Source: Patescibacteria group bacterium
GTDB lineage: Bacteria > Patescibacteriota > Patescibacteriia > UBA2196
DNA length: 64,000 bases
NCBI GenBank assembly: GCA_028748975.1
Contig: JAQTPI010000003.1
Span: 33,064-97,063 of the forward strand
Direction: 5' to 3'
Shown in pieces: positions 1 to 64,000 of this stretch. Positions within the stretch are counted from its first letter, which is position 1; each line of letters opens with the position of its first letter. The notes beneath the pieces are model-generated. The model ran no database searches and was not told where the DNA came from. It worked only from the letters and a program-made list of their open reading frames with translations. Position numbers and translations under genes: made by a program.

Positions 1-44
1 TTATATTTTGTTTTTATGTTTTAATGCTTTAATGTTTTAATGCT

Positions 45-1325
45 TTACAAATGTTCATAATCGCGCATGACCAGCTGCGAATCAATCTGGCGCACGGTTT
101 CCAAAACCACTGACACGACGATCAAAAGCGAGGCGCCGGAAATGGCCATGGTGGAAATGCCGGTTAAGGGTTTCATGATTAAGGGCAAAATGGCAACCGC
201 GCCCAAAAACAAAGCGCCAGCGAGCATGATACGATTGGAAACCTTGGCCAAATAGTCCGCGGTTTGCGGACCTGGACGGAGTCCCGGCACAAAACCGCCT
301 TGCTTTTGCAAATTTTCCGCGATTTGGTGCGGATGGAAAATGACGGCAGTATAGAAATAGGTAAAGCCGAAAACCATTAAGAAATAAATTATGCCGTAAA
401 AATATTGATTATTGAAAAGGTCAATGATGAATTGCGAAGCGGTGCGCAAAAAAGTGGAACCGGAGTGCAAAAACATCTGGCCGATTAATGGCGGAAACAT
501 GACAATGGCCACGGCAAAGATAATTGGAATCATGCCGGTCTGATTGACTTTCAAGGGCAGGTGCGTGTCAAAACCGCCATACATTTTATTGCCGCGCACG
601 CGCTTGGCATAGGAAACAGGAATATTGCGCTGGCCTTCAGTAATGAAAACCACGGCCGCGACCACCAAAACCGCCATAACCGCGTAAGCCAAAAGATTAA
701 AAACTTTGTCAACGGAAAAAGTCAAAAGAGTGCGCTGGAGCGAAGTCGGAATATTGGCCACGATGCCGACCAAAATTAAAAGCGAGATGCCATTGCCGAC
801 TTTCTTTTCGGTAATCAATTCGCCAACCCACATCAAAAACAAAGTGCCGCCGGTCAAAATTATCATCATGGAAATAAATTCACCGGAGGAAAGATTGCCG
901 ATAATGCCGCGGCCGGATTGCTGGAGCAGGCGAATCATACTGAAACCCTGAAGCAGGGCCAGAGGAATGGTTAAAAGACGGGTGTATTGATTCATTTTTT
1001 TCTGACCCGACTCCCCTTCTTTCATCATTTCTTCCAGTGACGGAATAATCATGGCCAAAAGCTGTAAAATAATGGAGGCGGTGATGTAGGGACCGACACC
1101 AAGCGCCACCAAAGAAAAATTTTCCATGGCGCCGCCGGAAAAAACATTCAAAAGGCCAAGTACCTGGCTGGAGCCGAAAAACTGGCGGAGAGCGTTGACA
1201 TCAACGCCGGGCATTGGGATATGAGCCGCGATTCTCGCCACAATCAAAAGCCCGAGCACAAAAAGAATGCTGCGGCGCAGGTCATGGTCTTTCCAAATTT
1301 GGTGTAATTTCTCTGTAAACTTCAT
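45..1325 (-). CDS. secY: Preprotein translocase subunit SecY
   Basis: 426-aa 10-TM protein with a typical SecY N-terminus (…GGAMENFSLVALGVGPYITASII…). It is the last gene of the spc cluster. Confidence 0.9.
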   Translation of the reverse strand: MKFTEKLHQIWKDHDLRRSILFVLGLLIVARIAAHIPMPGVDVNALRQFFGSSQVLGLLNVFSGGAMENFSLVALGVGPYITASIILQLLAMIIPSLEEMMKEGESGQKKMNQYTRLLTIPLALLQGFSMIRLLQQSGRGIIGNLSSGEFISMMIILTGGTLFLMWVGELITEKKVGNGISLLILVGIVANIPTSLQRTLLTFSVDKVFNLLAYAVMAVLVVAAVVFITEGQRNIPVSYAKRVRGNKMYGGFDTHLPLKVNQTGMIPIIFAVAIVMFPPLIGQMFLHSGSTFLRTASQFIIDLFNNQYFYGIIYFLMVFGFTYFYTAVIFHPHQIAENLQKQGGFVPGLRPGPQTADYLAKVSNRIMLAGALFLGAVAILPLIMKPLTGISTMAISGASLLIVVSVVLETVRQIDSQLVMRDYEHL

Positions 1326-1435
1326 ATGGTTTGTTTAACACGCGAATATATATGCGAATATTTGCGAATGTGTTTGCGAATATTCGCAAAGTTATTCGCA
1401 TCAATTCGCACCGCTATTCGTATGCGCCCCCGTCC

Positions 1436-1464
1436 TTGACAGAATTTTTTGGAGGTGATAGAAT
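1436..1464 (+). promoter_or_regulatory. Near-consensus sigma70 promoter (TTGACA-17-TAGAAT) for the small ORF at 1516
   Basis: TTGACA at 1436-1441, a 17-bp spacer, TAGAAT at 1459-1464. A GAGGAGG Shine-Dalgarno lies 8 nt before the ATG. Confidence 0.6.
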
Positions 1465-1515
1465 GGAGATGGTAGTAAATCACTCACAATACAACCGATA
1501 AACGAGGAGGTAAAA

Positions 1516-1725
1516 ATGTTTCTTCAACTCATTCTCCCTGGTGGTAATGGAAATGAAAAATTGAAAGTGTTAAATGACTTCGAAAAATATAAAAAAATAC
1601 AGGTGATATTTGCGCGTGACGCTTTTAGCAACCGCATACCTGACATTATTGTTGATTCGGAGAAAATTGAAAGATTTCCGGGTGATAAAAATTTTTTCTA
1701 CATTCAAAAGAAAGAACGGGGTTAG
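1516..1725 (+). CDS. Hypothetical 69-aa protein (antisense cassette 1)
   Basis: ORF with a strong SD (acgaGGAGGtaaaaATG), its own promoter and a downstream hairpin plus T-run. No recognisable family. Confidence 0.45.
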   Translation: MFLQLILPGGNGNEKLKVLNDFEKYKKIQVIFARDAFSNRIPDIIVDSEKIERFPGDKNFFYIQKKERG

Positions 1726-1746
1726 ACATCTAAAGAAAATTATCAT

Positions 1747-1776
1747 GGCAGGCCCGCTGGTCTGCCTTTTTTCTTT
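1747..1776 (+). terminator. Rho-independent terminator (ggcag…ctgcc + T-run) followed by the TTTGTCAAAAAA motif
   Basis: Stem GGCAG / CTGCC followed by TTTTTTCTTTGTCAAAAAA. Confidence 0.5.
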
Positions 1777-1956
1777 GTCAAAAAACTGGAACGCGACTAC
1801 CACAACCACCCCGGTCCGACGTGATGTCGGACCACCCCTCCTTCGAAAGGAGGGGATAACGACGCTATCCTCCCCTTTCGAAGGGGAGGTGCCCCGACAG
1901 CAGTCGAGGGCGGAGGGGTTGTAATAAATTTATTAGATTATTAAATTATCAGATTA

Positions 1957-2391
1957 TTATTTTATCGTCCCGCCGGCTTTCTCAATCGCCTCTTTAGCGG
2001 AAGCTGATACCGCACAATTAGTAAGATTTAATTTTATTTTAATTTCACCTTTGCCTAAAATCTTCACGCTAAATCTGCTGGTGGCGACCATTCTTTTCTT
2101 TAATAAAATTTCCGGAGTCACCACCTCGCCATCTTTAAAATGATGGGTGAGGTCGCGCAAATTCACAATCGCCGGTTTTTTGTACATGGATTTAAAACCG
2201 CGCAACTTGGGAGTCTGCTCCATTAACTGGCGCATACCCAGGCGCTTCAAATTATGGCGGCCGCCGGATCTGGCGCGCTGCCCTTTTTGGCCCTTGCCCG
2301 AATAGTTGCCGCGTTTGCCGCCACGGCCAATGCGGACTTTTTTAGTCCGTGAACCGCGAGCGGATTTAATTGTGTGAAGAGAGAGGGTCAT
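1957..2391 (-). CDS. rplO: Ribosomal protein L15
   Basis: …RIGRGGKRGNYSGKGQKGQRARSGG… is the characteristic L15 motif. Its position follows S5, so L30 is absent. Confidence 0.9.
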   Translation of the reverse strand: MTLSLHTIKSARGSRTKKVRIGRGGKRGNYSGKGQKGQRARSGGRHNLKRLGMRQLMEQTPKLRGFKSMYKKPAIVNLRDLTHHFKDGEVVTPEILLKKRMVATSRFSVKILGKGEIKIKLNLTNCAVSASAKEAIEKAGGTIK

Positions 2392-2493
2392 AAATGATCT
2401 ACAAATTTACGAATCCTACGAATATACGAATAGTTACATAATTTTTGCGCTTCATTCGTACATTCGTTTTATTCGTACATTCGTAGCTATAAT

Positions 2494-2985
2494 TTATTTA
2501 TTTTTACGTTCATTAGACTTATTCAATATCTTCAGCGCCTCGTAGGTGCAGGTGGTATAATTGATTTTATTTTTACTGGTGCTGACCATTTTGCCAACCA
2601 CGTCTTGCAGGCCCGACATGTCCAACATGATGCGCACGGGACCGCCGGCTTTGATGCCGGTGCCGGACGGAGCCGGTTTCAAAAGAATTTTGGCAGCGCC
2701 GAATTTATGCAAAATCGGATGCGGCACAGTGCGTTTAAAATTCAAAGTAATTAAGCTTTTTTTGGCCTGGTCCATGGCTTTGGACATGGCGAGCGCCACG
2801 TCTTTGCCTTTGGCCACGCCAAAACCAACCCGGCCTTTTTTATCGCCAATGACAATTAAGGCGCGAAAACTCATTCTTTTGCCGCCGCCGGTGACACGCG
2901 TCACGCGCGCCAAATCCACCGTCTTTTGGTCAAATTCCGGTTTCTCGCGTTCTGGTCTGTGTTTAAAATCTCTTTTTGGTTTCAT
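2494..2985 (-). CDS. rpsE: Ribosomal protein S5
   Basis: …VTRVTGGGKRMSFRALIVIGDKKGRVGFGVAKGKDV… matches the S5 dsRBD and C-terminal domain. Confidence 0.9.
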   Translation of the reverse strand: MKPKRDFKHRPEREKPEFDQKTVDLARVTRVTGGGKRMSFRALIVIGDKKGRVGFGVAKGKDVALAMSKAMDQAKKSLITLNFKRTVPHPILHKFGAAKILLKPAPSGTGIKAGGPVRIMLDMSGLQDVVGKMVSTSKNKINYTTCTYEALKILNKSNERKNK

Positions 2986-3148
2986 AATATAGCGTTTCCC
3001 CGCCTTCGTTCTCTTGAGTCCTTTAGCACTCCGGCGGGTAAACTCTTGTTATTTTTACTATCTTTCTTTATAAATTACTTATTCCTAAATCAGGAGCCTG
3101 TCCGCCGGAGCGATAATGGGACGCTTAGGAGCGCAGGCGGACAAAAGA
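2986..3148. repeat. 160-bp structured repeat, copy 1 (second copy at 58034-58190)
   Basis: gtttccccgccttcgttctct…cggcgggtaaac…tccgccggagcg…tgggacgcttaggagcgcaggcgga is shared almost verbatim with 58034-58190. Confidence 0.7.
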
Positions 3149-3502
3149 TTAAAACTTAAGTCCCCCTTCTCTCGCCCCTTCGGCCAGTGCTTTAATTATA
3201 CCATGATATTTAAAACGGCCGCGATCAAAGACACATTCTTTAATTTTCTTTTCCAAAGCCAGTTTGGCAATTTGACCGCCAACTTCTTTGGCATTCTCAA
3301 TTTTTTTACCTTTTAATTTGGCATCATTGGCGCTCGCTATGGTGATTTGCTTTTCATCATTAATTAATTGGGCGCTGACATGCTTCAAGCTTTTGAAAAC
3401 AGACAATCGGGGTTTTTTGGCGGTGCCCAAAAACTTGGCGCGCACCCGGGCCGCCCGTCTCATTATTTTTATTTGTTTGGCTTTTTGTATGTTTGTCTTC
3501 AT
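3149..3502 (-). CDS. rplR: Ribosomal protein L18
   Basis: MKTNIQKAKQ…ARVRAKF…PRLSVFKSLKHVSAQLINDEK…. The start is trimmed to the internal ATG at 3500-3502, because the longer ORF runs into the repeat element. Confidence 0.85.
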   Translation of the reverse strand: MKTNIQKAKQIKIMRRAARVRAKFLGTAKKPRLSVFKSLKHVSAQLINDEKQITIASANDAKLKGKKIENAKEVGGQIAKLALEKKIKECVFDRGRFKYHGIIKALAEGAREGGLKF

Positions 3503-3646
3503 ATAGGTAAACAGATTTTCACAGATAGAGCACGGATTTTCACAGATGCACAGATTAGCTCGCCTCAATTCTCTTGATTAAAGGGATAAATAAATCTGTG
3601 TATTTGTGTTAATCTGTCTAATATCTGTGTCTATTTGTTTTGGTTA
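3503..3646. repeat. Intergenic word-palindrome, CACAGAT/ATCTGTG family
   Basis: ttttcacagatagagcacggattttcacagatgcacagat…atctgtgtatttgtgttaatctgtctaatatctgtgtc. Left and right arms are reverse complements built from the word cacagat. Confidence 0.8.
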
Positions 3647-4192
3647 TTACGCCGCGGCTGTTTTCGCTTTCTTGCCGGCTTTAATCTTAATTATTTCACC
3701 CAAATATCTGATGCCTTTGCCTTTGTAAGGTTCTGGTTTTTTAACGCGCTTAATTTGCGCGGCTGTTTCACCGACTAAAAATTTATCATTACCTTCAATA
3801 GTGATGACATTTTTATCAACGGAAATTTTGATGCCGTCGGGAATAGGAAATTTGACTTCATGAGAATAACCCACCGCCAGCATTAAATTTTTACCGGAGA
3901 CGGAGGCGCGATAACCGACGCCGTTGATTTCCAGCTCTTTTTTAAAACCAACAGTCACGCCCAAAATCATGTTGTTCACCAGCTGGCGCATGGTGCCCCA
4001 AAGCGCACTCACGTATTTTTCTTCTTGAAGAACCACCATATTTATTTCTTTGTCCTTGAGTTCCAAACCGATGGCGGGATGAAGTTTCAGAGTCAATTCG
4101 CCTTTGGGTCCTTTGACCATAACCAAACCAGCCTCGACTTTCACTTCGACTTTGTCCGGAATTTGAATTATTTTTTTACCTACTCTGCTCAT
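3647..4192 (-). CDS. rplF: Ribosomal protein L6
   Basis: MSRVGKKIIQIPDKVEVKV…GPKGEL… is the typical L6 two-domain sequence. Confidence 0.9.
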   Translation of the reverse strand: MSRVGKKIIQIPDKVEVKVEAGLVMVKGPKGELTLKLHPAIGLELKDKEINMVVLQEEKYVSALWGTMRQLVNNMILGVTVGFKKELEINGVGYRASVSGKNLMLAVGYSHEVKFPIPDGIKISVDKNVITIEGNDKFLVGETAAQIKRVKKPEPYKGKGIRYLGEIIKIKAGKKAKTAAA

Positions 4193-4342
4193 AAATATTA
4201 TTTAAGCTCCAAGCTCCAAATTCCAAGCTCCAAATAAATCTCAAATTCCAATAATCAAAATTCAAAATTACGACGGTTTGGAATTTGAAATTTGTTATTT
4301 GGAACTTATTTGGAAATTGGGAATTGGTTATTGGAAATTTTT
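4193..4342. repeat. Intergenic word-palindrome, CCAAG/TTGG family
   Basis: caaattccaagctccaaataaatctcaaattccaataat…atttggaacttatttggaaattgggaattggttattggaaatt. Confidence 0.8.
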
Positions 4343-4771
4343 CTAATATATCTCACAAACCACTTCCCCGCCCAAACCTTTTTTGCGAGCCTCATTATCA
4401 GTCATTAAACCTTGGGAGGTGGAAATGATGGCCATGCCCCAACCATTCAAAACTTTAGGCAGTTTATCTTTAGCGGCATAAACGCGCTTGCCGGGCTTAC
4501 TGACTCTTTGAATGCTCTTAATTTTACCTTCACCATCAGCATCATAAATTAGCCCCAATTTAAGCTGTTCAAATTTAATTCCACTTTCTTTGCTTTTTTT
4601 AATCTTAAGATCTGGTTTGATGATGGACACTTCTTTCACCCAGTTTTCGCGCTCCAAAACCTTTAAGACAGCCAATTTTAATTTTGAATACGGCAAAACC
4701 ACTTCAGCTTTTTTGACCAGCTGGGCGTTTCTGATTCTTGTTAACATGTCGGAAATTGGATCAGTATGCAT
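4343..4771 (-). CDS. rpsH: Ribosomal protein S8
   Basis: MHTDPISDMLTRIRNAQLVKK… is the canonical S8 N-terminus. The start is placed at the internal Met, since 9 upstream codons lie in repeat DNA. Confidence 0.85.
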   Translation of the reverse strand: MHTDPISDMLTRIRNAQLVKKAEVVLPYSKLKLAVLKVLERENWVKEVSIIKPDLKIKKSKESGIKFEQLKLGLIYDADGEGKIKSIQRVSKPGKRVYAAKDKLPKVLNGWGMAIISTSQGLMTDNEARKKGLGGEVVCEIY

Positions 4772-4910
4772 AATATTCTTTAAAGCACCAAATTTCAAAT
4801 TCCAAATAACAAACGGTTGGCGCGGAGCGCCAATTGTTTAGAATTTAGAATTTGGTGCTTGGAATTTGTTTGTATTTTGTAATTTGTTATTTGTAATTTA
4901 CTATTTTAGT

Positions 4911-5096
4911 TTACCAACTTGATTTGGTTACTCCCGGCAACTCATTGCGATTAGCTAACTCACGAAAACAGATGCGGCACATATTGAAATCGCGCATGTA
5001 GCCGCGATTGCGGCCGCAACGCCAACAGCGCCTCACTTTGCGAGTGCTGAATTTTGGTTTTCTTTTAGATTTAGCAATTTGAGCTTGAGTGGCCAT
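4911..5096 (-). CDS. rpsN: Ribosomal protein S14, type Z (zinc-binding)
   Basis: [48 protein letters not shown]: 61 aa with a CxxC…CxxC pattern. The longer ORF N-terminus lies in a GC-hairpin element. Confidence 0.9.
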
Positions 5097-5254
5097 AGAT
5101 TTATTTTTATATGTAACCTGCCCTGAGGAGCGGGAGCGACGAAGGGCCCCCTGCGAACCTGGGTAAGTTATATTTTGCAAGTTTTACCCGCTTGCTACGG
5201 GGTCCTTCGTCCTCCTTACCCGCTGGCAAGTCGTCCTCAGGACAGGCTAATAAT
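5097..5254. repeat. GC-rich palindromic element (cctgaggag…cgacgaagg / ccttcgtc…cctcagg)
   Basis: A long inverted repeat, ccctgaggagcgggagcgacgaagggcc…ggtccttcgtcctccttacccgctggcaagtcgtcctcaggacagg. Related copies are at 20310-20345 and 25000-25050. Confidence 0.75.
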
Positions 5255-5794
5255 TTACTTCTGAAACGGAAACCCTAATAATTTAAATAATTCTAATCCT
5301 TCTTCTTTATTTTTAGCATTGGTTGTCAAGACAACTTCCAGGCCATGAATACTTTCCACTTCATCCGGATTAATTTCGCCAAAAACCAAATGTTCTTTAA
5401 AACCAATGGTTAAATTACCGGTCTTATCAATGGATTTGGGAGAAAGTCCGCGAAAATCGCGCACGCGCGGCAAGGCCACGCCAATCAATTTATCAACAAA
5501 ATCAAACATGCGGCCGCGGCGCAAAGTGACCTTGGCGCCGACCACTTGATTTTCTCTGATCTTAAAAGCGGAAATGGCCTTTTTGGCTTTGGTCAAAATT
5601 GGCCTCTGGCCAGAAATTCTAACCAGGGTGCGCTCAATTAAAGCTTGAAACTTATCATCACGCTTGGCAGCGGAAATTCCCACATTCAAAGTCACCTTCA
5701 AAAGTTTCGGCACCGCCAAATCATTGGTGTAGCCGAACTTTTCCTTCAAGGCCGGGATTATTTCTTTAAGATATTTTTGCTTGAGTCTGTTCAT
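5255..5794 (-). CDS. rplE: Ribosomal protein L5
   Basis: MNRLKQKYLKEIIPAL…PKLLKVTLNVG…RGLSPKSID… is typical L5. Confidence 0.9.
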   Translation of the reverse strand: MNRLKQKYLKEIIPALKEKFGYTNDLAVPKLLKVTLNVGISAAKRDDKFQALIERTLVRISGQRPILTKAKKAISAFKIRENQVVGAKVTLRRGRMFDFVDKLIGVALPRVRDFRGLSPKSIDKTGNLTIGFKEHLVFGEINPDEVESIHGLEVVLTTNAKNKEEGLELFKLLGFPFQK

Positions 5795-5930
5795 AAATTG
5801 AGATCTACGAATTTACGAATCCCGAGTACTCGGGACGAATATACAAATAGTCACATAATTTTTGCGCTTCATTCGTACATTCGTTTTATTCGTAAATTTG
5901 TAGTTCTACTTTTATTTACTTAGCTTATTA
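5795..5930. repeat. Intergenic word-palindrome, CGAAT/ATTCG family
   Basis: ctacgaatttacgaatcccgagtactcgggacgaatatac…cattcgtacattcgttttattcgtaaatttgtag. A near-identical copy is at 2397-2490. Confidence 0.8.
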
Positions 5931-6266
5931 TTATATTACAGCACTACATTTTTTACATATGCGCTGTTTTTTCTCACGAGTCAGTTCAGATTTTTCGGCA
6001 TTAATTTGAAAACCAATTCTGGTTGCTTTGCCACATTTGGGGCAAACCAGCATGACATTTGTGGCGTCCATCAGAGCCGGAAACATGATGCGCTGGCCTT
6101 TTTCGCGGTCGCGGCGCGGGCGCAGATGCTTATAGCGCAGATTCAAACCTTCCACCGTCACCATCAAGCGATCCTCATCTTTTTTAACCACCTGCAAAAC
6201 CCGGCCGCTTTTGCCGCGGTCTTTGCCTTTGATTATTTTGACGGTGTCATTCTTTCTAATATTCAT
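5931..6266 (-). CDS. rplX: Ribosomal protein L24 with a Cys4 zinc-ribbon in the C-terminal half
   Basis: N-terminal KOW motif (KNDTVKIIKGKDRGKSGRVL). The C-terminal part carries CPKCGK…CKKC at positions that are usually D/T in L24. Confidence 0.8.
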   Translation of the reverse strand: MNIRKNDTVKIIKGKDRGKSGRVLQVVKKDEDRLMVTVEGLNLRYKHLRPRRDREKGQRIMFPALMDATNVMLVCPKCGKATRIGFQINAEKSELTREKKQRICKKCSAVI

Positions 6267-6381
6267 AATTTTATAATAATGTTTTCATCTGCGAATTTTT
6301 ACGAATTTTGTGCGAATTTTGCGAACAGATCGTTCTGTGCCTATTCGCATAATTCGCAGGTAATTCGCTACTAATTCGCAT

Positions 6382-6753
6382 TTACAAAACTTCTGGTGCG
6401 AGTGAAATTATTTTATTAAACCCGGCGGCGCGCAGTTCTCTGGCTACTGGGCCAAAGATACGTGTGGCTTTCGGTTCTTTGGTTTTTGGGTCAATAATAA
6501 CGCCGGCGTTGTCATCAAAACGAATATAGATGCCGTTTTTACGGCGGATTTCTTTTCTGGTACGGACAATTACCACTTTAACCAAATCGCCTTTTTTGAC
6601 CGCGGTGTGCGGCTGGGCATCTTTGATGGTGCAGTAAACAATGTCACCAATGCTGGCAAAACGCCGACGATAGCCCGCGCCAACCTTAATTACCTGAAGC
6701 CGTTTGGCTCCGGAATTATCAGCAACATTGATTTGAGAGGCAAGTTGAATCAT
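6382..6753 (-). CDS. rplN: Ribosomal protein L14
   Basis: [24 protein letters not shown]… is the canonical L14 start. The 17 upstream codons of the ORF are translated repeat DNA. Confidence 0.9.
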
Positions 6754-6899
6754 AAATAATTTAAAGCACCAAGCTCCAAGCACCAATTTCCAAACAAATT
6801 TCAAATTTCAATAATTAAAATTTCAAACACGACGGTTTAGGATTTGGAATTTGATATTTTGAATTTGTTTGTTATTTGATGCTTGTTATTTGGAATTTA

Positions 6900-7148
6900 T
6901 TATTGCACCGTCTTCCATCTCTTATCTTTTGATAGCGGCCGGCATTCTATGAAAGTTACTTTATCGCCGACTTTGTGTTCGTTCTTTTCATCATGAACTT
7001 TATATTTTTTGCTGACGGTGTAGCGTTTGAGGTAGCGCGGATGGATTTTAGTATTTTCAACCTTAACCACGATGGTTTTGTCCATCTTATCAGAAACTAC
7101 CGTGCCGGTAAAGGTTCTTTTGATTTTATTATTATTTTCTTTTTCCAT
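6900..7148 (-). CDS. rpsQ: Ribosomal protein S17
   Basis: …RTFTGTVVSDKMDKTIVVKVE…HPRYLKRY…KYKVHDEKNE. Confidence 0.9.
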   Translation of the reverse strand: MEKENNNKIKRTFTGTVVSDKMDKTIVVKVENTKIHPRYLKRYTVSKKYKVHDEKNEHKVGDKVTFIECRPLSKDKRWKTVQ

Positions 7149-7155
7149 ATTATTA

Positions 7156-7341
7156 TTATTTTATGGTTTTAAGTAAAGTAGAAATTTGCGCAATATTTTT
7201 CTTGGCAAAACGAAGTTCACGGATATTTTTAAGTTGGCGCTGAGCCACCTTAAAATTAAGCTCGCGTAATTTCTCCTGCTCGTTTTTTAACAGGGTTTTT
7301 AATTCGTTTTCAGATTTTATTTTTAATTCTTTAATTTTCAT
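7156..7341 (-). CDS. rpmC: Ribosomal protein L29
   Basis: 61-aa helical protein, MKIKELKIKSENELKTLLKNEQEKL…, located between L16 and S17. Confidence 0.85.
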   Translation of the reverse strand: MKIKELKIKSENELKTLLKNEQEKLRELNFKVAQRQLKNIRELRFAKKNIAQISTLLKTIK

Positions 7342-7431
7342 ATAATACGCTAATTAATTTGCGAATTTTTGCGAATGTGTTTGCGAATATTCGCATAGTT
7401 ATTCGCAAACATTCGCATATTTATTCGGGTG

Positions 7432-7845
7432 CTACCTCTTCACCACCTTATTTTTGACCGGCAACTTATGGCCGGCAAAAATTAAACCCTCTTTAGCAGA
7501 CTTTTCATCCACACCGGAAATTTCAAACATGACTGTGCCGGGTTTCACAAAAACAGCATAATGATCAACCATACCCTTGCCTTTACCCATTTTTGTTTCG
7601 CTGCCATGAAGAGTAATTGGCTTATCAGGAAAAATTCTAGTCCAGACCTTACCACCCTTTCTGATATAGCGCACCAGCACGCGACGCGCGGCTTCAATTT
7701 GGCGGGAAGTGATGCGACTGCCTTCGGTAGATTTCAAGCCAAATTCGCCAAAATTAACCTCGCGGCAGCGCGTGTTGAAAACACCACCAGATTCACCGGC
7801 CGATTTGTGCCATTTTCTGTGTTTTACTTTTTTAGGTGATAACAT
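7432..7845 (-). CDS. rplP: Ribosomal protein L16
   Basis: MLSPKKVKHRKWHK…GEFGLKSTEGSRITSRQIEAARR… is the L16 signature. Confidence 0.9.
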   Translation of the reverse strand: MLSPKKVKHRKWHKSAGESGGVFNTRCREVNFGEFGLKSTEGSRITSRQIEAARRVLVRYIRKGGKVWTRIFPDKPITLHGSETKMGKGKGMVDHYAVFVKPGTVMFEISGVDEKSAKEGLIFAGHKLPVKNKVVKR

Positions 7846-7989
7846 ACAAATAAACAAATTTTCACAGATAGAGCGCGGATTCTCACAGATACACAGATTG
7901 TCTCACCCCACTTCTCTTAATTAGGGGGATGAATAAATCTGTGTATCTGTGTTGATCTGTCTGGTATCTGTGTCTATTTGTTTTGTTTT

Positions 7990-8661
7990 TTATTTTTTCT
8001 TCTCCTCTACTTTGCCAAAATATTCGCCTTTATAAATCCAGACTTTGATGCCGATGATGCCATAGGAAGTTTCGGCGGTGGTGCGGGAATAATCAATATC
8101 GGAGCGCAAGGTGTGCAAAGGCATCTTGCCTTGCGACAACATCTCCCGCCGCGCGATTTCCGCGCCATCCAAGCGGCCGCTAATTGTCACCTTCACGCCC
8201 TGGGCCCCCGCTTTCATCATCGCTTCAATATTTCTTTTCATGGCGCGCCGAAATGGAATTCTTTTTTCCAATTCATTGGCAATGTTTTTAGCGACAATCA
8301 TGGCAGAAAGCTGCGGCTGGGTTACTTCTTTAATGCCGATATTAATGTTTATTCCTTTGGCTACTTTGCCTTTTAAAATATTTTTAACAATATGATTTTT
8401 GACATCTTCCACGCCCGCGCCGCCCTTGCCAATGATGACACCGGGACGAGAAGAAAAAATAGTGATTTTCATGTTATCGCGCGCGCGTTCAATTTCCACG
8501 TGGTCCAAACCGGCTTCATGAAGTTTTTTCATGATATAGCGGCGGATTTTGACATCCTGCTCGGCTTTGGCGGCGTATTCGCGACCCGAAGCAAACCACT
8601 TGGAATTCCAAGAAGTTGACTGTCCGATGCGAAATATTTTTGGATTAACTTTGTGACCCAT
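7990..8661 (-). CDS. rpsC: Ribosomal protein S3
   Basis: MGHKVNPKIFRIG…SKWFA… contains the KH domain. The start is trimmed to the canonical MGHK. Confidence 0.9.
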   Translation of the reverse strand: MGHKVNPKIFRIGQSTSWNSKWFASGREYAAKAEQDVKIRRYIMKKLHEAGLDHVEIERARDNMKITIFSSRPGVIIGKGGAGVEDVKNHIVKNILKGKVAKGININIGIKEVTQPQLSAMIVAKNIANELEKRIPFRRAMKRNIEAMMKAGAQGVKVTISGRLDGAEIARREMLSQGKMPLHTLRSDIDYSRTTAETSYGIIGIKVWIYKGEYFGKVEEKKK

Positions 8662-8803
8662 AATAATATAAAACAAATTTTCACAGATAGAGCGCGGATT
8701 TTCACAGATACACAGATTGTTTCACCTTTATACTTCTCTATTAGAGATAAATAAATCTGTGTATCTGTGTTGATCTGTCTGGTATCTGTGTCTATTTGTT
8801 TGG

Positions 8804-9415
8804 TTAAACAGATTTCCGTCTAAATACCCTTTTTAATATTCCACCCTTGCTTTTTTTTCTGATCTTATCAAGGTGTTGTTTTTCGCGGTGCTTGCCTTCC
8901 ATGCGGATGTCTTCAATGTCTGGCTTATGTTCTTCCCCGGTAGTTGCTTCTTTCCCTTCCGAGTGAACGTTTTCTTCCACTTCTTCTTTGACCAATTTTT
9001 TAGCTTCATCCCAATCTTTAACTACTACTACGTCGTCCCCTTTTTCTTGTTTTTCCTTTTTTTCTTTTTTAACTTCTGTCACGGTTTTATCTTCCAAAAT
9101 TAAAGTGACATGAGTGGTAAATTTATGGATGGGGGTGGCGCGGCCCTGGGCGCGCGGCATCCAGCGTTTTAAAACAGAGCCCTTGTCAGCGCGAAATTCG
9201 GAAATTTCCAGATTTTCTTTTTTCAATTTAAAGTTGTTTTCCGCGTTGGCCACGGCGCTTTTTAATAATTTCAAAAGAGGCAAAGCTGATTTTTTCGGCA
9301 TAAACTGCAATTGTTCCATGGCTTTACTAACTGGCATTTTTTTAACAGCTTCAAGCACGACCCGGACTTTGCGGGGAGAGATGCGGAGATAATTAATTTT
9401 GGCTTGAATCTTCAT
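8804..9415 (-). CDS. rplV: Ribosomal protein L22 with a ~90-aa K/E-rich C-terminal extension
   Basis: MKIQAKINYLRISPRKVRVV…TTHVTLIL is the L22 core. It is followed by EDKTVTEVKKEKKEKQEKGDD… as a charged tail. Confidence 0.85.
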   Translation of the reverse strand: MKIQAKINYLRISPRKVRVVLEAVKKMPVSKAMEQLQFMPKKSALPLLKLLKSAVANAENNFKLKKENLEISEFRADKGSVLKRWMPRAQGRATPIHKFTTHVTLILEDKTVTEVKKEKKEKQEKGDDVVVVKDWDEAKKLVKEEVEENVHSEGKEATTGEEHKPDIEDIRMEGKHREKQHLDKIRKKSKGGILKRVFRRKSV

Positions 9416-9558
9416 AGAGATAAACAAATTTTCACAGATAGAGCGCGGATTTTCACAGATACACAGATTGTTTCACCTTTATACTTCTCTATTAGAGATA
9501 AATAAATCTGTGTATCTGTGTTGATCTGTCTGGTATCTGTGTCTATCTGTTTTGATTA

Positions 9559-9897
9559 TTATTTTTTCGCTGCTGGAGCAACCGGTGCTGCAGGTGTAGT
9601 AGCGGCCGAAGCAACAGCGCCTTGTTCAATTTCTTTCTGCATCTTGCCACCATGACGCACGAATTTTCTGGTCGGCGCGAATTCGCCAAGCTTATGGCCC
9701 ACCATATTTTCTACTACCGAGACGGTTAAGTGTGTCTTGCCATTATGCACGCCGAAAACAAAACCTACCATAGCCGGCGTAATGGTGCAAGCGCGCGACC
9801 AGGTCTTGATGACGGTTTTGTCGCCAATTCTAAGCTTGCCGACTTTTTTCAGTAAGCGTTCATCAACATATGGGCCTTTTTTAAGTGATCTACTCAT
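9559..9897 (-). CDS. rpsS: Ribosomal protein S19 with an Ala/Pro-rich tail
   Basis: [19 protein letters not shown]…[13 protein letters not shown]…, then …[15 protein letters not shown]. Confidence 0.9.
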
Positions 9898-9995
9898 AAT
9901 TTTATGCGAATTCTTGCGAATTTTGTGCGAATTTTGCGAACAGATAGTTTGGAGCTATTCGCATAATTCGCAGATAATTCGCTAATAATTCGTAT

Positions 9996-10826
9996 TTATT
10001 TCTTCCTTCTCTGCAAAATTAATTTATCCGTCCATTTCTTTTTTCTGGTCTGCACGCCCATGGCGTGTTTGCCCCAAAGGGTTTTGGCGTAAGGCATGCC
10101 GATCGGGTGTTTGCCTTCACCGCCGCCGTGTGGATGGTCCACCGGGTTCATGGCTTTACCGCGAACTGTCGGCTTGATGCCCATGTGGCGCTTGCGGCCG
10201 GCTTTACCCACGCGCACCAGCTTCGCTTCCAGATTGGAAACCTGGCCGATGCTCGCGAGACACTCTTTTCTGACTAAACGAATTTCACTGGAAGGCATTT
10301 TCAATTGCGCGTAATCACCTTCCATATTTTGTAAAATTAATCCGGTGCCGGCGCTGCGCGCGACTTTGCCGCCGCGAAGCGGTTCTAGTTCTATATTATA
10401 CACCATTTCACCTTGCATGACATATTGGAGCGGCAGGCGATTGCCTTTCTTCATATCAATTTTATTTTGGGAAGAAACAATTTTATCGCCGATTTTGGCG
10501 CCGTCCCAAGCCAAGATATAACTTTTCTCGCCGTCTTCATATTTAACGAGGGCGATTCTGGCATTTCGATTGGGATCATATTCAATAGCGATGACTTCAG
10601 CTGGAATATCAAATCTGGTTTGTTTGAAATCAACAAGACGATACATTTTTCTGGTACCGCCGCCGCGATGGCGCACGGTAATTTGCCCGGTGTTGTTGCG
10701 GCCAGAATGTTTCTTGGAAACCACGATTAAATTCTTCTCGGCCTTCTTTTTGGTCAAATCCAAAGAAGAGACCACGGTGGTGTGGCGTCGTCCGGAAGTT
10801 GTTGGTTTGTAGTATTTTATAGCCAT
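9996..10826 (-). CDS. rplB: Ribosomal protein L2
   Basis: MAIKYYKPTTSGRRHTTVV… and …HPHGGGEGK… are typical of L2. Confidence 0.9.
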   Translation of the reverse strand: MAIKYYKPTTSGRRHTTVVSSLDLTKKKAEKNLIVVSKKHSGRNNTGQITVRHRGGGTRKMYRLVDFKQTRFDIPAEVIAIEYDPNRNARIALVKYEDGEKSYILAWDGAKIGDKIVSSQNKIDMKKGNRLPLQYVMQGEMVYNIELEPLRGGKVARSAGTGLILQNMEGDYAQLKMPSSEIRLVRKECLASIGQVSNLEAKLVRVGKAGRKRHMGIKPTVRGKAMNPVDHPHGGGEGKHPIGMPYAKTLWGKHAMGVQTRKKKWTDKLILQRRKK

Positions 10827-10970
10827 AGAAAATAAACAAATTTTCACAGATAGAGCACGGATTTTCACAGATACACAGATCGGCTCACCATGATTTTCTC
10901 ACTACCAGAGAGATGAGCAAATCTGTGCATCTGTGTTAATCTGTTTTACATCTGTGTAAATCTGTCTTGC

Positions 10971-11402
10971 TTACACTCCCTCATAGATCGATATTTTATC
11001 ACCCATTTTTAATGTCACCACTGCTTTCTTCCAATTTTTCAGGTGTCCCACGGAACGGCCGGAACGGCTGGTTTTGCCTTTGACATTAACTATATTAATT
11101 TTAAGCGGTTTGACATTATAAGCGTGTTCAATGGCTTTTCTGACTTCGGATTTATTGGTGCGCGGCGAGACCTCAAAAAGATATTTGTTTTCCGCGCCGA
11201 TTAGAGCGCCTTTTTCCGTAACGAGCGGACGAATCAAAATTTGGTGCGCCATCAGATGGCCATATTTTTTTTCATGCTTATCTTTTTGTTCGCGATTGGC
11301 AATCACGCCAACTTTTTCTTCCTTTTTTTTATCAACTTCAACCACGCCTGCCGCGGCAGATTGCTTTTCTTCCTTTTTAGGTTTTTTGCTGAAAATGCTC
11401 AT
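10971..11402 (-). CDS. rplW: Ribosomal protein L23 with a K/E-rich N-terminal extension
   Basis: …HQILIRPLVTEKGALIGAENKYLFEVSPRTNKSEVRKAIEHAYNVKPLKINIV…. Confidence 0.85.
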   Translation of the reverse strand: MSIFSKKPKKEEKQSAAAGVVEVDKKKEEKVGVIANREQKDKHEKKYGHLMAHQILIRPLVTEKGALIGAENKYLFEVSPRTNKSEVRKAIEHAYNVKPLKINIVNVKGKTSRSGRSVGHLKNWKKAVVTLKMGDKISIYEGV

Positions 11403-11558
11403 AGAAACAGGTTTTCACAGATTTATTACAGATTTTCACAGATACACAGATAAGGCGATCTCATCCCCCTCTCCTTAATAAGGAGAGGGTTGGGGTGAGG
11501 TCGTAATATCTGTGTTTCTGTGTACTATCTGTCTGGCATCTGTGTCTATTTGTTTATT

Positions 11559-12305
11559 TTAATTTTTTAAATAAGTTTTCTCAATTACCGGCAAAGCTTC
11601 TTCGGAAATAATAATATTTTTATATTTAAGCAAATCCACCACATTCAAACTGTCAGCGGTAGTTATTTTCACGCCCGCCAGATTGCGGCCGGCGCGGAAA
11701 GTGTTTTTGTCCGATTTCGGAAGCACTACAAGTATAGATAATTTATATCTCTTAATATCAAATTTATTTCCAGTTTCCAGTTTCTGATCACTGGTTTCTG
11801 ATTTCTGATTTCCGGTTTCTGTTTTTTTGCTCTTTTTTATTTCTTTTAAAATCAAGATATTTTTGAAATTCTTCACTACCCCAACAAACTCTTTCGTCTT
11901 CCCTTCGGCCAAACTTAATTTATCAACCAAAAACATTAAACCATTATTAACTTTATCCGAAAGGCACATAAAGAGCGCTTTGGTTTTCATTTTCTTATTA
12001 ACTTTTTGGCTGAAATTCCGGTTACTGCGCGGGCCAAAAGTTACGCCGCCGCCTTTCCAAAGCGGAGAGCGGATGGAGCCATGGCGGGCGCGGCCGGTGC
12101 CTTTTTGTTTCCATGGTTTTCTGCCGCCGCCTCTGACTTCGCCTTTGGTTTTGGTGTGAGCAATCGCCACGCGAGCATTTGCCATTTGCGCCACCATCAC
12201 CTGGTGCACCACGCTTTCTTTTACTGCCACGCCAAACATTGCCGGATTCAATTCCGTTTCTTTAACTTTTTCAGCTTGTAAATTATAGACTGGTAACTTT
12301 TCCAT
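11559..12305 (-). CDS. rplD: Ribosomal protein L4 carrying a repeat-encoded insertion
   Basis: …GGGRKPWKQKGTGRARHGSIRSPLWKGGGVTFGP… is the L4 signature. The insert KKSKKTETGNQKSETSDQKLETGN is encoded by a gtttccagtttctgat… word repeat at ~11745-11830. Confidence 0.85.
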   Translation of the reverse strand: MEKLPVYNLQAEKVKETELNPAMFGVAVKESVVHQVMVAQMANARVAIAHTKTKGEVRGGGRKPWKQKGTGRARHGSIRSPLWKGGGVTFGPRSNRNFSQKVNKKMKTKALFMCLSDKVNNGLMFLVDKLSLAEGKTKEFVGVVKNFKNILILKEIKKSKKTETGNQKSETSDQKLETGNKFDIKRYKLSILVVLPKSDKNTFRAGRNLAGVKITTADSLNVVDLLKYKNIIISEEALPVIEKTYLKN

Positions 12306-12382
12306 AGATATTTTAGAAATTTGTTTTTATCGCGAGTTTACGCGACTGACTACGCTACTTTACGCGACACAGAAATTGATGC

Positions 12383-12411
12383 TTGACATAAATATTTTAA
12401 TTTGCTATACT
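12383..12411 (+). promoter_or_regulatory. Consensus sigma70 promoter (TTGACA-17-TATACT) antisense to the S10 operon
   Basis: TTGACA at 12383-12388, a 17-bp spacer, TATACT at 12406-12411. It is followed by AAAAGGAGAAAcc-ATG at 12466. Confidence 0.65.
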
Positions 12412-12465
12412 TGAATTACAAATAGTTTAGTTTAATTTGGGCTAACTCACACAAAAGGAGAAACC

Positions 12466-12693
12466 ATGAAAAAAAAGTATGCGAGGGTGTGTATTGTTTC
12501 TGTCGTACTCCCACTAATTGGTTTTTTGGGATTACTTCTGCTTCCTAAACAATCCACTATCACCACCACACCAAATGTTCTTGCTGCCATCTCTTTAGTT
12601 CTGATTGGACTTGGCGGCGGAATGTTTATTGGCGCTTACACTATGAACCCAATTCGCAGCATAGTCAAATTAATGATGAAGAAAAAAAGTTAA
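12466..12693 (+). CDS. Hypothetical 75-aa two-TM membrane protein (antisense cassette between rplD and rplC)
   Basis: Strong SD and promoter. Two hydrophobic helices (IVSVVLPLIGFLGLLLL and LAAISLVLIGLGGGMFIGAY). The terminator follows. Confidence 0.5.
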   Translation: MKKKYARVCIVSVVLPLIGFLGLLLLPKQSTITTTPNVLAAISLVLIGLGGGMFIGAYTMNPIRSIVKLMMKKKS

Positions 12694-12708
12694 ATGTTTC
12701 TATCTATA

Positions 12709-12734
12709 GGCAGATCACTAATCTGCCTTTTTTA
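12709..12734 (+). terminator. Rho-independent terminator
   Basis: ggcagatcactaatctgcc followed by TTTTTTATTTGCC. Confidence 0.55.
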
Positions 12735-12790
12735 TTTGCCAAATTTTGAAATGAGTTTTATTTTTATTACTCCTATTACTTTTAATACTT

Positions 12791-13588
12791 TTATTCCTGT
12801 TTTGTTTCTACTGGCGCTTCCACTTTTTCTTCCACGATCGGTGTTTCTTTTTTTTCTTCTACAGCCGGCACTGTTTCCTGTTTTCCGCTTTCCGATTTCT
12901 GATTTTCGGCTTCCTTGTCTCTTGTCTCTTGTCTCTTGTCGCTAATTTTCAACTCTCCTTCCCCCACAATTTCCACCAGCCCGCTTCTGGCTCCCGGCAC
13001 CGCGCCTTTGATATAGAGCAAATTATTTTCCAAATCAACTTTGACAATTTCCACATTTTTCACCGAGACCTGCTCATCGCCCATGTGGCCGGCCATTCTG
13101 CGTCCTTTGACCACGTGCTGGACGCCGCCGGCGCCGATGGAACCGGGCATTCTTTCCTGATCTTTATGGCCGTGGCTGGCCGGGTGGCCATGAAAATGAT
13201 GGCGGCGCACCACGCCCTGAAAGCCCTTGCCTTTGGAAGTGCCGGTAACTTTCACTTCATCGCCGACATTAAATGTTTCCGCGGTAATAATATTACCAAC
13301 TTCAATTCCCTGATTTCCGATTTCTGATTTCTGATTACTTTTATTTTTATCCCGAAATTCTCTTGAAAATCTAAAACTACCCAAGCTACCAAAATGTCCC
13401 TTTAATGCTTTAGAATTACTTTTTTTTTCGCCAAAACCAATCTGAACGGATTCATAGCCGTCTTGATCTTTTGACTTGACTTGCGTCACAACGCAGGGGC
13501 CGGCTTTGACAATTGTCGCCGGAACCACATTGCCCGCTTCGTCAAAAAGCTGAGTCATTTCAATTTTCTGGCCGAGGATGTATTTCAT
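12791..13588 (-). CDS. rplC: Ribosomal protein L3 with an internal repeat-encoded insert and an acidic C-terminal tail
   Basis: MKYILGQKIEMTQLFDEAGNVVPATIV… and …GKGFQGVVRRHHFHGHPASHG… are L3 motifs. NQKSEIGNQGIEVG and KRQETRDKEAENQKSESGKQE come from the ttctgatttc word repeat. Confidence 0.85.
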   Translation of the reverse strand: MKYILGQKIEMTQLFDEAGNVVPATIVKAGPCVVTQVKSKDQDGYESVQIGFGEKKSNSKALKGHFGSLGSFRFSREFRDKNKSNQKSEIGNQGIEVGNIITAETFNVGDEVKVTGTSKGKGFQGVVRRHHFHGHPASHGHKDQERMPGSIGAGGVQHVVKGRRMAGHMGDEQVSVKNVEIVKVDLENNLLYIKGAVPGARSGLVEIVGEGELKISDKRQETRDKEAENQKSESGKQETVPAVEEKKETPIVEEKVEAPVETKQE

Positions 13589-13740
13589 AGAGAAAACAGA
13601 TTTTCACAGATAGAGCACAAATTTTCACAGATACACAGATTTATTTTTCTTGTCATCCCCGTGCAAGCGGGGATCTAGAAATCTGTGTTTATTTGTGTAT
13701 CTGTGTGCTATCTGTTTTACATCTGTGGAGATCTGTTTTA
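13589..13740. repeat. Intergenic word-palindrome, CACAGAT family, with a GC hairpin core
   Basis: gattttcacagatagagcacaaattttcacagatacacagat…gtcatccccgtgcaagcggggatctag…atctgtgtgctatctgttttacatctgtggagatctg. Confidence 0.8.
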
Positions 13741-13954
13741 ATAAACAAAAACTGGTTCTTTCGAAACCAGCTCAAAACATTATCCAAACCTGCCAAAATT
13801 ACGACACCTAAATGTCGTGAATCTTACGGTTTAATTTTTAGATAATTTTCTAAACTGGTTTTCTTTGATCGCCAAAATGGTAATTACGAACTGTTCCTGC
13901 CTAATTAGCGGGCATCATTCGCGTTTACTTGGCAATAAGTTATCAAAAATAAAA

Positions 13955-14113
13955 TTATTTTTCGGTTTCTTCTTGTTTTTTATCTTGTTCGCCGCTTTCT
14001 TTACTACCAAAGGCTTTTTTTAGAGATTTAGAAAGTTTCTCTACTCCTTTGTTTAACATCTCTTCTGTTTTCTTACTACCTCGTTCAATTGCTTGTTGTG
14101 GGTTAAAATTCAT
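13955..14113 (-). CDS. Possible 52-aa hydrophilic micro-protein (MNFNPQQAIERGSKKTEEMLNKGVEKLSKSLKKAFGSKESGEQDKKQEETEK)
   Basis: Below the ORF-track size cut-off and found by hand translation. It sits in the 640-bp gap between rpsJ and rplC. No SD is obvious. Confidence 0.25.
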   Translation of the reverse strand: MNFNPQQAIERGSKKTEEMLNKGVEKLSKSLKKAFGSKESGEQDKKQEETEK

Positions 14114-14232
14114 AAAATATTTATTTTCTGGATTCCCTTTCTCAAGGGAATGACAGAAATTAAAATTTATTTACTGACGAGATCCCTCGGCTCCTAACTT
14201 CCCTATAAGGCCGCTCGGGATAAACTACCAAA

Positions 14233-14589
14233 CTACATTTTTATTTCTATATCAACACCTGACGGCAAATTCAAACTGGACAATTCTTCAATGGTTTTCG
14301 GGCGCGGATTGAAAATGTCAATCAAACGCTTATGCGTGCGGATTTCAAACTGCTCGCGAGCGTTTTTGTGGACAAAGGTGGAACGATTGACGGTATATTT
14401 GTCTTTTTCCGTGGGCAATGGCACCGGACCCTTGACGGTCGCTTGGGTGCGCAGGGCATTATCAATAATCGTGCGGCAGGCGTGGTCAATCAGCTTGTGA
14501 TCAAAAGAACGAACTTTGATTCTTAAGCGATGTTCCAGGGGCGCTTCCACTTTATCGGTATTTTCTTTTTTTGAAATTTTGTCAGACAT
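14233..14589 (-). CDS. rpsJ: Ribosomal protein S10
   Basis: …HRLRIKVRSFDHKLIDHACRTIIDNALRTQATVKGPVPLPTEK… is typical S10, with a short N-terminal extension. Confidence 0.9.
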   Translation of the reverse strand: MSDKISKKENTDKVEAPLEHRLRIKVRSFDHKLIDHACRTIIDNALRTQATVKGPVPLPTEKDKYTVNRSTFVHKNAREQFEIRTHKRLIDIFNPRPKTIEELSSLNLPSGVDIEIKM

Positions 14590-14599
14590 TTCTCTTTTT

Positions 14600-14760
14600 T
14601 TAAATTTTTAAGCTACGAATTTGTGTCGTTATCCCCTCCTTTCGAAGGAGGGGTGGCCGATAGCAATCGGTCGGGGTGGTTGTAATTTGTATTTTTTACA
14701 ACCCCTCTGCCCTCGACTGCTGTCGGGGCACCTCCCCTTCGAAAGGGGAGGATAACCACT
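14600..14760. repeat. Composite GC-rich palindromic element (CCCCTCCTTTCGAAGGAGGGG + GCCGATAGCAATCGG + …CCCCTTCGAAAGGGGAGG). Family copies are at 1795-1920, 17030-17170, 51705-51830 and 29560-29640.
   Basis: Perfect ttcgaa-centred palindromes, paired across a tggttgtaa…ttacaacc spacer. Confidence 0.8.
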
Positions 14761-14815
14761 TTTAGACACGCTTCAGTCCCCCGCCAAAGCGAGGAACTGC
14801 TTGTTTGTCTAAAAA

Positions 14816-16018
14816 TTACTTAATTATCTTCGTCACTGAACCAGCTCCCACGGTGTGGCCGCCTTCGCGGATGGCGAATTTGCCTTTTTCCTCCAAAGCG
14901 ACTGGGTGAATCAAAACAACTTTGATGGCTACGGTGTCGCCCGGCATCACCATTTCGGTGCCTTCTGGCAAAATGACTTCGCCAGTGACATCGGTGGTGC
15001 GGATATAAAATTGCGGCTTATAACCCTTCATAAAAGGAGTATGTCGGCCGCCTTCATCTTTGCTTAAAATGTAAACCTGGGCGTCAAATTCGGTATGCGG
15101 AGTGATGGAACCGGGTTTGGCAATGACTTGTCCGCGCATAACATCTTCTTTTTTGGTGCCGCGGATTAAAATTCCGGCGTTGTCGCCAGCTTGGCCTTTG
15201 TCCAAAGATTTCTTAAACATTTCAATGCCGGTGACCACGGTTTTTTGAGTGTCTTTCAAACCGACAATTTCCACTTCGTCATTTAAATTGACAATGCCGC
15301 GTTCAATTCTGCCAGTAACAACGGTGCCACGGCCTTCAATGGAGAAGACGTCTTCAATCGGCATCAGAAACGGCTTGTCAGTGTCGCGCACCGGAGTCGG
15401 CACATATTCATCAACTTTATTCATTAATTCCAAAACAGCTTTGTAGTTGGGATCTTCTTTATTACCGGCATTGGCCGCTTCCAAGGCTTTGAGAGCGGAA
15501 CCTTTGATAATTGGGGTGTCTTTGCCTGGAAATTCATATTTGGTAAGTAAATCGCGGACTTCTTCTTCCACCAAATTCACTAATTCCGGATCATCAACCT
15601 GATCGGTTTTATTCAAGAAAACAACAATGGCTGGCACACCCACTTGGCGGGCAAGCAAGATGTGTTCGCGGGTTTGAGGCATCGGGCCGTCAGCAGCGGA
15701 CACGACCAAAATCGCACCGTCCATCTGGGCGGCGCCGGTAATCATGTTCTTGATGTAGTCAGCGTGGCCGGGACAGTCAACGTGCGCGTAATGGCGCTTT
15801 TTGGTTTGATATTCCACGTGAGCGGTCGCAATGGTAATGCCGCGGGATTTGGATTCCGGAGCTTTATCCAGTTTTTCAATGTCGGCCTTGTCAGCTTTAT
15901 CGCCTTCGGCGTTAAGCACAGACAAAATAGCCGCGGTCAAGGTTGTCTTGCCGTGGTCGACGTGACCGATGGTACCGATGTTGACATGCGGTAAGGATCT
16001 GTCAAATTGTTCTGCCAT
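14816..16018 (-). CDS. tuf: Elongation factor Tu
   Basis: [22 protein letters not shown] and NKTD GTPase motifs in a 400-aa protein. Confidence 0.95.
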
Positions 16019-16124
16019 ATTTATTTTTTCACATTAGCAACACCCCTCTTATTTTAGCGGAGGTTTTGTGACCAGTTGCTAAAAATTAACTTTTATTGTT
16101 TAATATAGATTTTATACCCATTAC

Positions 16125-16160
16125 AGAGATCAGAGATAATTATAGACGATTATCAAAAGT
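16125..16160 (-). promoter_or_regulatory. Consensus promoter for tuf (TTGACA-17-TATAAT on the minus strand)
   Basis: The minus strand reads tTTGACAcacttttgataatcgtcTATAATtatc upstream of the tuf start. Confidence 0.55.
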
Positions 16161-16249
16161 GTGTCAAATTTAACCGGTAATCAGTAACTAGTAATCAGTA
16201 ATCAGGGTTTTACGACCCAGGTTTCTGATTTCTAATTTCTGCTTTCCTT

Positions 16250-16996
16250 TTATTCAATCGGTTCCACCAAAAATTCATCCACGTCTTTTTTTTCATCTTT
16301 TACTTCCCCATTCTCCGCGTCAGCTTCAATTATTGGCAAATCTTTATTTACTTCGGCTGGTTTTTCCGCTTCATAATTAACGTCGCCGACAGTTGTTTCA
16401 TTTAGCCACTCATCGTCCAGGGGTTCATCGTCTACTGGAAAAACCGATTCATCCGCTGTGATTGTTTTTTCTTTAAAAACATCGGGTAGATCTTTTTCCT
16501 CGTCCATCTTTAAATCTTTGTCCATAAAATCTTCTGGCCATTTGGGCGGAGTCCAACTTGCCTCGCCAAAAGGCGGGTTTTCATCATCATCGTCATCATC
16601 AGCCAAGGGGTCAAAAGTTTTTTTGCCGAAAATATCTTCCTCGCGATCGCCAAACAAATCTCGGTCATGATTAAAATCATGATTAAAATCAGTATTATTA
16701 TCAAACGGCAGACGCGGCATAAAATCTTCACCTAAATCACGGGGCGAGAAAAAATCCATGTCGGTGCCGAGTCCGATTTCGCGCTGGGCCTGTTTCCACA
16801 AAGAAATTTCGCGGTTGACGCGGTTTAAAATTTCTTCCTCGGTCATGCCGGCGTAATCGGTTTGGTCCGAAACCATTTCTTCATATTTTTCAAGTGGCAC
16901 AATGGCAAATGGTTCGCCAAATTCCGGCACGACAATCATCTTGTCGCCGGTGCGCTTGGCCAGGTCTATGATTTTTTCAAGTTGAGGGGAAAACAT
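16250..16996 (-). CDS. Highly acidic (D/E-rich) hypothetical protein between fusA and tuf
   Basis: 248 aa with DDDDDDENPPFGE and many DxxxD runs. No family recognised. Its location inside the str operon is atypical. Confidence 0.5.
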   Translation of the reverse strand: MFSPQLEKIIDLAKRTGDKMIVVPEFGEPFAIVPLEKYEEMVSDQTDYAGMTEEEILNRVNREISLWKQAQREIGLGTDMDFFSPRDLGEDFMPRLPFDNNTDFNHDFNHDRDLFGDREEDIFGKKTFDPLADDDDDDENPPFGEASWTPPKWPEDFMDKDLKMDEEKDLPDVFKEKTITADESVFPVDDEPLDDEWLNETTVGDVNYEAEKPAEVNKDLPIIEADAENGEVKDEKKDVDEFLVEPIE

Positions 16997-17230
16997 AATT
17001 CAAGTAAATGTCATTCCGAGTCCCGCATTTGCGGGGCGAGAAATCTCGTCGCTATCCTCCCCTTTCGAAGGGGAGGTGTCCCGCAGCAGCGGAACGGAGG
17101 GGTTGTAAAATATTCTACCACAACCACCCTGCTCGCTCTCGCTCGCACCCCTCCTTCGAAAGGAGGGGATAACGATTTTATTTTCTGTATTTATTATAGA
17201 ATTCCTATAAAAGAAGTCAAATAGAAATTC

Positions 17231-17259
17231 TTGACAAAATTTTATAGATTTGCTACAAT
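17231..17259 (+). promoter_or_regulatory. Consensus promoter TTGACA-17-TACAAT
   Basis: ttgacaaaattttatagatttgctacaat, then ataGGAGGatgcagccATG. Confidence 0.6.
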
Positions 17260-17315
17260 AGAAGTAATGGTCTAAACAAGATTAGATTTCTCATAATAAA
17301 TAGGAGGATGCAGCC

Positions 17316-17582
17316 ATGGCAAAGGAAAACGAAGTTTATATTATACAGAGGGGAATTAATCTTGAGGTGGCAGTTCCGGAAAAATATGCCTGGAATTTTA
17401 TGGAAAATTTCCGTCATGTATTTCCGCAAAAGAATTATCCAGAGAGCAGTATTTATTTAAAAGCATGCGAATCTGGTTATGTCATCAAAATAAGAATTCT
17501 CGATAAAGAAGAAAAAATTCTTAAATCTTTTCTGCGAGAATTCTGTGCGGAACGAAATCTTTCTTTTTATAAAACCAAATAA
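17316..17582 (+). CDS. Hypothetical 88-aa protein (antisense cassette)
   Basis: Strong SD and promoter. The terminator at ~17599-17630 (cggttcttaaccg + T-run) is followed by ATTTGTAAAAAAA. Confidence 0.45.
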   Translation: MAKENEVYIIQRGINLEVAVPEKYAWNFMENFRHVFPQKNYPESSIYLKACESGYVIKIRILDKEEKILKSFLREFCAERNLSFYKTK

Positions 17583-17648
17583 TCCAATTGCTTAATGTGG
17601 CCTTCGGTTCTTAACCGGAGGCTTTTTTTATTTGTAAAAAAATGAATC

Positions 17649-17676
17649 TTGACAAAATTTGTGGGTTTGCTAAAAT
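17649..17676 (+). promoter_or_regulatory. Near-consensus promoter TTGACA-16-TAAAAT
   Basis: ttgacaaaatttgtgggtttgctaaaat, then aaaaGGAGGaaaacttATG. Confidence 0.55.
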
Positions 17677-17738
17677 TTAGGCGTGGTTCTTTTGCTCACA
17701 ATAAATGACTAAAAAATCAGAAAAAAGGAGGAAAACTT

Positions 17739-18071
17739 ATGTCACAGCGGGCAGATTATGCGCAACAGCGGGCAGATTATGCACAGATGAGGGCAAAACT
17801 CAATGCCTTGGACACAACCGATCCGGTTTCCTGTACTATGAACATGTTAGGTATTATCAAAAGAACTCTTGAAGAAAAAGGGCCCATAATGGGTCTTCAT
17901 GACATGTTTGATTTTACACTTCAGGAAGCGGAACTGATTATAAAAGAAGCGGATGAATCCAAAGTCGGTCACGACAAAATGAAAAAAATACGGCTTGAGC
18001 TGCAAGAATATCGAAAAATCCTCAACGAATTGGATAGGGAAAGGGCTGTTCTCGAAGCTATTTTTAATTGA
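17739..18071 (+). CDS. Hypothetical 110-aa protein with a duplicated QRADYAQ N-terminal heptad and a coiled-coil C-terminus (antisense cassette)
   Basis: Strong SD. The terminator ccgtatggcacgccatgcgg + T-run at 18100-18127 is followed by ATTTGTCAAAAAA. Confidence 0.45.
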   Translation: MSQRADYAQQRADYAQMRAKLNALDTTDPVSCTMNMLGIIKRTLEEKGPIMGLHDMFDFTLQEAELIIKEADESKVGHDKMKKIRLELQEYRKILNELDRERAVLEAIFN

Positions 18072-18209
18072 GGTATTTTCCTCAACATCAAGGTCAGAAC
18101 CGTATGGCACGCCATGCGGTTTTTTATTTGTCAAAAAACTTTTACTTTTATTACTTCTATTACTTTTAATGCTTTTATTACTTATTCCCTATTCCCTAAT
18201 CCCTAATCA

Positions 18210-20300
18210 CTATTTTTTATCAACTAGTCCCTTCTTTTCAAGAATCTTCTCCACCACCATTTGCGGGGCGGGCTGATAATGCGAAAATTCCATGGTGAAA
18301 GAAGCGCGGCCTTGGGAGAGGGAGCGCACGGCGGTGGCGTAGCCAAACATGGAGGCCAGCGGCACTTCGCCATCAATAACTTTCATTTTGGCGCGGTCTT
18401 TCATTTCATGAATGACGGCACGGCGAGAGTTCAAATCGCCAATCACATCGCCCATATTTATTTCCGGCGTAACCACTTCAATTTTCATAATCGGCTCCAG
18501 TAAAACCGGCTTGGCGCGTCTGGCAGCTTCTTTAAAACCCAAAATACCCGCCATTTTAAACGCGGCTTCGGAAGAGTCAACTTCGTGGTAGGAACCATAA
18601 AACACGGCCACGGAAACATCCACCATGGGGTAGCCGGCGACGACGCCATTGCTCATGGCTTCAATCACGCCTTTTTCAATGGCCGGAATATATTCTTTGG
18701 GAATGATGCCGCCTTTGATTTCATCAATAAATTCAAAACCAGCGCCACGTTCGCGCGGAGAGACGCGCAATTCGCAGTGGCCATATTGGCCGCGGCCGCC
18801 GGACTGCTTGATATATTTGCCTTCGCCCTCAGCGGTGGCGGAAATTGTTTCTTTGTACGCCACCTGCGGGGCGCCGACATTGCATTCCACTTTAAATTCG
18901 CGTTTCATGCGCTCCACCATGACGTCAAGGTGAAGTTCGCCCATACCGGCGACAATTGTTTCCAAAGTTTCTTCGTCAGTGTGCGCTTTGAAAGTCGGAT
19001 CTTCTTTCATTAATTTTTGCAAAGCCATGCCCATTCTTTCCTGATCGCCTTTGGTTTTCGGCTCAATGGCAATCTGAATGACGGGGTCGGCAAATTTTAT
19101 TTTTTCCAAAATAATCGGGTGGTTTTCATCGCACATAGTGTCGCCGGTATTGGTGTCTTTCAGACCGACGGCCGCGGCGATTTCCCCGGAATAAACTTCA
19201 CTGACATCTTCTCTTTTATTGGCGTGCATGCGGACGATTCTGCCCAAACGTTCTTTTTGGCCATTAGAAGAATTCAAAACATAACTGCCGGCGGAAAGCG
19301 TGCCAGAATAAACGCGGAAAAAAGTTAAAGTGCCGACAAAGGGGTCGCTCGCAACCTTAAAAGCCAGCGCGGCAAAAGGCGCCGCGTCATCGGCCTTGCA
19401 TTCAATTCTTTTTTCTTCATTGCCCGGTTCAAAACCAGTAATGGGTGGCACGTCCAAAGGCGAGGGCAAATATTCCACGACGGCGTCCAACATTAATTGC
19501 ACGCCCTGATTGCTTAAAGCGTCGCCGCAGATGACGGGATAAAATTCACATTTGATAACCGCGGCGCGAATAGCGGCTTTGGCTTCGGAGACGGAAATTT
19601 CATGGCCGTTTAAAAATTTATCGGATAATTTATCATCGGTTTCCGCCACTTTTTCCATTAAAATTTCGCGGTATTTTTTGACATCTTCTTTCATTGTTTC
19701 GGGAATCGGAATTTCTACCACCTCCTCGCCGTTTTGTCCTTCAAATTTGTAGGCCTTTTCCGTGAGCAAATCAATAATTCCTTCAAAAGCGCTGTCCATG
19801 CCAATCGGGAGTTGGGCGGCCACGGCTTTGTCGCTCAATCTTTCTTTAATGGAATTCAAAGACATGTAAAAATCCGCGCCCAATTTTTTCATTTTATTGA
19901 TGTAACAAATGCGCGGGACGCCATATTTTTCCGCCTGATGCCAGACGGTTTCCGATTGCGGTTCCACGCCTTGAGAGCCATCGAAAACAGCCACGGCGCC
20001 GTCAAGGACGCGCAAAGATCTTTCCACTTCCACGGTGAAATCCACATGGCCAGGAGTATCAATAATATTAATGCGGTGGTCTTTCCAAAAACAAGTGGTA
20101 GCGGCGGAAGTGATCGTGATGCCGCGCTCTTTTTCCTGATCCATCCAGTCCATTTCAGCCGCGCCTTCGTGCACCTCGCCGATTTTGTGTTTTTTGCCGG
20201 TGTAAAACAAAATCCGCTCGGTAGTGGTCGTCTTACCGGCGTCAATGTGGGCCATGATGCCAATGTTTCTGGTGTTTTCGAGGGAATATTCTCGGGGCAT
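18210..20300 (-). CDS. fusA: Elongation factor G
   Basis: [26 protein letters not shown] and full EF-G domains. The start is trimmed to [14 protein letters not shown] because the ORF N-terminus runs into a GC-hairpin. Confidence 0.93.
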
Positions 20301-20635
20301 AGTTTTGATGGTGTCATCCTGAGGAGCGAGAGCGACGAAGGATCTCGTAATAAAAGTATCCGTCATCCCGAGGCCCGATAGCAATCGGGCCGATGGGATC
20401 TTGTAGCTATTGCCAGGATTTTAATTTTTAATTTCTAATTTCCAGTTTCCTAAAAAACCAAAAATCAGAAATCATTTATAATCATACACTAATTTTAAGA
20501 GAAAATAAAGGGGGGTCAAGGTACGGCCCCCTTTTTGCATACGATAAATATTTGTTTGTTTTTATCGCTTGAGAACTTGGAACTTAAGGGAAAGGGAGGC
20601 CGAGTTGGGGCCCTCTCTTTTGTGTCTAACAAATT

Positions 20636-20950
20636 TTATTTTTTATCCACAAATCCCAAAAATCTTGATGTAAAAAAACGAAATTCAAAACAAGAAAGCA
20701 TATTTTTTCCACGGCCCTCAACAATAAATAATGTCTTTTCGTCATGACTTCTGTTCGGTGCCCTGATACCCGTAACCAACATGATACCGCTTTCTCCGGA
20801 AGCTACACCACCGAAACGAACCTTTCTACCAACCCAGCTTTGTGCCATTTCAAAAAGTTTTTTGCGGGTCAAATCCCAATCAAAAAACTTTTCTTTTCTT
20901 TTACGGATAACGGCCAACAATTCATTTAAAATCCTTTCCACTACGCCCAA
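20636..20950 (-). CDS. Hypothetical 104-aa protein in a ~0.9-kb insertion between rpsG and fusA
   Basis: ORF only. No motif recognised. It is flanked by GC hairpins. Confidence 0.3.
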   Translation of the reverse strand: MGVVERILNELLAVIRKRKEKFFDWDLTRKKLFEMAQSWVGRKVRFGGVASGESGIMLVTGIRAPNRSHDEKTLFIVEGRGKNMLSCFEFRFFTSRFLGFVDKK

Positions 20951-21212
20951 TTCTCTGTACCCGGTTTCAATACTTATAAAAATTTCTTCAAAACTGCGAC
21001 CTTTTTCAGCATAAAGCCGAATGTCGTTGTTGTCTTGTTTCGTTTTTTCCTCCTTGCCCCGAGTTTATTGCGGGGGCTGTGTTTGGTTGTAATTTTTTTA
21101 TCATTCCCACGCAAGTGAAAATCCAATTTTCTGGATTCCCGCCTGCGCGGGAATGACATGGTTGCGGCTATTCGCAAATTTATTCGCAAACATTCGCAAA
21201 CATATTCGCGTG

Positions 21213-21686
21213 CTACCCGAAACGCGCAAAGTGCGCGAAGGCTTTGTTGGCGTCGGCCATGCGGTGCACGTCTTCTTTCTTTTTGACAGCCGGGCCTTCG
21301 CCTTTGGCCGAGTCCATTAAAACACTGGCTAATTTTTCCGCCATGGGCTTGCCTTTTATTTTTCTTGACGCATCCAAAATCCAGCGAGTGGCGAGTGTCA
21401 AACGGCGTTCGTCACGCACTGGAAACGGCACCTGATAGTTGGCGCCGCCGACGCGTTTGCCGCGAACTTCCACCGATGGCCCAACTTTTTTCATGGCCTG
21501 GTCAAAAGTTTGCAAAGGGTCTTTTTGGGTTTTTTCTTTAATAATAGCAAAAGCGCCATAGACGATTTTTTGCGCCACAGTTTTTTTGCCGCGTTGCATA
21601 ATATAATTGATGAACTTACCGATGTCCGCGCGGTTATATTTCGGATCGGGATTGATTTTTCTTTTAGGAGCTGGTTTGCCACGCAT
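21213..21686 (-). CDS. rpsG: Ribosomal protein S7
   Basis: MRGKPAPKRKINPDPKYN…KKTVAQKIVYGAF… is typical S7. Confidence 0.9.
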   Translation of the reverse strand: MRGKPAPKRKINPDPKYNRADIGKFINYIMQRGKKTVAQKIVYGAFAIIKEKTQKDPLQTFDQAMKKVGPSVEVRGKRVGGANYQVPFPVRDERRLTLATRWILDASRKIKGKPMAEKLASVLMDSAKGEGPAVKKKEDVHRMADANKAFAHFARFG

Positions 21687-21804
21687 ATTATTTCAGAACT
21701 CAAAACTCAATTAACAAAACTCAAGACGGCCGTTTCCTTAATTCTTACTTTTAAATTCTTAATTCTCTTCCTTGTTTTTTGTTTATTGTGTTTTGTGTTT
21801 TTAT

Positions 21805-22224
21805 TTATTTTTTCCCTCGTTTAGTGCCATAAAGCGACCGCCCGCGCTTTCTGTTTTCCACACCCACGGTGTCGTATCGGCCGCGGACGATGTGATAACG
21901 GACGCCGGGCAAATCTTTCACACGGCCGCCGCGAATCATGACGATGGAGTGTTCCTGCAAATTATGGCCTTCGCCCGGAATGTAGGCGGTAACTTCTTCA
22001 CCGTTGGACAATCTGACTCTGGCCACTTTGCGCAAAGCCGAGTTTGGTTTTTTGGGAGTTCTGGTGGTAACTTTGGTGCAGACGCCGCGCTTAAAAGGGC
22101 TGCCTTTGGGCAATTCGCTTTTTTGTCTTTTGATTACATCCAAAACCGAAGACAAAGCCGGAGTCTTGGACTTGGCTTTTTTTGATTTTCTCGGTCGTTT
22201 GATGAGCTGATTAATTGTTGGCAT
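21805..22224 (-). CDS. rpsL: Ribosomal protein S12
   Basis: [16 protein letters not shown]…[16 protein letters not shown]…. It is the first gene of the str operon. Confidence 0.9.
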
Positions 22225-22329
22225 AACTTGTGTTTTCTCCCCTCCTTTTCAAGAGGGGGTCCGCCAGCTGGCGGAGGGGTGGTTATTTATTTCGCCGATA
22301 GGCGCATATTATTACTTAATCCATTATAC

Positions 22330-22358
22330 CTATATAAAAAAATCTTGTCAAATGAAAT
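22330..22358 (-). promoter_or_regulatory. Consensus promoter for the rpsL operon, preceded by a terminator hairpin
   Basis: The minus strand reads gcagggcctaaaaaccctgc-TTTTTTATTTCAT-TTGACA-agatttttttatatagg-TATAAT. Confidence 0.6.
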
Positions 22359-22401
22359 AAAAAAGCAGGGTTTTTAGGCCCTGCGGAGATTGGTGTATTT
22401 T

Positions 22402-22875
22402 TTATAGTTCCAGTGAAATTTTTTCAATTTCTTGGAACAACACGAGCGCCTTGACTTCCGGTTCTTTAATTGGCGGCGCGACCTCAAAAACTTTTACTTC
22501 CACCTGTTTTGCTTCTTCCACTTCATCTTTATATACCCCCGGGTAAATTCTTGCTCGATGACATAAACTCAAACAACGATAAGATTCATAACTACCCCAA
22601 TCAAAAGAAAATTTGATACCCAAATCTTCCATTTTTTCATTAATCGGTGTGGGGTGTCCGGAACTTACCATTTGATGAACGGTATATCCAACTTCAATTT
22701 CCCGATCTTTAGAAACCGTGCTGATAAACACCAGTTTAACACCCTTGGTTAAATTTTCTGAATTTTCCAAAACAAATAGCATGGCCTTCTTGCCAAAATC
22801 GCTCACGTATTTTTGGTTGGACGAAATGATAATTTTCCTCAATTCCGCCATTTGCTCCACGGTTGCCGGTTTCAC
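22402..22875 (-). CDS. Hypothetical protein, paralog 1 of a tandem pair (probable GTG start overlapping the upstream stop)
   Basis: VKPATVEQMAELRKIIISS…GKKAMLFVLENSEN… shares ordered similarity with the upstream gene. GTG/TGA overlap suggests translational coupling. Confidence 0.5.
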   Translation of the reverse strand: MKPATVEQMAELRKIIISSNQKYVSDFGKKAMLFVLENSENLTKGVKLVFISTVSKDREIEVGYTVHQMVSSGHPTPINEKMEDLGIKFSFDWGSYESYRCLSLCHRARIYPGVYKDEVEEAKQVEVKVFEVAPPIKEPEVKALVLFQEIEKISLEL

Positions 22876-23297
22876 CCCTTTCCTCCTTTTTTGGTTTTTG
22901 ATTGACATAAGGAAATTTTTTGAATATCAGCCGGCTTTGCTTCTAAGATCATCTCTTTGGAGACGCTATAAGAACCACTATAAAAGGATTTCTTACTGAT
23001 AAGCGCGCAAAAATAGTGATTGGGAATTCCACCACCCCTATCAAAACGTAAGTTAATTTTCATTCGCTCCGAAAAACGATCCAGGTTTATACTTCTCCGA
23101 CTACTACATATATCGTGAATTGTGCGAGCACCTTCTCGCCCCAACTTTGATCTCAAATATAAAACCACTTCTCTTGTTCCTTGTTTTGAATGTTCCAACA
23201 AATAAAGCATAACTTTCTTACCAAGCTCCGTACCCTGCGGCGCTTCTATAATTTTTTGGCGCAAGGCTACCATTTGCACTGTGGTCAGCGGCTTCAT
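22872..23297 (-). CDS. Hypothetical protein, paralog 2 of a tandem pair
   Basis: MKPLTTVQMVALRQKIIEAPQGTELGKKVMLYLLEHSKQGT… is preceded by AAAAGGAGG and by the hairpin-TTTTTTATTTCATTTGACA module. Confidence 0.5.
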   Translation of the reverse strand: MKPLTTVQMVALRQKIIEAPQGTELGKKVMLYLLEHSKQGTREVVLYLRSKLGREGARTIHDICSSRRSINLDRFSERMKINLRFDRGGGIPNHYFCALISKKSFYSGSYSVSKEMILEAKPADIQKISLCQSKTKKGGKG

Positions 23298-23454
23298 TTT
23301 TTTTCTTTGCACTCTTCCTCCTTTTATCGCCTGTGGCGATTGAGTTATGAAAAAACGTTTTCTTCTTATTTCTAACCTAGCATGAATAAAAAATCATGTC
23401 AAATGAAATAAAAAACCGGCGGAAGCTGGTTCCAGGCCGGTTCGGTATGTGGAG

Positions 23455-23718
23455 TCAAATGCCGCCAAGGTGTTTTCCTATTTTTTTTGGCGGTATGCCA
23501 AAATTTTGGAAAAAAGTAAGGGCTTCTCTTTTTATCTTTCTTTCTTCTTCAACTGAAAGAGTGGCTTTTCCTTTCTCTTCTTTAGCTGAAAGGGGTTCAG
23601 GAGGATAATCAGCACCCTCGTCCTCATAATAGCCGTCGGTAAAGACACCTACTTCTCCCAAAATTCTGGTTTGCAAAAGAAAGCTTAAAAAATTGTTTTT
23701 GAGCCGTCGCCAACACAT
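23455..23718 (-). CDS. Hypothetical 87-aa protein
   Basis: ORF only. Confidence 0.3.
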   Translation of the reverse strand: MCWRRLKNNFLSFLLQTRILGEVGVFTDGYYEDEGADYPPEPLSAKEEKGKATLSVEEERKIKREALTFFQNFGIPPKKIGKHLGGI

Positions 23719-23786
23719 GTGACCTCCTGGTTTGATTTATTTTGTTTATGAATTAAAACTATCAAAAATAAAGTTATTTGTCAAAA

Positions 23787-24404
23787 TTAAACACTTAGCA
23801 ACAAATGATAAACCCAGTACACAATCGGCGTGAGGATTTGAAAACCGAAGAAAAGAAAAATTATTAAAATTATGAAACCGCTGCGTTCCAGCTGTGCCTG
23901 AAAATGGCGGGTGGAGGCGGGCAAAAGCGCGAAAAGAATTTTGGAGCCGTCCAGGGGCGGAATCGGCACCAAATTAAAAATTGCCAAAAGCACATTGGCA
24001 AAAACGATAATTGACAGGAGTTGAAAAAAGGCCGCGGACAAAAAAGTGAATGATAAAATTTTGATAAGCAAAGAAAAAATAATGGCCAAAATTAAATTGG
24101 AGGCTGGACCGGCAAGCGCCACCATGGCCGGGCCAAAGCGACGGCTAGAAAGATTATAAGGATTATAGGGCACGGGTTTGGCATAGGCAAACATAAAATT
24201 TCCGCCGGAAACAAAAAGCAAAAACAAAGGCAGAAGAATCGTGCCATAAATATCAATGTGGGCCAGCGGATTCAAAGTCAGCCGGCCGGCGTGTCTGGCG
24301 GTCGGATCGCCGAGTTTGTCCGCCACCAAACCGTGCGCGTATTCGTGCACGATGGAGGAAGGAATAATAATGAGAAAATAGAATAGAAGTTGAATGATAT
24401 TCAT
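23787..24404 (-). CDS. Site-2 protease family (peptidase M50) membrane metalloprotease
   Basis: HEYAHG (HExxH) in TM1 and NLVPIPPLDGSK (the LDG motif) in a polytopic membrane protein. Confidence 0.8.
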   Translation of the reverse strand: MNIIQLLFYFLIIIPSSIVHEYAHGLVADKLGDPTARHAGRLTLNPLAHIDIYGTILLPLFLLFVSGGNFMFAYAKPVPYNPYNLSSRRFGPAMVALAGPASNLILAIIFSLLIKILSFTFLSAAFFQLLSIIVFANVLLAIFNLVPIPPLDGSKILFALLPASTRHFQAQLERSGFIILIIFLFFGFQILTPIVYWVYHLLLSV

Positions 24405-24578
24405 AAATCCCTATTTACGTCATTCCGAGGTCCGATAGCAATCGGACCGATGGAATCTTTAATCGCAAAGATCCCATCGCTCAAAGCGACCATAGAGGTC
24501 GCTCGGGATGACGACATTTTTAAAATTTGACACCAAATTAATAAACTGCTACTATTATGGTAATTAAAATAAAATATT

Positions 24579-24767
24579 ATGAAAACTCTAGCTAGAACCT
24601 GCGATATTTGCGGACGCGGATATTTGCGCGGACACCAGGTTTCGCACTCCAACATCAAAACCATCAAACGCCAAATGGTCAATTTACAGACCAAAACTAT
24701 CAATGGCGTCAGAAAGAAAATCTGCGCCAAGTGTTTGCGCACAATGAAAAAGAAAATAATGGAATAA
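24579..24767 (+). CDS. rpmB: Ribosomal protein L28 (zinc-binding form)
   Basis: MKTLARTCDICGRGYLRGHQVSHSNIKTIKRQMVNLQ…ICAKCLR is L28 with CxxC…CxxC. Confidence 0.85.
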   Translation: MKTLARTCDICGRGYLRGHQVSHSNIKTIKRQMVNLQTKTINGVRKKICAKCLRTMKKKIME

Positions 24768-24866
24768 TCTGTCATTCCGGGCCTGACCCGGAATCCACTC
24801 CTTAAATATTATATCAAAAACACTGGCAAATTGCCAGTGTTTTTTATTTTATTAAATTTATTTTTA

Positions 24867-24937
24867 TCGGGCTGCCGGGAATTGAACCCGGGTTACATGC
24901 ACCCCATGCATGCGTAATACCGTTATACCACAGCCCG
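24867..24937 (-). tRNA. tRNA-Pro (anticodon GGG)
   Basis: The reverse complement folds into a cloverleaf with a 7-bp acceptor CGGGCUG/CAGCCCG, an anticodon stem CATGC/GCATG, the loop AUGGGGU and a T-arm CCGGG-UUCAAUU-CCCGG. No CCA is encoded. Confidence 0.75.
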
Positions 24938-25410
24938 AGAAAATTATTTTTGGTCTTCCCTTATTACTTATTACTAGTTACTTATTACCCATTATATTAA
25001 CACGAGATCCTTCGTCCTCTCCGCCAGCTGGCGGATCGTCCTCAGGATGACACTCTTTTGGAGAACAAAAAGGGGTTATTAGGCAGCTTAATCTAATTCC
25101 CTAAAAGTCAGATGAACCGCGCCGATGACAGTGTGTTTTTCTTACTGCCAAAGACGAACTGAATTCTTGGCCTAAAAACCAACACGGAGTCGGTTTTCGG
25201 CTAATTTCAGCCAAAACGGCCTCGGGAATCCTTGACCGCAAACCCACGGGCTGGCGATATGCAGATTCCACAATTTGCTGTTGTAGAAATTAGAAAACTG
25301 GCCTGTAACCCCAAGGTCATTATAGCATATTAGCATAGAGCATAAAAACATAAAAATACAAATCATACCTCTCTCCTTTTATAAATAAAAAAGGCGAGAT
25401 TATTTCTCGC

Positions 25411-25832
25411 CTAAGTTTTCTTGTGGGGGTAACGTTTTTTAAGGATTGGCATTATGGTTTCTGATAGTGAAAACGGCTTTTTTACAAAAATATTCATAAT
25501 GGTTGGGCGTGCGATATCTGGAGCGTCATAGCCAGAGATGATGATAATAAAAATTTCCGGGAAACGTTCTCTTAGTTTGATAGCCATGTCTTTCCCATCA
25601 CACCCCCCCCTAAATCAATTATGGCGGTGTCGATATTTTGTAAATTATTTTTTTGCAAATCAAGTATGAGTTGATCAGGATCATTATAGGAAATAAATGG
25701 GATGTCGCATTCTTCTAGCATCATTTCTAAGTAACTACGAACGCCATATTCATCTTCTAAAATTAAAACCATTTTATCCTCCTTCATGAATTGTAAACTT
25801 AAAAGATAATATACTAAATAATAACAAGCCAC
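25411..25832 (-). pseudogene. CheY-like single-domain response regulator interrupted by a frameshift in a C8/G8 homopolymer
   Basis: Upstream frame: MVLILEDEYGVRSYLEMMLEECDIPFISYNDPDQLILDLQKNNLQNIDTAIIDLGGG…. The shifted frame continues …DMAIKLRERFPEIFIIIISGYDAPDIARPTIMNIFVKKPFSLSETIMPILKK, with the frame change in the run ccccccccc at 25603-25610. Confidence 0.6.
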
Positions 25833-25942
25833 AAAATTTTGTCAAGTTTAATAATTTTATTTTATAAAAGTATAAGAATAAAAAAATAAAACCCCCAATT
25901 AAAAACTGGGGGTCAAAGAACGATGTAGGGATGTTAAAATGA

Positions 25943-26122
25943 TTACTTGGCGCCTCTGATTGCCTGGCAGATGGCGTCGACAATAACCAAAATAAAAATC
26001 AGGCCGCACAGAATAGTAAGAAAAATCCAGATAACCTCGTTTGAGTGGTATTTAATAGGTGTGGCAAAAAGCGCCGTTAAAATGGCAAAAATCAACCCGA
26101 GAATCGCATGATAGAGCAGCAT
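25943..26122 (-). CDS. Small (59-aa) two-TM membrane protein, tandem paralog A
   Basis: MLLYHAILGLIFAILTALFATPIKYHSNEVIWIFLTILCGLIFILVIVDAICQAIRGAK. The RBS is GGAGGAAAAAAGATG. Confidence 0.5.
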   Translation of the reverse strand: MLLYHAILGLIFAILTALFATPIKYHSNEVIWIFLTILCGLIFILVIVDAICQAIRGAK

Positions 26123-26141
26123 CTTTTTTCCTCCTTTGTTA

Positions 26142-26315
26142 TTAATTGCGTCTGATTGCCTGGCAGATTCCTTCGACAATAACTGCAACAAAAAGAAGGC
26201 CACATACGATAATAAGAAAAACCCAGGTAGGACTTGGGCTGGCTTTCATAAATGCGCCACATATCGCTATGAAAGTGGCTAAAATAATCGCAGCAACCCA
26301 ACAAATACCGCCCAT
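26142..26315 (-). CDS. Small (57-aa) two-TM membrane protein, tandem paralog B
   Basis: MGGICWVAAIILATFIAICGAFMKASPSPTWVFLIIVCGLLFVAVIVEGICQAIRRN, found by hand translation. It has the same RBS and a conserved C-terminus. A promoter TTGACA-16-TATAAT lies at ~26355-26385 on the minus strand. Confidence 0.5.
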   Translation of the reverse strand: MGGICWVAAIILATFIAICGAFMKASPSPTWVFLIIVCGLLFVAVIVEGICQAIRRN

Positions 26316-26845
26316 CTTTTTTCCTCCTTTTTATGTGTGTTTTAGCTCTATTTTTGAGCTAATACTTATATTATAGCAAATCTATATTTTTTGTCAAACC
26401 CCTATTCCCTATAACCACTCTGCTTTGAAAAGAAAGAGATAATAAAAAGCCGCCGGTTTGTTGTGTGTTCCGGCGGCGAATGTTGGTCTGGACGGCAAAG
26501 CTTTTGGCCTTGCCGCCCAGCCAGCTGCCAGCTTGGGATCGCCTCACTGACAACTATTGAATGGATTTAAAAATTAAAGCCGGTCCGAAGGATTTCGGAC
26601 CGGCTGATTTTTATGTAATTTTTACTCTGGTGTTGATGTTTACATAAAATTCAAAGCCGGTCCGTTTAAAAGGACAACCAAAACCAAAACGACCACCAAG
26701 GTTAAAACCGGCAGAGAATTTAATTTATTATTGGTCAAAAGACTTTTCCACATATTCTTATTCATATTAACATTTTAGCATATTAGCATTGAAACATTCA
26801 AGCCGCTGTGCTAAAAAGCTAAAATGCTAACATGCTAAAATGATT

Positions 26846-27439
26846 TTATTTCAGCAAATCCAAATCATAAAGAATTTTTTCCACAATTAAATCATATTTC
26901 AAAATTTCCTCTTCCTTAAACCAAATTTTAATTTCCCGCTCGGCTTCTTCCTTTGTCTCCGAAGAGTGGATAATATTCCTAACCGAACGCATGTCGGCAT
27001 CAGCCAAATGATAGGAATCCACGGTAAAATCGCCACGAATGGTACCAACATCAGAAGTTAAAGGTTCAGTGCCGCCGACGAGTTTGCGCACAATGTCGCA
27101 GACACTGTTGCCCTGCCAAATCATCGCCGCCACTGGCCCCGAAGTGATGAAATCCACCAGCACTTTTTGTTTTTCTTGGCCATATTCAATGGGAGTTTTT
27201 TCAATTGGTTTGCCGGCCAATTTTTTTTCTTCAATGGCGCGCTTGCCTACTTTTTCAAACCAAACATCATCTTTTTTGTAATGTTCAAAGGCCTGCTCAC
27301 GCGTGGCAAAAACCAATTTCAAAGCCGCGAGTTTCAAACCCACTCGTTCAAAACGGCCGATGATTTCACCAATGAGTCCGCGCTGGACGCCATCGGGCTT
27401 GATTAAAATTAAAGCTCTGTCACGTTTGGATTGCGGCAT
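26846..27439 (-). CDS. ndk: Nucleoside diphosphate kinase with a C-terminal extension
   Basis: …ALILIKPDGVQRGLIGEIIGRFE… and …NIIHSSETKEEAEREIKIWF… (active-site His). Confidence 0.85.
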   Translation of the reverse strand: MPQSKRDRALILIKPDGVQRGLIGEIIGRFERVGLKLAALKLVFATREQAFEHYKKDDVWFEKVGKRAIEEKKLAGKPIEKTPIEYGQEKQKVLVDFITSGPVAAMIWQGNSVCDIVRKLVGGTEPLTSDVGTIRGDFTVDSYHLADADMRSVRNIIHSSETKEEAEREIKIWFKEEEILKYDLIVEKILYDLDLLK

Positions 27440-27539
27440 AAATGTTTTATTTACTTTACTTTCATTCTAGCACTTGAATAAAAACTGTCAAATAAAAAGG
27501 CGCCATTGTTTGCAACAAAGGCGCCAAAAAGTGTCTGCT

Positions 27540-28150
27540 CCGTTAGGCCGAACGAAAAAGTCCGGTCCTAAGGAGGTAGCGTTTCCGCATCAAACCCTCC
27601 TTTAGGAATTTGGCGACGAACGCGAATTGCACGAAATGGAGAGGGCAACCCGCCGTACCGTTTAGGCAGTCGTCACGAGCTTCTGGGCTTGTGCACCACC
27701 AGGTTGGTCACGGCGGGCAAGATAGAGTTTGTACCGAGCATTCACTCGGGTTTTGGCACCCGACAGAAGCCAAAAACTGGCGGGCCAGGTGCCAACATAG
27801 ACAAACCCTATTAACCTCTCCATGGAATGGGTTTGTGGGTTGACTGACCGAATGACGTGATCAGGCCGCCAAAGTGAATGGCGACGTGTCTCCCGTAGGG
27901 CTGCACTGTTGCCTACCCGCTACGCGGAAAAGGCGACGATTCAGCGCCAACTCCCTTTTGCCGGTTCAGTCCGAACTTCGGCCGCAAACCGCAATGGTCG
28001 CGCGGCGGGCCGCTACACAAACTCACCCCAATTTTAACGGCCCGTAAGTCCGACAATGTGCCGCTCATTCCGAGTTAGGTCATCACACTGCCAGAGCCGG
28101 TATCATCATACCGAACGCCTACGGGCCGATCTTTAAATGTACCAGCGATA
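27540..28150. ncRNA. Candidate large structured ncRNA (unclassified). A GC-rich noncoding segment.
   Basis: ~600 nt at ~55% GC with no credible ORF. On the minus strand it is bracketed by a TTGACA-N18-TATAAT promoter (28165-28196) and a hairpin plus T-run terminator (27485-27530). It contains rRNA-like and RNase-P-like short motifs (GGTCCTAAGG-AGGTAGCG, TGCACGAAATGG, GAAAAAGTCCGG). Confidence 0.4.
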
Positions 28151-28225
28151 AAAATCGCGTATTTTCATTATATATCAAGTTGATCTTTGCTGTCAAGCGA
28201 TGTTTTAGAGATTAGAGAAGAGAGA

Positions 28226-29083
28226 TTAGTGATTAGTTAATTGATTACTCTTCTCTATTCTCTCTTCTCTATTCACTATGACGTTCCCATCCAAATCCGT
28301 CCGTTTTATTATGACCTTCGCGCGCTCCAGATGATTTAGGGTGCGGGGCGAAGGATGGCCGAAAGAATTTTCACCGACACAAATGACGGCGGTTTGGGGC
28401 GAGACGATTTCTAAAAATTTTACATCGGTGGAAAAACGCGAGCCGTGGTGGCCGACTTTCAAAATATCGCTTTGCAAATTATGGCCGTATTTTTTAATTA
28501 ATTCTTTTTCGACATCAAAACCGGCATCGCCCATCATTAAAAATTTCTGATTCAAGAAATCAATTTGCGCCACGACAGAAGTATTGTTTAAATCATCACT
28601 GACTTTGCCGGCCAAATTTTCCAAAGGATAAAGAATTTCTATTTTGATATCACCGACTTCTTCAATTTCACCAGCAACGGCAATTTCCACTGGAATTTCC
28701 TGTTCTTTGATTATTTTTAAAAATTCCAAATACTGCGGGGCGGTGTGAGAAATGCCGGTCATAATTATTTTTTTGACAGTATATCTTTTTAAAATTTCCA
28801 CTAAACCAGTAATGTGGTCGGAATGAGGATGGGTTAAAATTATTAAATCCAAATCGCGCTCCCAAAATGGCATGAATTTTCCAAGCTGGGTTTGCACGGT
28901 GTTGTCCGGCCCGCCGTCAATTAAAATCGTTTCGCCCTTCCCTGTTCTGAAAAAGATGCTGTCGCCCTGACCGACATTTAAAAATACTGCCCGATCGGTT
29001 TGGAAATAATTTACATAAAAAATTGCACCAACAATTGCGGCAATGACAGCCAAAACTATAATTATTATTTTGATTCTTGACAT
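28226..29083 (-). CDS. ComEC/Rec2-related metallo-beta-lactamase-domain protein (C-terminal half of a split ComEC)
   Basis: THPHSDHITG, GDAG and VGHHGS MBL motifs after an N-terminal TM anchor. Confidence 0.8.
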   Translation of the reverse strand: MSRIKIIIIVLAVIAAIVGAIFYVNYFQTDRAVFLNVGQGDSIFFRTGKGETILIDGGPDNTVQTQLGKFMPFWERDLDLIILTHPHSDHITGLVEILKRYTVKKIIMTGISHTAPQYLEFLKIIKEQEIPVEIAVAGEIEEVGDIKIEILYPLENLAGKVSDDLNNTSVVAQIDFLNQKFLMMGDAGFDVEKELIKKYGHNLQSDILKVGHHGSRFSTDVKFLEIVSPQTAVICVGENSFGHPSPRTLNHLERAKVIIKRTDLDGNVIVNREERIEKSNQLTNH

Positions 29084-29105
29084 AGAAATTAAATTGCGCT
29101 AAAAT
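29077..29105 (+). promoter_or_regulatory. Consensus promoter TTGACA-17-TAAAAT overlapping the start codon of the divergent MBL gene
   Basis: ttgacatagaaattaaattgcgctaaaat. The ATG of the minus-strand gene (29081-29083) lies inside the -35 box. Confidence 0.55.
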
Positions 29106-29159
29106 GGAAGCAATAGCTCAAACAGGGCTAAATCACAAAACAGAAAAAGGAGGGAAACG

Positions 29160-29495
29160 ATGAGGGGTGTTCTCGTAGTAAATGCTGACACTTTGAGTAG
29201 CCAAAAAATATTCAAAAAAGTGCTCAACGCCTTTAGTGGAACAACGGTTGTCAATAGTAAAACTTTGGCCCTGGAAGAAATCAAAAAAAGGAATTATGAC
29301 GCTGTCATTATCGGGGGAATAGTCCTTTTTTGTTCTAACAATTTTGAACTCGCTCTGGAAATATTCAAAAACACTAGCAAACATCCCCTGGTTTTTATTG
29401 AAACCAAAAACGCCGGTTTAGTGCGAATTCCTTGGGAAAAATTGGAAAACAACATTCAAGACGAAGAATTAATACGCTTGATAAAAGAATCATAA
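29160..29495 (+). CDS. Hypothetical 111-aa protein, possibly a degenerate receiver-like fold (antisense cassette splitting comEC)
   Basis: Strong SD (aaaaGGAGGgaaacgATG). YDAVIIGG and ETKNAG resemble a receiver fold loosely. The terminator gccaccatgaacacctctggtggc + T-run is followed by ATTTGTCAAAAAA. Confidence 0.45.
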   Translation: MRGVLVVNADTLSSQKIFKKVLNAFSGTTVVNSKTLALEEIKKRNYDAVIIGGIVLFCSNNFELALEIFKNTSKHPLVFIETKNAGLVRIPWEKLENNIQDEELIRLIKES

Positions 29496-29512
29496 TTATT
29501 CCCCTCATCCCC

Positions 29513-29545
29513 GCCACCATGAACACCTCTGGTGGCCTTTTTTAT
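29513..29545 (+). terminator. Rho-independent terminator with the TTTTTTATTTGTCAAAAAA tail
   Basis: gccaccat…ggtggc stem followed by a T-run. Confidence 0.55.
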
Positions 29546-29663
29546 TTGTCAAAAAAGCGCTGACGCTACAACCACCCCACTCGCCTCTCGGCTCGCACCC
29601 CTCCTTCGAAAGGAGGGGATGAATGCGTCACCCCTTATTACTTATTACAGGATTATACTTTGT

Positions 29664-31160
29664 TTACTCTTCCAAAATAATTCTTTTTCTTATTATATAG
29701 TATATCATCCCCATCACGGCGTAAGAAACCAAAACCCACAGAAAATTAAAATTATTAACAGGCAGATGGCTGAAAGGAATTTTGGAACACCACTCGGAAA
29801 TGTAAATTACATAATTGGCGGATAAATAGACCGGCGCGGAAAAAAGAAAAATCAAAGGCGCGCCAAGGCCGAGGCCGGCCATGATGATAAAAATAAAACC
29901 AGCCACCATTAAAATTTCCACGGCGGGCACGGCCAAAATTAAAACATTGGTTAGGGGCGCAATCAATGAAACTGTTTGAAAGCGCCAAACAGTCAAAGGC
30001 CAAGTGATAATTTGCGCCGCGAGGGTCATCGCGAGCACGCTGCGTAAATCTTTGTTTTTAAAAATTCGATGAAACAGATGGGAAAAATATGGAGAAATAT
30101 AGACCAGCCCAAAGACAGCTAAAAAAGAAAGCTGAAAACCAATATCGCCAAGGAGCAAGCGCGGGTCCAAAAGCAAAAGAAAAACCGCGGCGGCTACCAC
30201 GGCGCGGCCGGCACTGCCCAATCTTCCCTCTTTTTGGGCAAAGGCCATAATCAAGCCCATCAGGGCCGAACGGATGGCCGGGGCATTGAAACTGATTAAA
30301 AAAAGATACAAAACCAAAATGGCCACGATAAAGTTGAAAGATTTTTGGCGCGACAGGCCCAAAAATAAAAATAACTGAAAAATTAAAGCGGAAAGCAGAG
30401 CGATATGGGTGCCGGAGATGGAAATGATGTGGATGACGCCGGAGTTGGAAAAATAATTATTCAATTCTTCCGTCAATTCGGCGCGTTCGCCTAAAATCAT
30501 GGCCAAATTCAAGGCCGAAGTGGGTGAAGACAAAAATTTATTGGCGCGAGCAGCCAGGGTTTTTCTTAAACTACTGAAAAAGTAAGAAATTTTATCCGGC
30601 CAGTTTTTATTTTGATTCGGTTCCAATTTTTTCAATTCCGGATAATAGCAAACTCGATAAACTCCGCGATCGGCCAAATAACCAGCATAGTTAAAATTAT
30701 CAATTTGTTGCGGAATTTTTAAATCACAATTAACTTGAATTTGGTCGCCAGCACCAAAAATCGGGTAGAGCGCGGCATTAACCAAAATTTTATCAGAAAA
30801 AAAATCATTATCATTTTTTATTTTGCCAATAATTAATTTTTGCGTGTCATTTTTAATTTGTGGTTCTTCCGCCACCACGCCGGTAAAAAAAGTTCTGGCT
30901 TCCGGCCAAAAAGCCGTGGAATTGGCAGCGGGTCGTGTGAAATTAAAACGCCAGAGGCCGAGAACTGCGCCAGTGAGAATTAAAAAAAATATAGCTGGTT
31001 TAGGCCGCCGGAAAATTTGAAATAAAAAAAAGAACGCCAAAGCGCTCGCTAAAAAAATCAAATAAAGTAAAAAATTATCAATAGCCATTAATTTTCCCAG
31101 AGCAACACCAGCGATGAAAGAAAGGCAAAAAAATAAAAAAATATTGGCCGACCTTAACAT
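29664..31160 (-). CDS. comEC: ComEC/Rec2 membrane domain (DUF4131 + competence domain); N-terminal half of a split ComEC
   Basis: Polytopic protein with …VIHIISISGTHIALLSALIF… as the competence-domain signature. The start is trimmed to MLRSANIF because upstream codons are repeat DNA. Confidence 0.75.
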   Translation of the reverse strand: MLRSANIFLFFCLSFIAGVALGKLMAIDNFLLYLIFLASALAFFFLFQIFRRPKPAIFFLILTGAVLGLWRFNFTRPAANSTAFWPEARTFFTGVVAEEPQIKNDTQKLIIGKIKNDNDFFSDKILVNAALYPIFGAGDQIQVNCDLKIPQQIDNFNYAGYLADRGVYRVCYYPELKKLEPNQNKNWPDKISYFFSSLRKTLAARANKFLSSPTSALNLAMILGERAELTEELNNYFSNSGVIHIISISGTHIALLSALIFQLFLFLGLSRQKSFNFIVAILVLYLFLISFNAPAIRSALMGLIMAFAQKEGRLGSAGRAVVAAAVFLLLLDPRLLLGDIGFQLSFLAVFGLVYISPYFSHLFHRIFKNKDLRSVLAMTLAAQIITWPLTVWRFQTVSLIAPLTNVLILAVPAVEILMVAGFIFIIMAGLGLGAPLIFLFSAPVYLSANYVIYISEWCSKIPFSHLPVNNFNFLWVLVSYAVMGMIYYIIRKRIILEE

Positions 31161-31317
31161 AAAATTCCAAGCTCCAAGCACTAAATTACAAACAAATTCC
31201 AAGCACCAAATCCTAAATCATAAATTGTTGGCGCGCCAGGCCAATTATTTGGAATTTAGAATCTATGATTTTGGATTTTTTTAGGATTTGGAATTTGGAA
31301 TTTAGAATTTAAAATCT
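31161..31317. repeat. Intergenic word-palindrome, CCAAG/TTGG family
   Basis: aaattccaagctccaagcactaaattacaaacaaattccaagcaccaaat…atttggaatttagaatctatgattttggatttttttaggatttggaatttggaattt. Confidence 0.8.
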
Positions 31318-31548
31318 TTAGCGATTAAGATAGACTCCATCCAGACATTTTTGATAAGCCGAGGTTTTTTGCAATTCCGAATAAATTTTACAATGACGGC
31401 TCATGAGGGCCAGATGTTGACTGTTGACATAATCAAAAACGCCAGTGGAAGAAAGAAACACCAAGATGCAAAAAACCAAAGCCAAAACAATGATGGCCAA
31501 ATAGAAAAAAGCTAGGATAAAAATTGGTGCCTCTACTTTTCCCAGCAT
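31318..31548 (-). CDS. Hypothetical small membrane protein
   Basis: 76 aa with one long hydrophobic segment, directly downstream of the ferredoxin gene. Confidence 0.35.
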   Translation of the reverse strand: MLGKVEAPIFILAFFYLAIIVLALVFCILVFLSSTGVFDYVNSQHLALMSRHCKIYSELQKTSAYQKCLDGVYLNR

Positions 31549-31565
31549 ATTTTTTAATTATTTTA

Positions 31566-31739
31566 TTACTTAGAGATGGCGCCAAAAGCACAAGAAGCCA
31601 CCACTTCGTCGTGGTTGCAGCTGGCACACTCGGCATCAATTACCTCGGCTTTGCCAGCTTCATTCATTTTGATGCAGGCCGGGTACATGGCCGCACAGGT
31701 GCCGCAGCCTTGGCATTTTTCTTGGTCGATGATGATCAT
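31566..31739 (-). CDS. 4Fe-4S ferredoxin
   Basis: MIIIDQEKCQGCGTCAAMYPACIKMNEAG…CASCN…C has a CxxCxxC…CP motif plus a second cluster. The start is trimmed out of the repeat. Confidence 0.75.
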   Translation of the reverse strand: MIIIDQEKCQGCGTCAAMYPACIKMNEAGKAEVIDAECASCNHDEVVASCAFGAISK

Positions 31740-31835
31740 AAAACATATTTTCACAGATAGAGCGCAGATTTTCACAGATACACAGATCTGTGTATCTGTG
31801 TATATCTGTTTTGCATCTGTGTGGATCTGTTTTGT

Positions 31836-32138
31836 TTATCTTTTATCTTTAGTTTTTCTCAACCGTATCACCAATTTGTCCAGCGCCAGATCAAAAGCTT
31901 CGGCAACGGTGTGGTCGTCTTCAAAGGCCAAAATTTTTTCTTGAGGAGCGCCAAGGTGAATTTCCACTTTGAAGGCCTCTTTTTTGACAAATTTTTCCAC
32001 ACGGATTTCCAAGTTGGAATTGGCAAAATCATCCGCCGACATGAGATTTTCCAAGCGATTGATTTTTTTATCCAGATAATCTTCCAGAAATTTTTTATCT
32101 CTGGGGTCCACATTTTTATAGGAAAATTGGATGTGCAT
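31836..32138 (-). CDS. hpf: Ribosome hibernation promoting factor / RaiA (S30EA family)
   Basis: MHIQFSYKNVDPRDKKFLEDYLDKKINRLEN…IRVEKFVKK…FKVEIHLG…. An extended -10 (TGtgaTATAAT) lies upstream. Confidence 0.8.
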   Translation of the reverse strand: MHIQFSYKNVDPRDKKFLEDYLDKKINRLENLMSADDFANSNLEIRVEKFVKKEAFKVEIHLGAPQEKILAFEDDHTVAEAFDLALDKLVIRLRKTKDKR

Positions 32139-32223
32139 ATTTTTATTATTAATAATTTTATTATATCACAATAAGTAGAATAAACAAAAACACCCCGCCG
32201 ATTGGCGGAGTATTTTTAGTGCC

Positions 32224-32406
32224 TTATTTATTGGCCATGATGCGAAACATGGTGGTGCCGCATTTCGGGCAAACACCTTTCATCGCATTGCGGGTTTTTC
32301 CACCTTTGGCTTTAAAGGTGGTTTCCTTGGCATCTTTCATCTCTCTTTTGGCCTTACATTTGACGCAATATGCTTCCATATATTTTAAACCTTCTTTTAG
32401 CGCCAA
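32224..32406 (-). CDS. Small zinc-ribbon protein
   Basis: CVKCK…CPKCG with two CxxC pairs in 60 aa. Confidence 0.5.
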   Translation of the reverse strand: MALKEGLKYMEAYCVKCKAKREMKDAKETTFKAKGGKTRNAMKGVCPKCGTTMFRIMANK

Positions 32407-32566
32407 TTGGCGTATAAATGGCTTAAAAGGGCGTTTAGAGGCATTCTAGACGCCGGTTTACACCGTTTTTACGGCTAATTTAACGCTAAAGTTATTTAAT
32501 AAAAGAGCTTGTTTTAACCTACTCCTGCTTTAATTATAGCGCATTTTGGATTATTTGTAAAATGGG

Positions 32567-33049
32567 TTACTCCTCCGCACAGTCTTCCATCATATTGGCC
32601 GGGAAATTATACTGGCGTAAAAGCGCGCAGGCAATGTTGCCGTTGCCGTCAAAAACGATCTGCCAGGCGTCATTTACTTTGGCCGCCAGAAAATTTCCGC
32701 CCTCAACCGCTTCACCAGTGCCAAACTTCACTCCCCCGCGCGCGTGAGTTTCGGTGGCAAGAGAAACTGTCACTTTTATGTCCTCAATTTTCTTCTGATA
32801 TTTATCCGCGAAAGCCTGGCGCAAATCATTAGTTAATTTTTCATCGCAAACTTCTTCCCAAATGCGCAAACATTTATTTTTAAGCGCGCACCAAGAATAG
32901 CCGGCAGAGCCGAGGCAGCCATGTTCGTCTTTATCACCACCGATAATCTGATTATTACCAGTGCTATTGTTGATAATAACCTTGCCGCAGGCGGTTAAAA
33001 CCAGACCAACAATTAAAACGAAAAGCAGTAAAAGAAAAAATTTTTTCAT
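32567..33049 (-). CDS. Putative lipoprotein
   Basis: The signal peptide ends in a lipobox (LVLTAC). The mature part is Cys-rich and soluble. Confidence 0.5.
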   Translation of the reverse strand: MKKFFLLLLFVLIVGLVLTACGKVIINNSTGNNQIIGGDKDEHGCLGSAGYSWCALKNKCLRIWEEVCDEKLTNDLRQAFADKYQKKIEDIKVTVSLATETHARGGVKFGTGEAVEGGNFLAAKVNDAWQIVFDGNGNIACALLRQYNFPANMMEDCAEE

Positions 33050-33080
33050 AGGTTTTTTGGTTTATTAGTTTATTAGTTTA

Positions 33081-35849
33081 TTAATTTATTAGTTCGTTGG
33101 TTTGTTTATTATTAAAAATCCATTTGACCAATTCAATTAGACCCATAATGACAAAACTCATGGCCACGACATAGAGCCAGTGGAAAAAATTCAGGGGCAC
33201 GGTGCGAAAAATTATCTGAAACGGCGCCAGATAAACAGCCAGAAGCTGCAAAATAAAACCAGCGATAACCCCGGCCAGTAGAGTTTTATTTTTCAGCCAG
33301 GAGACGCGCCAAAAAGGCAGGCGCGACTGGCGAATGCTAAAAATATAAAACAAAGTATTGACGCCCAAAAGAGCAAAAGAGATGGTGTTGGCCAGAATGA
33401 AGTTTTCTGCCCGGCCCTGCCAAAAAATATAAAAAGTAAAAAGAATTAAAACGGCGCTGACCAAGCTGATTAAAAAAATTAGGGTTTTGTTCTGGCGGTC
33501 CAAAATTTCCATCTTTTTATATTTTTTATCCATCAAGTTTTCGGTTTCGCTGTCGCGGGCCAAAGCCAAGGCTGGAAAGATGTCGTCAATCATGTTGACC
33601 CAAATTATCTGTGAAGCCAAAACTGGCATGGGCCAGCCCAAAAGCAAAGCCCCGATAATTATGAAAACTTCGGAAAAAGAATCGGAAAGAAAATAGAGGA
33701 CAACTTTTTTGATGTTGGCAAAAATGACGCGACCTTCGTGCACGGCGGCGGCAATATTTTGGAAATTATTATTGAGAAGAATGATATCGGAAGCTTCTTT
33801 GGCCACATCATTGCCGGTGCCGAGAGAAATGCCGATGTTGGCCTGTTTTAAGGCCGGAGCATCATTAATGCCGTCGCCGGTCATGGCGGTCACCGCGCCG
33901 TTTTCCTGCCAGGCCTGAACGATTTTTAATTTTTGTTCCGGCGTGGTGCGCGCGTAAATTTGAATATCTTTGACCACTTTCTTAAATTCCGTTGGCGACA
34001 TTTCTTCCAATTCATCCCCTTCCAGAATATTTTTTCCAGCGGTGCCCAAACCGATTTCCCGGCCGATAATTTCAGCGGTAAACCGATTATCGCCGGTAAT
34101 CATGATGGTCTTAATACCGGCCTCCCCAATGAGACGAATTGTTTCTTTGGCCTCCACTCTCACGGGATCTTTGATGCCGATCAAGCCGGCAAAAACAAAA
34201 TTGGTATAAATGTCCGGCAGGGCAGCCCGGGTTTTTGGCTCGCCACTGGCGGCGGCGTAACTATTATGATCGGAAATAGCCAAAAGAGATGGCTGAACCT
34301 CTTTATAGGCTAGGGCCAGAACGCGGAGTCCTTCTTTGGAAAGAATTTCATATTGCCGAATGATTTTTTCACGGCGGAGAGCATCAAGCTCTTCCGCGCG
34401 CTTATGTTTGTAATTATAAAAATGATTGGCAAATAATAAAACTTTCTCTGGCGCGCCTTTGAGATAGATGACATTATGATGGCTGTCGCCCTGATGAAGC
34501 GTCATCATAAATTTTTGGCGGGAATCAAAAAGGACTTCGTCCAGGCGGGGAAATTTTTTTTCTAAGTCATTTTTATAAAGCCCCAATTCCGCGCCGGAAA
34601 GAAGCAAAGCACGGTCAGTTAAGTTGCCGGCAAAAAACAGCTCGGGCAAGGGTTCGCCTTTTTTCATGGTGCGGGCATCATTACATAAAACTCCGATGTG
34701 CATTAAAAATAAAGTTGTTTCCATGGCGGCGGGCGCCAAACTGCCCACCCCATCAAAAATTTCCTGGCTGATTTCATCGGAAACCACTTTGACTACCCGC
34801 ATATTGCCTTCAGTGATGGTGCCGGTTTTATCAACGCAAATGACATCGGTGGAGCCCAGAACTTCGGCTGCCAAAAGTTTTTTGACTAAAGCTCCTTTTT
34901 TCAAAATTTTCTGCATGCCGAGGGCCAAAATGACGGTGGCCAAAATTGCCAACCCTTCGGGAATGGCGGAAACGGCGATAGCGACAGACAAAGTGAGCAT
35001 CTCCACCGGGGCATAGCCAAAAATCAAACCAAATAAAAAAACCAGCACGGCCAAAACCAAAACCAGCCGGGTCAAAAAAATCGCCAGACGATCCATTTTT
35101 TTCTGTAAGGATGTTTTTTCCGCGCCTAAATTGGAGATTAATTCCTGAAGACGGCCAAATTCGGTGCGCGAGCCGGTTTCCACCACCACGCCAAAGGTAT
35201 TTCCTTCCACTGCCAAAGTGCCGAGATAAGCCATGTTTTGGCGATCGGCCAAGACAGTTTCTTTTGGCACCGGGTGGGTGGTTTTTGGGCTTGGTTCAGA
35301 TTCGCCGGTTAAAACCGCTTCATTAATTTTGAGCTGATGAATTTTGAAAAGGCGCAGATCCGCCGGAACTTTGTCACCCGCGCCCAAAACCACAATATCG
35401 CCTGGCACCAAATCGGCGCCATCAATTATTTTTTCTTCACCGCCCCGAAAAACGCGCGCGTGAGTGATAGCAACTTTTTGCAAAGCTTTAAGGGTATTGG
35501 CGGTTTTTCTTTCTTGCCAGGCGCCGAAAAAAATATTAACTAAAATTCCGGCCAAAATTACGCCAGCGTCAATGTAATCGCCCAAAAAGACGCTGATTAG
35601 GCAGGCGCCAATTAAAACCAGCATCAAAACCGACCGAGCTTGGCGAAAAATGACGGCCAAAAAAGAATCTTCCTTTTTCGCCGGCAAAACATTAAAATCA
35701 TATTGCTTTTGCCGTTTGATAACTTCTTCTGTTTTTAAACCCATTTCCGAAGTGTCCAGATGCTGCCAGACATCTTCCAATTTGTAAGACCACCATTTAG
35801 TTAAGACTCTTTCCGGGCGCGGTGATTGGTGTTTTTTAAATAAAGACAT
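33081..35849 (-). CDS. P-type cation-transporting ATPase (P2/MgtA-like)
   Basis: DKTGTIT phosphorylation motif, TGDN and GDGINDAPALKQANIGI in a 10-TM protein of 922 aa. Confidence 0.9.
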   Translation of the reverse strand: MSLFKKHQSPRPERVLTKWWSYKLEDVWQHLDTSEMGLKTEEVIKRQKQYDFNVLPAKKEDSFLAVIFRQARSVLMLVLIGACLISVFLGDYIDAGVILAGILVNIFFGAWQERKTANTLKALQKVAITHARVFRGGEEKIIDGADLVPGDIVVLGAGDKVPADLRLFKIHQLKINEAVLTGESEPSPKTTHPVPKETVLADRQNMAYLGTLAVEGNTFGVVVETGSRTEFGRLQELISNLGAEKTSLQKKMDRLAIFLTRLVLVLAVLVFLFGLIFGYAPVEMLTLSVAIAVSAIPEGLAILATVILALGMQKILKKGALVKKLLAAEVLGSTDVICVDKTGTITEGNMRVVKVVSDEISQEIFDGVGSLAPAAMETTLFLMHIGVLCNDARTMKKGEPLPELFFAGNLTDRALLLSGAELGLYKNDLEKKFPRLDEVLFDSRQKFMMTLHQGDSHHNVIYLKGAPEKVLLFANHFYNYKHKRAEELDALRREKIIRQYEILSKEGLRVLALAYKEVQPSLLAISDHNSYAAASGEPKTRAALPDIYTNFVFAGLIGIKDPVRVEAKETIRLIGEAGIKTIMITGDNRFTAEIIGREIGLGTAGKNILEGDELEEMSPTEFKKVVKDIQIYARTTPEQKLKIVQAWQENGAVTAMTGDGINDAPALKQANIGISLGTGNDVAKEASDIILLNNNFQNIAAAVHEGRVIFANIKKVVLYFLSDSFSEVFIIIGALLLGWPMPVLASQIIWVNMIDDIFPALALARDSETENLMDKKYKKMEILDRQNKTLIFLISLVSAVLILFTFYIFWQGRAENFILANTISFALLGVNTLFYIFSIRQSRLPFWRVSWLKNKTLLAGVIAGFILQLLAVYLAPFQIIFRTVPLNFFHWLYVVAMSFVIMGLIELVKWIFNNKQTNELIN

Positions 35850-35850
35850 A

Positions 35851-36609
35851 TTATTTATTTGTTACTTCGGCCACGGCTGCCGTATAGGCGCAATAATCGC
35901 AAGCTTTAGCTGCTGGGGGAATTTTATCGACATCCAGACATTTTTTGGCTGACAATAATGTTTTTTCCACCCAAGCATCGCTACCAGTGTAGGGTACGAG
36001 CGTAATATCAAATTCCAGCTTGGCGTCAAAAGCAGCGCCATCAGTTTTGCCATTGCAATAAACAAAATAGCCCAAATTATTAACTTGAAAACCGTTTTGG
36101 CGGAAAAGCCACTGATAGATTTCCATTTGCCGTTTATAGCCGTCTTGCCAGTCTTTGTTTAATTCCGTGATTTCTTCGTCTTTGCTGGTGGATTTATAAT
36201 CAACGATGATTAGCTCGCCGTTTTTATCCTGCCAGACATCATCAATGGCGCCAAAGACCAAAAAATTGGTCGGCGCGTGGAAAAATTGGATGCCTTTGAA
36301 ATTGTTGCGCCAGTCCTCCAATTTTTGGTGCGGCAGGGGCACCGCTTCCACGCCATATTTTTTCATCAAAGGATGCGCTGTGTTTTTGGCGCGGTGCGAA
36401 TCAAATTCTTTTTTCAAAAGCTTATCCACCGCTGAATTAAGCGCGAAAGGAAAACCCGGCGGCCGGCCCACGCCCAGTCGCCTATCCAAATAAAAACAAC
36501 GCGGGCAAGCCACGAACAAATCAATTTTGGAGCGCGACAATTTAAACAGATCTTTTGAATTAGGATCGTATAAACCTTTAGCGCGTTTGGCAGTGTAATA
36601 TTCGGACAT
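35851..36609 (-). CDS. PD-(D/E)XK nuclease of the Cas4/RecB-like family with Cys clusters
   Basis: CPRC near the N-terminus, IVDYKS (D…E-x-K) in the core and CDYC at the C-terminus. Its stop abuts the ATPase start. Confidence 0.6.
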   Translation of the reverse strand: MSEYYTAKRAKGLYDPNSKDLFKLSRSKIDLFVACPRCFYLDRRLGVGRPPGFPFALNSAVDKLLKKEFDSHRAKNTAHPLMKKYGVEAVPLPHQKLEDWRNNFKGIQFFHAPTNFLVFGAIDDVWQDKNGELIIVDYKSTSKDEEITELNKDWQDGYKRQMEIYQWLFRQNGFQVNNLGYFVYCNGKTDGAAFDAKLEFDITLVPYTGSDAWVEKTLLSAKKCLDVDKIPPAAKACDYCAYTAAVAEVTNK

Positions 36610-36993
36610 AAAAACAGGTTGTCATCCCGAGGCCCGCTCCGCGTTTTATTGAGCGGGTTGAGGTGATCTCGTAGTTAATTTATCTTAATTTTATCATTCC
36701 TTTGATTAAAAAACAAAAAAACGGAAAGCTCGGGGCTTTCCGTTTTAATTTTATCAATATTAATAAAGGGCCAGTTTTACCAGCCGCCGCCACCGCCGCC
36801 ACCGCCGCCGCCGCCGCTCCCTTTGGGAGGAATTTCTGGGTCCGGGGTAGGATCCACACCAAATCTTATTGGCCGCTTATTCATTTTTAAAACCAACATA
36901 TGAGTGTAAATAGATTTTATTTATTTTAATCATTCCCCGACCTTTAACTAGGGATGATTTAGTTTAGAATTTAATTTATTCAAATAGAATACT

Positions 36994-37464
36994 TTAATCG
37001 TCTTCTTTTGACCGAGGCGGCGGCGTGTTTAGAATTTGTTGTTGACTTGCGCTTAAATTAATAGTGGCCCCCAGATCACCCAAATAGTATGCCTGCAAAA
37101 TTGACTCCGCACCACCAGAATGGGAAACACCGGGAGTTCTGTCTTTGGTTAAAAAAGCAGTAGTGCCATCCCGGCCACAAACGCTTAAAATTGTCTGGCT
37201 GCCGCCGGAATGAGAATAAATTAAAGAAGTCAGGTTATAAACCTGGCCGGAAATTATTGACCAGCAATCGGAAGCAGAATTGTGTTTGGCTACTTCCGCC
37301 ATGGTTAAATTAACCGGGCCGATGATGCCAGAATTATTAAGAATGGAATTTTGGCCGCCTAAATTATTTTTCTTTTCAGCCGAAAGCAAGCTGGCGGTAA
37401 TTAAGGCAACAGCCAGCGCCCAAAAAATAAAAAGAAAAACTCCGGTGAGATATTTTGTTTTCAT
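36994..37464 (-). CDS. Secreted cytochrome b5-like heme-binding domain protein
   Basis: Signal peptide, then AEVAKHNSASDCWSIISGQVYNLT…HSGG…CGRDGTTAF, which is the b5 fold signature. Confidence 0.65.
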   Translation of the reverse strand: MKTKYLTGVFLFIFWALAVALITASLLSAEKKNNLGGQNSILNNSGIIGPVNLTMAEVAKHNSASDCWSIISGQVYNLTSLIYSHSGGSQTILSVCGRDGTTAFLTKDRTPGVSHSGGAESILQAYYLGDLGATINLSASQQQILNTPPPRSKEDD

Positions 37465-38759
37465 AAGTTAAAATTTTCACTGATTATTTTTTTAGATTTG
37501 CCGCCCATCTTTTTTAATTGTCCTCTGATGGCTTGCATCATGCCGACCGGACCGCAGATGAGAATGGTGCGCTCGCGCCAATCCGGCACCAATTTTTCAA
37601 TAGCCGCGCCGTTTAAAAATCCGCTGGCTTCAGCGACCCAGACAATTGATTTAAAATTTTTAAAATTATTTTTGGAGTCTGCCAACTCCGAATTAAAAAC
37701 CACCTCGGCCGGTTTATTCCAGCTTTGGATCAAAACAATATCTTTTTCTTTATTTATTTCTTTGGCCAGAGATAAAAATGGGGTCAGGCCGATGCCGCCG
37801 GCAAGCCAAAGTTCGGGCCCGGAAATATTTTTCCCAAAACTGCCAAAAGGCCCTTCCACTAAAACCCTATCGCCGATTTTCAAAACCGCGAGTTTTTTAG
37901 TAAAATCACCGAGTTTTTTTATTACAATCCGCAAATCATTATTTTCTTTTCTCTCCACCAAAGAGAAAGGATGGCTTTCAGTCGGCAGTTCGGGATTATA
38001 GAAAGTAAAAAAGGCAAACTGCCCGCCAGAAATTAACACGGGTTTTCCCAAGGATTGCAGAGTGATATCAAAAAGATCTGGTTGCGGCTGTGTGATTTCT
38101 GAAATGGTGTAGGAAAAGCGCCGGCCGGCTTTTTTGGTCATCTGCAGGCGATAAATTATGCCAACCACGGCCAAAATTCCCAAAAGATAATAATATAGCT
38201 GCAGTGGCAAAAAGGCGGAAACATCGCTGGGCACCAATAAAATGTGGGGGTAAGTCAGGACAAAAACCAAAACCATGAATTTGTGCGAAAAAAGCCAGCG
38301 CTGATAGCTGGGCCGGAAAAAATAGGTCAAAACTAAAAGAAACATCAGGCCAAGCAGCGCCACAATGCCAAATAAAACCGGCAAGTTGTGAAAACTGGGA
38401 ATCAAAAGTTCGGCCGCGGCTTTGAGTGATCGCGAAACAAAGCGATATGCCAGAGCCAAGGGATGAACCAAAAGCAGACAAAAAGCCAAAGTACCCAGCC
38501 AATGGTGCTTGAGATAGACAAAATTCAAACCGGAAAACCAACGTTCCAAAAATTTGGCGCGCGAACTTAAAATAATATTGCCGACCAAAAATGACAGGCC
38601 GACAAGACCGCAAATTTGGCCAAGGCTGCGCCAGATATTAATGGTGGTGGTAAAACGAACCGAAAGCGGGATGGCCAAAATCCAGAGAATAAAAGGAATG
38701 CCGGCTAAAACCAGAAATAAAATTGTCCAGATAAAAAACGATTTGGAAAATATTTTCAT
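37461..38759 (-). CDS. Ferric-reductase/NOX-like membrane flavoprotein (FRE TM domain + FAD/NAD-binding)
   Basis: 6-TM N-terminal part with conserved His. HPFSL (FAD binding) and CGPVGMM (NAD binding) are present. A 4-bp overlap with the b5 gene indicates an operon. Confidence 0.7.
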   Translation of the reverse strand: MKIFSKSFFIWTILFLVLAGIPFILWILAIPLSVRFTTTINIWRSLGQICGLVGLSFLVGNIILSSRAKFLERWFSGLNFVYLKHHWLGTLAFCLLLVHPLALAYRFVSRSLKAAAELLIPSFHNLPVLFGIVALLGLMFLLVLTYFFRPSYQRWLFSHKFMVLVFVLTYPHILLVPSDVSAFLPLQLYYYLLGILAVVGIIYRLQMTKKAGRRFSYTISEITQPQPDLFDITLQSLGKPVLISGGQFAFFTFYNPELPTESHPFSLVERKENNDLRIVIKKLGDFTKKLAVLKIGDRVLVEGPFGSFGKNISGPELWLAGGIGLTPFLSLAKEINKEKDIVLIQSWNKPAEVVFNSELADSKNNFKNFKSIVWVAEASGFLNGAAIEKLVPDWRERTILICGPVGMMQAIRGQLKKMGGKSKKIISENFNL

Positions 38760-38866
38760 GTTTTTATTTTTCGATCAATTGGTTTGTTAGTTTGTCTGTT
38801 TGTCGACTGATCGGTTCATCTGTTTATTGGTTTGCTAGTTTATCAGATTATTAAATTATTAAATTA

Positions 38867-39493
38867 TTATTTTGCTGGTTTATACCCCCATTCCTCCAGA
38901 TTTCCCGCTCTAATTTCCAATTCATCGGCGCGGCGCAAATGGCGGATTTGCGCGCGGGTGAGGATGGAAAAATGTTTAACTTTGACCAAATATTCCGGGA
39001 TATAATCAATTTCCTTTTTGGTCGTCATCCAGCCCAGTTGATCAAATCTTTTTAAATTAACCGGCAAAGAATAACGGCGCAAGCTTTTATTTCCTTTTTT
39101 ATCCAGATATTCATGGAAATAACTCATGGCCAATTCGCGCGGCGAATTATAAATCGGTTCGCGGTAACGCAGAGCCGCGTGATTGGTCTTGGAAATGGCT
39201 CCCCACTTGCCAAATTTCTTAAAAAGCGCCACCACGTGGTCATAATCATTTTTACTGGCGGTTAAATCCAAAAGCAGGGGCGGCCGGCCATTAACCCTAA
39301 GTATCAGCGCCGCCAAAGTTGCGGCCTCAATGCAGTGGCAAATCCGCTTGTCCAAAACTGTCAGGGGCGAATAGCAGGTATCGCCGTGTTTTTCATAATT
39401 AATTTTCATGCCATCTAAAAAATCCTGGATTTTCTCCGGCGTGTCCAGTTTTTTAAAAAGTTTCCATTCCTTTTCCGGCAAAAAATTTTTCAT
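38867..39493 (-). CDS. Hypothetical protein, possibly transglutaminase-like cysteine-protease fold
   Basis: CHCIEAATLAALILRVNGRP resembles a transglutaminase-core Cys motif. It starts 3 bp downstream of the AbrB-like gene. Confidence 0.4.
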   Translation of the reverse strand: MKNFLPEKEWKLFKKLDTPEKIQDFLDGMKINYEKHGDTCYSPLTVLDKRICHCIEAATLAALILRVNGRPPLLLDLTASKNDYDHVVALFKKFGKWGAISKTNHAALRYREPIYNSPRELAMSYFHEYLDKKGNKSLRRYSLPVNLKRFDQLGWMTTKKEIDYIPEYLVKVKHFSILTRAQIRHLRRADELEIRAGNLEEWGYKPAK

Positions 39494-39496
39494 AAT

Positions 39497-39682
39497 TTAT
39501 TTTTTTACTTTTTTCTTCCAGTCTTTAATGATTAATTGCCGGCCATGGCGTGATACTGTTACTTTCTGCTTTTCCTTCCATCCGAATTCTTTAATAAGTT
39601 CTAAGGGCAAACTAACAACATAGCTGTGGCCGCTTTTCATAATTTTTCTGATATTTTCTTGGGTTAATTTTCGTCGGGACAT
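39497..39682 (-). CDS. AbrB/MazE/SpoVT-type swapped-hairpin DNA-binding protein (antitoxin-like)
   Basis: 61 aa. …SGHSYVVSLPLELIKEFGWKEKQKVTV… is typical of the looped-hinge-helix fold. Confidence 0.6.
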   Translation of the reverse strand: MSRRKLTQENIRKIMKSGHSYVVSLPLELIKEFGWKEKQKVTVSRHGRQLIIKDWKKKVKK

Positions 39683-39727
39683 ATTTTTTGATATTATTTT
39701 ATGTCATGATTATAATCATGACAGGAT

Positions 39728-40129
39728 TTATTTGCTCCAATTTAAAATTGTAATTGTTAATTGTAAAACCGTGGCAAAACAAACCCAAAGTAAATATGGT
39801 AAATTAATAAAACTTACCCATTTGGCAAAAGGAAAAATGGCTAGAAGCGCCCAAATTAAAGTCCCCAAAACCAAAAAAATATCAATGGCCGCGAGCAGGT
39901 TGTTTTGTAACCCGAATTGCAGGGGCGTAAAGAGCATATTAAAAATAATATTTAAGATAAATGGCAAAAGCACTAAAAAAGAAATCCGGCCTTTGAAAAA
40001 TAAAAAACCGACGTAGCCAAAAGAAGCAATAATGATGGCATAGAGCGCGATCCAAACCGGGCCAAAAAGCCAGGCCGGCGGCGCCCAAGTCGGTTTGATT
40101 AAAGTTTGATACCAAAGGGCAGTAGGCAT
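39728..40129 (-). CDS. tspO: TspO/MBR tryptophan-rich sensory protein
   Basis: W…KPxWAPPAWLFGPVWIALY is the family signature, in a 5-TM protein of 133 aa. Confidence 0.8.
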   Translation of the reverse strand: MPTALWYQTLIKPTWAPPAWLFGPVWIALYAIIIASFGYVGFLFFKGRISFLVLLPFILNIIFNMLFTPLQFGLQNNLLAAIDIFLVLGTLIWALLAIFPFAKWVSFINLPYLLWVCFATVLQLTITILNWSK

Positions 40130-40147
40130 ATATTTTTTTAATTAAAT

Positions 40148-40447
40148 TTATTCGTTCCCTTTTTGCGTGATTTCTTCAACTTCCTCTTCTTTAAAAAAAT
40201 CGGCCAAAATCTCTACTTCCTCATAATGTTTTTTTAAATCCTCTAATTCATCTCTTAATTTTTCAATTATTTCCGGATCACCTTCCTCTTCTAACAATTT
40301 TTCTGTTTCCTCAATCATAACTTTCAATCCCTCAACACTATAAACGGCATCATCATTACATTGTTTCATTTCTTCCGGATTTAATATTTTTATCTTGGGT
40401 TCTTTTTCCTTAGATTCTTTTTTTTTCGGCACCCACGCCAAAAACAC
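40148..40447 (-). CDS. Hypothetical acidic protein
   Basis: ORF only. E/K-rich. Confidence 0.35.
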   Translation of the reverse strand: MFLAWVPKKKESKEKEPKIKILNPEEMKQCNDDAVYSVEGLKVMIEETEKLLEEEGDPEIIEKLRDELEDLKKHYEEVEILADFFKEEEVEEITQKGNE

Positions 40448-40500
40448 TTCTCAATTTATCAAACCTAGGTGATTCAAATGGATTTCTCATATAATTTAGA

Positions 40501-40719
40501 TTATAATTTTTCAATTTCTTTTAAATCCTTGTCAGGCAGATACAACATTAAAAGTCCTACAACTATGCCAACGACGGCGGTCCAAAGATGGCTATTACCA
40601 AAAACTATTTTATCAAAGCCGTCCAAAACATACCAAATTCCCCGCCAAATCAAAACCAGGCCCACCACCACAAAAATATCTTTCGCTAACCGCCAAAGAG
40701 TCATAGAATTTTTTTTCAT
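40501..40719 (-). CDS. Small two-TM membrane protein
   Basis: 72 aa with two hydrophobic helices. Confidence 0.4.
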   Translation of the reverse strand: MKKNSMTLWRLAKDIFVVVGLVLIWRGIWYVLDGFDKIVFGNSHLWTAVVGIVVGLLMLYLPDKDLKEIEKL

Positions 40720-40828
40720 AAAATTTTATTTTGTTTAATTAAATAGTTTTTAGTCTGGCGGATATAAGGATAACTTGATTATTAATAACTTTATTTTAGC
40801 ATCTTTCAGATAAAAATAAAATCCGCTC

Positions 40829-41092
40829 CTACTGAATGAGTCGGAGCGGCTGTTTGTTGCGCAGGAAGGGAAAATTTTTGACTTCGGGAAGAAATTCAAA
40901 CTTGGTTTTATTTTCTTGAGTTTCCTCGTCAAAATAATAAAAGAAAGTCCAGCCGGAAAAGAAAAGGTCACCTTCATCATCAACAATTAATTCAAAAAAG
41001 GTGTCTTCATCGGCAAAGAGCCAGGAGCTGACCATGCCATCTTGATATTCCACCGCGCCTAACGGAATTAAACCGTCTTCTTCCCCAGCCAT
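40829..41092 (-). CDS. Hypothetical acidic protein
   Basis: ORF only. Confidence 0.3.
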   Translation of the reverse strand: MAGEEDGLIPLGAVEYQDGMVSSWLFADEDTFFELIVDDEGDLFFSGWTFFYYFDEETQENKTKFEFLPEVKNFPFLRNKQPLRLIQ

Positions 41093-41234
41093 GTTTCCTC
41101 CTGAATGAATTTGATTATTTAAGGAAATAATACTGAATTAATTTTAGCATAATTTAAATAAAAAAGAAAAGAGAGCTGGGTAAGACCATGCTCTCTTTGA
41201 TATTTTTATGATTCAACTCTTTTTTCTTGGTTTG

Positions 41235-41792
41235 TCAGGCACATTTCTTGGCGGCTCGCTGGCGTTTTTGATAATTTTTCTGGGCGGCGATCATTTGGTT
41301 GACTTTGAATACACCCTGCTCATACGCCAATACGAATTTGGCGGTCGGGATGATGTAGTGCTCCCCGTCAATTTCGAAAAACTCCAGCAGGCCCAGGCGC
41401 TCAAGGCGCCGCAAGTCACAGATGTAAAAGAGATATTCCCGACCGGGAGGAGAAGGAAATATTTCCACTGCCGGGCCATCTTCCTCCTTTTCGGTCAATA
41501 CCGGGATAAGGTGAGGAACCTTTTTCCACCACCCCATCTTCTCTGTGCCAAAGAAAAAGCGCTTAACGCTCATGCCGGACCAGTTCGGCAATTTGGCTCT
41601 GATTTGAATATTGGCAAAACGCGTAGCGACAATTTCGGGCTCACATTTGCCAAAATTGAAGAAGTCTGATCCATCACAAATCGGTTCGGAAGTTGCCGGA
41701 CGCGATTTAAAAAAGCGCGTCGGGTGCGTTTCGGGCAGAATCACGAAACCGGTTGTTTCCACCTTTTTCTCTTTCTTTTCTTTGTTTGCCAC
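41235..41792 (-). CDS. Hypothetical protein (GTG start) behind a consensus promoter
   Basis: The minus strand reads TTGACA-acaaattttatatttgc-TATAAT, then the hairpin ttagcccgaatgaggctaa, then AAGGAGGaataagcGTG. Confidence 0.45.
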   Translation of the reverse strand: MANKEKKEKKVETTGFVILPETHPTRFFKSRPATSEPICDGSDFFNFGKCEPEIVATRFANIQIRAKLPNWSGMSVKRFFFGTEKMGWWKKVPHLIPVLTEKEEDGPAVEIFPSPPGREYLFYICDLRRLERLGLLEFFEIDGEHYIIPTAKFVLAYEQGVFKVNQMIAAQKNYQKRQRAAKKCA

Positions 41793-41951
41793 GCTTATTC
41801 CTCCTTAAGTTTGGGATTGTTTATTTTTAGCCTCATTCGGGCTAATAATTACATTATAGCAAATATAAAATTTGTTGTCAAGAATGACAAATAAAATAGT
41901 AGGTTTTGGCAAAAAATAAAAATTCCTTCGAAGTTGTTTCGAAGGAATTAT

Positions 41952-42440
41952 TTAAGAAAATGAGGGAAGTTTTTTGGCCAAAACTACTACCACACAAACT
42001 TTTTTCCTGGGCGGCCATTCCAACTGCAAGCCAGCTTGACGGCAGGTCTTTGTTAGATTCACACCCATAGCTTCCGCGTTCATGAGGACGGTATAACCCG
42101 CTGGCGTTCTTTTTTGAATAAAATTACGTAAAACAGCGCGCAAATGACCTTGCCAGTGGCGCGAATTGCGCAGCGCCCGCTCACTCCAAGCTGGATGCTG
42201 TTTTTTTCTTAATTTCAGATAAGCTCCAAAATCAAAAATGACCGCGGCTAAAAATATTTGGGGCTGAAAAATTTTGGAAAAAAATTCCGCTTGCGGCGGG
42301 CAACCAATTTTTTTGCCAAAGTTGGGGCAACCGCGCGGATGCTCGCAGTATGGAACCAGGCACAAACGTGGTATTTTTTTATTAACACTGGCCCTGACTG
42401 GCCCTAAAAAAACCGTTTTCTTTTTGATGGCCGAAAGCAT
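41952..42440 (-). CDS. Hypothetical Cys-rich protein (CxxxxxxCPxxGxxxxCPP)
   Basis: ORF only. A possible metal-binding N-terminus. Confidence 0.35.
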   Translation of the reverse strand: MLSAIKKKTVFLGPVRASVNKKIPRLCLVPYCEHPRGCPNFGKKIGCPPQAEFFSKIFQPQIFLAAVIFDFGAYLKLRKKQHPAWSERALRNSRHWQGHLRAVLRNFIQKRTPAGYTVLMNAEAMGVNLTKTCRQAGLQLEWPPRKKVCVVVVLAKKLPSFS

Positions 42441-42442
42441 GA

Positions 42443-42889
42443 TTAATTCCTCCTAAAACGATTAATTTTGTCATGGTTTTTCAAAATACCATTTAGTTTC
42501 TCGGCTGCCTGATTTTCAAATTCATCAACTAATTTTTGGATTTCCTTTTTCAATTTTTTTATCAATTTGGCATTTTTCTGATAACGAAACAATTCGCCCA
42601 AATTGAATTGGCGCCAAAATCTTCCCTCAAGATAGTCCTGGAGAGCGACGGAGGTGGAGGGGTTTGCCAGCCAGAAATCGCAGGCTCCCGGCCCTAATTT
42701 TTTATCTTTTTTATTACGGAATTCAAAACGAGAATGTCCGTACGCCCGCACAAAAATGACGCCTTTTTTATTCTGAATAACAATTCTATTTAAGCCAATG
42801 ATGGAAGAAAGAGAAATAATTAAACTCTTTCCTGGGCCAACTGAAAAGTCGGTATGCTGGGTGAGACGGTTTTTTTTAGCCATAAACAT
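42443..42889 (-). CDS. Hypothetical protein
   Basis: ORF only. Its end abuts the downstream gene start (42440 to 42443), so the two are probably co-transcribed. Confidence 0.35.
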   Translation of the reverse strand: MFMAKKNRLTQHTDFSVGPGKSLIISLSSIIGLNRIVIQNKKGVIFVRAYGHSRFEFRNKKDKKLGPGACDFWLANPSTSVALQDYLEGRFWRQFNLGELFRYQKNAKLIKKLKKEIQKLVDEFENQAAEKLNGILKNHDKINRFRRN

Positions 42890-43141
42890 CCTCCTGTTGA
42901 TTCGCTATGGAAAGGTTCTATTTTATTTTATATTTCTGCCCAAAACTCGGGGGGTGGAATTCCTTCTCCCCCGTCGCTCGCCGTGCCTGCCGGCACAGGG
43001 CTCGCTTCCTCCTCCGAAGCCCGGGTCATAAAAAATATGAAGCAGTTCATATTTTTTCTGTACCCTTCGAATCCCACTTAATTTAAAAAATATAAATTAC
43101 AAATTAAATAATTATTTTTAAATTTTTAATTCTGCCCAAAG

Positions 43142-43213
43142 CTCGGGGGGTGGGATTCGAACCCACGACCAATTGATTAACAGTCAACTGCTCTACCACT
43201 GAGCTACCCCCGA
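43142..43213 (-). tRNA. tRNA-Asn (anticodon GTT)
   Basis: The reverse complement UCGGGGG…GCUCAGUGGUAGAGC…CUGUUAA…GGGUUCGAAUCCCAC…CCCCCGA G forms a cloverleaf. Confidence 0.8.
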
Positions 43214-43240
43214 GTTCTGGGCAGAAATTATTTTTAAATT

Positions 43241-43582
43241 TTATAAACCGCTAAAATTAACTATTTGTTCCCAGTCAATCAAAAAAACATCATATAATTT
43301 TCTTAAATCTTCAATGGAATAAAAAACGCGGCTATCACTGACGATCCTGACGAGCTTATCAACAATAATTCTGTTTGCCTTTATTTTTTCTCCCTTTATA
43401 ATCATTTCTGGCATTACCGACAATTCTTCTTTTATCAAACCGGGTTCAATTTCTGTGTTTAATTTTTCCAATTCTTCCGCAAATTTTACTTTAGCTAATT
43501 CAATAAATTTAGGGTCCAAAATACTCTTGATTTTCTCCTTATTTTTTTCTCTCATTAATTTTAATTTTTCTTCAAAAGACAT
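43241..43582 (-). CDS. Hypothetical protein
   Basis: ORF only. Confidence 0.3.
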   Translation of the reverse strand: MSFEEKLKLMREKNKEKIKSILDPKFIELAKVKFAEELEKLNTEIEPGLIKEELSVMPEMIIKGEKIKANRIIVDKLVRIVSDSRVFYSIEDLRKLYDVFLIDWEQIVNFSGL

Positions 43583-43585
43583 ATT

Positions 43586-44155
43586 TTATTTTACGGCCGG
43601 TTCGGCAACTTTGTCAATGGAAACTAATTCTACTTCAAAAATCAGGGGGCTGTTTGGCGGAATGACGTTGCCCGCGCCCTGCTCGCCATAAGCCAGATTG
43701 GCAGGAATTAATAATTTTCTTATTTCACCAACCTGCATGCCGATGATTCCCTGATCCCAGCCAGGAATGACTTGGCCCACGCCAATGATTAATTGCAGGG
43801 GCTGCCCGCGGTCGCGGCTGGAATCAAATTTTGTGCCGTTTATTAAAGTTCCAACATAGTGCACGGTGATGGTGTCGCCTGGCTGAACTTTTTGTTCGCC
43901 CGAACCGGGTTTAAGAATCTGCGCCATTAATTCTTTAATTTCAGTGGGTGTTTCTGTTTGGTTGGTGGTATTCATATTGTTTATGTTTGTATTAGTGTTG
44001 GTATTAATATCCTCCACTCCTTTAACCGCGCAGACTTCGGAATTTGTCTGACCTCTTTTTTCTAAACTAACTTGATAGCCCAAAAAGCCCAAAACAAAAT
44101 AGCCGATTAAAAACGCAAGGATTAAAGTGAAAATTATGGTGAGGATGGTTTTCAT
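43586..44155 (-). CDS. FKBP-type peptidyl-prolyl cis-trans isomerase, membrane-anchored
   Basis: …GDTITVHYVGTLINGTKFDSSRDRGQPLQLIIGVGQVIPGWDQGIIGMQVGEIRKLLIP…GAGNVIPPNSPLIFEVEL. The N-terminus is trimmed out of a GC-hairpin element. Confidence 0.8.
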   Translation of the reverse strand: MKTILTIIFTLILAFLIGYFVLGFLGYQVSLEKRGQTNSEVCAVKGVEDINTNTNTNINNMNTTNQTETPTEIKELMAQILKPGSGEQKVQPGDTITVHYVGTLINGTKFDSSRDRGQPLQLIIGVGQVIPGWDQGIIGMQVGEIRKLLIPANLAYGEQGAGNVIPPNSPLIFEVELVSIDKVAEPAVK

Positions 44156-44297
44156 AAACGAAATATGTTCATAGTTGTCATTCCGAGCGGAGCGAGGAAT
44201 CCCTTCGCCTTTCTCATGTGGAAAGTATAAGCGATTTCTCCACTTCGCGCCTCGCCCTCGGGGGCTCGGCGCTTCGGTCGAAATGACAAACAAATAG

Positions 44298-44326
44298 TTG
44301 ACAATAAATTTTTGTTATGCTAAAAT
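44298..44326 (+). promoter_or_regulatory. Consensus promoter TTGACA-17-TAAAAT (identical copy at 46400-46428)
   Basis: ttgacaataaatttttgttatgctaaaatggtaatag is repeated verbatim upstream of the 46480 ORF. Confidence 0.6.
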
Positions 44327-44410
44327 GGTAATAGCTGGTAGAAATAAATCATTTGGGCTTATTTCGAGCCAGAATTCTTTGAACAAATCAAATAAAAAGG
44401 GGGAATAATT

Positions 44411-44842
44411 ATGTGTGATAATAACAAAATTTTCAATTTTGGCGATGGTTCACATGATGCAGCAAAATTTATTCTTGGAGTTTTTGTTTTTTTAATCTTA
44501 CTTAATTTATGGACCGTTTTTCATCATGACCACGGAAACACCGCTATTGCTAGTAAAAACACTGGGATGTGGCAAATCTATGATCTAAACAAAGAATTAC
44601 AAAGTACAAAAACCCGCGCGCTCTGTGTTATTAAACTACGAAAAGAATACTTTCAACTCGCTCAAGAGAACAACTACTATGCGCACGATTATGTTGAATT
44701 ACAAAACGAAGAGAATTTATCACGAGAATATTATGAGAAATTAATACGAAAATATAATCAACTGATGAATATAAACTACAGTCTCTTGGGTAGTAGCCCA
44801 TTGGCGGCTACTCTGCACATCAAAAACGATTTACCTCTATAA
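44411..44842 (+). CDS. Hypothetical 143-aa protein with an N-terminal TM helix (antisense cassette)
   Basis: Its own promoter and RBS (aaaaaGGGGGaataattATG). The terminator cccgtctcg…cgagcggg + T-run at 44849-44882 is followed by ATTTGTCAAAAAA. Confidence 0.45.
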   Translation: MCDNNKIFNFGDGSHDAAKFILGVFVFLILLNLWTVFHHDHGNTAIASKNTGMWQIYDLNKELQSTKTRALCVIKLRKEYFQLAQENNYYAHDYVELQNEENLSREYYEKLIRKYNQLMNINYSLLGSSPLAATLHIKNDLPL

Positions 44843-45063
44843 AACCATCCCGTCTCGGTTCATAATCGAGCGGGCTTTTTTATTTGTCAAAAAATATTTT
44901 CTGAATTTATATGTGCCAAGCGGCTGACCCCCTCCGCCCTGCTGGGCGACTCCCCCTTAGCAAGGGGGAGAGATTTAAACTCCCCTCCTTTATAAGGAGG
45001 GGGTTGGGGGAGGTAAGTCGTCGCCCTTATTACTTATTACTAGTTACTTATTACCCCCTGAGT

Positions 45064-46398
<1,335 letters not shown>

Positions 46399-46399
46399 A

Positions 46400-46428
46400 T
46401 TGACAATAAATTTTTGTTATGCTAAAAT
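46400..46428 (+). promoter_or_regulatory. Consensus promoter, exact copy of 44298-44326
   Basis: Identical 37-bp string. The TTGACA starts 2 nt from the rpoD start codon (46396-46398). Confidence 0.6.
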
Positions 46429-46479
46429 GGTAATAGTAAATTCGCGCGCAAACAATAACAACTCAAAAAAGGAGAAAAG

Positions 46480-46896
46480 ATGAACGCACTTTACTGGGAA
46501 GCTGCGTTGGCCGGGATTCTTTTTGGCACCTATCCTCTTTTTATAAACCGAAGTGGACTTAATGGTAATGTGGCAGCCGGATTTTATTGCCTGATGTGCC
46601 TCGTTGTAATTCTACCACTTGCCTTGCGTAGTATCGACAACGCGGAATTAGCCAAAGCAAATTGGGTTATGGCAATTACTGCTAGCATTATTGGAGCAAT
46701 TGGCACTTTGGCTTTAAACGACTTTTTGTTTAAAACAAAGAGGTCTCCGGAAAAAGCTGCTTCATTATATTTAATAATGTTAATGATTCAGATTTCCGTA
46801 CCGGCCTTTTACAAGTGCATCATTACCCGCCAAGTTTCGCTTGCCAAAATCATTGGTTTTCTTGCCGCTATTTTAGCCGCTTTTCTTTTGCGATAA
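46480..46896 (+). CDS. Hypothetical 4-TM membrane protein (DMT/EamA-like half-transporter) in an antisense cassette between dnaG and rpoD
   Basis: Four hydrophobic helices in 138 aa. The RBS is aaaaaGGAGaaaagATG. A terminator with the TTTTTATTTGTCAAAAAA tail lies at 46915-46941. Confidence 0.45.
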   Translation: MNALYWEAALAGILFGTYPLFINRSGLNGNVAAGFYCLMCLVVILPLALRSIDNAELAKANWVMAITASIIGAIGTLALNDFLFKTKRSPEKAASLYLIMLMIQISVPAFYKCIITRQVSLAKIIGFLAAILAAFLLR

Positions 46897-46957
46897 TTTT
46901 TTCACTCAACTGCTAAAGCCCTTTTTCACTAGGGCTTTTTATTTGTCAAAAAATATT

Positions 46958-48730
46958 TTAGTTTATTTTTGCAAATTCCGAAAGTAGTTGGTTCGCCAAA
47001 TTCATATCACCCGCTTTTTCCGCTAATTTTATTTTTTCCATTAAGTCGGCGCGTTTGCCCGAAGCAATGGTTTGGCGCAAAAATTCAATATCGCCGTCAA
47101 GTTCGTGCGCCAGTTCCCTTTCGCTCATTTCTTCAAACTCGGTTTGGCCTAAAAGATTTAGCGCGTCAAAAAATTCCACTATTTTAGGATTTTTGGCTTC
47201 TTTAATCTCATATTCCAGGGCTTCAAAATTGAGTCCATTGTATTTAGTATAATGGATTACGAGCGTTTTGTAAAATTCCCGGCTCATGTTTTCAAAGTGT
47301 TCTTCGCCCAAAACATTGGCGGCGCGGCCCAAAAAATCAAAACGGCGCATCATCAAGGCCAAGAGGCGCTCGGCAATCATTTCCCGACGGGAAAATTTCT
47401 GCGGAGCAACTTGATTTTGTTTACTCACCGCCATGGGCTTACCCGCCAGTTTATTTTTTATTTTAGCGATTGATTGCGCCAGCATATGCTCATCAATTTT
47501 TATCAATTCAGCCAAAAGTTTGAGATAATGATTTTGCGCGATCGGGTCGGTTAGGCGCGCAATCCAGGGCAGAAGAATTTTAGCCACGATTCGTTTTTGT
47601 TCCAAATTATTCAAATCACGATTAGCCACGGCTTTATCAAAAAAATATTCCATAAAATCATCGGCCTCGGCCACTGCTTTCTGCCAAGCCACGGCATCTT
47701 TTTGCGCCAGTTCATCAGGATCTTTCACACCACTCGGCAAAATTATTACTTTGATATTCATTTCCTCCTGCCAGAGCATTTCAATTCCGCGCACTCCGGC
47801 TGCGGCACCGGCAGCGTCAGCATCAAAACACAAAGCCACGTTTTTACTATAACGTTTGATTAATTTGATCTGGTCAAAAGTCAAAGAAGTGCCGGAAACG
47901 GCCACCACGTTTTTGGTGCCGGCTTGCGCCGTGCCGATGACATCCATGTTGCCTTCCACCAAAATTGCCAAATCATTTTCTTTAATGGCGTTTTTGGCTT
48001 TATCCAAACCATAAACCACTTGGGATTTGTTATAGATTAAAGTTTGCGGGGTATTAATATATTTGGCCGATTCTTTATCATCCATGGCGCGCGCAGTAAA
48101 ACCAACCATATTGCCGTGGTGGTCGGCAATAGGAAACATCAAGCGATGGCGGAATCTTTCATAATACGGCGGCTGGCCGGTATTTTTTGGCACCGTGAGA
48201 CCGGATTGCATAATTTCATTATCGGAAAATCCTTTGCTTTTCAAAAAACCGGAAAGATGAATCCAGGAATTGGGCGCGTAGCCGAGATGAAACTCGGCAA
48301 TTGTTTCCGGGGTGAGATGGCGTTTTTCTATTAAATATTTTAGCGCTACTTCGCCAACGGGCGCGTGGAGTTGATTTTGAAAAAATTCCATGGCGCTGCG
48401 GTGCATGTCCATTAAACGGGTTTTTAGTGTAGTAACTCTAGAATCCTGTTTGACCAATTGCACGCCGGCTTTTTCGGCTAAAATTTTTAGAGCTTCGGGA
48501 AATTCAATTTTTTCCATTTTTTCCAAAAAAGAAAACATGTCGCCGGCTTCGCCGCAGCCAAAACATTTAAAAAACTGCTTTTCTCTGGAGACCATAAAAG
48601 ACGGGGTCTTTTCCGTGTGAAAAGGACAAAGGCCCTTGAAATTGGCGCCGGACTGGCGCAGTGGCACAAATTCGGAAATGATGTCCACAATATCCAGGCG
48701 GGATTTGATTTCGTCAACGTTGGAGAGCAT
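46958..48730 (-). CDS. dnaG: DNA primase DnaG
   Basis: CHC2 zinc finger (CPFHTEKTPSF…CFGCG), Toprim (…EGNMDVI…) and a C-terminal helicase-binding region. Confidence 0.9.
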   Translation of the reverse strand: MLSNVDEIKSRLDIVDIISEFVPLRQSGANFKGLCPFHTEKTPSFMVSREKQFFKCFGCGEAGDMFSFLEKMEKIEFPEALKILAEKAGVQLVKQDSRVTTLKTRLMDMHRSAMEFFQNQLHAPVGEVALKYLIEKRHLTPETIAEFHLGYAPNSWIHLSGFLKSKGFSDNEIMQSGLTVPKNTGQPPYYERFRHRLMFPIADHHGNMVGFTARAMDDKESAKYINTPQTLIYNKSQVVYGLDKAKNAIKENDLAILVEGNMDVIGTAQAGTKNVVAVSGTSLTFDQIKLIKRYSKNVALCFDADAAGAAAGVRGIEMLWQEEMNIKVIILPSGVKDPDELAQKDAVAWQKAVAEADDFMEYFFDKAVANRDLNNLEQKRIVAKILLPWIARLTDPIAQNHYLKLLAELIKIDEHMLAQSIAKIKNKLAGKPMAVSKQNQVAPQKFSRREMIAERLLALMMRRFDFLGRAANVLGEEHFENMSREFYKTLVIHYTKYNGLNFEALEYEIKEAKNPKIVEFFDALNLLGQTEFEEMSERELAHELDGDIEFLRQTIASGKRADLMEKIKLAEKAGDMNLANQLLSEFAKIN

Positions 48731-48911
48731 AAATTAGCCGTTGTCATCCCGAACCCCGCGTAGCGGGGTGATGGGATCTCGTTAAGGATTCCATCGGTCC
48801 GATTATCATCGGACCTCGGAATGACGTATTTAAACGTTTCTTCTACTCCAATTTTACCACCAAAATTTGAAATTGACAACTGCTCGTTTTTGAGATAATA
48901 TTAAGATAATA

Positions 48912-49001
48912 TGGAGAGGTGGCAGAGTGGTCTAACGCGACAGTCTTGAAAACTGTTAGGGATGAAAGTCCCTCGTGAGTTCGAATCTCACCCTCTCCGC
49001 C
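48912..49001 (+). tRNA. tRNA-Ser (anticodon TGA)
   Basis: GGAGAGG acceptor, anticodon loop CUUGAAA, a long variable arm, T-arm GUGAG-UUCGAAU-CUCAC and an encoded CCA. Confidence 0.85.
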
Positions 49002-49027
49002 AAAATCAAAATTAATAAAATAATCTT

Positions 49028-49351
49028 ATGGATTTAATCATCTGCGTTACATTAACTTGGTTTCTAGTGTATACCTTTTCATATTCTCCAAAGGCTCGGG
49101 TTAGAATATTATTAAAGCAAATGTTTAATATTCCTATTAAATTATCTAGAGCAAAAAGAGAAATAGGCGACGAAAATAATTATTTTTATGATATGTGTAA
49201 AAAAGCACTTGATATGAGATACAAAACAATAATTGCTCTGCTTGATTTATATTTTGATCCAGTAAAGGATAAAGGATATATAGAAGAAAAAATAAACTAT
49301 GGCAGAACATTATTAAATAATGCAGAAAATATAATGTTAAATAAAAAATAA
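49028..49351 (+). CDS. Hypothetical protein in an AT-rich island
   Basis: 107 aa with an N-terminal hydrophobic segment. The region is ~28% GC against ~43% for its surroundings. No SD. Confidence 0.4.
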   Translation: MDLIICVTLTWFLVYTFSYSPKARVRILLKQMFNIPIKLSRAKREIGDENNYFYDMCKKALDMRYKTIIALLDLYFDPVKDKGYIEEKINYGRTLLNNAENIMLNKK

Positions 49352-49355
49352 ATTT

Positions 49356-49748
49356 ATGTTAGATAAATTTGATATAGACATGGCCGAATCTAGAAAAGGA
49401 AGGGATAGGTTTCACTGGTACCTTGCTACTCTTTCGGCCGCAACATTAGCGTTAGTTATAAAATTTGTAAGTGAGATAAATCCAATCAATGATCTTGTGT
49501 CGATTTGTTATATAAAAATTTCTTTGTGGTGTCTTGTGGGTACAATAATTTTATCTCCAATAAGAAATTTATTATCTTATGATATAACGAGTTTGATTGC
49601 TCAATATGAGGATACAAAAAACGAAAATTATTGGCAAAGAGCGAAGCAAAAGACGTATATTAGAAATCTGGCCGGCGAATTTTCTATAATACTATATTTA
49701 ACAGCTATTATTATGCTTGTTCTTTCCTGCAATGAACTTTTTTTATAA
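49356..49748 (+). CDS. Hypothetical 3-4-TM membrane protein in an AT-rich island
   Basis: 130 aa. It is 4 bp downstream of the previous ORF. Confidence 0.4.
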   Translation: MLDKFDIDMAESRKGRDRFHWYLATLSAATLALVIKFVSEINPINDLVSICYIKISLWCLVGTIILSPIRNLLSYDITSLIAQYEDTKNENYWQRAKQKTYIRNLAGEFSIILYLTAIIMLVLSCNELFL

Positions 49749-49764
49749 TAATTGTTTTCAAACC

Positions 49765-49855
49765 GGAGAGGTGGCTGAGCGGCTGAAAGCGGCAGGTTGC
49801 TAACCTGTTATATGGCCTTAAAACCATATCGCGAGTTCAAATCTCGCCCTCTCCG
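49765..49855 (+). tRNA. tRNA-Ser (anticodon GCT)
   Basis: GGAGAGG acceptor, anticodon loop UUGCUAA, a long variable arm and T-arm CGAGUUCAAAUCUCG. No CCA is encoded. Confidence 0.8.
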
Positions 49856-49876
49856 TTTTGAATATAAAACTCATCA

Positions 49877-50488
49877 ATGGCTGATTTTTTATTACAATAT
49901 ATCACGCATTTGGTGGCGACCATGGGCTATGGCGGAATCACGGTCTTAATGGCCATGGAAAGCATGATTTTGCCGGTGCCAAGCGAAGCCGTCATGCCAC
50001 TGGCCGGATTTCTTTGGTTTTCGCACCAGATGTCATTTTGGGCCATTGTGCTCTTCTCTACTCTTGGCACCATTATCGGCGCCGGAATTTCCTATGTCAT
50101 GGGTTTTTATGGTGGCCGGCCCTTGGTGCAAAAATACGGAAAATATTTTTTACTCAATAATCATCATTTAGAAGTGACGGAAAAATTTTTTGCCAAACAC
50201 GGCGAAAAAGCGATTTTTTTCAGCCGGTTCATTCCGGTGGTGCGGCATTTAATTTCCATTCCAGCTGGCGTGGGCAAGATGAAAATTTGGAAATTTTGCG
50301 TCTATACTCTTGTCGGCGGCGCCATTTGGAATTCCATCCTCACCATTACCGGCTATCTACTCGGCAGCCGCTGGACGGAAATCAGAAAATTCGGAGAAGT
50401 TATTGATATTATCTTAATTATTTTAATTATCGCGGCGATTATTTATTTGATTTATCGGAAAAAACATAAGAAAATTATAAATGTATGA
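49877..50488 (+). CDS. DedA/SNARE-associated family membrane protein
   Basis: …GYGGITVLMAMESMILPVPSEAVMPLAGFL… and …FSRFIPVVRHLISIPAGVGKM… are DedA signatures. Confidence 0.8.
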   Translation: MADFLLQYITHLVATMGYGGITVLMAMESMILPVPSEAVMPLAGFLWFSHQMSFWAIVLFSTLGTIIGAGISYVMGFYGGRPLVQKYGKYFLLNNHHLEVTEKFFAKHGEKAIFFSRFIPVVRHLISIPAGVGKMKIWKFCVYTLVGGAIWNSILTITGYLLGSRWTEIRKFGEVIDIILIILIIAAIIYLIYRKKHKKIINV

Positions 50489-50841
50489 TGGAACCAAGAC
50501 CTAAAAATATAGAAGAGGATTTGGAAGAAAGCCGATTCAAGGATTTAAAACGCAAATGGGTGGAATTATATAAATTATCACCCCATTCTTTTAGTCATGA
50601 TTCGGAAAAATTTGCGGCAACTTTACGAAAGAATTTCAAAGAGGATAAAGAAAAAGATAAGGATGGCGGAACAGAAAAGGTTTGGGAATTTGAAAAATAT
50701 CGACTTTTTCATCTTTTGGCAGGCAGCACTTATAACAATGATTTTAAAGAATTTGATTTCCCCGGTCACTTGGTGGAAAATTTTATCAACGATGAATACA
50801 AAAAAATGTTTAAAGAAAGAGAAGAAGCTAGTTTTGAATAA
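50485..50841 (+). CDS. Hypothetical charged protein, overlapping the DedA stop (ATGATGG)
   Basis: ORF only. It is followed by the terminator aaccgctttttatagcggttttt. Confidence 0.4.
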   Translation: MMEPRPKNIEEDLEESRFKDLKRKWVELYKLSPHSFSHDSEKFAATLRKNFKEDKEKDKDGGTEKVWEFEKYRLFHLLAGSTYNNDFKEFDFPGHLVENFINDEYKKMFKEREEASFE

Positions 50842-50938
50842 GTAATAATAAAGTTATTAAAAGTATTAAAGTAACCGCTTTTTATAGCGGTTTTTACTTT
50901 TATTACTATTATTGCTTTTAGTGCTGTTATTACTGGGC

Positions 50939-51658
50939 TTACCCTCGCGCTAAACACAGCCCCCAAACTTCACTCGCGCCGGCGGATTTCAAAACTTTGG
51001 CCACGGCAGCCATGGTTTCCGCGGTGGTGACGACATCATCCACTATCAAAATTTTTTTACCTTTGACTGCGCTTATTTCTAAACCAGGCACAAAAGCGCC
51101 GAGCATGTTTTTGGCGCGCGCTTTTTGGTTTTTTCCCACCTGCGTTTTGGTGTTTTTAATCCTTTTGACCGCGCTGGCAAGCACCGGAATTAAAAGGAAT
51201 TCACCAACCGCGCGCCCTAATAATTCGGCCTGATTAAACCCGCGCCAAAGTTCGCGTCGGGAAAAAAGCGGGATTGGCACAATGGCCTCAAAATATCTTT
51301 CGCTAAGGGCCGGCACAAAAAAATTATCCGCTTGCTCTAATTTTTCTATCAATAATTTGCCGAGCGGGGTTTTTAAATCTTGAATGAAATTATATTTGAA
51401 GCGATGAATTATTTTTCTAAGCAATTTATTGCGCCAATCGCCAGCAATAAAGATACCATCTAAACTTGAGCCGCGCCGACATTGATCATGAGTCTGACCG
51501 CGTAGCGCTGGCCGGGAACAAACCGGACAAAAAAATTCCTCTAAAACAGGAATTTTTGACTGGCAGTTTCCACACAGCCAGATTTTATCCCGACCACAGC
51601 CAAGACAGGAAATCGGAAAAAGAAGGTCTAAAATTATCTTTTTTACTCTAGTGAGCAC
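50939..51658 (-). CDS. comFC: ComF-family phosphoribosyltransferase-domain competence protein
   Basis: N-terminal double zinc ribbon (CLGCG…CGNC…CPVC) and a C-terminal PRTase motif (ILIVDDVVTTAETM). Confidence 0.8.
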   Translation of the reverse strand: MLTRVKKIILDLLFPISCLGCGRDKIWLCGNCQSKIPVLEEFFCPVCSRPALRGQTHDQCRRGSSLDGIFIAGDWRNKLLRKIIHRFKYNFIQDLKTPLGKLLIEKLEQADNFFVPALSERYFEAIVPIPLFSRRELWRGFNQAELLGRAVGEFLLIPVLASAVKRIKNTKTQVGKNQKARAKNMLGAFVPGLEISAVKGKKILIVDDVVTTAETMAAVAKVLKSAGASEVWGLCLARG

Positions 51659-51863
51659 AAAATTGTTCTGTTATCCTATTGTTAAATTGCTAAATTGTTG
51701 AATTGTTGCAACCCCTCCGTCCCGCTGCTGCGGGACACCTCCCCTTCGAAAGAGGAGGGTAGCTACGTCGGTATCCCCTCCTTTCGAAGGAGGGGTGGCC
51801 GATAGCAATCGGCCGGGGTGGTTGTTTAACAATTTAACAATGAAACAATTTTAACAATGATTC

Positions 51864-54398
51864 TTATTTTATAATAATTTTTTTATTTTTCACGTCAATT
51901 TTTACTTCTCCATCAAAAATCTTACCCATTAATATTTTCTCAATCAACGGCGCTTCCACCAGATTTTGAATGACCTGGCGAATTTCGCGCGCGCCGGAAG
52001 CCAAAGAAAAACCCTGGCTGGCTAAAAATTTCACGGCGGCGGGAGACCAGCTTAATTTAATTTTTTTATCTTGCAGGCGTTCGGCAATATTTTTCATTTC
52101 CTTCTCCGCGATTTGGGCGGCTACCTTTTCATTAAGAGATTTAAAAACTATAATTTTATCCACTCGATTCAGAAGTTCCGGCCGCATTTCTTTTTTCAAA
52201 ATTTCCATAATTTTGGTTTGAATTTGCTCCTGTTTTTCTTGATCGGTGGCCAGGTTTTTATCAAAACCAAAGGTATTGGCGGAAAAATCTTTTTGGCCAA
52301 GATTGGAAGTCAAAATAATAATGGTATTTTTAAAATTGATAATTTTACCGGTGGCATCGGTCAGATGCCCATCTTCCAAAATTTGGAGTAGCAGGCCAAA
52401 AACCTGCGGGTGAGCTTTTTCCATTTCATCAAAAAGCACCACGGAATAGGGCTGACGGCGCACTGCTTCGGTCAATTTACCTCCTTCTTTAAAGCCCACG
52501 TAGCCCGGCGGCGAACCGATGAGCCGGGAAACATTAAAACCCTCGGCAAATTCAGACATATCAATTCTGATAAGACGTTTATCCGAGCCAAAAACAACTT
52601 CAGCCAAAACTTTGGCAGTTTCGGTCTTGCCAATGCCGGAGGGCCCGGCAAAAATGAAAGAACCGAGCGGCCGATTGGCCGGAGTCAAGCCGGCACGCGA
52701 ACGCTTAATGAAAAAGGAAATTTCTTTTAAAGCTTCGGCCTGGCCAAAAATAAATTGGCCTAATTTTTTCTCCAAATCCAGCAACTCTTTGTCGGTGCCC
52801 GCGGTCAATTCGGTTAAAGGAATTTGTTTTATTTCCGCCACCACGGCAGCAATTTCTCGACCAGTAATTTCACCAAGCCAACCAGTGGCAGCGCCTGATT
52901 GTGCCTGTAGTTGAGCTATTTTTTCCAATGTTTTTTCTTCTTCCGTGCGCCAAATTAAAGCGTCAGAATATTTTTCTGCGCGAATAGCTTTAATTTTTTT
53001 CTCTTCCAAAGCAGTCGTTTTTTCTTCTAACAGACGAATTTGGCGCGCCAAAGGCGACAGACCCATTTTTACTTTCAAGCGCGCGGCTGCTTCGTCTAAT
53101 AAATCGATGGCCTTGTCGGGCAAAAATTTTTCCGGCAGATAACGCACCGAGAGTTTAACGGCCGCGGCAATGGCCTCGTCGCTGATTTTTACCTGATGGT
53201 GTTTTTCATAATTGTTTTTGATGCCTTTTAAAATTTTTTCTGTTTCTTCGGCGGTTGGTTCTGGTATGGAGACGGGCTGAAAGCGCCGCTCCAGTGCCGC
53301 GTCTTCTTCAATGTATTTTTTATAGTCCTCATAAGTGGTAGCGCCAAGACAACGAATTTCACCGCGAGCCAAAGCTGGTTTTAAAATATTTCCCGCGTCC
53401 ATGGCGCCGTTGACGGCGCCGGCGCCGGCGATCATGTGAATTTCATCAATAAAAAGAATGGTGTTGGGACTGCTTTTGATTTCATCAATCACCTGCTTCA
53501 GGCGGCCTTCAAATTCGCCACGCATGACCGTGCCGGCAATCAATAAATTTAAATCCAGAGCGTAAATTTTTTTGTTAAGCAATACATCGGGCACATCGCC
53601 AGCCAGAATTTTTTTGGCCAGACCCTCCACAATGGCGGTCTTGCCCACACCAGCATCACCCAAAAGCACGGGATTATTTTTAGTGCGGCGCGTCAAAATT
53701 TGAATGATGCGCTCAATTTCTTTTTCCCGGCCAATGACCGGATCAATGGTTTCCTGAATTTTGGCATCGGTTAAATTGCGCGCGAAAACATCCAAAATAC
53801 TTTTTTTATTCTGGGGCGGGCGGGTTAATTTTTCTTGCAGTTTGGCGCCGAGACTCTTTTTAATCACCGGCTCGGCGTCGCTTAAGGGCAGTTCATCTTC
53901 CAGGTCTTTCATAAGTTCGTTTAAAGTTGTTTCCAGCTCACCTGAATTAAGATTTAAAGCCGCGGCCGGCAAATTTTCATTGGTGTTTAAGACGGTTTTT
54001 AAATTATCAGCCAGCTGATTGATATTAACTTTATTTTTGATAAAAAACTGGCGCGCGTTTTTATAATCACCAACAACCAAGGCACAAAGCAAATGTTCCG
54101 TACCCACATAATTACTTTCATATTCCGCGGCCCAAGTAATGGTCTGGGGCAAAACTCCGGCTAATTCTTTTTCAAAATCTAAATTTTTTTCCTGATAATT
54201 ATTAGTGATTTCCACCACCGACCCAATTCCCTGCCATTCCAATCCAGAACGAATCAAAACTTCGCGCGCCAAAGAACCCTTTTCCATAATTAAAGAACGA
54301 ATTAAATCTTCCACGGAAATTTCCGCGCGTGAGTTCAAAACGGCCAAGGACTTTGCCCGGCCGAGTACTTGCTCTAAGTGGTTGGTAAATTTGTTCAT
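51864..54398 (-). CDS. clpC: Clp/Hsp100 AAA+ chaperone (ClpC-like, two ATPase domains)
   Basis: Clp_N repeats, Walker [16 protein letters not shown] (D1) and [12 protein letters not shown] (D2), and sensor motifs. 844 aa. Confidence 0.9.
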
Positions 54399-54584
54399 AA
54401 ATTATTTACCTAGTATATCCTGAGGCCCACAGGCCGAAGGATCCTGTGGCCGAAGTGCTGGATAATAAAGTAACAGAGTAACAAAGGGATTTTTAACGGT
54501 TTTAATTATTTTAATATTACCTTCCTGTGTTCGATCGGTGCCCTTCTCCGCCAGCTGGCGGATCAGGGCAGGCTAAAATAAATA

Positions 54585-55289
54585 TTATCTCTCCTGTTCC
54601 ATTATTTTTTCCAATTCATTCATCTGCCCATTCTCCACTCTACTATTTCCAATAAACAGATACGGTGCTTGGTCAATCATTAAATTCTGGCCGTCTTCCA
54701 AATCTTGTCCCCACAATTGTAGCATGTTTTCGTTGGAGAGACAAGTGTCAAAAATTGCCGCGTCCAGACCTATTTTTTTAGCCAGAGAACGCAAAGTGGC
54801 AGCGCTTAGATCATCCTGATTTTTAAACATTAAATCGGCATAATCCAAAAATTTATTTTGCACTCCGGCGCAAAGCGCGGCCAGGCCGGCTTGACGCGCC
54901 GTATCACTGACGGAGGAAGGAAAATTTTTCCAGGCCAAAGTAAAATCCTGTTTTTCTTTTAGAGCCATTAATCTCTGCCAGACATCTTTACTGGCAACAT
55001 CAGTAAAATCGCCAAAAAATATTACCTTGGGATTGCCTGCGCCCACCACCGGCGTGTAGTTTCTGACAAAAGATTGATAATAATCGCCGGCTTTGGTAAT
55101 TAAGGGGTCGTTATTGGTTTGCTCCATTGTCCGCGGCGCGTAAATTTTTTCCGAAACACCGGAAAGAACAAGCTGGCGGGAAAAGAGGAAGTTATAAATT
55201 TGGCCGGAGACAACAAAGAAACCGGCTAGGGCGAAGAAAGAGCCAGCAACCAAAATATAATATATTTTTTTATTCTTTTTCTTCAGCAT
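54585..55289 (-). CDS. DsbA/BdbD-like thioredoxin-fold protein lacking the catalytic CxxC
   Basis: An N-terminal TM anchor. VIFFGDFTDVAS aligns to the VxEFxDYxCPxC position of DsbA-like proteins, but both cysteines are replaced. Confidence 0.55.
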   Translation of the reverse strand: MLKKKNKKIYYILVAGSFFALAGFFVVSGQIYNFLFSRQLVLSGVSEKIYAPRTMEQTNNDPLITKAGDYYQSFVRNYTPVVGAGNPKVIFFGDFTDVASKDVWQRLMALKEKQDFTLAWKNFPSSVSDTARQAGLAALCAGVQNKFLDYADLMFKNQDDLSAATLRSLAKKIGLDAAIFDTCLSNENMLQLWGQDLEDGQNLMIDQAPYLFIGNSRVENGQMNELEKIMEQER

Positions 55290-55417
55290 ACTTTATAAAA
55301 ATTTCTAATTCCTAATTACCAATTCCTAATGAAATGCCAAATGTTAAATGTCCAAAGTTCGGTTTTTGCCTTTGGCAAAAACCGATAGATTGGAAATTAG
55401 AAATTGAAAATTGGAAA
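55290..55417. repeat. Intergenic word-palindrome (ccaattcctaat…/…attggaaatt). A near-identical copy is at 62140-62311.
   Basis: ttctaattcctaattaccaattcctaatgaaatgccaaatgttaaatgtccaaagttcggtttttgcc…ggcaaaaaccgatagattggaaattagaaattgaaaattggaaatt. Confidence 0.8.
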
Positions 55418-56683
55418 TTATTTAAGTCGTATCTTATACATCTTCCCCGTATTCTCATCCCAAAAGAAAAGAGTGGCTTGATCGGCAGAAACTGACAAGC
55501 GGCCGATTTTGAAAATAGCTTGGCCATTTTCGTCAACCGGATCGGCAATTTTTTCTTTGGTGCCAGTGGCCAAATTAAGACGATAGATCGAATCAATTTC
55601 ATTTTTAATAACCTCGGAATAAAGCCCGGCGCCAGTCGGCAAATCGTCCGGCACGGCGCAATAAATTTCATTTTCGCTCGCAAAAACACATTTATCAACC
55701 CAAGTGGAAACATCCAAACTTAAACTGGGACCACCCAGACTGGCAGTCTGGCCGCTGGTAATTTTCAAGGAAGGATTAAAATCATTATCAGCAGTCGCGG
55801 TTTGATAAAGAATTTTCTGTCCAGAAGGCGACCAGAGGCCCTTAAAATTGGTACCCGTCACCTTGAGGGAACGGAAATTTTCGCCAGCCTGACCAATGAA
55901 AAATATTTCAGAAGAATCCAAACCGGTGGCTTTGGCATAAAAAGCAACGACATTACCGTTGGGAGAAAAAGTCGCTTGCACACGATTGCTCTCGGAACCC
56001 AGCGGTTCTATCAACTTGGCACCGGTGCCGTCGGGACGCGAGACTGCCACATAGTTGTTGTCGGGGTTATTGGTTTCGTATTTAAAAGAAATTTTAGATC
56101 CATCGGTGCTGAAAATTGGCTCGACCACGTTTTTGGGCAAGGTAACTTTTTTATTAGTGGCGAAATTATAATAAATTTTTAAATCATCGGGATAGGTGAC
56201 AATGGCAGCCGAAGTATCGGCGGACCAAACCACATCTTTCAGCTGCAAAAATTTTTCTTTGGATAAAAGCGCGCTTGCGCCGTCGGAAGAAATTTTGTAA
56301 AAACGGCTATCATCACGATTATAATAAACCAAATTGCCGCCACTATCAAGAGCCATGCCCAAAATTGATTGTTCATTAACAGCAGTGGCGCTGGTGGCGC
56401 CGCCATTGGCCACGGCGCTCGCGCCACTGAAAGTGTTTTCACCGACACTGGGCGTATTTTCCGGTAATTGCCCGCCAGAACCCAATTCTTGACCGCCAGT
56501 ACCGAGTTCGCTCCCAGGTAATTCGGCGCCAGTTGGCACATAACCCACTTCACCTGGTTGTGGCGCCGGAGTTGATTTAAAAAACATGAAATACATTAAA
56601 ATTACCAAACCCAAACACACCAAAACAAACCCGATAATAAGCAGGATTTTTTTCCAATTAAGTTGGGAGGGGTCAAAATTCAT
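55418..56683 (-). CDS. TolB-like beta-propeller (PD40-repeat) periplasmic protein
   Basis: TM anchor, a G/S-rich linker, then repeated …DGSKI.F… / …SPDGT… / …SPNGN… / …SPSGQ… propeller blades. Confidence 0.65.
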   Translation of the reverse strand: MNFDPSQLNWKKILLIIGFVLVCLGLVILMYFMFFKSTPAPQPGEVGYVPTGAELPGSELGTGGQELGSGGQLPENTPSVGENTFSGASAVANGGATSATAVNEQSILGMALDSGGNLVYYNRDDSRFYKISSDGASALLSKEKFLQLKDVVWSADTSAAIVTYPDDLKIYYNFATNKKVTLPKNVVEPIFSTDGSKISFKYETNNPDNNYVAVSRPDGTGAKLIEPLGSESNRVQATFSPNGNVVAFYAKATGLDSSEIFFIGQAGENFRSLKVTGTNFKGLWSPSGQKILYQTATADNDFNPSLKITSGQTASLGGPSLSLDVSTWVDKCVFASENEIYCAVPDDLPTGAGLYSEVIKNEIDSIYRLNLATGTKEKIADPVDENGQAIFKIGRLSVSADQATLFFWDENTGKMYKIRLK

Positions 56684-56743
56684 AAAAACATTTCAATTAG
56701 TTAGCATAAAAACACTAAAGCATTAAAACAGGAAAATAAATTA

Positions 56744-58033
56744 CTATTTATTACAAACATTGCAATATTGGGCATCGTTCTTTTTCAACCAATCACCGGC
56801 ATCAAATTTACTATAATCATTGCAAGTTGATATTTGAGAACAATCAAGTAAATAATTTTTTTTACCGCTTTCACTTTCAAAAGTAGTGAAATCCCCGTTA
56901 CTTTTCTGGCAACAAATGGTGTTGTCGTCATTGCCATTAATATAAAACGAATCGGAACAATAATCTTTGGGTTTGTCACTACTTCCTTTGTAACACTCGC
57001 CGGCAGCTCCGGCGGTCCAGCAAGAAACTCTTTTTCTGTCTTTGCCGCAAACCGCTATTCGCTCCCATTCGCACTTATCGGTGCTTAGGGCATTAACATC
57101 TTTGGAACAGGAATAGTCAAGAATGCCGCTGGCACGCGCCATGGCTGTGACTTCATTACAGCGCGAAGAACGAACTGATTCATCGGAATTTTTTTCTTGC
57201 GTGGATGCATCAGTGTAGCTTCTACAATACTCTTTTAAATTAATACAAAACGTACCAGTATTTTGGCCGGTATTAACACAATTATCGCCAGAACCACAAC
57301 CGTTTCGGCCAGAACAATAACCCAGGGAATTAAAACCGGCACCGACAAAATAACCGTAAGAATAAATAATGCCGCAACGGTCGGTCCCGCTGGTAATTGT
57401 TTTTTTGGAATTATCCACTACGACAATTTTGTTGCCATTAATGGTTTTATTGACGCTGGTGATGTCTCCGCACCAGGTAGAGTTAACGTTTTCTAATTTG
57501 GTAATATCGGTCACTCCCGGCAGGGTCAAGTTGATTAAACGCGGATTGATGTTGTATAAAATGACATAGGAGGTTAAGGCTAAAATTAAGCCGGCGATGG
57601 CGGCACTGATGGTGCTCTTGGCGTCACTGACTTTGCCAATATTGCCGGAGGCAAAAATCCACTGCAAGCCACCCCACATAATCATCACCACGGCCAAAAT
57701 CGCGATTAAGCCGATGGAAAATTTATAAAACCTGGCCACAAAAATTGGCAGGGAATCAACAGAATGACAAGGACGAGCAACGACTTGCGGACTGCCATTA
57801 TCGCCCATCACAATATAGTTGGGGTCATGATAGGTGCAGGTGGAAGAAAGTCCGGGAATGGGCACCTGAACACGAATTTTGCCTTCAGGCGGGCAGGTAT
57901 CACCGGCGCAGGCGCCGACGGAGGTGTTTTGCGCCGAAGCGTGGCTAGTAAAAAGTAAAACAGCCAAAATCAGATTGGCTAAAAAGAGCAAAATTATAAT
58001 TATAGTAGCGAGAGTGCTGAGTTTTTTGGACAT
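56744..58033 (-). CDS. Cys-rich secreted/membrane protein with an embedded VirB2/TrbC-pilin-like hydrophobic hairpin (T4SS-associated)
   Basis: Signal-anchor, then about 40 Cys. A central pair of hydrophobic helices (FSIGLIAILAVVMIMWGGLQWIF…AAIAGLILALTSYVILY) resembles a conjugative pilin core. It lies upstream of VirB4. Confidence 0.45.
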   Translation of the reverse strand: MSKKLSTLATIIIILLFLANLILAVLLFTSHASAQNTSVGACAGDTCPPEGKIRVQVPIPGLSSTCTYHDPNYIVMGDNGSPQVVARPCHSVDSLPIFVARFYKFSIGLIAILAVVMIMWGGLQWIFASGNIGKVSDAKSTISAAIAGLILALTSYVILYNINPRLINLTLPGVTDITKLENVNSTWCGDITSVNKTINGNKIVVVDNSKKTITSGTDRCGIIYSYGYFVGAGFNSLGYCSGRNGCGSGDNCVNTGQNTGTFCINLKEYCRSYTDASTQEKNSDESVRSSRCNEVTAMARASGILDYSCSKDVNALSTDKCEWERIAVCGKDRKRVSCWTAGAAGECYKGSSDKPKDYCSDSFYINGNDDNTICCQKSNGDFTTFESESGKKNYLLDCSQISTCNDYSKFDAGDWLKKNDAQYCNVCNK

Positions 58034-58190
58034 AAATTATGTTTCCCCGCCTTCGTTCTCTAGAGGTCTTTAACACTTCGGCGGGTAAACTTAGGTTGTT
58101 TTTATTATTATTAAAGATAAAAAAATTAGTAATTTATCCGCCGGAGCGTTCAATGGGACGCTTAGGAGCGCAGGCGGATAAATTATTATA
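58034..58190. repeat. 160-bp structured repeat, copy 2 (see 2986-3148)
   Basis: Near-identical to copy 1, including the gggacgcttaggagcgcaggcgga core. Confidence 0.7.
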
Positions 58191-58704
58191 TTTCGCAAGT
58201 GACGCCGACCCAACCCAAAATCGGCTTAAGAAACCCGAAGTTCTTTACTATTTCACATTTCATGGCTAGGGTAAACAAAACCACAAAAATTACCACGGCA
58301 ATGGCGAGTAGAACACCACCGACTTCAGGGCCAATCAGACCGGCAATCCAAAGAGCTACTTTTTTCCAAGCCGCGCTGGCCACCTTTTTGGCAACTTTTT
58401 TGGTTGCTTCGGCCGCAATTTCTTTTACCGCACCCGTAGCCTGCTCTTTAGCCATTTGCCTCATGTTATCAAGTCTTGTTTTTGTTTCTTGCTGTACATC
58501 TGGCGCCACAGAATCTGATCCTGGCTCTTCATTTTCTGTTTTTCTTCCCAAATTTTCTGGTACTTCTTCTTTTTTTATTTTTTTCAGCTGCCCCATTCTG
58601 TCGGCCACCTCTTGCTGTTCGCCCTCATTCAAATAATTCGGCTCCGTGCTGTACGGCTGCTCGTATAACGGAAATGGCTGATAATTTTCTTCTTGATCAG
58701 GCAT
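58186..58704 (-). CDS. Hypothetical membrane-anchored protein (T4SS locus)
   Basis: Q/E-rich N-terminal part and a C-terminal TM helix. The start is trimmed to MPDQEENYQ. Confidence 0.4.
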   Translation of the reverse strand: MPDQEENYQPFPLYEQPYSTEPNYLNEGEQQEVADRMGQLKKIKKEEVPENLGRKTENEEPGSDSVAPDVQQETKTRLDNMRQMAKEQATGAVKEIAAEATKKVAKKVASAAWKKVALWIAGLIGPEVGGVLLAIAVVIFVVLFTLAMKCEIVKNFGFLKPILGWVGVTCEI

Positions 58705-58720
58705 AAAATTAAAATTTATT

Positions 58721-59320
58721 CTACTGCCAGCGCGCCTCATCCACTTGCCACAAACCCGCTTCTTTAACAAAACTAATTAAAATATCTTGATAATAAACCT
58801 TGCTATTAACTTCGCTGCCAACTGATTCCTGGCGTTGGGTGGAAACCAAAACCTCGGCGGAAGTAGCGTCTAAATTTTTAATTTCCGTATTTAAAGCTTT
58901 GGTGGTTAAACCATAATAGACTGTGGCGGGGGCACTACCAGCCACGACTAAGGAATCAACCCAATTTTGCATCCGCTCCGTCATGAGCATTTTTAAATCC
59001 AGCAAATTTTCAAAATTGGACTGGCTGGAATAGGAACCAAATCTTTCGGCAAAAGCGGCGGCGGTTTTAATAAGAAAACCGCGGGTTTTTTCCTCCTCGG
59101 TCGGGGCAATTAGGGGCACTGATTCTGGTTCGGGGGCCGGTTCGGTTACTGCCGGTACTTCGGGGGTATTGGTGGTGACTTGGCCGGTATCCGGCGGCAA
59201 AATTACCGTATTAATATTTTCATCAACTTTTTGCTTCATGATCAAAAAAATCGCGAGAGTAATCACTCCCAGTAAAATAATTATGGCGATAATGGTAAAA
59301 ATGGTTCGGCCGCGAGGCAT
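58721..59320 (-). CDS. Hypothetical N-terminally anchored protein (T4SS locus)
   Basis: TM helix, a Pro/Thr/Glu-rich linker and a globular C-terminal domain. Confidence 0.4.
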   Translation of the reverse strand: MPRGRTIFTIIAIIILLGVITLAIFLIMKQKVDENINTVILPPDTGQVTTNTPEVPAVTEPAPEPESVPLIAPTEEEKTRGFLIKTAAAFAERFGSYSSQSNFENLLDLKMLMTERMQNWVDSLVVAGSAPATVYYGLTTKALNTEIKNLDATSAEVLVSTQRQESVGSEVNSKVYYQDILISFVKEAGLWQVDEARWQ

Positions 59321-59440
59321 AAATAATGTAAAAATTAAAAATCAAAATGTAAAATGACAAATTAAAATGTAAAATTTATTATCTTCGTGCCGCGGAGCGG
59401 CACTCCATAATTTTGATTTTTGATATTTGATTTTTGATTT
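59321..59440. repeat. Intergenic word-palindrome, AATGTAAAAT/ATTTTGATTTTTG family, with a GC hairpin core. Similar copies are at 61331-61449 and 62789-62885.
   Basis: aaaatcaaaatgtaaaatgacaaattaaaatgtaaaat…gtgccgcggagcggcac…attttgatttttgatatttgatttttgattttt. Confidence 0.8.
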
Positions 59441-61330
59441 TTATTGTTCCGTCCCCATGCTTTCTTCAAACTCCTTTTTGGCTTGCTCAATTTCCAAAAT
59501 TTGGCGCGGGTCGGAAGTGATAATTTGGTCTTCGGTGTAGGAAGCGACGATTTTGATGGCCGCGTGTTTGGCGCCGGCAAAGAAAATCCCCTCGCCCACG
59601 CCGGACTCAAGCAATAAATATTTTTCACCCTGGGTGAGACGGAAGGTTTTGGCAACGAGGTCAATCGCAGCGGGCGCCTGTTTCATCAATAATTGCAGGG
59701 CGCAGTTATTCAAAATTGACTGGCCATAGGGCGAAGTTAAAAAGTCATTGACGTCCTGAGTGATGGTGGTGATACCGAGGTAATATTTGCGGCAGCGCTT
59801 GACCAGAGCAAAAATAAATTTGGCCGAATCTTCATGCATCATCAGCCACCAGGCCTCATCAATAATCAACATTCTCTTTTTCAATTTAGAGCGGACTTTG
59901 TTCCAAATATAGTTAATGATGGTGTAGATGGCCATGGGGCGCAGCTCATCTTCCAAATCGCGCACGGAAAAAACTACCAATTGATTTTCCACGTCCACAT
60001 TGGTCGGATAATTCAAAAGTCCGGCAAAAGTGCCATTGGTGTATTTATCCAGTTTGCGCGCCAACTCTTCTCCACCGACCATGTTGGCCAAGACTTCCTG
60101 CAAATCGGACATGATGGGAAACTGAATGCCATCCTTGGTTAAATCCGTATCAGGCGTGATGTCGCGTTTAGCATAGGTTTCCAAAAGCGCGCGATCCAAA
60201 ATTGAATCTTCGGCGTGGGTTAGTGTCCCAAGCATGATGCGCAACAAACCTTTGACGGTGATGACCGCGGAGCGAATGATGTCGGCGGAACGGGTTTCTT
60301 CATCGGTGGGTTTGGGCAAATCAAAAGGATTAATTTTGGAATCGGAATTCAGGGAAATATTGACATAGGTGCCACCCACAGCTTCGGACAGATATTGATA
60401 TTCGCGTTCAGGGTCAATGACCATAACATCAGTGCCCATCATCATGCTTCTTAACACCTCCAATTTCACGGCATAACTTTTACCGGCACCGGAAGTGGCG
60501 AAAACAGCGGAGTTAGCGTTTTGCAGGGAAAAGCGGTCAAATAAAATCAAGGAATTATTGTGGCGATTGATGCCATAGAGAATGCCGGAGTCGGAGGAAA
60601 GTTCAGAAGAAACAAAAGGAAAAGAAGAAGCACAGGGCGAGGTCTGCATATTGAAGCCGACGGCCAATTCATCGTTGGCTAAAGGCAGGGTGGAATTAAA
60701 ACCTTGTTCACTTTGCCAATAGGCGCGGCGGGTGTAAACCATTTTGGAGCCAATGATGCTTTCAATTTTTTCGGTTAAGGTGTTTAAATCTTTCAGAGTG
60801 TCGGCATACATGGTGATATACAAACCAAAATGAAAAAAGTGTTCCAGTCCTTGGGTGAGGTCGTCGCGCAATTGTTCAATATCTTGGAGAGCAGTTTGAG
60901 TTTGTGGGTCGCGCGGCGCGCCTTTTTCCGAGTCGCCGGCCAGCTGCGCTTCCAAAACACCAACCTTATTGCGCAATTGTTTCAAAATTATTTTGGCATC
61001 CATGGGATAAAAATACATGGCAATATCCATGGTGGCGGAGAAATCAATAATCGGCTCAAACCAGCCCACATCAACATAGCGGGGATAGGTAGTCACAAAA
61101 ATGGTGCGCGCAATTTTACCGCCGACCATCAAATGGTCAGGTGACACCTGAAAAACAGAGGGGGAAAGCAAATCAATGACCGAAGCGGCGCCGGCGCGAT
61201 AGGCCTGTTCGGCGAGCAAAAGCTCGCGTTCTGTTTCCAGGCGCGTTTCCAGAGCTTTCTGTTTTTCCGCCGCGGTGGCTTCCGGCGGCAGATTTATGTC
61301 TTGAATTGTGGGTAATTTTTTACCGAACAT
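59441..61330 (-). CDS. VirB4/TraC/TrbE-family conjugal-transfer ATPase (C-terminal ATPase module)
   Basis: Walker A ATSGAGKSYAV, Walker B MLIIDEAWW and the characteristic VirB4 C-terminal domain. 629 aa. Confidence 0.75.
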   Translation of the reverse strand: MFGKKLPTIQDINLPPEATAAEKQKALETRLETERELLLAEQAYRAGAASVIDLLSPSVFQVSPDHLMVGGKIARTIFVTTYPRYVDVGWFEPIIDFSATMDIAMYFYPMDAKIILKQLRNKVGVLEAQLAGDSEKGAPRDPQTQTALQDIEQLRDDLTQGLEHFFHFGLYITMYADTLKDLNTLTEKIESIIGSKMVYTRRAYWQSEQGFNSTLPLANDELAVGFNMQTSPCASSFPFVSSELSSDSGILYGINRHNNSLILFDRFSLQNANSAVFATSGAGKSYAVKLEVLRSMMMGTDVMVIDPEREYQYLSEAVGGTYVNISLNSDSKINPFDLPKPTDEETRSADIIRSAVITVKGLLRIMLGTLTHAEDSILDRALLETYAKRDITPDTDLTKDGIQFPIMSDLQEVLANMVGGEELARKLDKYTNGTFAGLLNYPTNVDVENQLVVFSVRDLEDELRPMAIYTIINYIWNKVRSKLKKRMLIIDEAWWLMMHEDSAKFIFALVKRCRKYYLGITTITQDVNDFLTSPYGQSILNNCALQLLMKQAPAAIDLVAKTFRLTQGEKYLLLESGVGEGIFFAGAKHAAIKIVASYTEDQIITSDPRQILEIEQAKKEFEESMGTEQ

Positions 61331-61449
61331 AAAAAATGTAAAGTGTAAAAATCAAAATGTAAAATGACAATGTAAAATGTAAAATTTATTATCTTCATGC
61401 CGCGAGAGCGGCATACTATAATTTTAATTTTTGATTTTTAAATTTTTAT

Positions 61450-62127
61450 TTACTGTTCCACCTGCACTTCGCCCAAACTTGCCAGTTTCTGCTGATTATA
61501 GATATCTAAATTATAAGTATTATAAAATAATTCAATCAGGGCTTGGGTGTCCAGTTGCACCGCCGAAATACTCATACTGGAGAGTCCGGAAACCACGCGA
61601 TTGACGCGGGTGTCGATTTGCTTGCGGTAATCGGAAAATATTTTTTCATTCAAGCGAATGGCGGAAACAGGAGAGAGGGCGCCGGTTAAACGGCGGAAAA
61701 AATTTTCTTTATTTCCTCCACCGGGCACATAGGGCACCACCAGATAGAATTTTTTAGACATGATGTCGCCCAGCTCCACCAATTCTTTAATATAATTGAC
61801 GTATTCGGCGGTTTGCAGGCGCAGAAGTTCATTGGTTTGGGTTTTTTGTTTCTCCGCCACATCAGCGATATATTTATCAATATTCAGCTTGCGCGACTGA
61901 ACAACAATCTGCAGAGGAAAATCAATAAAATTTAAAAAGTTAATATAGGCGGAAACAATCGCCTGCTGTTCTTCGGTTGATTTCAAAGAAAAATTAATGG
62001 AAGACGCCAAAAGCACGGCGCGAATGGAGCCATCTTTCAAAATTACTAAGTCCGAGCGAATTTCCGCGATATCCAGATAGCGCTGGACCGAGGGCAGAGT
62101 GGGTTTTTTCTGTATCTCTTTTCCCAT
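61450..62127 (-). CDS. Hypothetical protein, probably the detached N-terminal domain of VirB4 or an associated subunit
   Basis: 225 aa, immediately upstream of the ATPase gene. The position suggests a split VirB4. Confidence 0.35.
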   Translation of the reverse strand: MGKEIQKKPTLPSVQRYLDIAEIRSDLVILKDGSIRAVLLASSINFSLKSTEEQQAIVSAYINFLNFIDFPLQIVVQSRKLNIDKYIADVAEKQKTQTNELLRLQTAEYVNYIKELVELGDIMSKKFYLVVPYVPGGGNKENFFRRLTGALSPVSAIRLNEKIFSDYRKQIDTRVNRVVSGLSSMSISAVQLDTQALIELFYNTYNLDIYNQQKLASLGEVQVEQ

Positions 62128-62311
62128 ATTGTTTATTTTAGTTTATCCCGAGTAAGCTGATAAATTTTACTATTAAATTTCTAATTCCTAATTACCAATT
62201 TCTAATGAAATGCCAAATGTTAAATGTCCAAAGTTCGGTTTTTGCCGGAGGCAAAAACCGACAGATTGGAAATTGGAAATTGGAAATTGGAAATTAGAAA
62301 TTGGAAATTAA

Positions 62312-62788
62312 TTATTCTCCCTTATACATCCCGCCCGTATCCACCACGAGCGCCAGTTCCGCCAGACGTGAGGAAGAAAGCGGTTCTTTAGTAATTTTCG
62401 GCGCCACTATTTTTTTCTCACCCATTTTTTTTCTTTCCATTTCAAATTTTAATTCTTCCATGGTGACGTTGCGATTCCAGACGCGCAGGCGCGGACGGCG
62501 CAAACTTTGAATGACATTTAAAAGAAAAAGATGAAAGGATTGGCCGTTGATTTTGATAAAAGCGATCACTAAAGCCGGAGCCGCGACAAAAAACAAACTG
62601 CCAAAAAACCAACCCAAAGAAGCCACGCGAAAAATTATCATCTCAATTACGCCCGCCACCACCACAATGATAAATTGCCGCACGGTAATTTTACCCAAAA
62701 TGCGGCTTTCTTCTTCAATGAATTGGGGAACGATGAATCTGCCATCCATAAAAATGTAAAGATTAAAAATCAAAATGTAAAATGACAA
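62312..62788 (-). CDS. VirB3/PrgI-like small membrane protein
   Basis: Two adjacent TM helices (IIVVVAGVIEMIIFRVASLGWFFGSLFFVAAPALVIAF), then a basic tail. It sits just upstream of the VirB4 genes. Confidence 0.4.
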   Translation of the reverse strand: MSFYILIFNLYIFMDGRFIVPQFIEEESRILGKITVRQFIIVVVAGVIEMIIFRVASLGWFFGSLFFVAAPALVIAFIKINGQSFHLFLLNVIQSLRRPRLRVWNRNVTMEELKFEMERKKMGEKKIVAPKITKEPLSSSRLAELALVVDTGGMYKGE

Positions 62789-62885
62789 TGTAAAATATAA
62801 AATTTATCTAATCTTTGTGCCCCGACAAGCGGAGCGTGGTCGGGGCACACCATAATTTTGATTTTTGATATTTGATTTTTGATTT

Positions 62886-63983
62886 TTAGTAGTTCAGCTG
62901 CTCATTCAAATCTCCAATCGCTTGAAATTCATCCCAAGTCAACCCGCTAGGTTTGTTTTTTAAAATTCCTTCAATCGGCAAGCTTTTAATTAAACTTTCT
63001 TCACCCACATTAACATAGAGCTGATAAAGCGGTGAGGATTTCCAAGCGGCAATGCCTTTGGCGCGTTCTTCCAAAGAAACATTGGCCAGCGCCATAATTT
63101 TTTCATAGAGCTTATTAACGCTTTCTTTGGGACTGCGACCCAGCGCGCGGAATTCTTTCAAATCCATATTCAGCAATTCTTCCACCGGCCCCATCACCCG
63201 CCGCTCTCTTTGCTCTTTCAATAAATAACTTTGATAATTAAAATCCTCGCGATTATCAGTGACTTGTTGTCTATTATTTATCGTCGGTCGTAAATCTTCG
63301 GTCGTCGGTTTTGTTGATTGTTGGTTGTTAGTTGTTGGTTGTCGATTTCCCGCTTTTATCGCCGCCACAATCTTCTGCAATTGCGGATTATCAATATCCT
63401 CCGGCCCCGCAGCCAGTTCTTCTTTCCATTTCGGTATTTTTTCTGCTAGCGGTTGCCTATTATAAGCCATTTCCTGATTTCCGATTTCTAATTTCTGATT
63501 TCCAGTTCCTGATTTAATATATTCCTCCGGCTTCTCCTGCCATTTTATTTTTTCTTTTTCTATTATTTTAATAATTTTATCCGCGGAGGCCAGGGTGATG
63601 GACAAACCGCCGCTGTCTGTTTTTTTCATCAAAGAATCCTTGGTGTCCACCAAAGAACGAATGTCGCGCAGGCGGGAAGCCACAATTTTTGACAAACGCG
63701 CTAAATCTTCGGGTGAAGCGATGTTAATTTCCGGCACTGTGTCTTTAATTTGCCGCGCGATTTTGGCCGCGCCCAAATTTATTGACTGTTCTTTTTTTTC
63801 CCGTTCGGTTATTAAATTATTGTCCTTAAATTCTTTTGCTTCTTCTTCGTCTTTGACATCAAAATAGAAAGCCGGCGCGGAAACTTTTTTGGGTAGCTCC
63901 GTCCCCCTCTCCTTACCAAGGAGAGGTCCGTCAGCTGGCGGAGGGGTGGGGTTTATTATACTCGTGCCGCCAGCGGGCGGCAC
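62886..63983 (-). CDS. Hypothetical T4SS-locus protein with repeat-encoded low-complexity inserts. The 5' end is uncertain and may extend past the window.
   Basis: The ORF begins with GTG inside a GC-hairpin element. It contains KSGTGNQKLEIGNQE and QPTTNNQQSTKPTT runs encoded by word repeats. Confidence 0.35.
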   Translation of the reverse strand: MPPAGGTSIINPTPPPADGPLLGKERGTELPKKVSAPAFYFDVKDEEEAKEFKDNNLITEREKKEQSINLGAAKIARQIKDTVPEINIASPEDLARLSKIVASRLRDIRSLVDTKDSLMKKTDSGGLSITLASADKIIKIIEKEKIKWQEKPEEYIKSGTGNQKLEIGNQEMAYNRQPLAEKIPKWKEELAAGPEDIDNPQLQKIVAAIKAGNRQPTTNNQQSTKPTTEDLRPTINNRQQVTDNREDFNYQSYLLKEQRERRVMGPVEELLNMDLKEFRALGRSPKESVNKLYEKIMALANVSLEERAKGIAAWKSSPLYQLYVNVGEESLIKSLPIEGILKNKPSGLTWDEFQAIGDLNEQLNY

Positions 63984-64000
63984 ACCAAAATCTTGTGTTT

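Follow-up and report, generated by a model that had tools for sequence, protein, structure and literature searches.

Descriptions of T4SS clusters in Patescibacteria (CPR) date from 2023–2025, and the closest counterparts of the locus considered here are found in PMC12102498 and in the system of Southlakia epibionticum (Wang et al. 2023, as relayed by PMC12857230). As described there, the clusters are chromosomal and encode an MPF-FATA-type VirB4, a separate TrsD-like protein, PrgI/VirB3, VirB2-like pilins (PF18895) and, rarely and mostly in ABY1, VirB8-like proteins; there is neither a relaxase nor a nearby coupling protein, and in ABY1 the loci are linked to comF (PMC12102498 covers the component set, the missing relaxase, the remoteness of the coupling protein and the link of ABY1 to comF). 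The minus-strand cluster that we describe lies in a stretch of 64,000 nucleotides, which we call the window; it is alike in each of these respects. It differs from the described systems in having a single pilin gene rather than an array, a 255-aa Cys-rich outer domain on that pilin, a TolB-like and a DsbA-like protein as the pilin's companions (a pair that goes unmentioned in the main text of PMC12102498), and junctions enlarged by palindromic inserts.

The MPF-FATA conjugative T4SSs of monoderms offer another comparison: pCF10 Prg/Pcf (PrgI, PrgJ, PrgL, PrgH), pGO1/pSK41 Trs (TrsC, TrsD, TrsE) and CTn2 (CD1110). With these the window locus shares sequence-level homology of VirB4 (the CD1110 match is above cutoff), PrgI, TrsD and PrgL; unlike them, it is chromosomal and vertically inherited, lacks a relaxase, coupling protein, oriT and PrgB-type surface adhesin, and possesses a VirB2-like pilin, which they do not. 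Two DNA importers, the Ced system of archaea (CedA/A1/A2/B) and ComB of Helicobacter pylori, are likewise VirB4-driven, with a VirB2-like pilin and no relaxase or coupling protein, but the window locus belongs to neither family (48.7 bits with the CedB model; cutoff 700). H. pylori ComB acts with ComEC and ComFC, and comF adjoins the T4SS locus in relatives of the window cluster; unlike ComB, the window locus has no outer-membrane parts, and uptake is here a proposal.

The cluster (Table 1) represents the chromosomal T4SS locus known from ultra-small Patescibacteria, in an ordinary and intact form. Its operon is headed by the gene for a conserved cytoplasmic protein and continues with those for PrgI/VirB3, a TrsD-like protein, VirB4, a PrgL/VirB8-like protein and a small membrane protein; 3′ of it lies a pilin module, in which a TolB-like propeller and a DsbA-like protein accompany a VirB2-like pilin whose outer domain evolves fast and is rich in disulfides. 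The gene order from the cytoplasmic protein (hyp) through PrgI, TrsD and VirB4 to PrgL is kept in 63–80 of 80 species genomes (tblastn; their record titles name mostly Patescibacteria lineages, a minority bearing other or placeholder labels), the surroundings in the window are core genes (S10 ribosomal operon, SecY, EF-Tu, EF-G, sigma-70, DnaG, ClpB), and an independent Logan assembly gives identical gene calls (199, 172, 429 and 421 aa). A comF homolog lies directly 3′ of the PrgL-like gene in 53/80 loci (tblastn), in line with the association reported for ABY1 T4SS loci (PMC12102498); the order in the window differs, with the pilin module and ClpB sitting between the two. The cluster agrees with the Patescibacteria T4SSs of Wang 2023 and Quinonero-Coronel 2025, in the ABY1-type arrangement beside comF, and is therefore a known kind of locus. 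The explanation that we regard as probable, taken jointly, is a chromosomal Patescibacteria T4SS that is vertically inherited, non-conjugative and MPF-FATA-derived (monoderm), with the ABY1-type arrangement typical of Magasanik-, Uhr-, Falkow- and Buchananbacteria, and with host–bacterium interaction as its purpose. An earlier note on this DNA, whose minus-strand ORFs all recur at their coordinates, called the cluster a conjugation-like T4SS fragment: the T4SS identity stands, but this is no fragment, rather a standard, vertically conserved cluster truncated by the window edge. That note's reading of the locus as an episymbiont T4SS that is minimal and non-conjugative gains support from the profile matches, from the PrgI/VirB3, VirB4 N-part and pilin neighbours, from the absence of a relaxase or coupling protein in the window, and from the housekeeping surroundings. 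Pfam scans of 39 window ORFs (among them all non-overlapping ones >210 aa) found no relaxase, VirD4 coupling protein or VirB6, just as it had stated.

Table 1. Features of the T4SS cluster and its vicinity, in the order of transcription.
Feature	Position	Strand	Basis or remark
Conserved cytoplasmic helical protein, 3′ part (365 of 444 codons)	62886..64000	-	Precedes prgI
Palindromic spacer element copy 3, AAATCAAAAA / ATTTTACA family	62750..62885	-	Fold -30.2 kcal/mol, z=-4.2
PrgI/VirB3-like membrane protein, 145 aa, two TM helices	62312..62749	-	PF12666, 38.4 bits (cutoff 27)
Palindromic spacer, second family: AATTTCC heptamers around TCGGTTTTTGCC..GGCAAAAACCGA	62128..62311	-	z=-8.0
TrsD/TraC-like protein, 225 aa	61450..62127	-	NF045975, NF041427, CD1110 positions 25-103
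Palindromic spacer element copy 2, ATTTTACA family	61331..61449	-	z=-5.6
VirB4 ATPase, 629 aa	59441..61330	-	NF045971, PF19044 (E=1.3e-28), PF12846
Palindromic spacer element copy 1, ATTTTACA family	59321..59440	-	z=-3.6
PrgL/VirB8-like protein, 199 aa	58721..59320	-	Ortholog profile match to PrgL
172-aa protein, acidic N-terminal part, C-terminal membrane anchor	58186..58704	-	Gene call in L081
Long hairpin then T-run, terminator-like, after core operon	58034..58185	-	Fold -42.7 kcal/mol, z=-4.8
VirB2-like pilin protein, 429 aa	56744..58033	-	PF18895; NCBI name
Membrane-anchored TolB-like beta-propeller protein, 421 aa	55418..56683	-	TIGR02800, PD40
AATTTCC-family palindromic spacer, second copy	55290..55417	-	z=-5.6
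Membrane-anchored DsbA-like thioredoxin-fold protein, 234 aa	54585..55289	-	PF13462 (E=1.5e-8), PF01323 (E=2.8e-5)
Putative ComF (ComFC-like) gene	50939..51658	-	Read from sequence: Cys-rich N-terminus, PRTase-type C-terminus

The ORF at 62312–62788 had been taken for a VirB3-like protein with two TM helices; its above-cutoff PrgI match upholds that identity, but not the start. All three ATTTTACA-family spacer copies stop directly at an ATG, the L082 ortholog (86% identical) was called at 145 aa, and translation most likely begins at the ATG at 62749. The next protein, which is the counterpart of residues 1 to ~150 in a full VirB4, had been suggested as a possible VirB4 N-domain, and it does match both the VirB4 N-terminal profile NF045975 (positions 128–233, E=1.6e-8) and TrsD NF041427 (E=5.6e-5), each below its curated cutoff; the L082 ortholog is annotated as PF26593 TraC-like. 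VirB4 is nevertheless not ‘split’, as had been supposed: TrsD-like and VirB4 are separate ORFs in 73/73 related loci (median spacing, 25 nt), an ancestral state that is normal for the clade (PMC12102498). The ATPase itself was correctly read as a VirB4 with both Walker motifs (Walker A SGAGKS, aa 280–285, nt 60476–60493; Walker B LIIDEAW, aa 488–494, nt 59849–59869): it scores 349.8 bits against the CD1110 family NF045971 (cutoff 325; E=3e-104; profile positions 156–729 of 752), and is 52–82% identical to VirB4 of the 80 species genomes and 94.6% to that of L082. The two proteins that follow are membrane-anchored, as proposed, through an N-terminal and a C-terminal TM segment, respectively. 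In the former, the anchor is succeeded by a Pro/Glu-rich linker and a ~120-aa C-terminal domain; a profile of 26 orthologs matches PrgL (PDB 7aed; E=3e-4 over 124 positions), and the gene comes after VirB4 in 65/80 loci. The latter (TM segment, aa 128–146) has homologs in L082 (42% identity) and L027, again 3′ of the PrgL-like gene; at the equivalent position L001 has an ORF of 162 aa, acidic in its N-terminal part and carrying two TM segments C-terminally, that gave no tblastn match to the 172-aa protein.

At the other end of the operon, the ORF listed as hypothetical (62886–63983) is truncated where the window stops: P0016, a deposited protein that matches it exactly, has 444 aa. A homolog sits directly upstream of PrgI in 63/80 related loci. 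The protein has no TM segment and no Pfam or PDB match; its AF2 model contains two confident helical domains, for which no fold match was found. Its gene carries, at ~63870–64000, an in-frame insert of GC-hairpin repeat modules, and the ~30-aa insert is missing from P0017 and P0018, which are 71–74% identical to P0016. A VirB6-like protein is encoded upstream of the cluster in 51 loci, a layout also seen in L082; TrbL (PF04610) is matched by 6/24 VirB6-like members (best E=5e-5). Because the window stops short of it, we infer such a gene in the source genome only from the close relatives L001, L002 and L082; it probably lies just past position 64000, and, going by close relatives, a giant Cys-rich surface protein would accompany this polytopic protein just upstream of the window.

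The pilin had been described as a Cys-rich, pilin-like protein with a hydrophobic hairpin and about 40 Cys. The hairpin is that of a pilin (aa 101–161 match PF18895 T4SS_pilin at 27.4 bits; cutoff 26.6), the identical NCBI entry is named ‘pilin’, and AF2 predicts two hairpin helices (97–127 and 132–162) within a model that is poor overall (pLDDT 59); the Cys count, however, is 24. A signal/TM segment (aa 1–34) and a small N-terminal outer part with 4 Cys precede the hairpin (aa 97–162), and the C-terminal outer domain (aa 175–429) holds 20 Cys. A role in host contact is suggested by the divergence of this domain (23–40% identical to homologs, versus 68–89% for the core; no more than 7 relatives in 1.8 billion representatives), and by C-terminal extensions of 150–290 aa on 33/36 pilin-like proteins from 21 related loci, with 14–30 Cys in 23 of the 36. 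Since a packed pilus may have no room for a ~28-kDa domain on every subunit, the pilin may be a membrane anchor only, or a minor subunit. The proposed TolB-like propeller is consistent with weak TolB/PD40 matches (TIGR02800, E=3.6e-8, far under cutoff) behind an N-terminal TM segment; its gene is found beside pilin genes in 17 related loci. Like this match and that of the TrsD-like protein, several others in the cluster fall short of their curated cutoffs. The DsbA-like protein matches the C-terminal part of DsbA/Thioredoxin_4 and, as the earlier note observed, has no CxxC: TDVA (~54996–55007) occupies the place of CPYC or CPFC in relatives, so this neighbour cannot itself form the pilin's disulfides. 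Elton et al. are said to have reported in 2005 that F-plasmid TraF, a thioredoxin-fold protein lacking CxxC, is required for F-pilus assembly; the pairing of a T4SS pilus module with a thioredoxin-fold protein that is redox-dead is here an analogy only. Unlike TraF, most DsbA-like orthologs retain CxxC (9/13 syntenic orthologs with an aligned motif region; L001 and L002 have LPAC), with loss only in the window lineage.

Weak secondary HerA matches of the ATPase (DUF87, E=1e-7; NF040819, E=6e-4) could suggest an FtsK/HerA-type DNA pump in a cluster unrelated to T4SSs, but the VirB4 models score far higher, excluding FtsK or HerA placement, and the PrgI, TrsD-like, PrgL-like and T4SS_pilin neighbours all point to a T4SS; this reading is refuted by the profile searches and we give it practically no credence. 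Hardly more credible is a decaying ICE remnant, with a broken VirB4, an operon disrupted by repeats, and VirB6, VirD4 and relaxase lost. It would accommodate a VirB4 spread over two ORFs, junctions of 97–184 nt full of repeats, and the absence of those three proteins from the window, yet it is contradicted by the universal two-ORF state and its short spacing in relatives, by ORFs that are all intact and highly conserved (VirB4 is 94.6% identical to that of L082), by synteny kept across 80 species genomes in core-genome surroundings, and by the VirB6-like gene upstream in relatives; moreover, the repeats occupy precisely the gaps from stop to start codon, and the ribosomal-protein operon is filled with them too.

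For the Patescibacteria T4SS that we favour, established knowledge of T4SSs allows a mechanism to be sketched. VirB4 would dock on PrgI and on the TrsD-like piece, the latter standing in for VirB4's own missing N-terminus, and with the VirB6-like and VirB8-like proteins would constitute a membrane channel; it would pull the VirB2-like protein out of the membrane into a filament or anchor at the cell surface, and the variable, Cys-rich domain of this structure would touch the host cell. As to the substrate, we lean tentatively towards uptake of host macromolecules, especially nucleic acids, because of the comF linkage, because ComEC is encoded within the window, and because a 2026 preprint describes host RNA being taken up, and what may be T4SS pili where the cells touch. 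Somewhat less likely is a machine for effector or toxin export, which injects proteins to open or manipulate the host and uses the pilin outer domain for targeting: export is the usual T4SS direction, effector delivery to host cells has been the subject of speculation for the Saccharibacteria T4SS (PMC11665869), fast-evolving surface parts suit host-specific targeting, and cell-wall-active domains (Peptidase_C39_2 and YkuD) occur on other PF18895 proteins. Export nevertheless leaves the comF linkage without explanation, no coupling protein or recognisable effector gene is present in or beside the cluster, and a coupling-protein homolog is dispensable in Southlakia. A role in adhesion only is unlikely, and conjugation is at most a very slim prospect. 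In the Southlakia results that PMC12857230 relays, the organism cannot do without the T4SS and its pilin array but survives deletion of comEC, so the essential T4SS role there is not ComEC-dependent DNA uptake.

The least expected result of this analysis is the family of palindromic elements in the spacers. The ATTTTACA-family palindrome (~120 nt) is present in three copies with fold z-scores of -3.6 to -5.6, and its motif ATTTTACATTTTGATTTTTA has 5 matches versus 0.14 expected; in the AATTTCC family, the PrgI/TrsD spacer is 94% identical to 55299–55420, and the core motif is found twice versus 0 expected. The claim that the former palindrome occurs at every junction is right for the three that were specified (3/5 of the core), but not for the PrgI/TrsD junction, which has the AATTTCC family, or for 58705–58720, which has none. 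Since the relative L082 (VirB4 ~95% identical) has junctions of 12 nt (hyp/PrgI), 10 nt (PrgI/TrsD-like), 8 nt (TrsD-like/VirB4) and 10 nt (VirB4/PrgL-like), the long spacers are recent insertions of small, palindromic, mobile-looking elements, unrelated to the T4SS, and the reading frames are all intact. Palindromes of a similar kind occupy most intergenic regions of the window, the ribosomal-protein operon included; the repeats are a genome-wide invasion, not a T4SS property. No transposase was found in the window. The elements resemble REP/REPIN, Neisseria Correia elements, Rickettsia palindromic elements and MITEs as intergenic hairpin units of ~100–180 nt that exist in many families and copies, differ in presence between close relatives, lie now and then in-frame within genes, and bear outward promoter-like motifs. 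They differ from these in that their arms are arrays of 7–11-nt tandem units, that copies of one family gather at neighbouring junctions of one operon, and that an exact 23-mer from one arm, present in at least 120 metagenome contigs, is common to contigs with GC contents of 28–52%.

At the centre of the cluster is a VirB4 ATPase of the CD1110 family, which scores 349.8 bits against NF045971 (cutoff 325; profile positions 156–729 of 752) and also matches the TraG P-loop and AAA_10 domains (PF19044/PF12846). The earlier note on this DNA had read Walker A and B motifs in it, and both are in place. Classification as an FtsK-like protein, the outcome named in advance as fatal to the VirB4 assignment, fails: HerA-type matches are weaker than those to VirB4 by about a hundred orders of magnitude. 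In the gene immediately before it in the operon, taken earlier for the N-terminal part of VirB4, profile searches indeed matched only the N-terminal stretch of VirB4 models (NF045975 positions 128–233, E=1.6e-8; TrsD NF041427, E=5.6e-5; CD1110 positions 25–103), the NF045975 and NF041427 scores both lying under the curated cutoffs. The assignment of a PrgI/VirB3-like protein likewise holds in a profile search (PF12666, 38.4 bits, cutoff 27); its start is most likely the ATG at 62749, giving 145 aa, since each of the three copies of a repeat adjoins an ATG and, in L082, the nearest and element-free relative, the ortholog is called at that length. The 199-aa PrgL/VirB8-like protein has no Pfam match as a single sequence; a profile of 26 orthologs retrieves PrgL of pCF10 (PDB: 7aed; E=3e-4, 124 positions). 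All the open reading frames named earlier are present on the minus strand (see table), and the 199-, 172-, 429- and 421-aa genes were also called in a Logan assembly made independently from the same organism.

Coordinates of the features discussed (genes of the T4SS cluster on the minus strand; aa, residue numbers within the protein)
Feature	Source	Position	Remarks
hyp (conserved helical protein)	window	62886–63983	
PrgI/VirB3-like	window	62312–62788	
TrsD-like	window	61450–62127	
VirB4	window	59441–61330	
VirB4 Walker A	window	aa 280–285	SGAGKS
VirB4 Walker B	window	aa 488–494	LIIDEAW
PrgL/VirB8-like	window	58721–59320	
172-aa protein	window	58186–58704	
Pilin	window	56744–58033	
Pilin signal-like N-terminus	window	aa 1–34	MSKK..., hydrophobic stretch, ASA/Q; read from sequence
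Pilin small outer segment	window	aa 35–96	4 Cys; read from sequence
Pilin two-helix hairpin	window	aa 97–162	AF2 predicts helical
Pilin NPRLxNLxLPG motif	window	aa ~164–173	conserved; read from sequence
Pilin Cys-rich domain	window	aa 175–429	20 Cys; read from sequence
TolB-like	window	55418–56683	
DsbA-like	window	54585–55289	
Giant Cys-rich protein opening cluster	L001	34–3378	1114 aa, 40 Cys
Giant Cys-rich protein opening cluster	L082	1653–5966	1437 aa, 31 Cys
VirB6-like, ~995 aa	L001	3408–6392	large soluble C-terminal part
VirB6-like, ~995 aa	L082	5981–8968	large soluble C-terminal part
Spacers of first element family	window	59321–59440, 61331–61449, 62750–62885	
Partial element copy in hyp	window	~63950–64000	
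In-frame insert in hyp	window	~63870–64000	
Spacers of second family	window	62128–62311, 55290–55417	
23-mer GTCATTTTACATTTTGATTTTTA	window	59336–59358, 61346–61368, 62764–62786	right arm of element
Example palindromic regions	window	7858–7989, 8677–8803, 9428–9558, 10869–10970, 11403–11558, 51659–51863	
Equivalent T4SS junctions	L082	11242–14289	
ComEC, two adjacent genes	window	28226–31202	Competence plus DUF4131 at 29664–31202; metallo-beta-lactamase protein at 28226–29083
Ferric-reductase-like and cytochrome b5-like genes	window	36994–38759	432 aa and 156 aa
GCC triplet run	window	36783–36817	GCC x 11.7

The hypothetical gene that precedes prgI (hyp) exists as described, but it continues past the window end; as deposited, the protein has 444 aa and begins MDDILIKTKSGGFK. 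No TM segment was found in it, nor any relative in Pfam or PDB, and its AF2 model consists of two confident helical domains, with disordered linkers between them, that have no significant fold match in PDB. An exact 30-mer from the gene is absent from the metagenome contigs searched. This protein remains a conserved unknown, and it is among the modest new points of the locus. No homologs of VirB7, VirB9 or VirB10 were found. The earlier statement that relaxase, coupling protein and VirB6 are missing from the 64-kb window is borne out by Pfam searches of 39 ORFs, including every non-overlapping ORF >210 aa; as far as scanned, the 10-kb flanks of the relatives also contain no relaxase, coupling protein or oriT linked to mating-pair genes.

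A one-genome-per-species scan yielded 80 loci with VirB4 at 52–82% identity. These closest species-level relatives, placed by sequence similarity, carry mostly Patescibacteria MAG titles with a minority of other or placeholder ones. The titles include Magasanik-, Uhr-, Falkow-, Buchanan- and Veblenbacteria, which we take to be lineages of GTDB class ABY1, as well as ‘uncultured Gammaproteobacteria’ and ‘Candidatus Methylomirabilis sp.’; most of the non-Patescibacteria titles are probably placeholder or mislabelled names. With the window proteins as tblastn queries, the members of a fixed order, hyp-PrgI-TrsD-like-VirB4-PrgL-like, were found in 63, 69, 73, 80 and 65 of the 80 loci, respectively, and comF lies directly 3' of the PrgL-like gene in 53; the pilin/TolB-like/DsbA-like block was detected by the same means in 14–21 loci, either beside the operon, as in the window, or 7–10 kb off. 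The earlier note spoke of a ‘split VirB4’: there are two ORFs, but not a recent break. The TrsD-like ORF ends before the VirB4 start in all 73 loci that have both (median spacing 25 nt, frames often differing), so the split is an old, fixed arrangement.

Another component emerges from the relatives: a VirB6-like protein of ~995 aa with ~9 TM segments, which 51 loci encode 3–7 kb upstream of hyp and on its strand; six of 24 members match TrbL/VirB6 PF04610 (best E=5e-5). L082, with 94.6% identity to the window in VirB4, 89% in the TrsD-like protein and 86% in PrgI, encodes in succession a 1437-aa Cys-rich protein, the 995-aa VirB6-like protein, a 336-aa protein, hyp, PrgI, the TrsD-like protein, VirB4, and proteins of 201 and 179 aa. 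L001, L002 and L082 served as stand-ins for the DNA beyond position 64000. Given the synteny in L082 and the 51 loci, the window very probably ends only a little before a VirB6-like gene; the giant Cys-rich gene that opens the cluster would, like it, lie beyond the window end here. For uncultured ABY1-type lineages, the full conserved order is then VirB6-like ... cytoplasmic helical protein - VirB3 - TrsD - VirB4 - VirB8-like - comF. The window itself is core chromosome (SecY; ribosomal proteins L2, L3, L4 and S7; EF-Tu; EF-G; ComEC; sigma-70; DnaG; ClpB) and includes an ORF that we read as ComF from sequence and synteny. ComEC is encoded as two adjacent genes.

Feature by feature, the locus fits the Patescibacteria T4SS already described and adds no new kind of system. 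In a survey of 3,035 Patescibacteria genomes, Quinonero-Coronel et al. (2025; PMC12102498) found VirB4 in 2,417, as a clade nested in MPF-FATA; TrsD was its commonest companion, PrgI/VirB3 and VirB2-like pilins (PF18895, often in arrays) were present, VirB8 homologs were rare and nearly all from ABY1, relaxases were almost absent, coupling proteins were encoded far from virB4, and ABY1 T4SS loci were co-located with comF, recG and radA. The window shares the VirB4 with its MPF-FATA affinity and P-loop, the separate TrsD-like protein, PrgI/VirB3, a PF18895 pilin, the VirB8/PrgL-like component and, across the 64 kb scanned, a relaxase- and coupling-protein-free cluster in a chromosomal core context. 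The main text of that survey mentions neither the TolB-like/DsbA-like pair nor large pilin outer domains. Other systems match less well: the linked relaxase, coupling protein (VirD4/TcpA) and oriT of conjugative T4SSs and ICEs were not found in the window, its VirB4 falls far below the cutoff for the Ced ATPase CedB (48.7 bits vs 700), and the window does not contain the ComB2–ComB10 set.

This component set is present and conserved among the relatives. From general knowledge of T4SSs, VirB4 would be anchored through PrgI/VirB3 and the TrsD-like piece, the latter standing in for the missing VirB4 N-terminus; together with the VirB6-like and VirB8-like proteins it would form the membrane channel, and it would power the steps by which the VirB2-like protein is extracted and assembled, the variable Cys-rich domain of that protein being turned to the host. 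Southlakia epibionticum is the one species in which the system has been tested: on its host the T4SS and its pilin array are essential and a comEC deletion is viable, according to a review (PMC12857230). The Patescibacteria T4SS is a leading candidate for the means by which these tiny bacteria feed on hosts. That review and a second one give effector delivery and nutrient or DNA uptake as the proposed roles (PMC12857230, PMC11665869), and a 2026 preprint describes a cultivated relative that takes up host RNA and shows, where the cells touch, tubular structures that may be T4SS pili.

As to the substrate, we lean towards uptake of host macromolecules, while giving it somewhat short of an even chance. 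Four things speak for it: comF is adjacent at operon level in 53 of the 80 relatives, ComEC is encoded in the window, Ced and ComB set precedents, and the preprint describes RNA feeding; the Southlakia comEC result counts against a simple ComEC-dependent route. Export of effectors, the other role that the reviews propose, is possible if doubtful, and a role in adhesion alone strikes us as improbable. Conjugation we consider very unlikely: its relaxase and coupling protein were not found in the 64-kb window, and the cluster is inherited vertically in a core-genome context. The component profiles and that setting support the earlier interpretation of a minimal, non-conjugative VirB4 system.

The 429-aa pilin-like protein matches PF18895 (T4SS_pilin) at aa 101–161 with 27.4 bits (cutoff 26.6), and is identical to the NCBI entry ‘pilin [Patescibacteria group bacterium]’. 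It had been credited with about 40 Cys; we count 24. The even numbers on either side of the hairpin (4 and 20) fit predicted disulfide-bonded extracellular segments flanking a VirB2-type hairpin. Compared with the few full-length homologs it has, the hairpin core is 68–89% identical and the C-terminal domain only 23–40%. When the C-terminal domain by itself was searched exhaustively against 1.84 billion representatives, only seven proteins came back at E<=1e-3, query included; five of the six others are 411–438 aa long and align at the equivalent C-terminal position, which suggests that these five share the pilin's architecture. Across 21 related loci, 33 of 36 pilin-like proteins have C-terminal extensions of 150–290 aa, and 23 of the 36 have 14–30 Cys. 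Outer domains this large and fast-evolving suggest themselves as candidates for recognising the host. In two database proteins, P0009 and P0010, the PF18895 hairpin is joined to other domains, Peptidase_C39_2 and the L,D-transpeptidase domain YkuD, and the hairpin appears to be a carrier for varied outer domains. The AF2 model of the pilin is poor (pLDDT 59) and has no Foldseek match in PDB; a word-based search with the core alone gave no match, and the window encodes no further pilin. A relationship between the Cys-rich domain and the giant upstream Cys-rich proteins was ruled out. The match to one database protein (P0013) was a spurious repeat protein.

The pilin travels with two partners. 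The TolB-like protein has weak TolB/PD40 matches, and the C-terminal part of the DsbA-like protein is matched by DsbA/Thioredoxin_4 profiles (PF13462, PF01323). As the earlier note held, the latter does not have the CxxC that marks a DsbA-type disulfide oxidoreductase with its thioredoxin fold: the motif reads TDVA here vs CPYC, CPFC, CSHC, CGAC and others in orthologs, and LPAC in two related loci, L001 and L002. Across loci L001–L077, relatives with an intact CxxC have mostly Cys-rich pilins (14–30 Cys; the exception, L013 with CNFC, has pilins with 0 and 6), and Cys-poor ones (5–10 Cys) occur in two relatives whose motif is broken (CEYG, CPYS). The window, L001 and L002 do not follow this pattern, combining 24 Cys with a dead motif, so that it was justified to call a Cys-rich pilin beside a redox-dead DsbA homologue unusual. 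F-plasmid TraF is a precedent for a pilus module that includes a thioredoxin-fold protein without redox activity. The clade-wide Cys-rich outer domains and the travelling TolB-like/DsbA-like pair, its active site dead in this lineage, are modest new points.

The spacers between the genes had been described as carrying one palindrome family at every junction. Three of them do: they are copies of one ~120-nt element, 75–98% identical; the PrgI/TrsD junction belongs to another family, 94% identical to the second spacer of its kind. In the direction of transcription the element consists of the stop codon, an AAAATCA-type heptamer run, a GC hairpin (GTGCCGC...GCGGCAC; copies differ by one G-C to A-T double change) and an ATTTTAC-type heptamer run that reaches the following ATG. 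Part of a fourth copy is found inside hyp. There we also observed an in-frame insert of ~30 aa, not found in homologs that are 71–74% identical; its DNA is three GC-hairpin modules, cores of intergenic palindromes elsewhere in the window, in the manner of Rickettsia palindromic elements.

All the T4SS spacers fold far better than shuffled sequence (z -3.6 to -8.0), and 33 of the window's 56 intergenic regions of 60–320 nt have z<-3, three of these 33 being apparently tRNA genes and not repeat elements. The folding regions include five ribosomal-protein-operon junctions (around L4, L23 and L2; ‘ACAGAT’ family), and the elements are therefore not specific to the T4SS. From 1326 to 62885 the majority of intergenic regions consist of long palindromes, made of 7–11-nt tandem units round GC hairpins, in families (ACAGAT, CGAAT, TTCCAAAT, GTAATAA) that each cluster locally. 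The four junctions that measure 97–184 nt in the window (59321–62885) are 12, 10, 8 and 10 nt long in L082, where they carry no Shine-Dalgarno-like sequence; given how close L082 is in VirB4, the window's spacers were inserted recently. No Rfam family matched the spacers, the window ORFs that were scanned contained no transposase domain (RAYT or IS), the junctions are A/T-rich enough to mask target-site duplications, and TIGR arrays were dismissed because the 36-nt period is absent. A 4-kb Logan short-read contig of the same organism (L081, SRR22315508; ~window 55390–59367) begins and ends inside palindromic spacers, indicating that the repeats break assemblies of this organism; invasion of operon junctions accounts for the poor assembly of such genomes.

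At least 120 metagenome contigs (L085–L204) of 28–52% GC contain the exact right-arm 23-mer, against a chance expectation of <1; it is absent from viral contigs. Among the matches listed, an inverted left arm is recognisable 17–123 nt away in 69 of 111, the elements lie mostly between co-directional genes in both orientations (60 vs 48), an ORF starts 11–33 nt past the 23-mer in 54 of 120, and the genes that follow are diverse, among them another PrgI and a SecY that shares only 51% identity with the one in the window. A structured RNA conserved by covariation was rejected: arms pair no better within an element (0.54 and 0.61 for outer and inner flanks) than when swapped between elements (0.57 and 0.65), so their complementarity reflects a shared heptamer consensus and not base-pair selection. 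A one-directional promoter cassette was rejected on account of the two orientations in the listed matches. Each arm carries, facing outward, TTGTCA-N17-TA(A/C)ATT, promoter-like by sequence. The presence/absence polymorphism (8–12 vs 97–184 nt), multiple copies (three here) and both orientations are the features by which REP, REPIN and MITE elements are recognised, and the best reading of the sequence is a MITE/REPIN-like mobile palindrome family, possibly new, with one arm's exact 23-mer common to many metagenomes. Searches of the Patescibacteria literature for MITE, palindromic or leaderless features turned up no relevant paper. That so widespread a family has invaded operon junctions is another modest new point.

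A more speculative reading, taken as a whole less likely than not, goes further. Undescribed Patescibacteria mobile palindromes, built of inverted (AAAATNN)n / (NNATTTT)n heptamer arrays with an optional GC-hairpin core, would insert in either orientation into the 8–12-nt gaps of essential operons, the T4SS and S10 ribosomal operons among them, and spread to neighbouring junctions, so placed that the promoter-like motif of each end lands 11–33 nt from the next start codon. If so, tightly coupled operons would be turned into separately promoted, hairpin-punctuated genes. A smaller, second part of this reading concerns the pilin module: hypervariable, disulfide-rich outer domains of ABY1 T4SS pilins may set host specificity, and the co-inherited DsbA of this lineage, its active site lost, may act only as a chaperone.

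Two further observations concern the rest of the window. The GCC triplet run sits inside a 384-nt stretch that is apparently non-coding. Close to it, a ferric-reductase-like membrane flavoprotein is encoded beside a cytochrome b5-like protein, a redox pair that is unexpected for a genome of this type.
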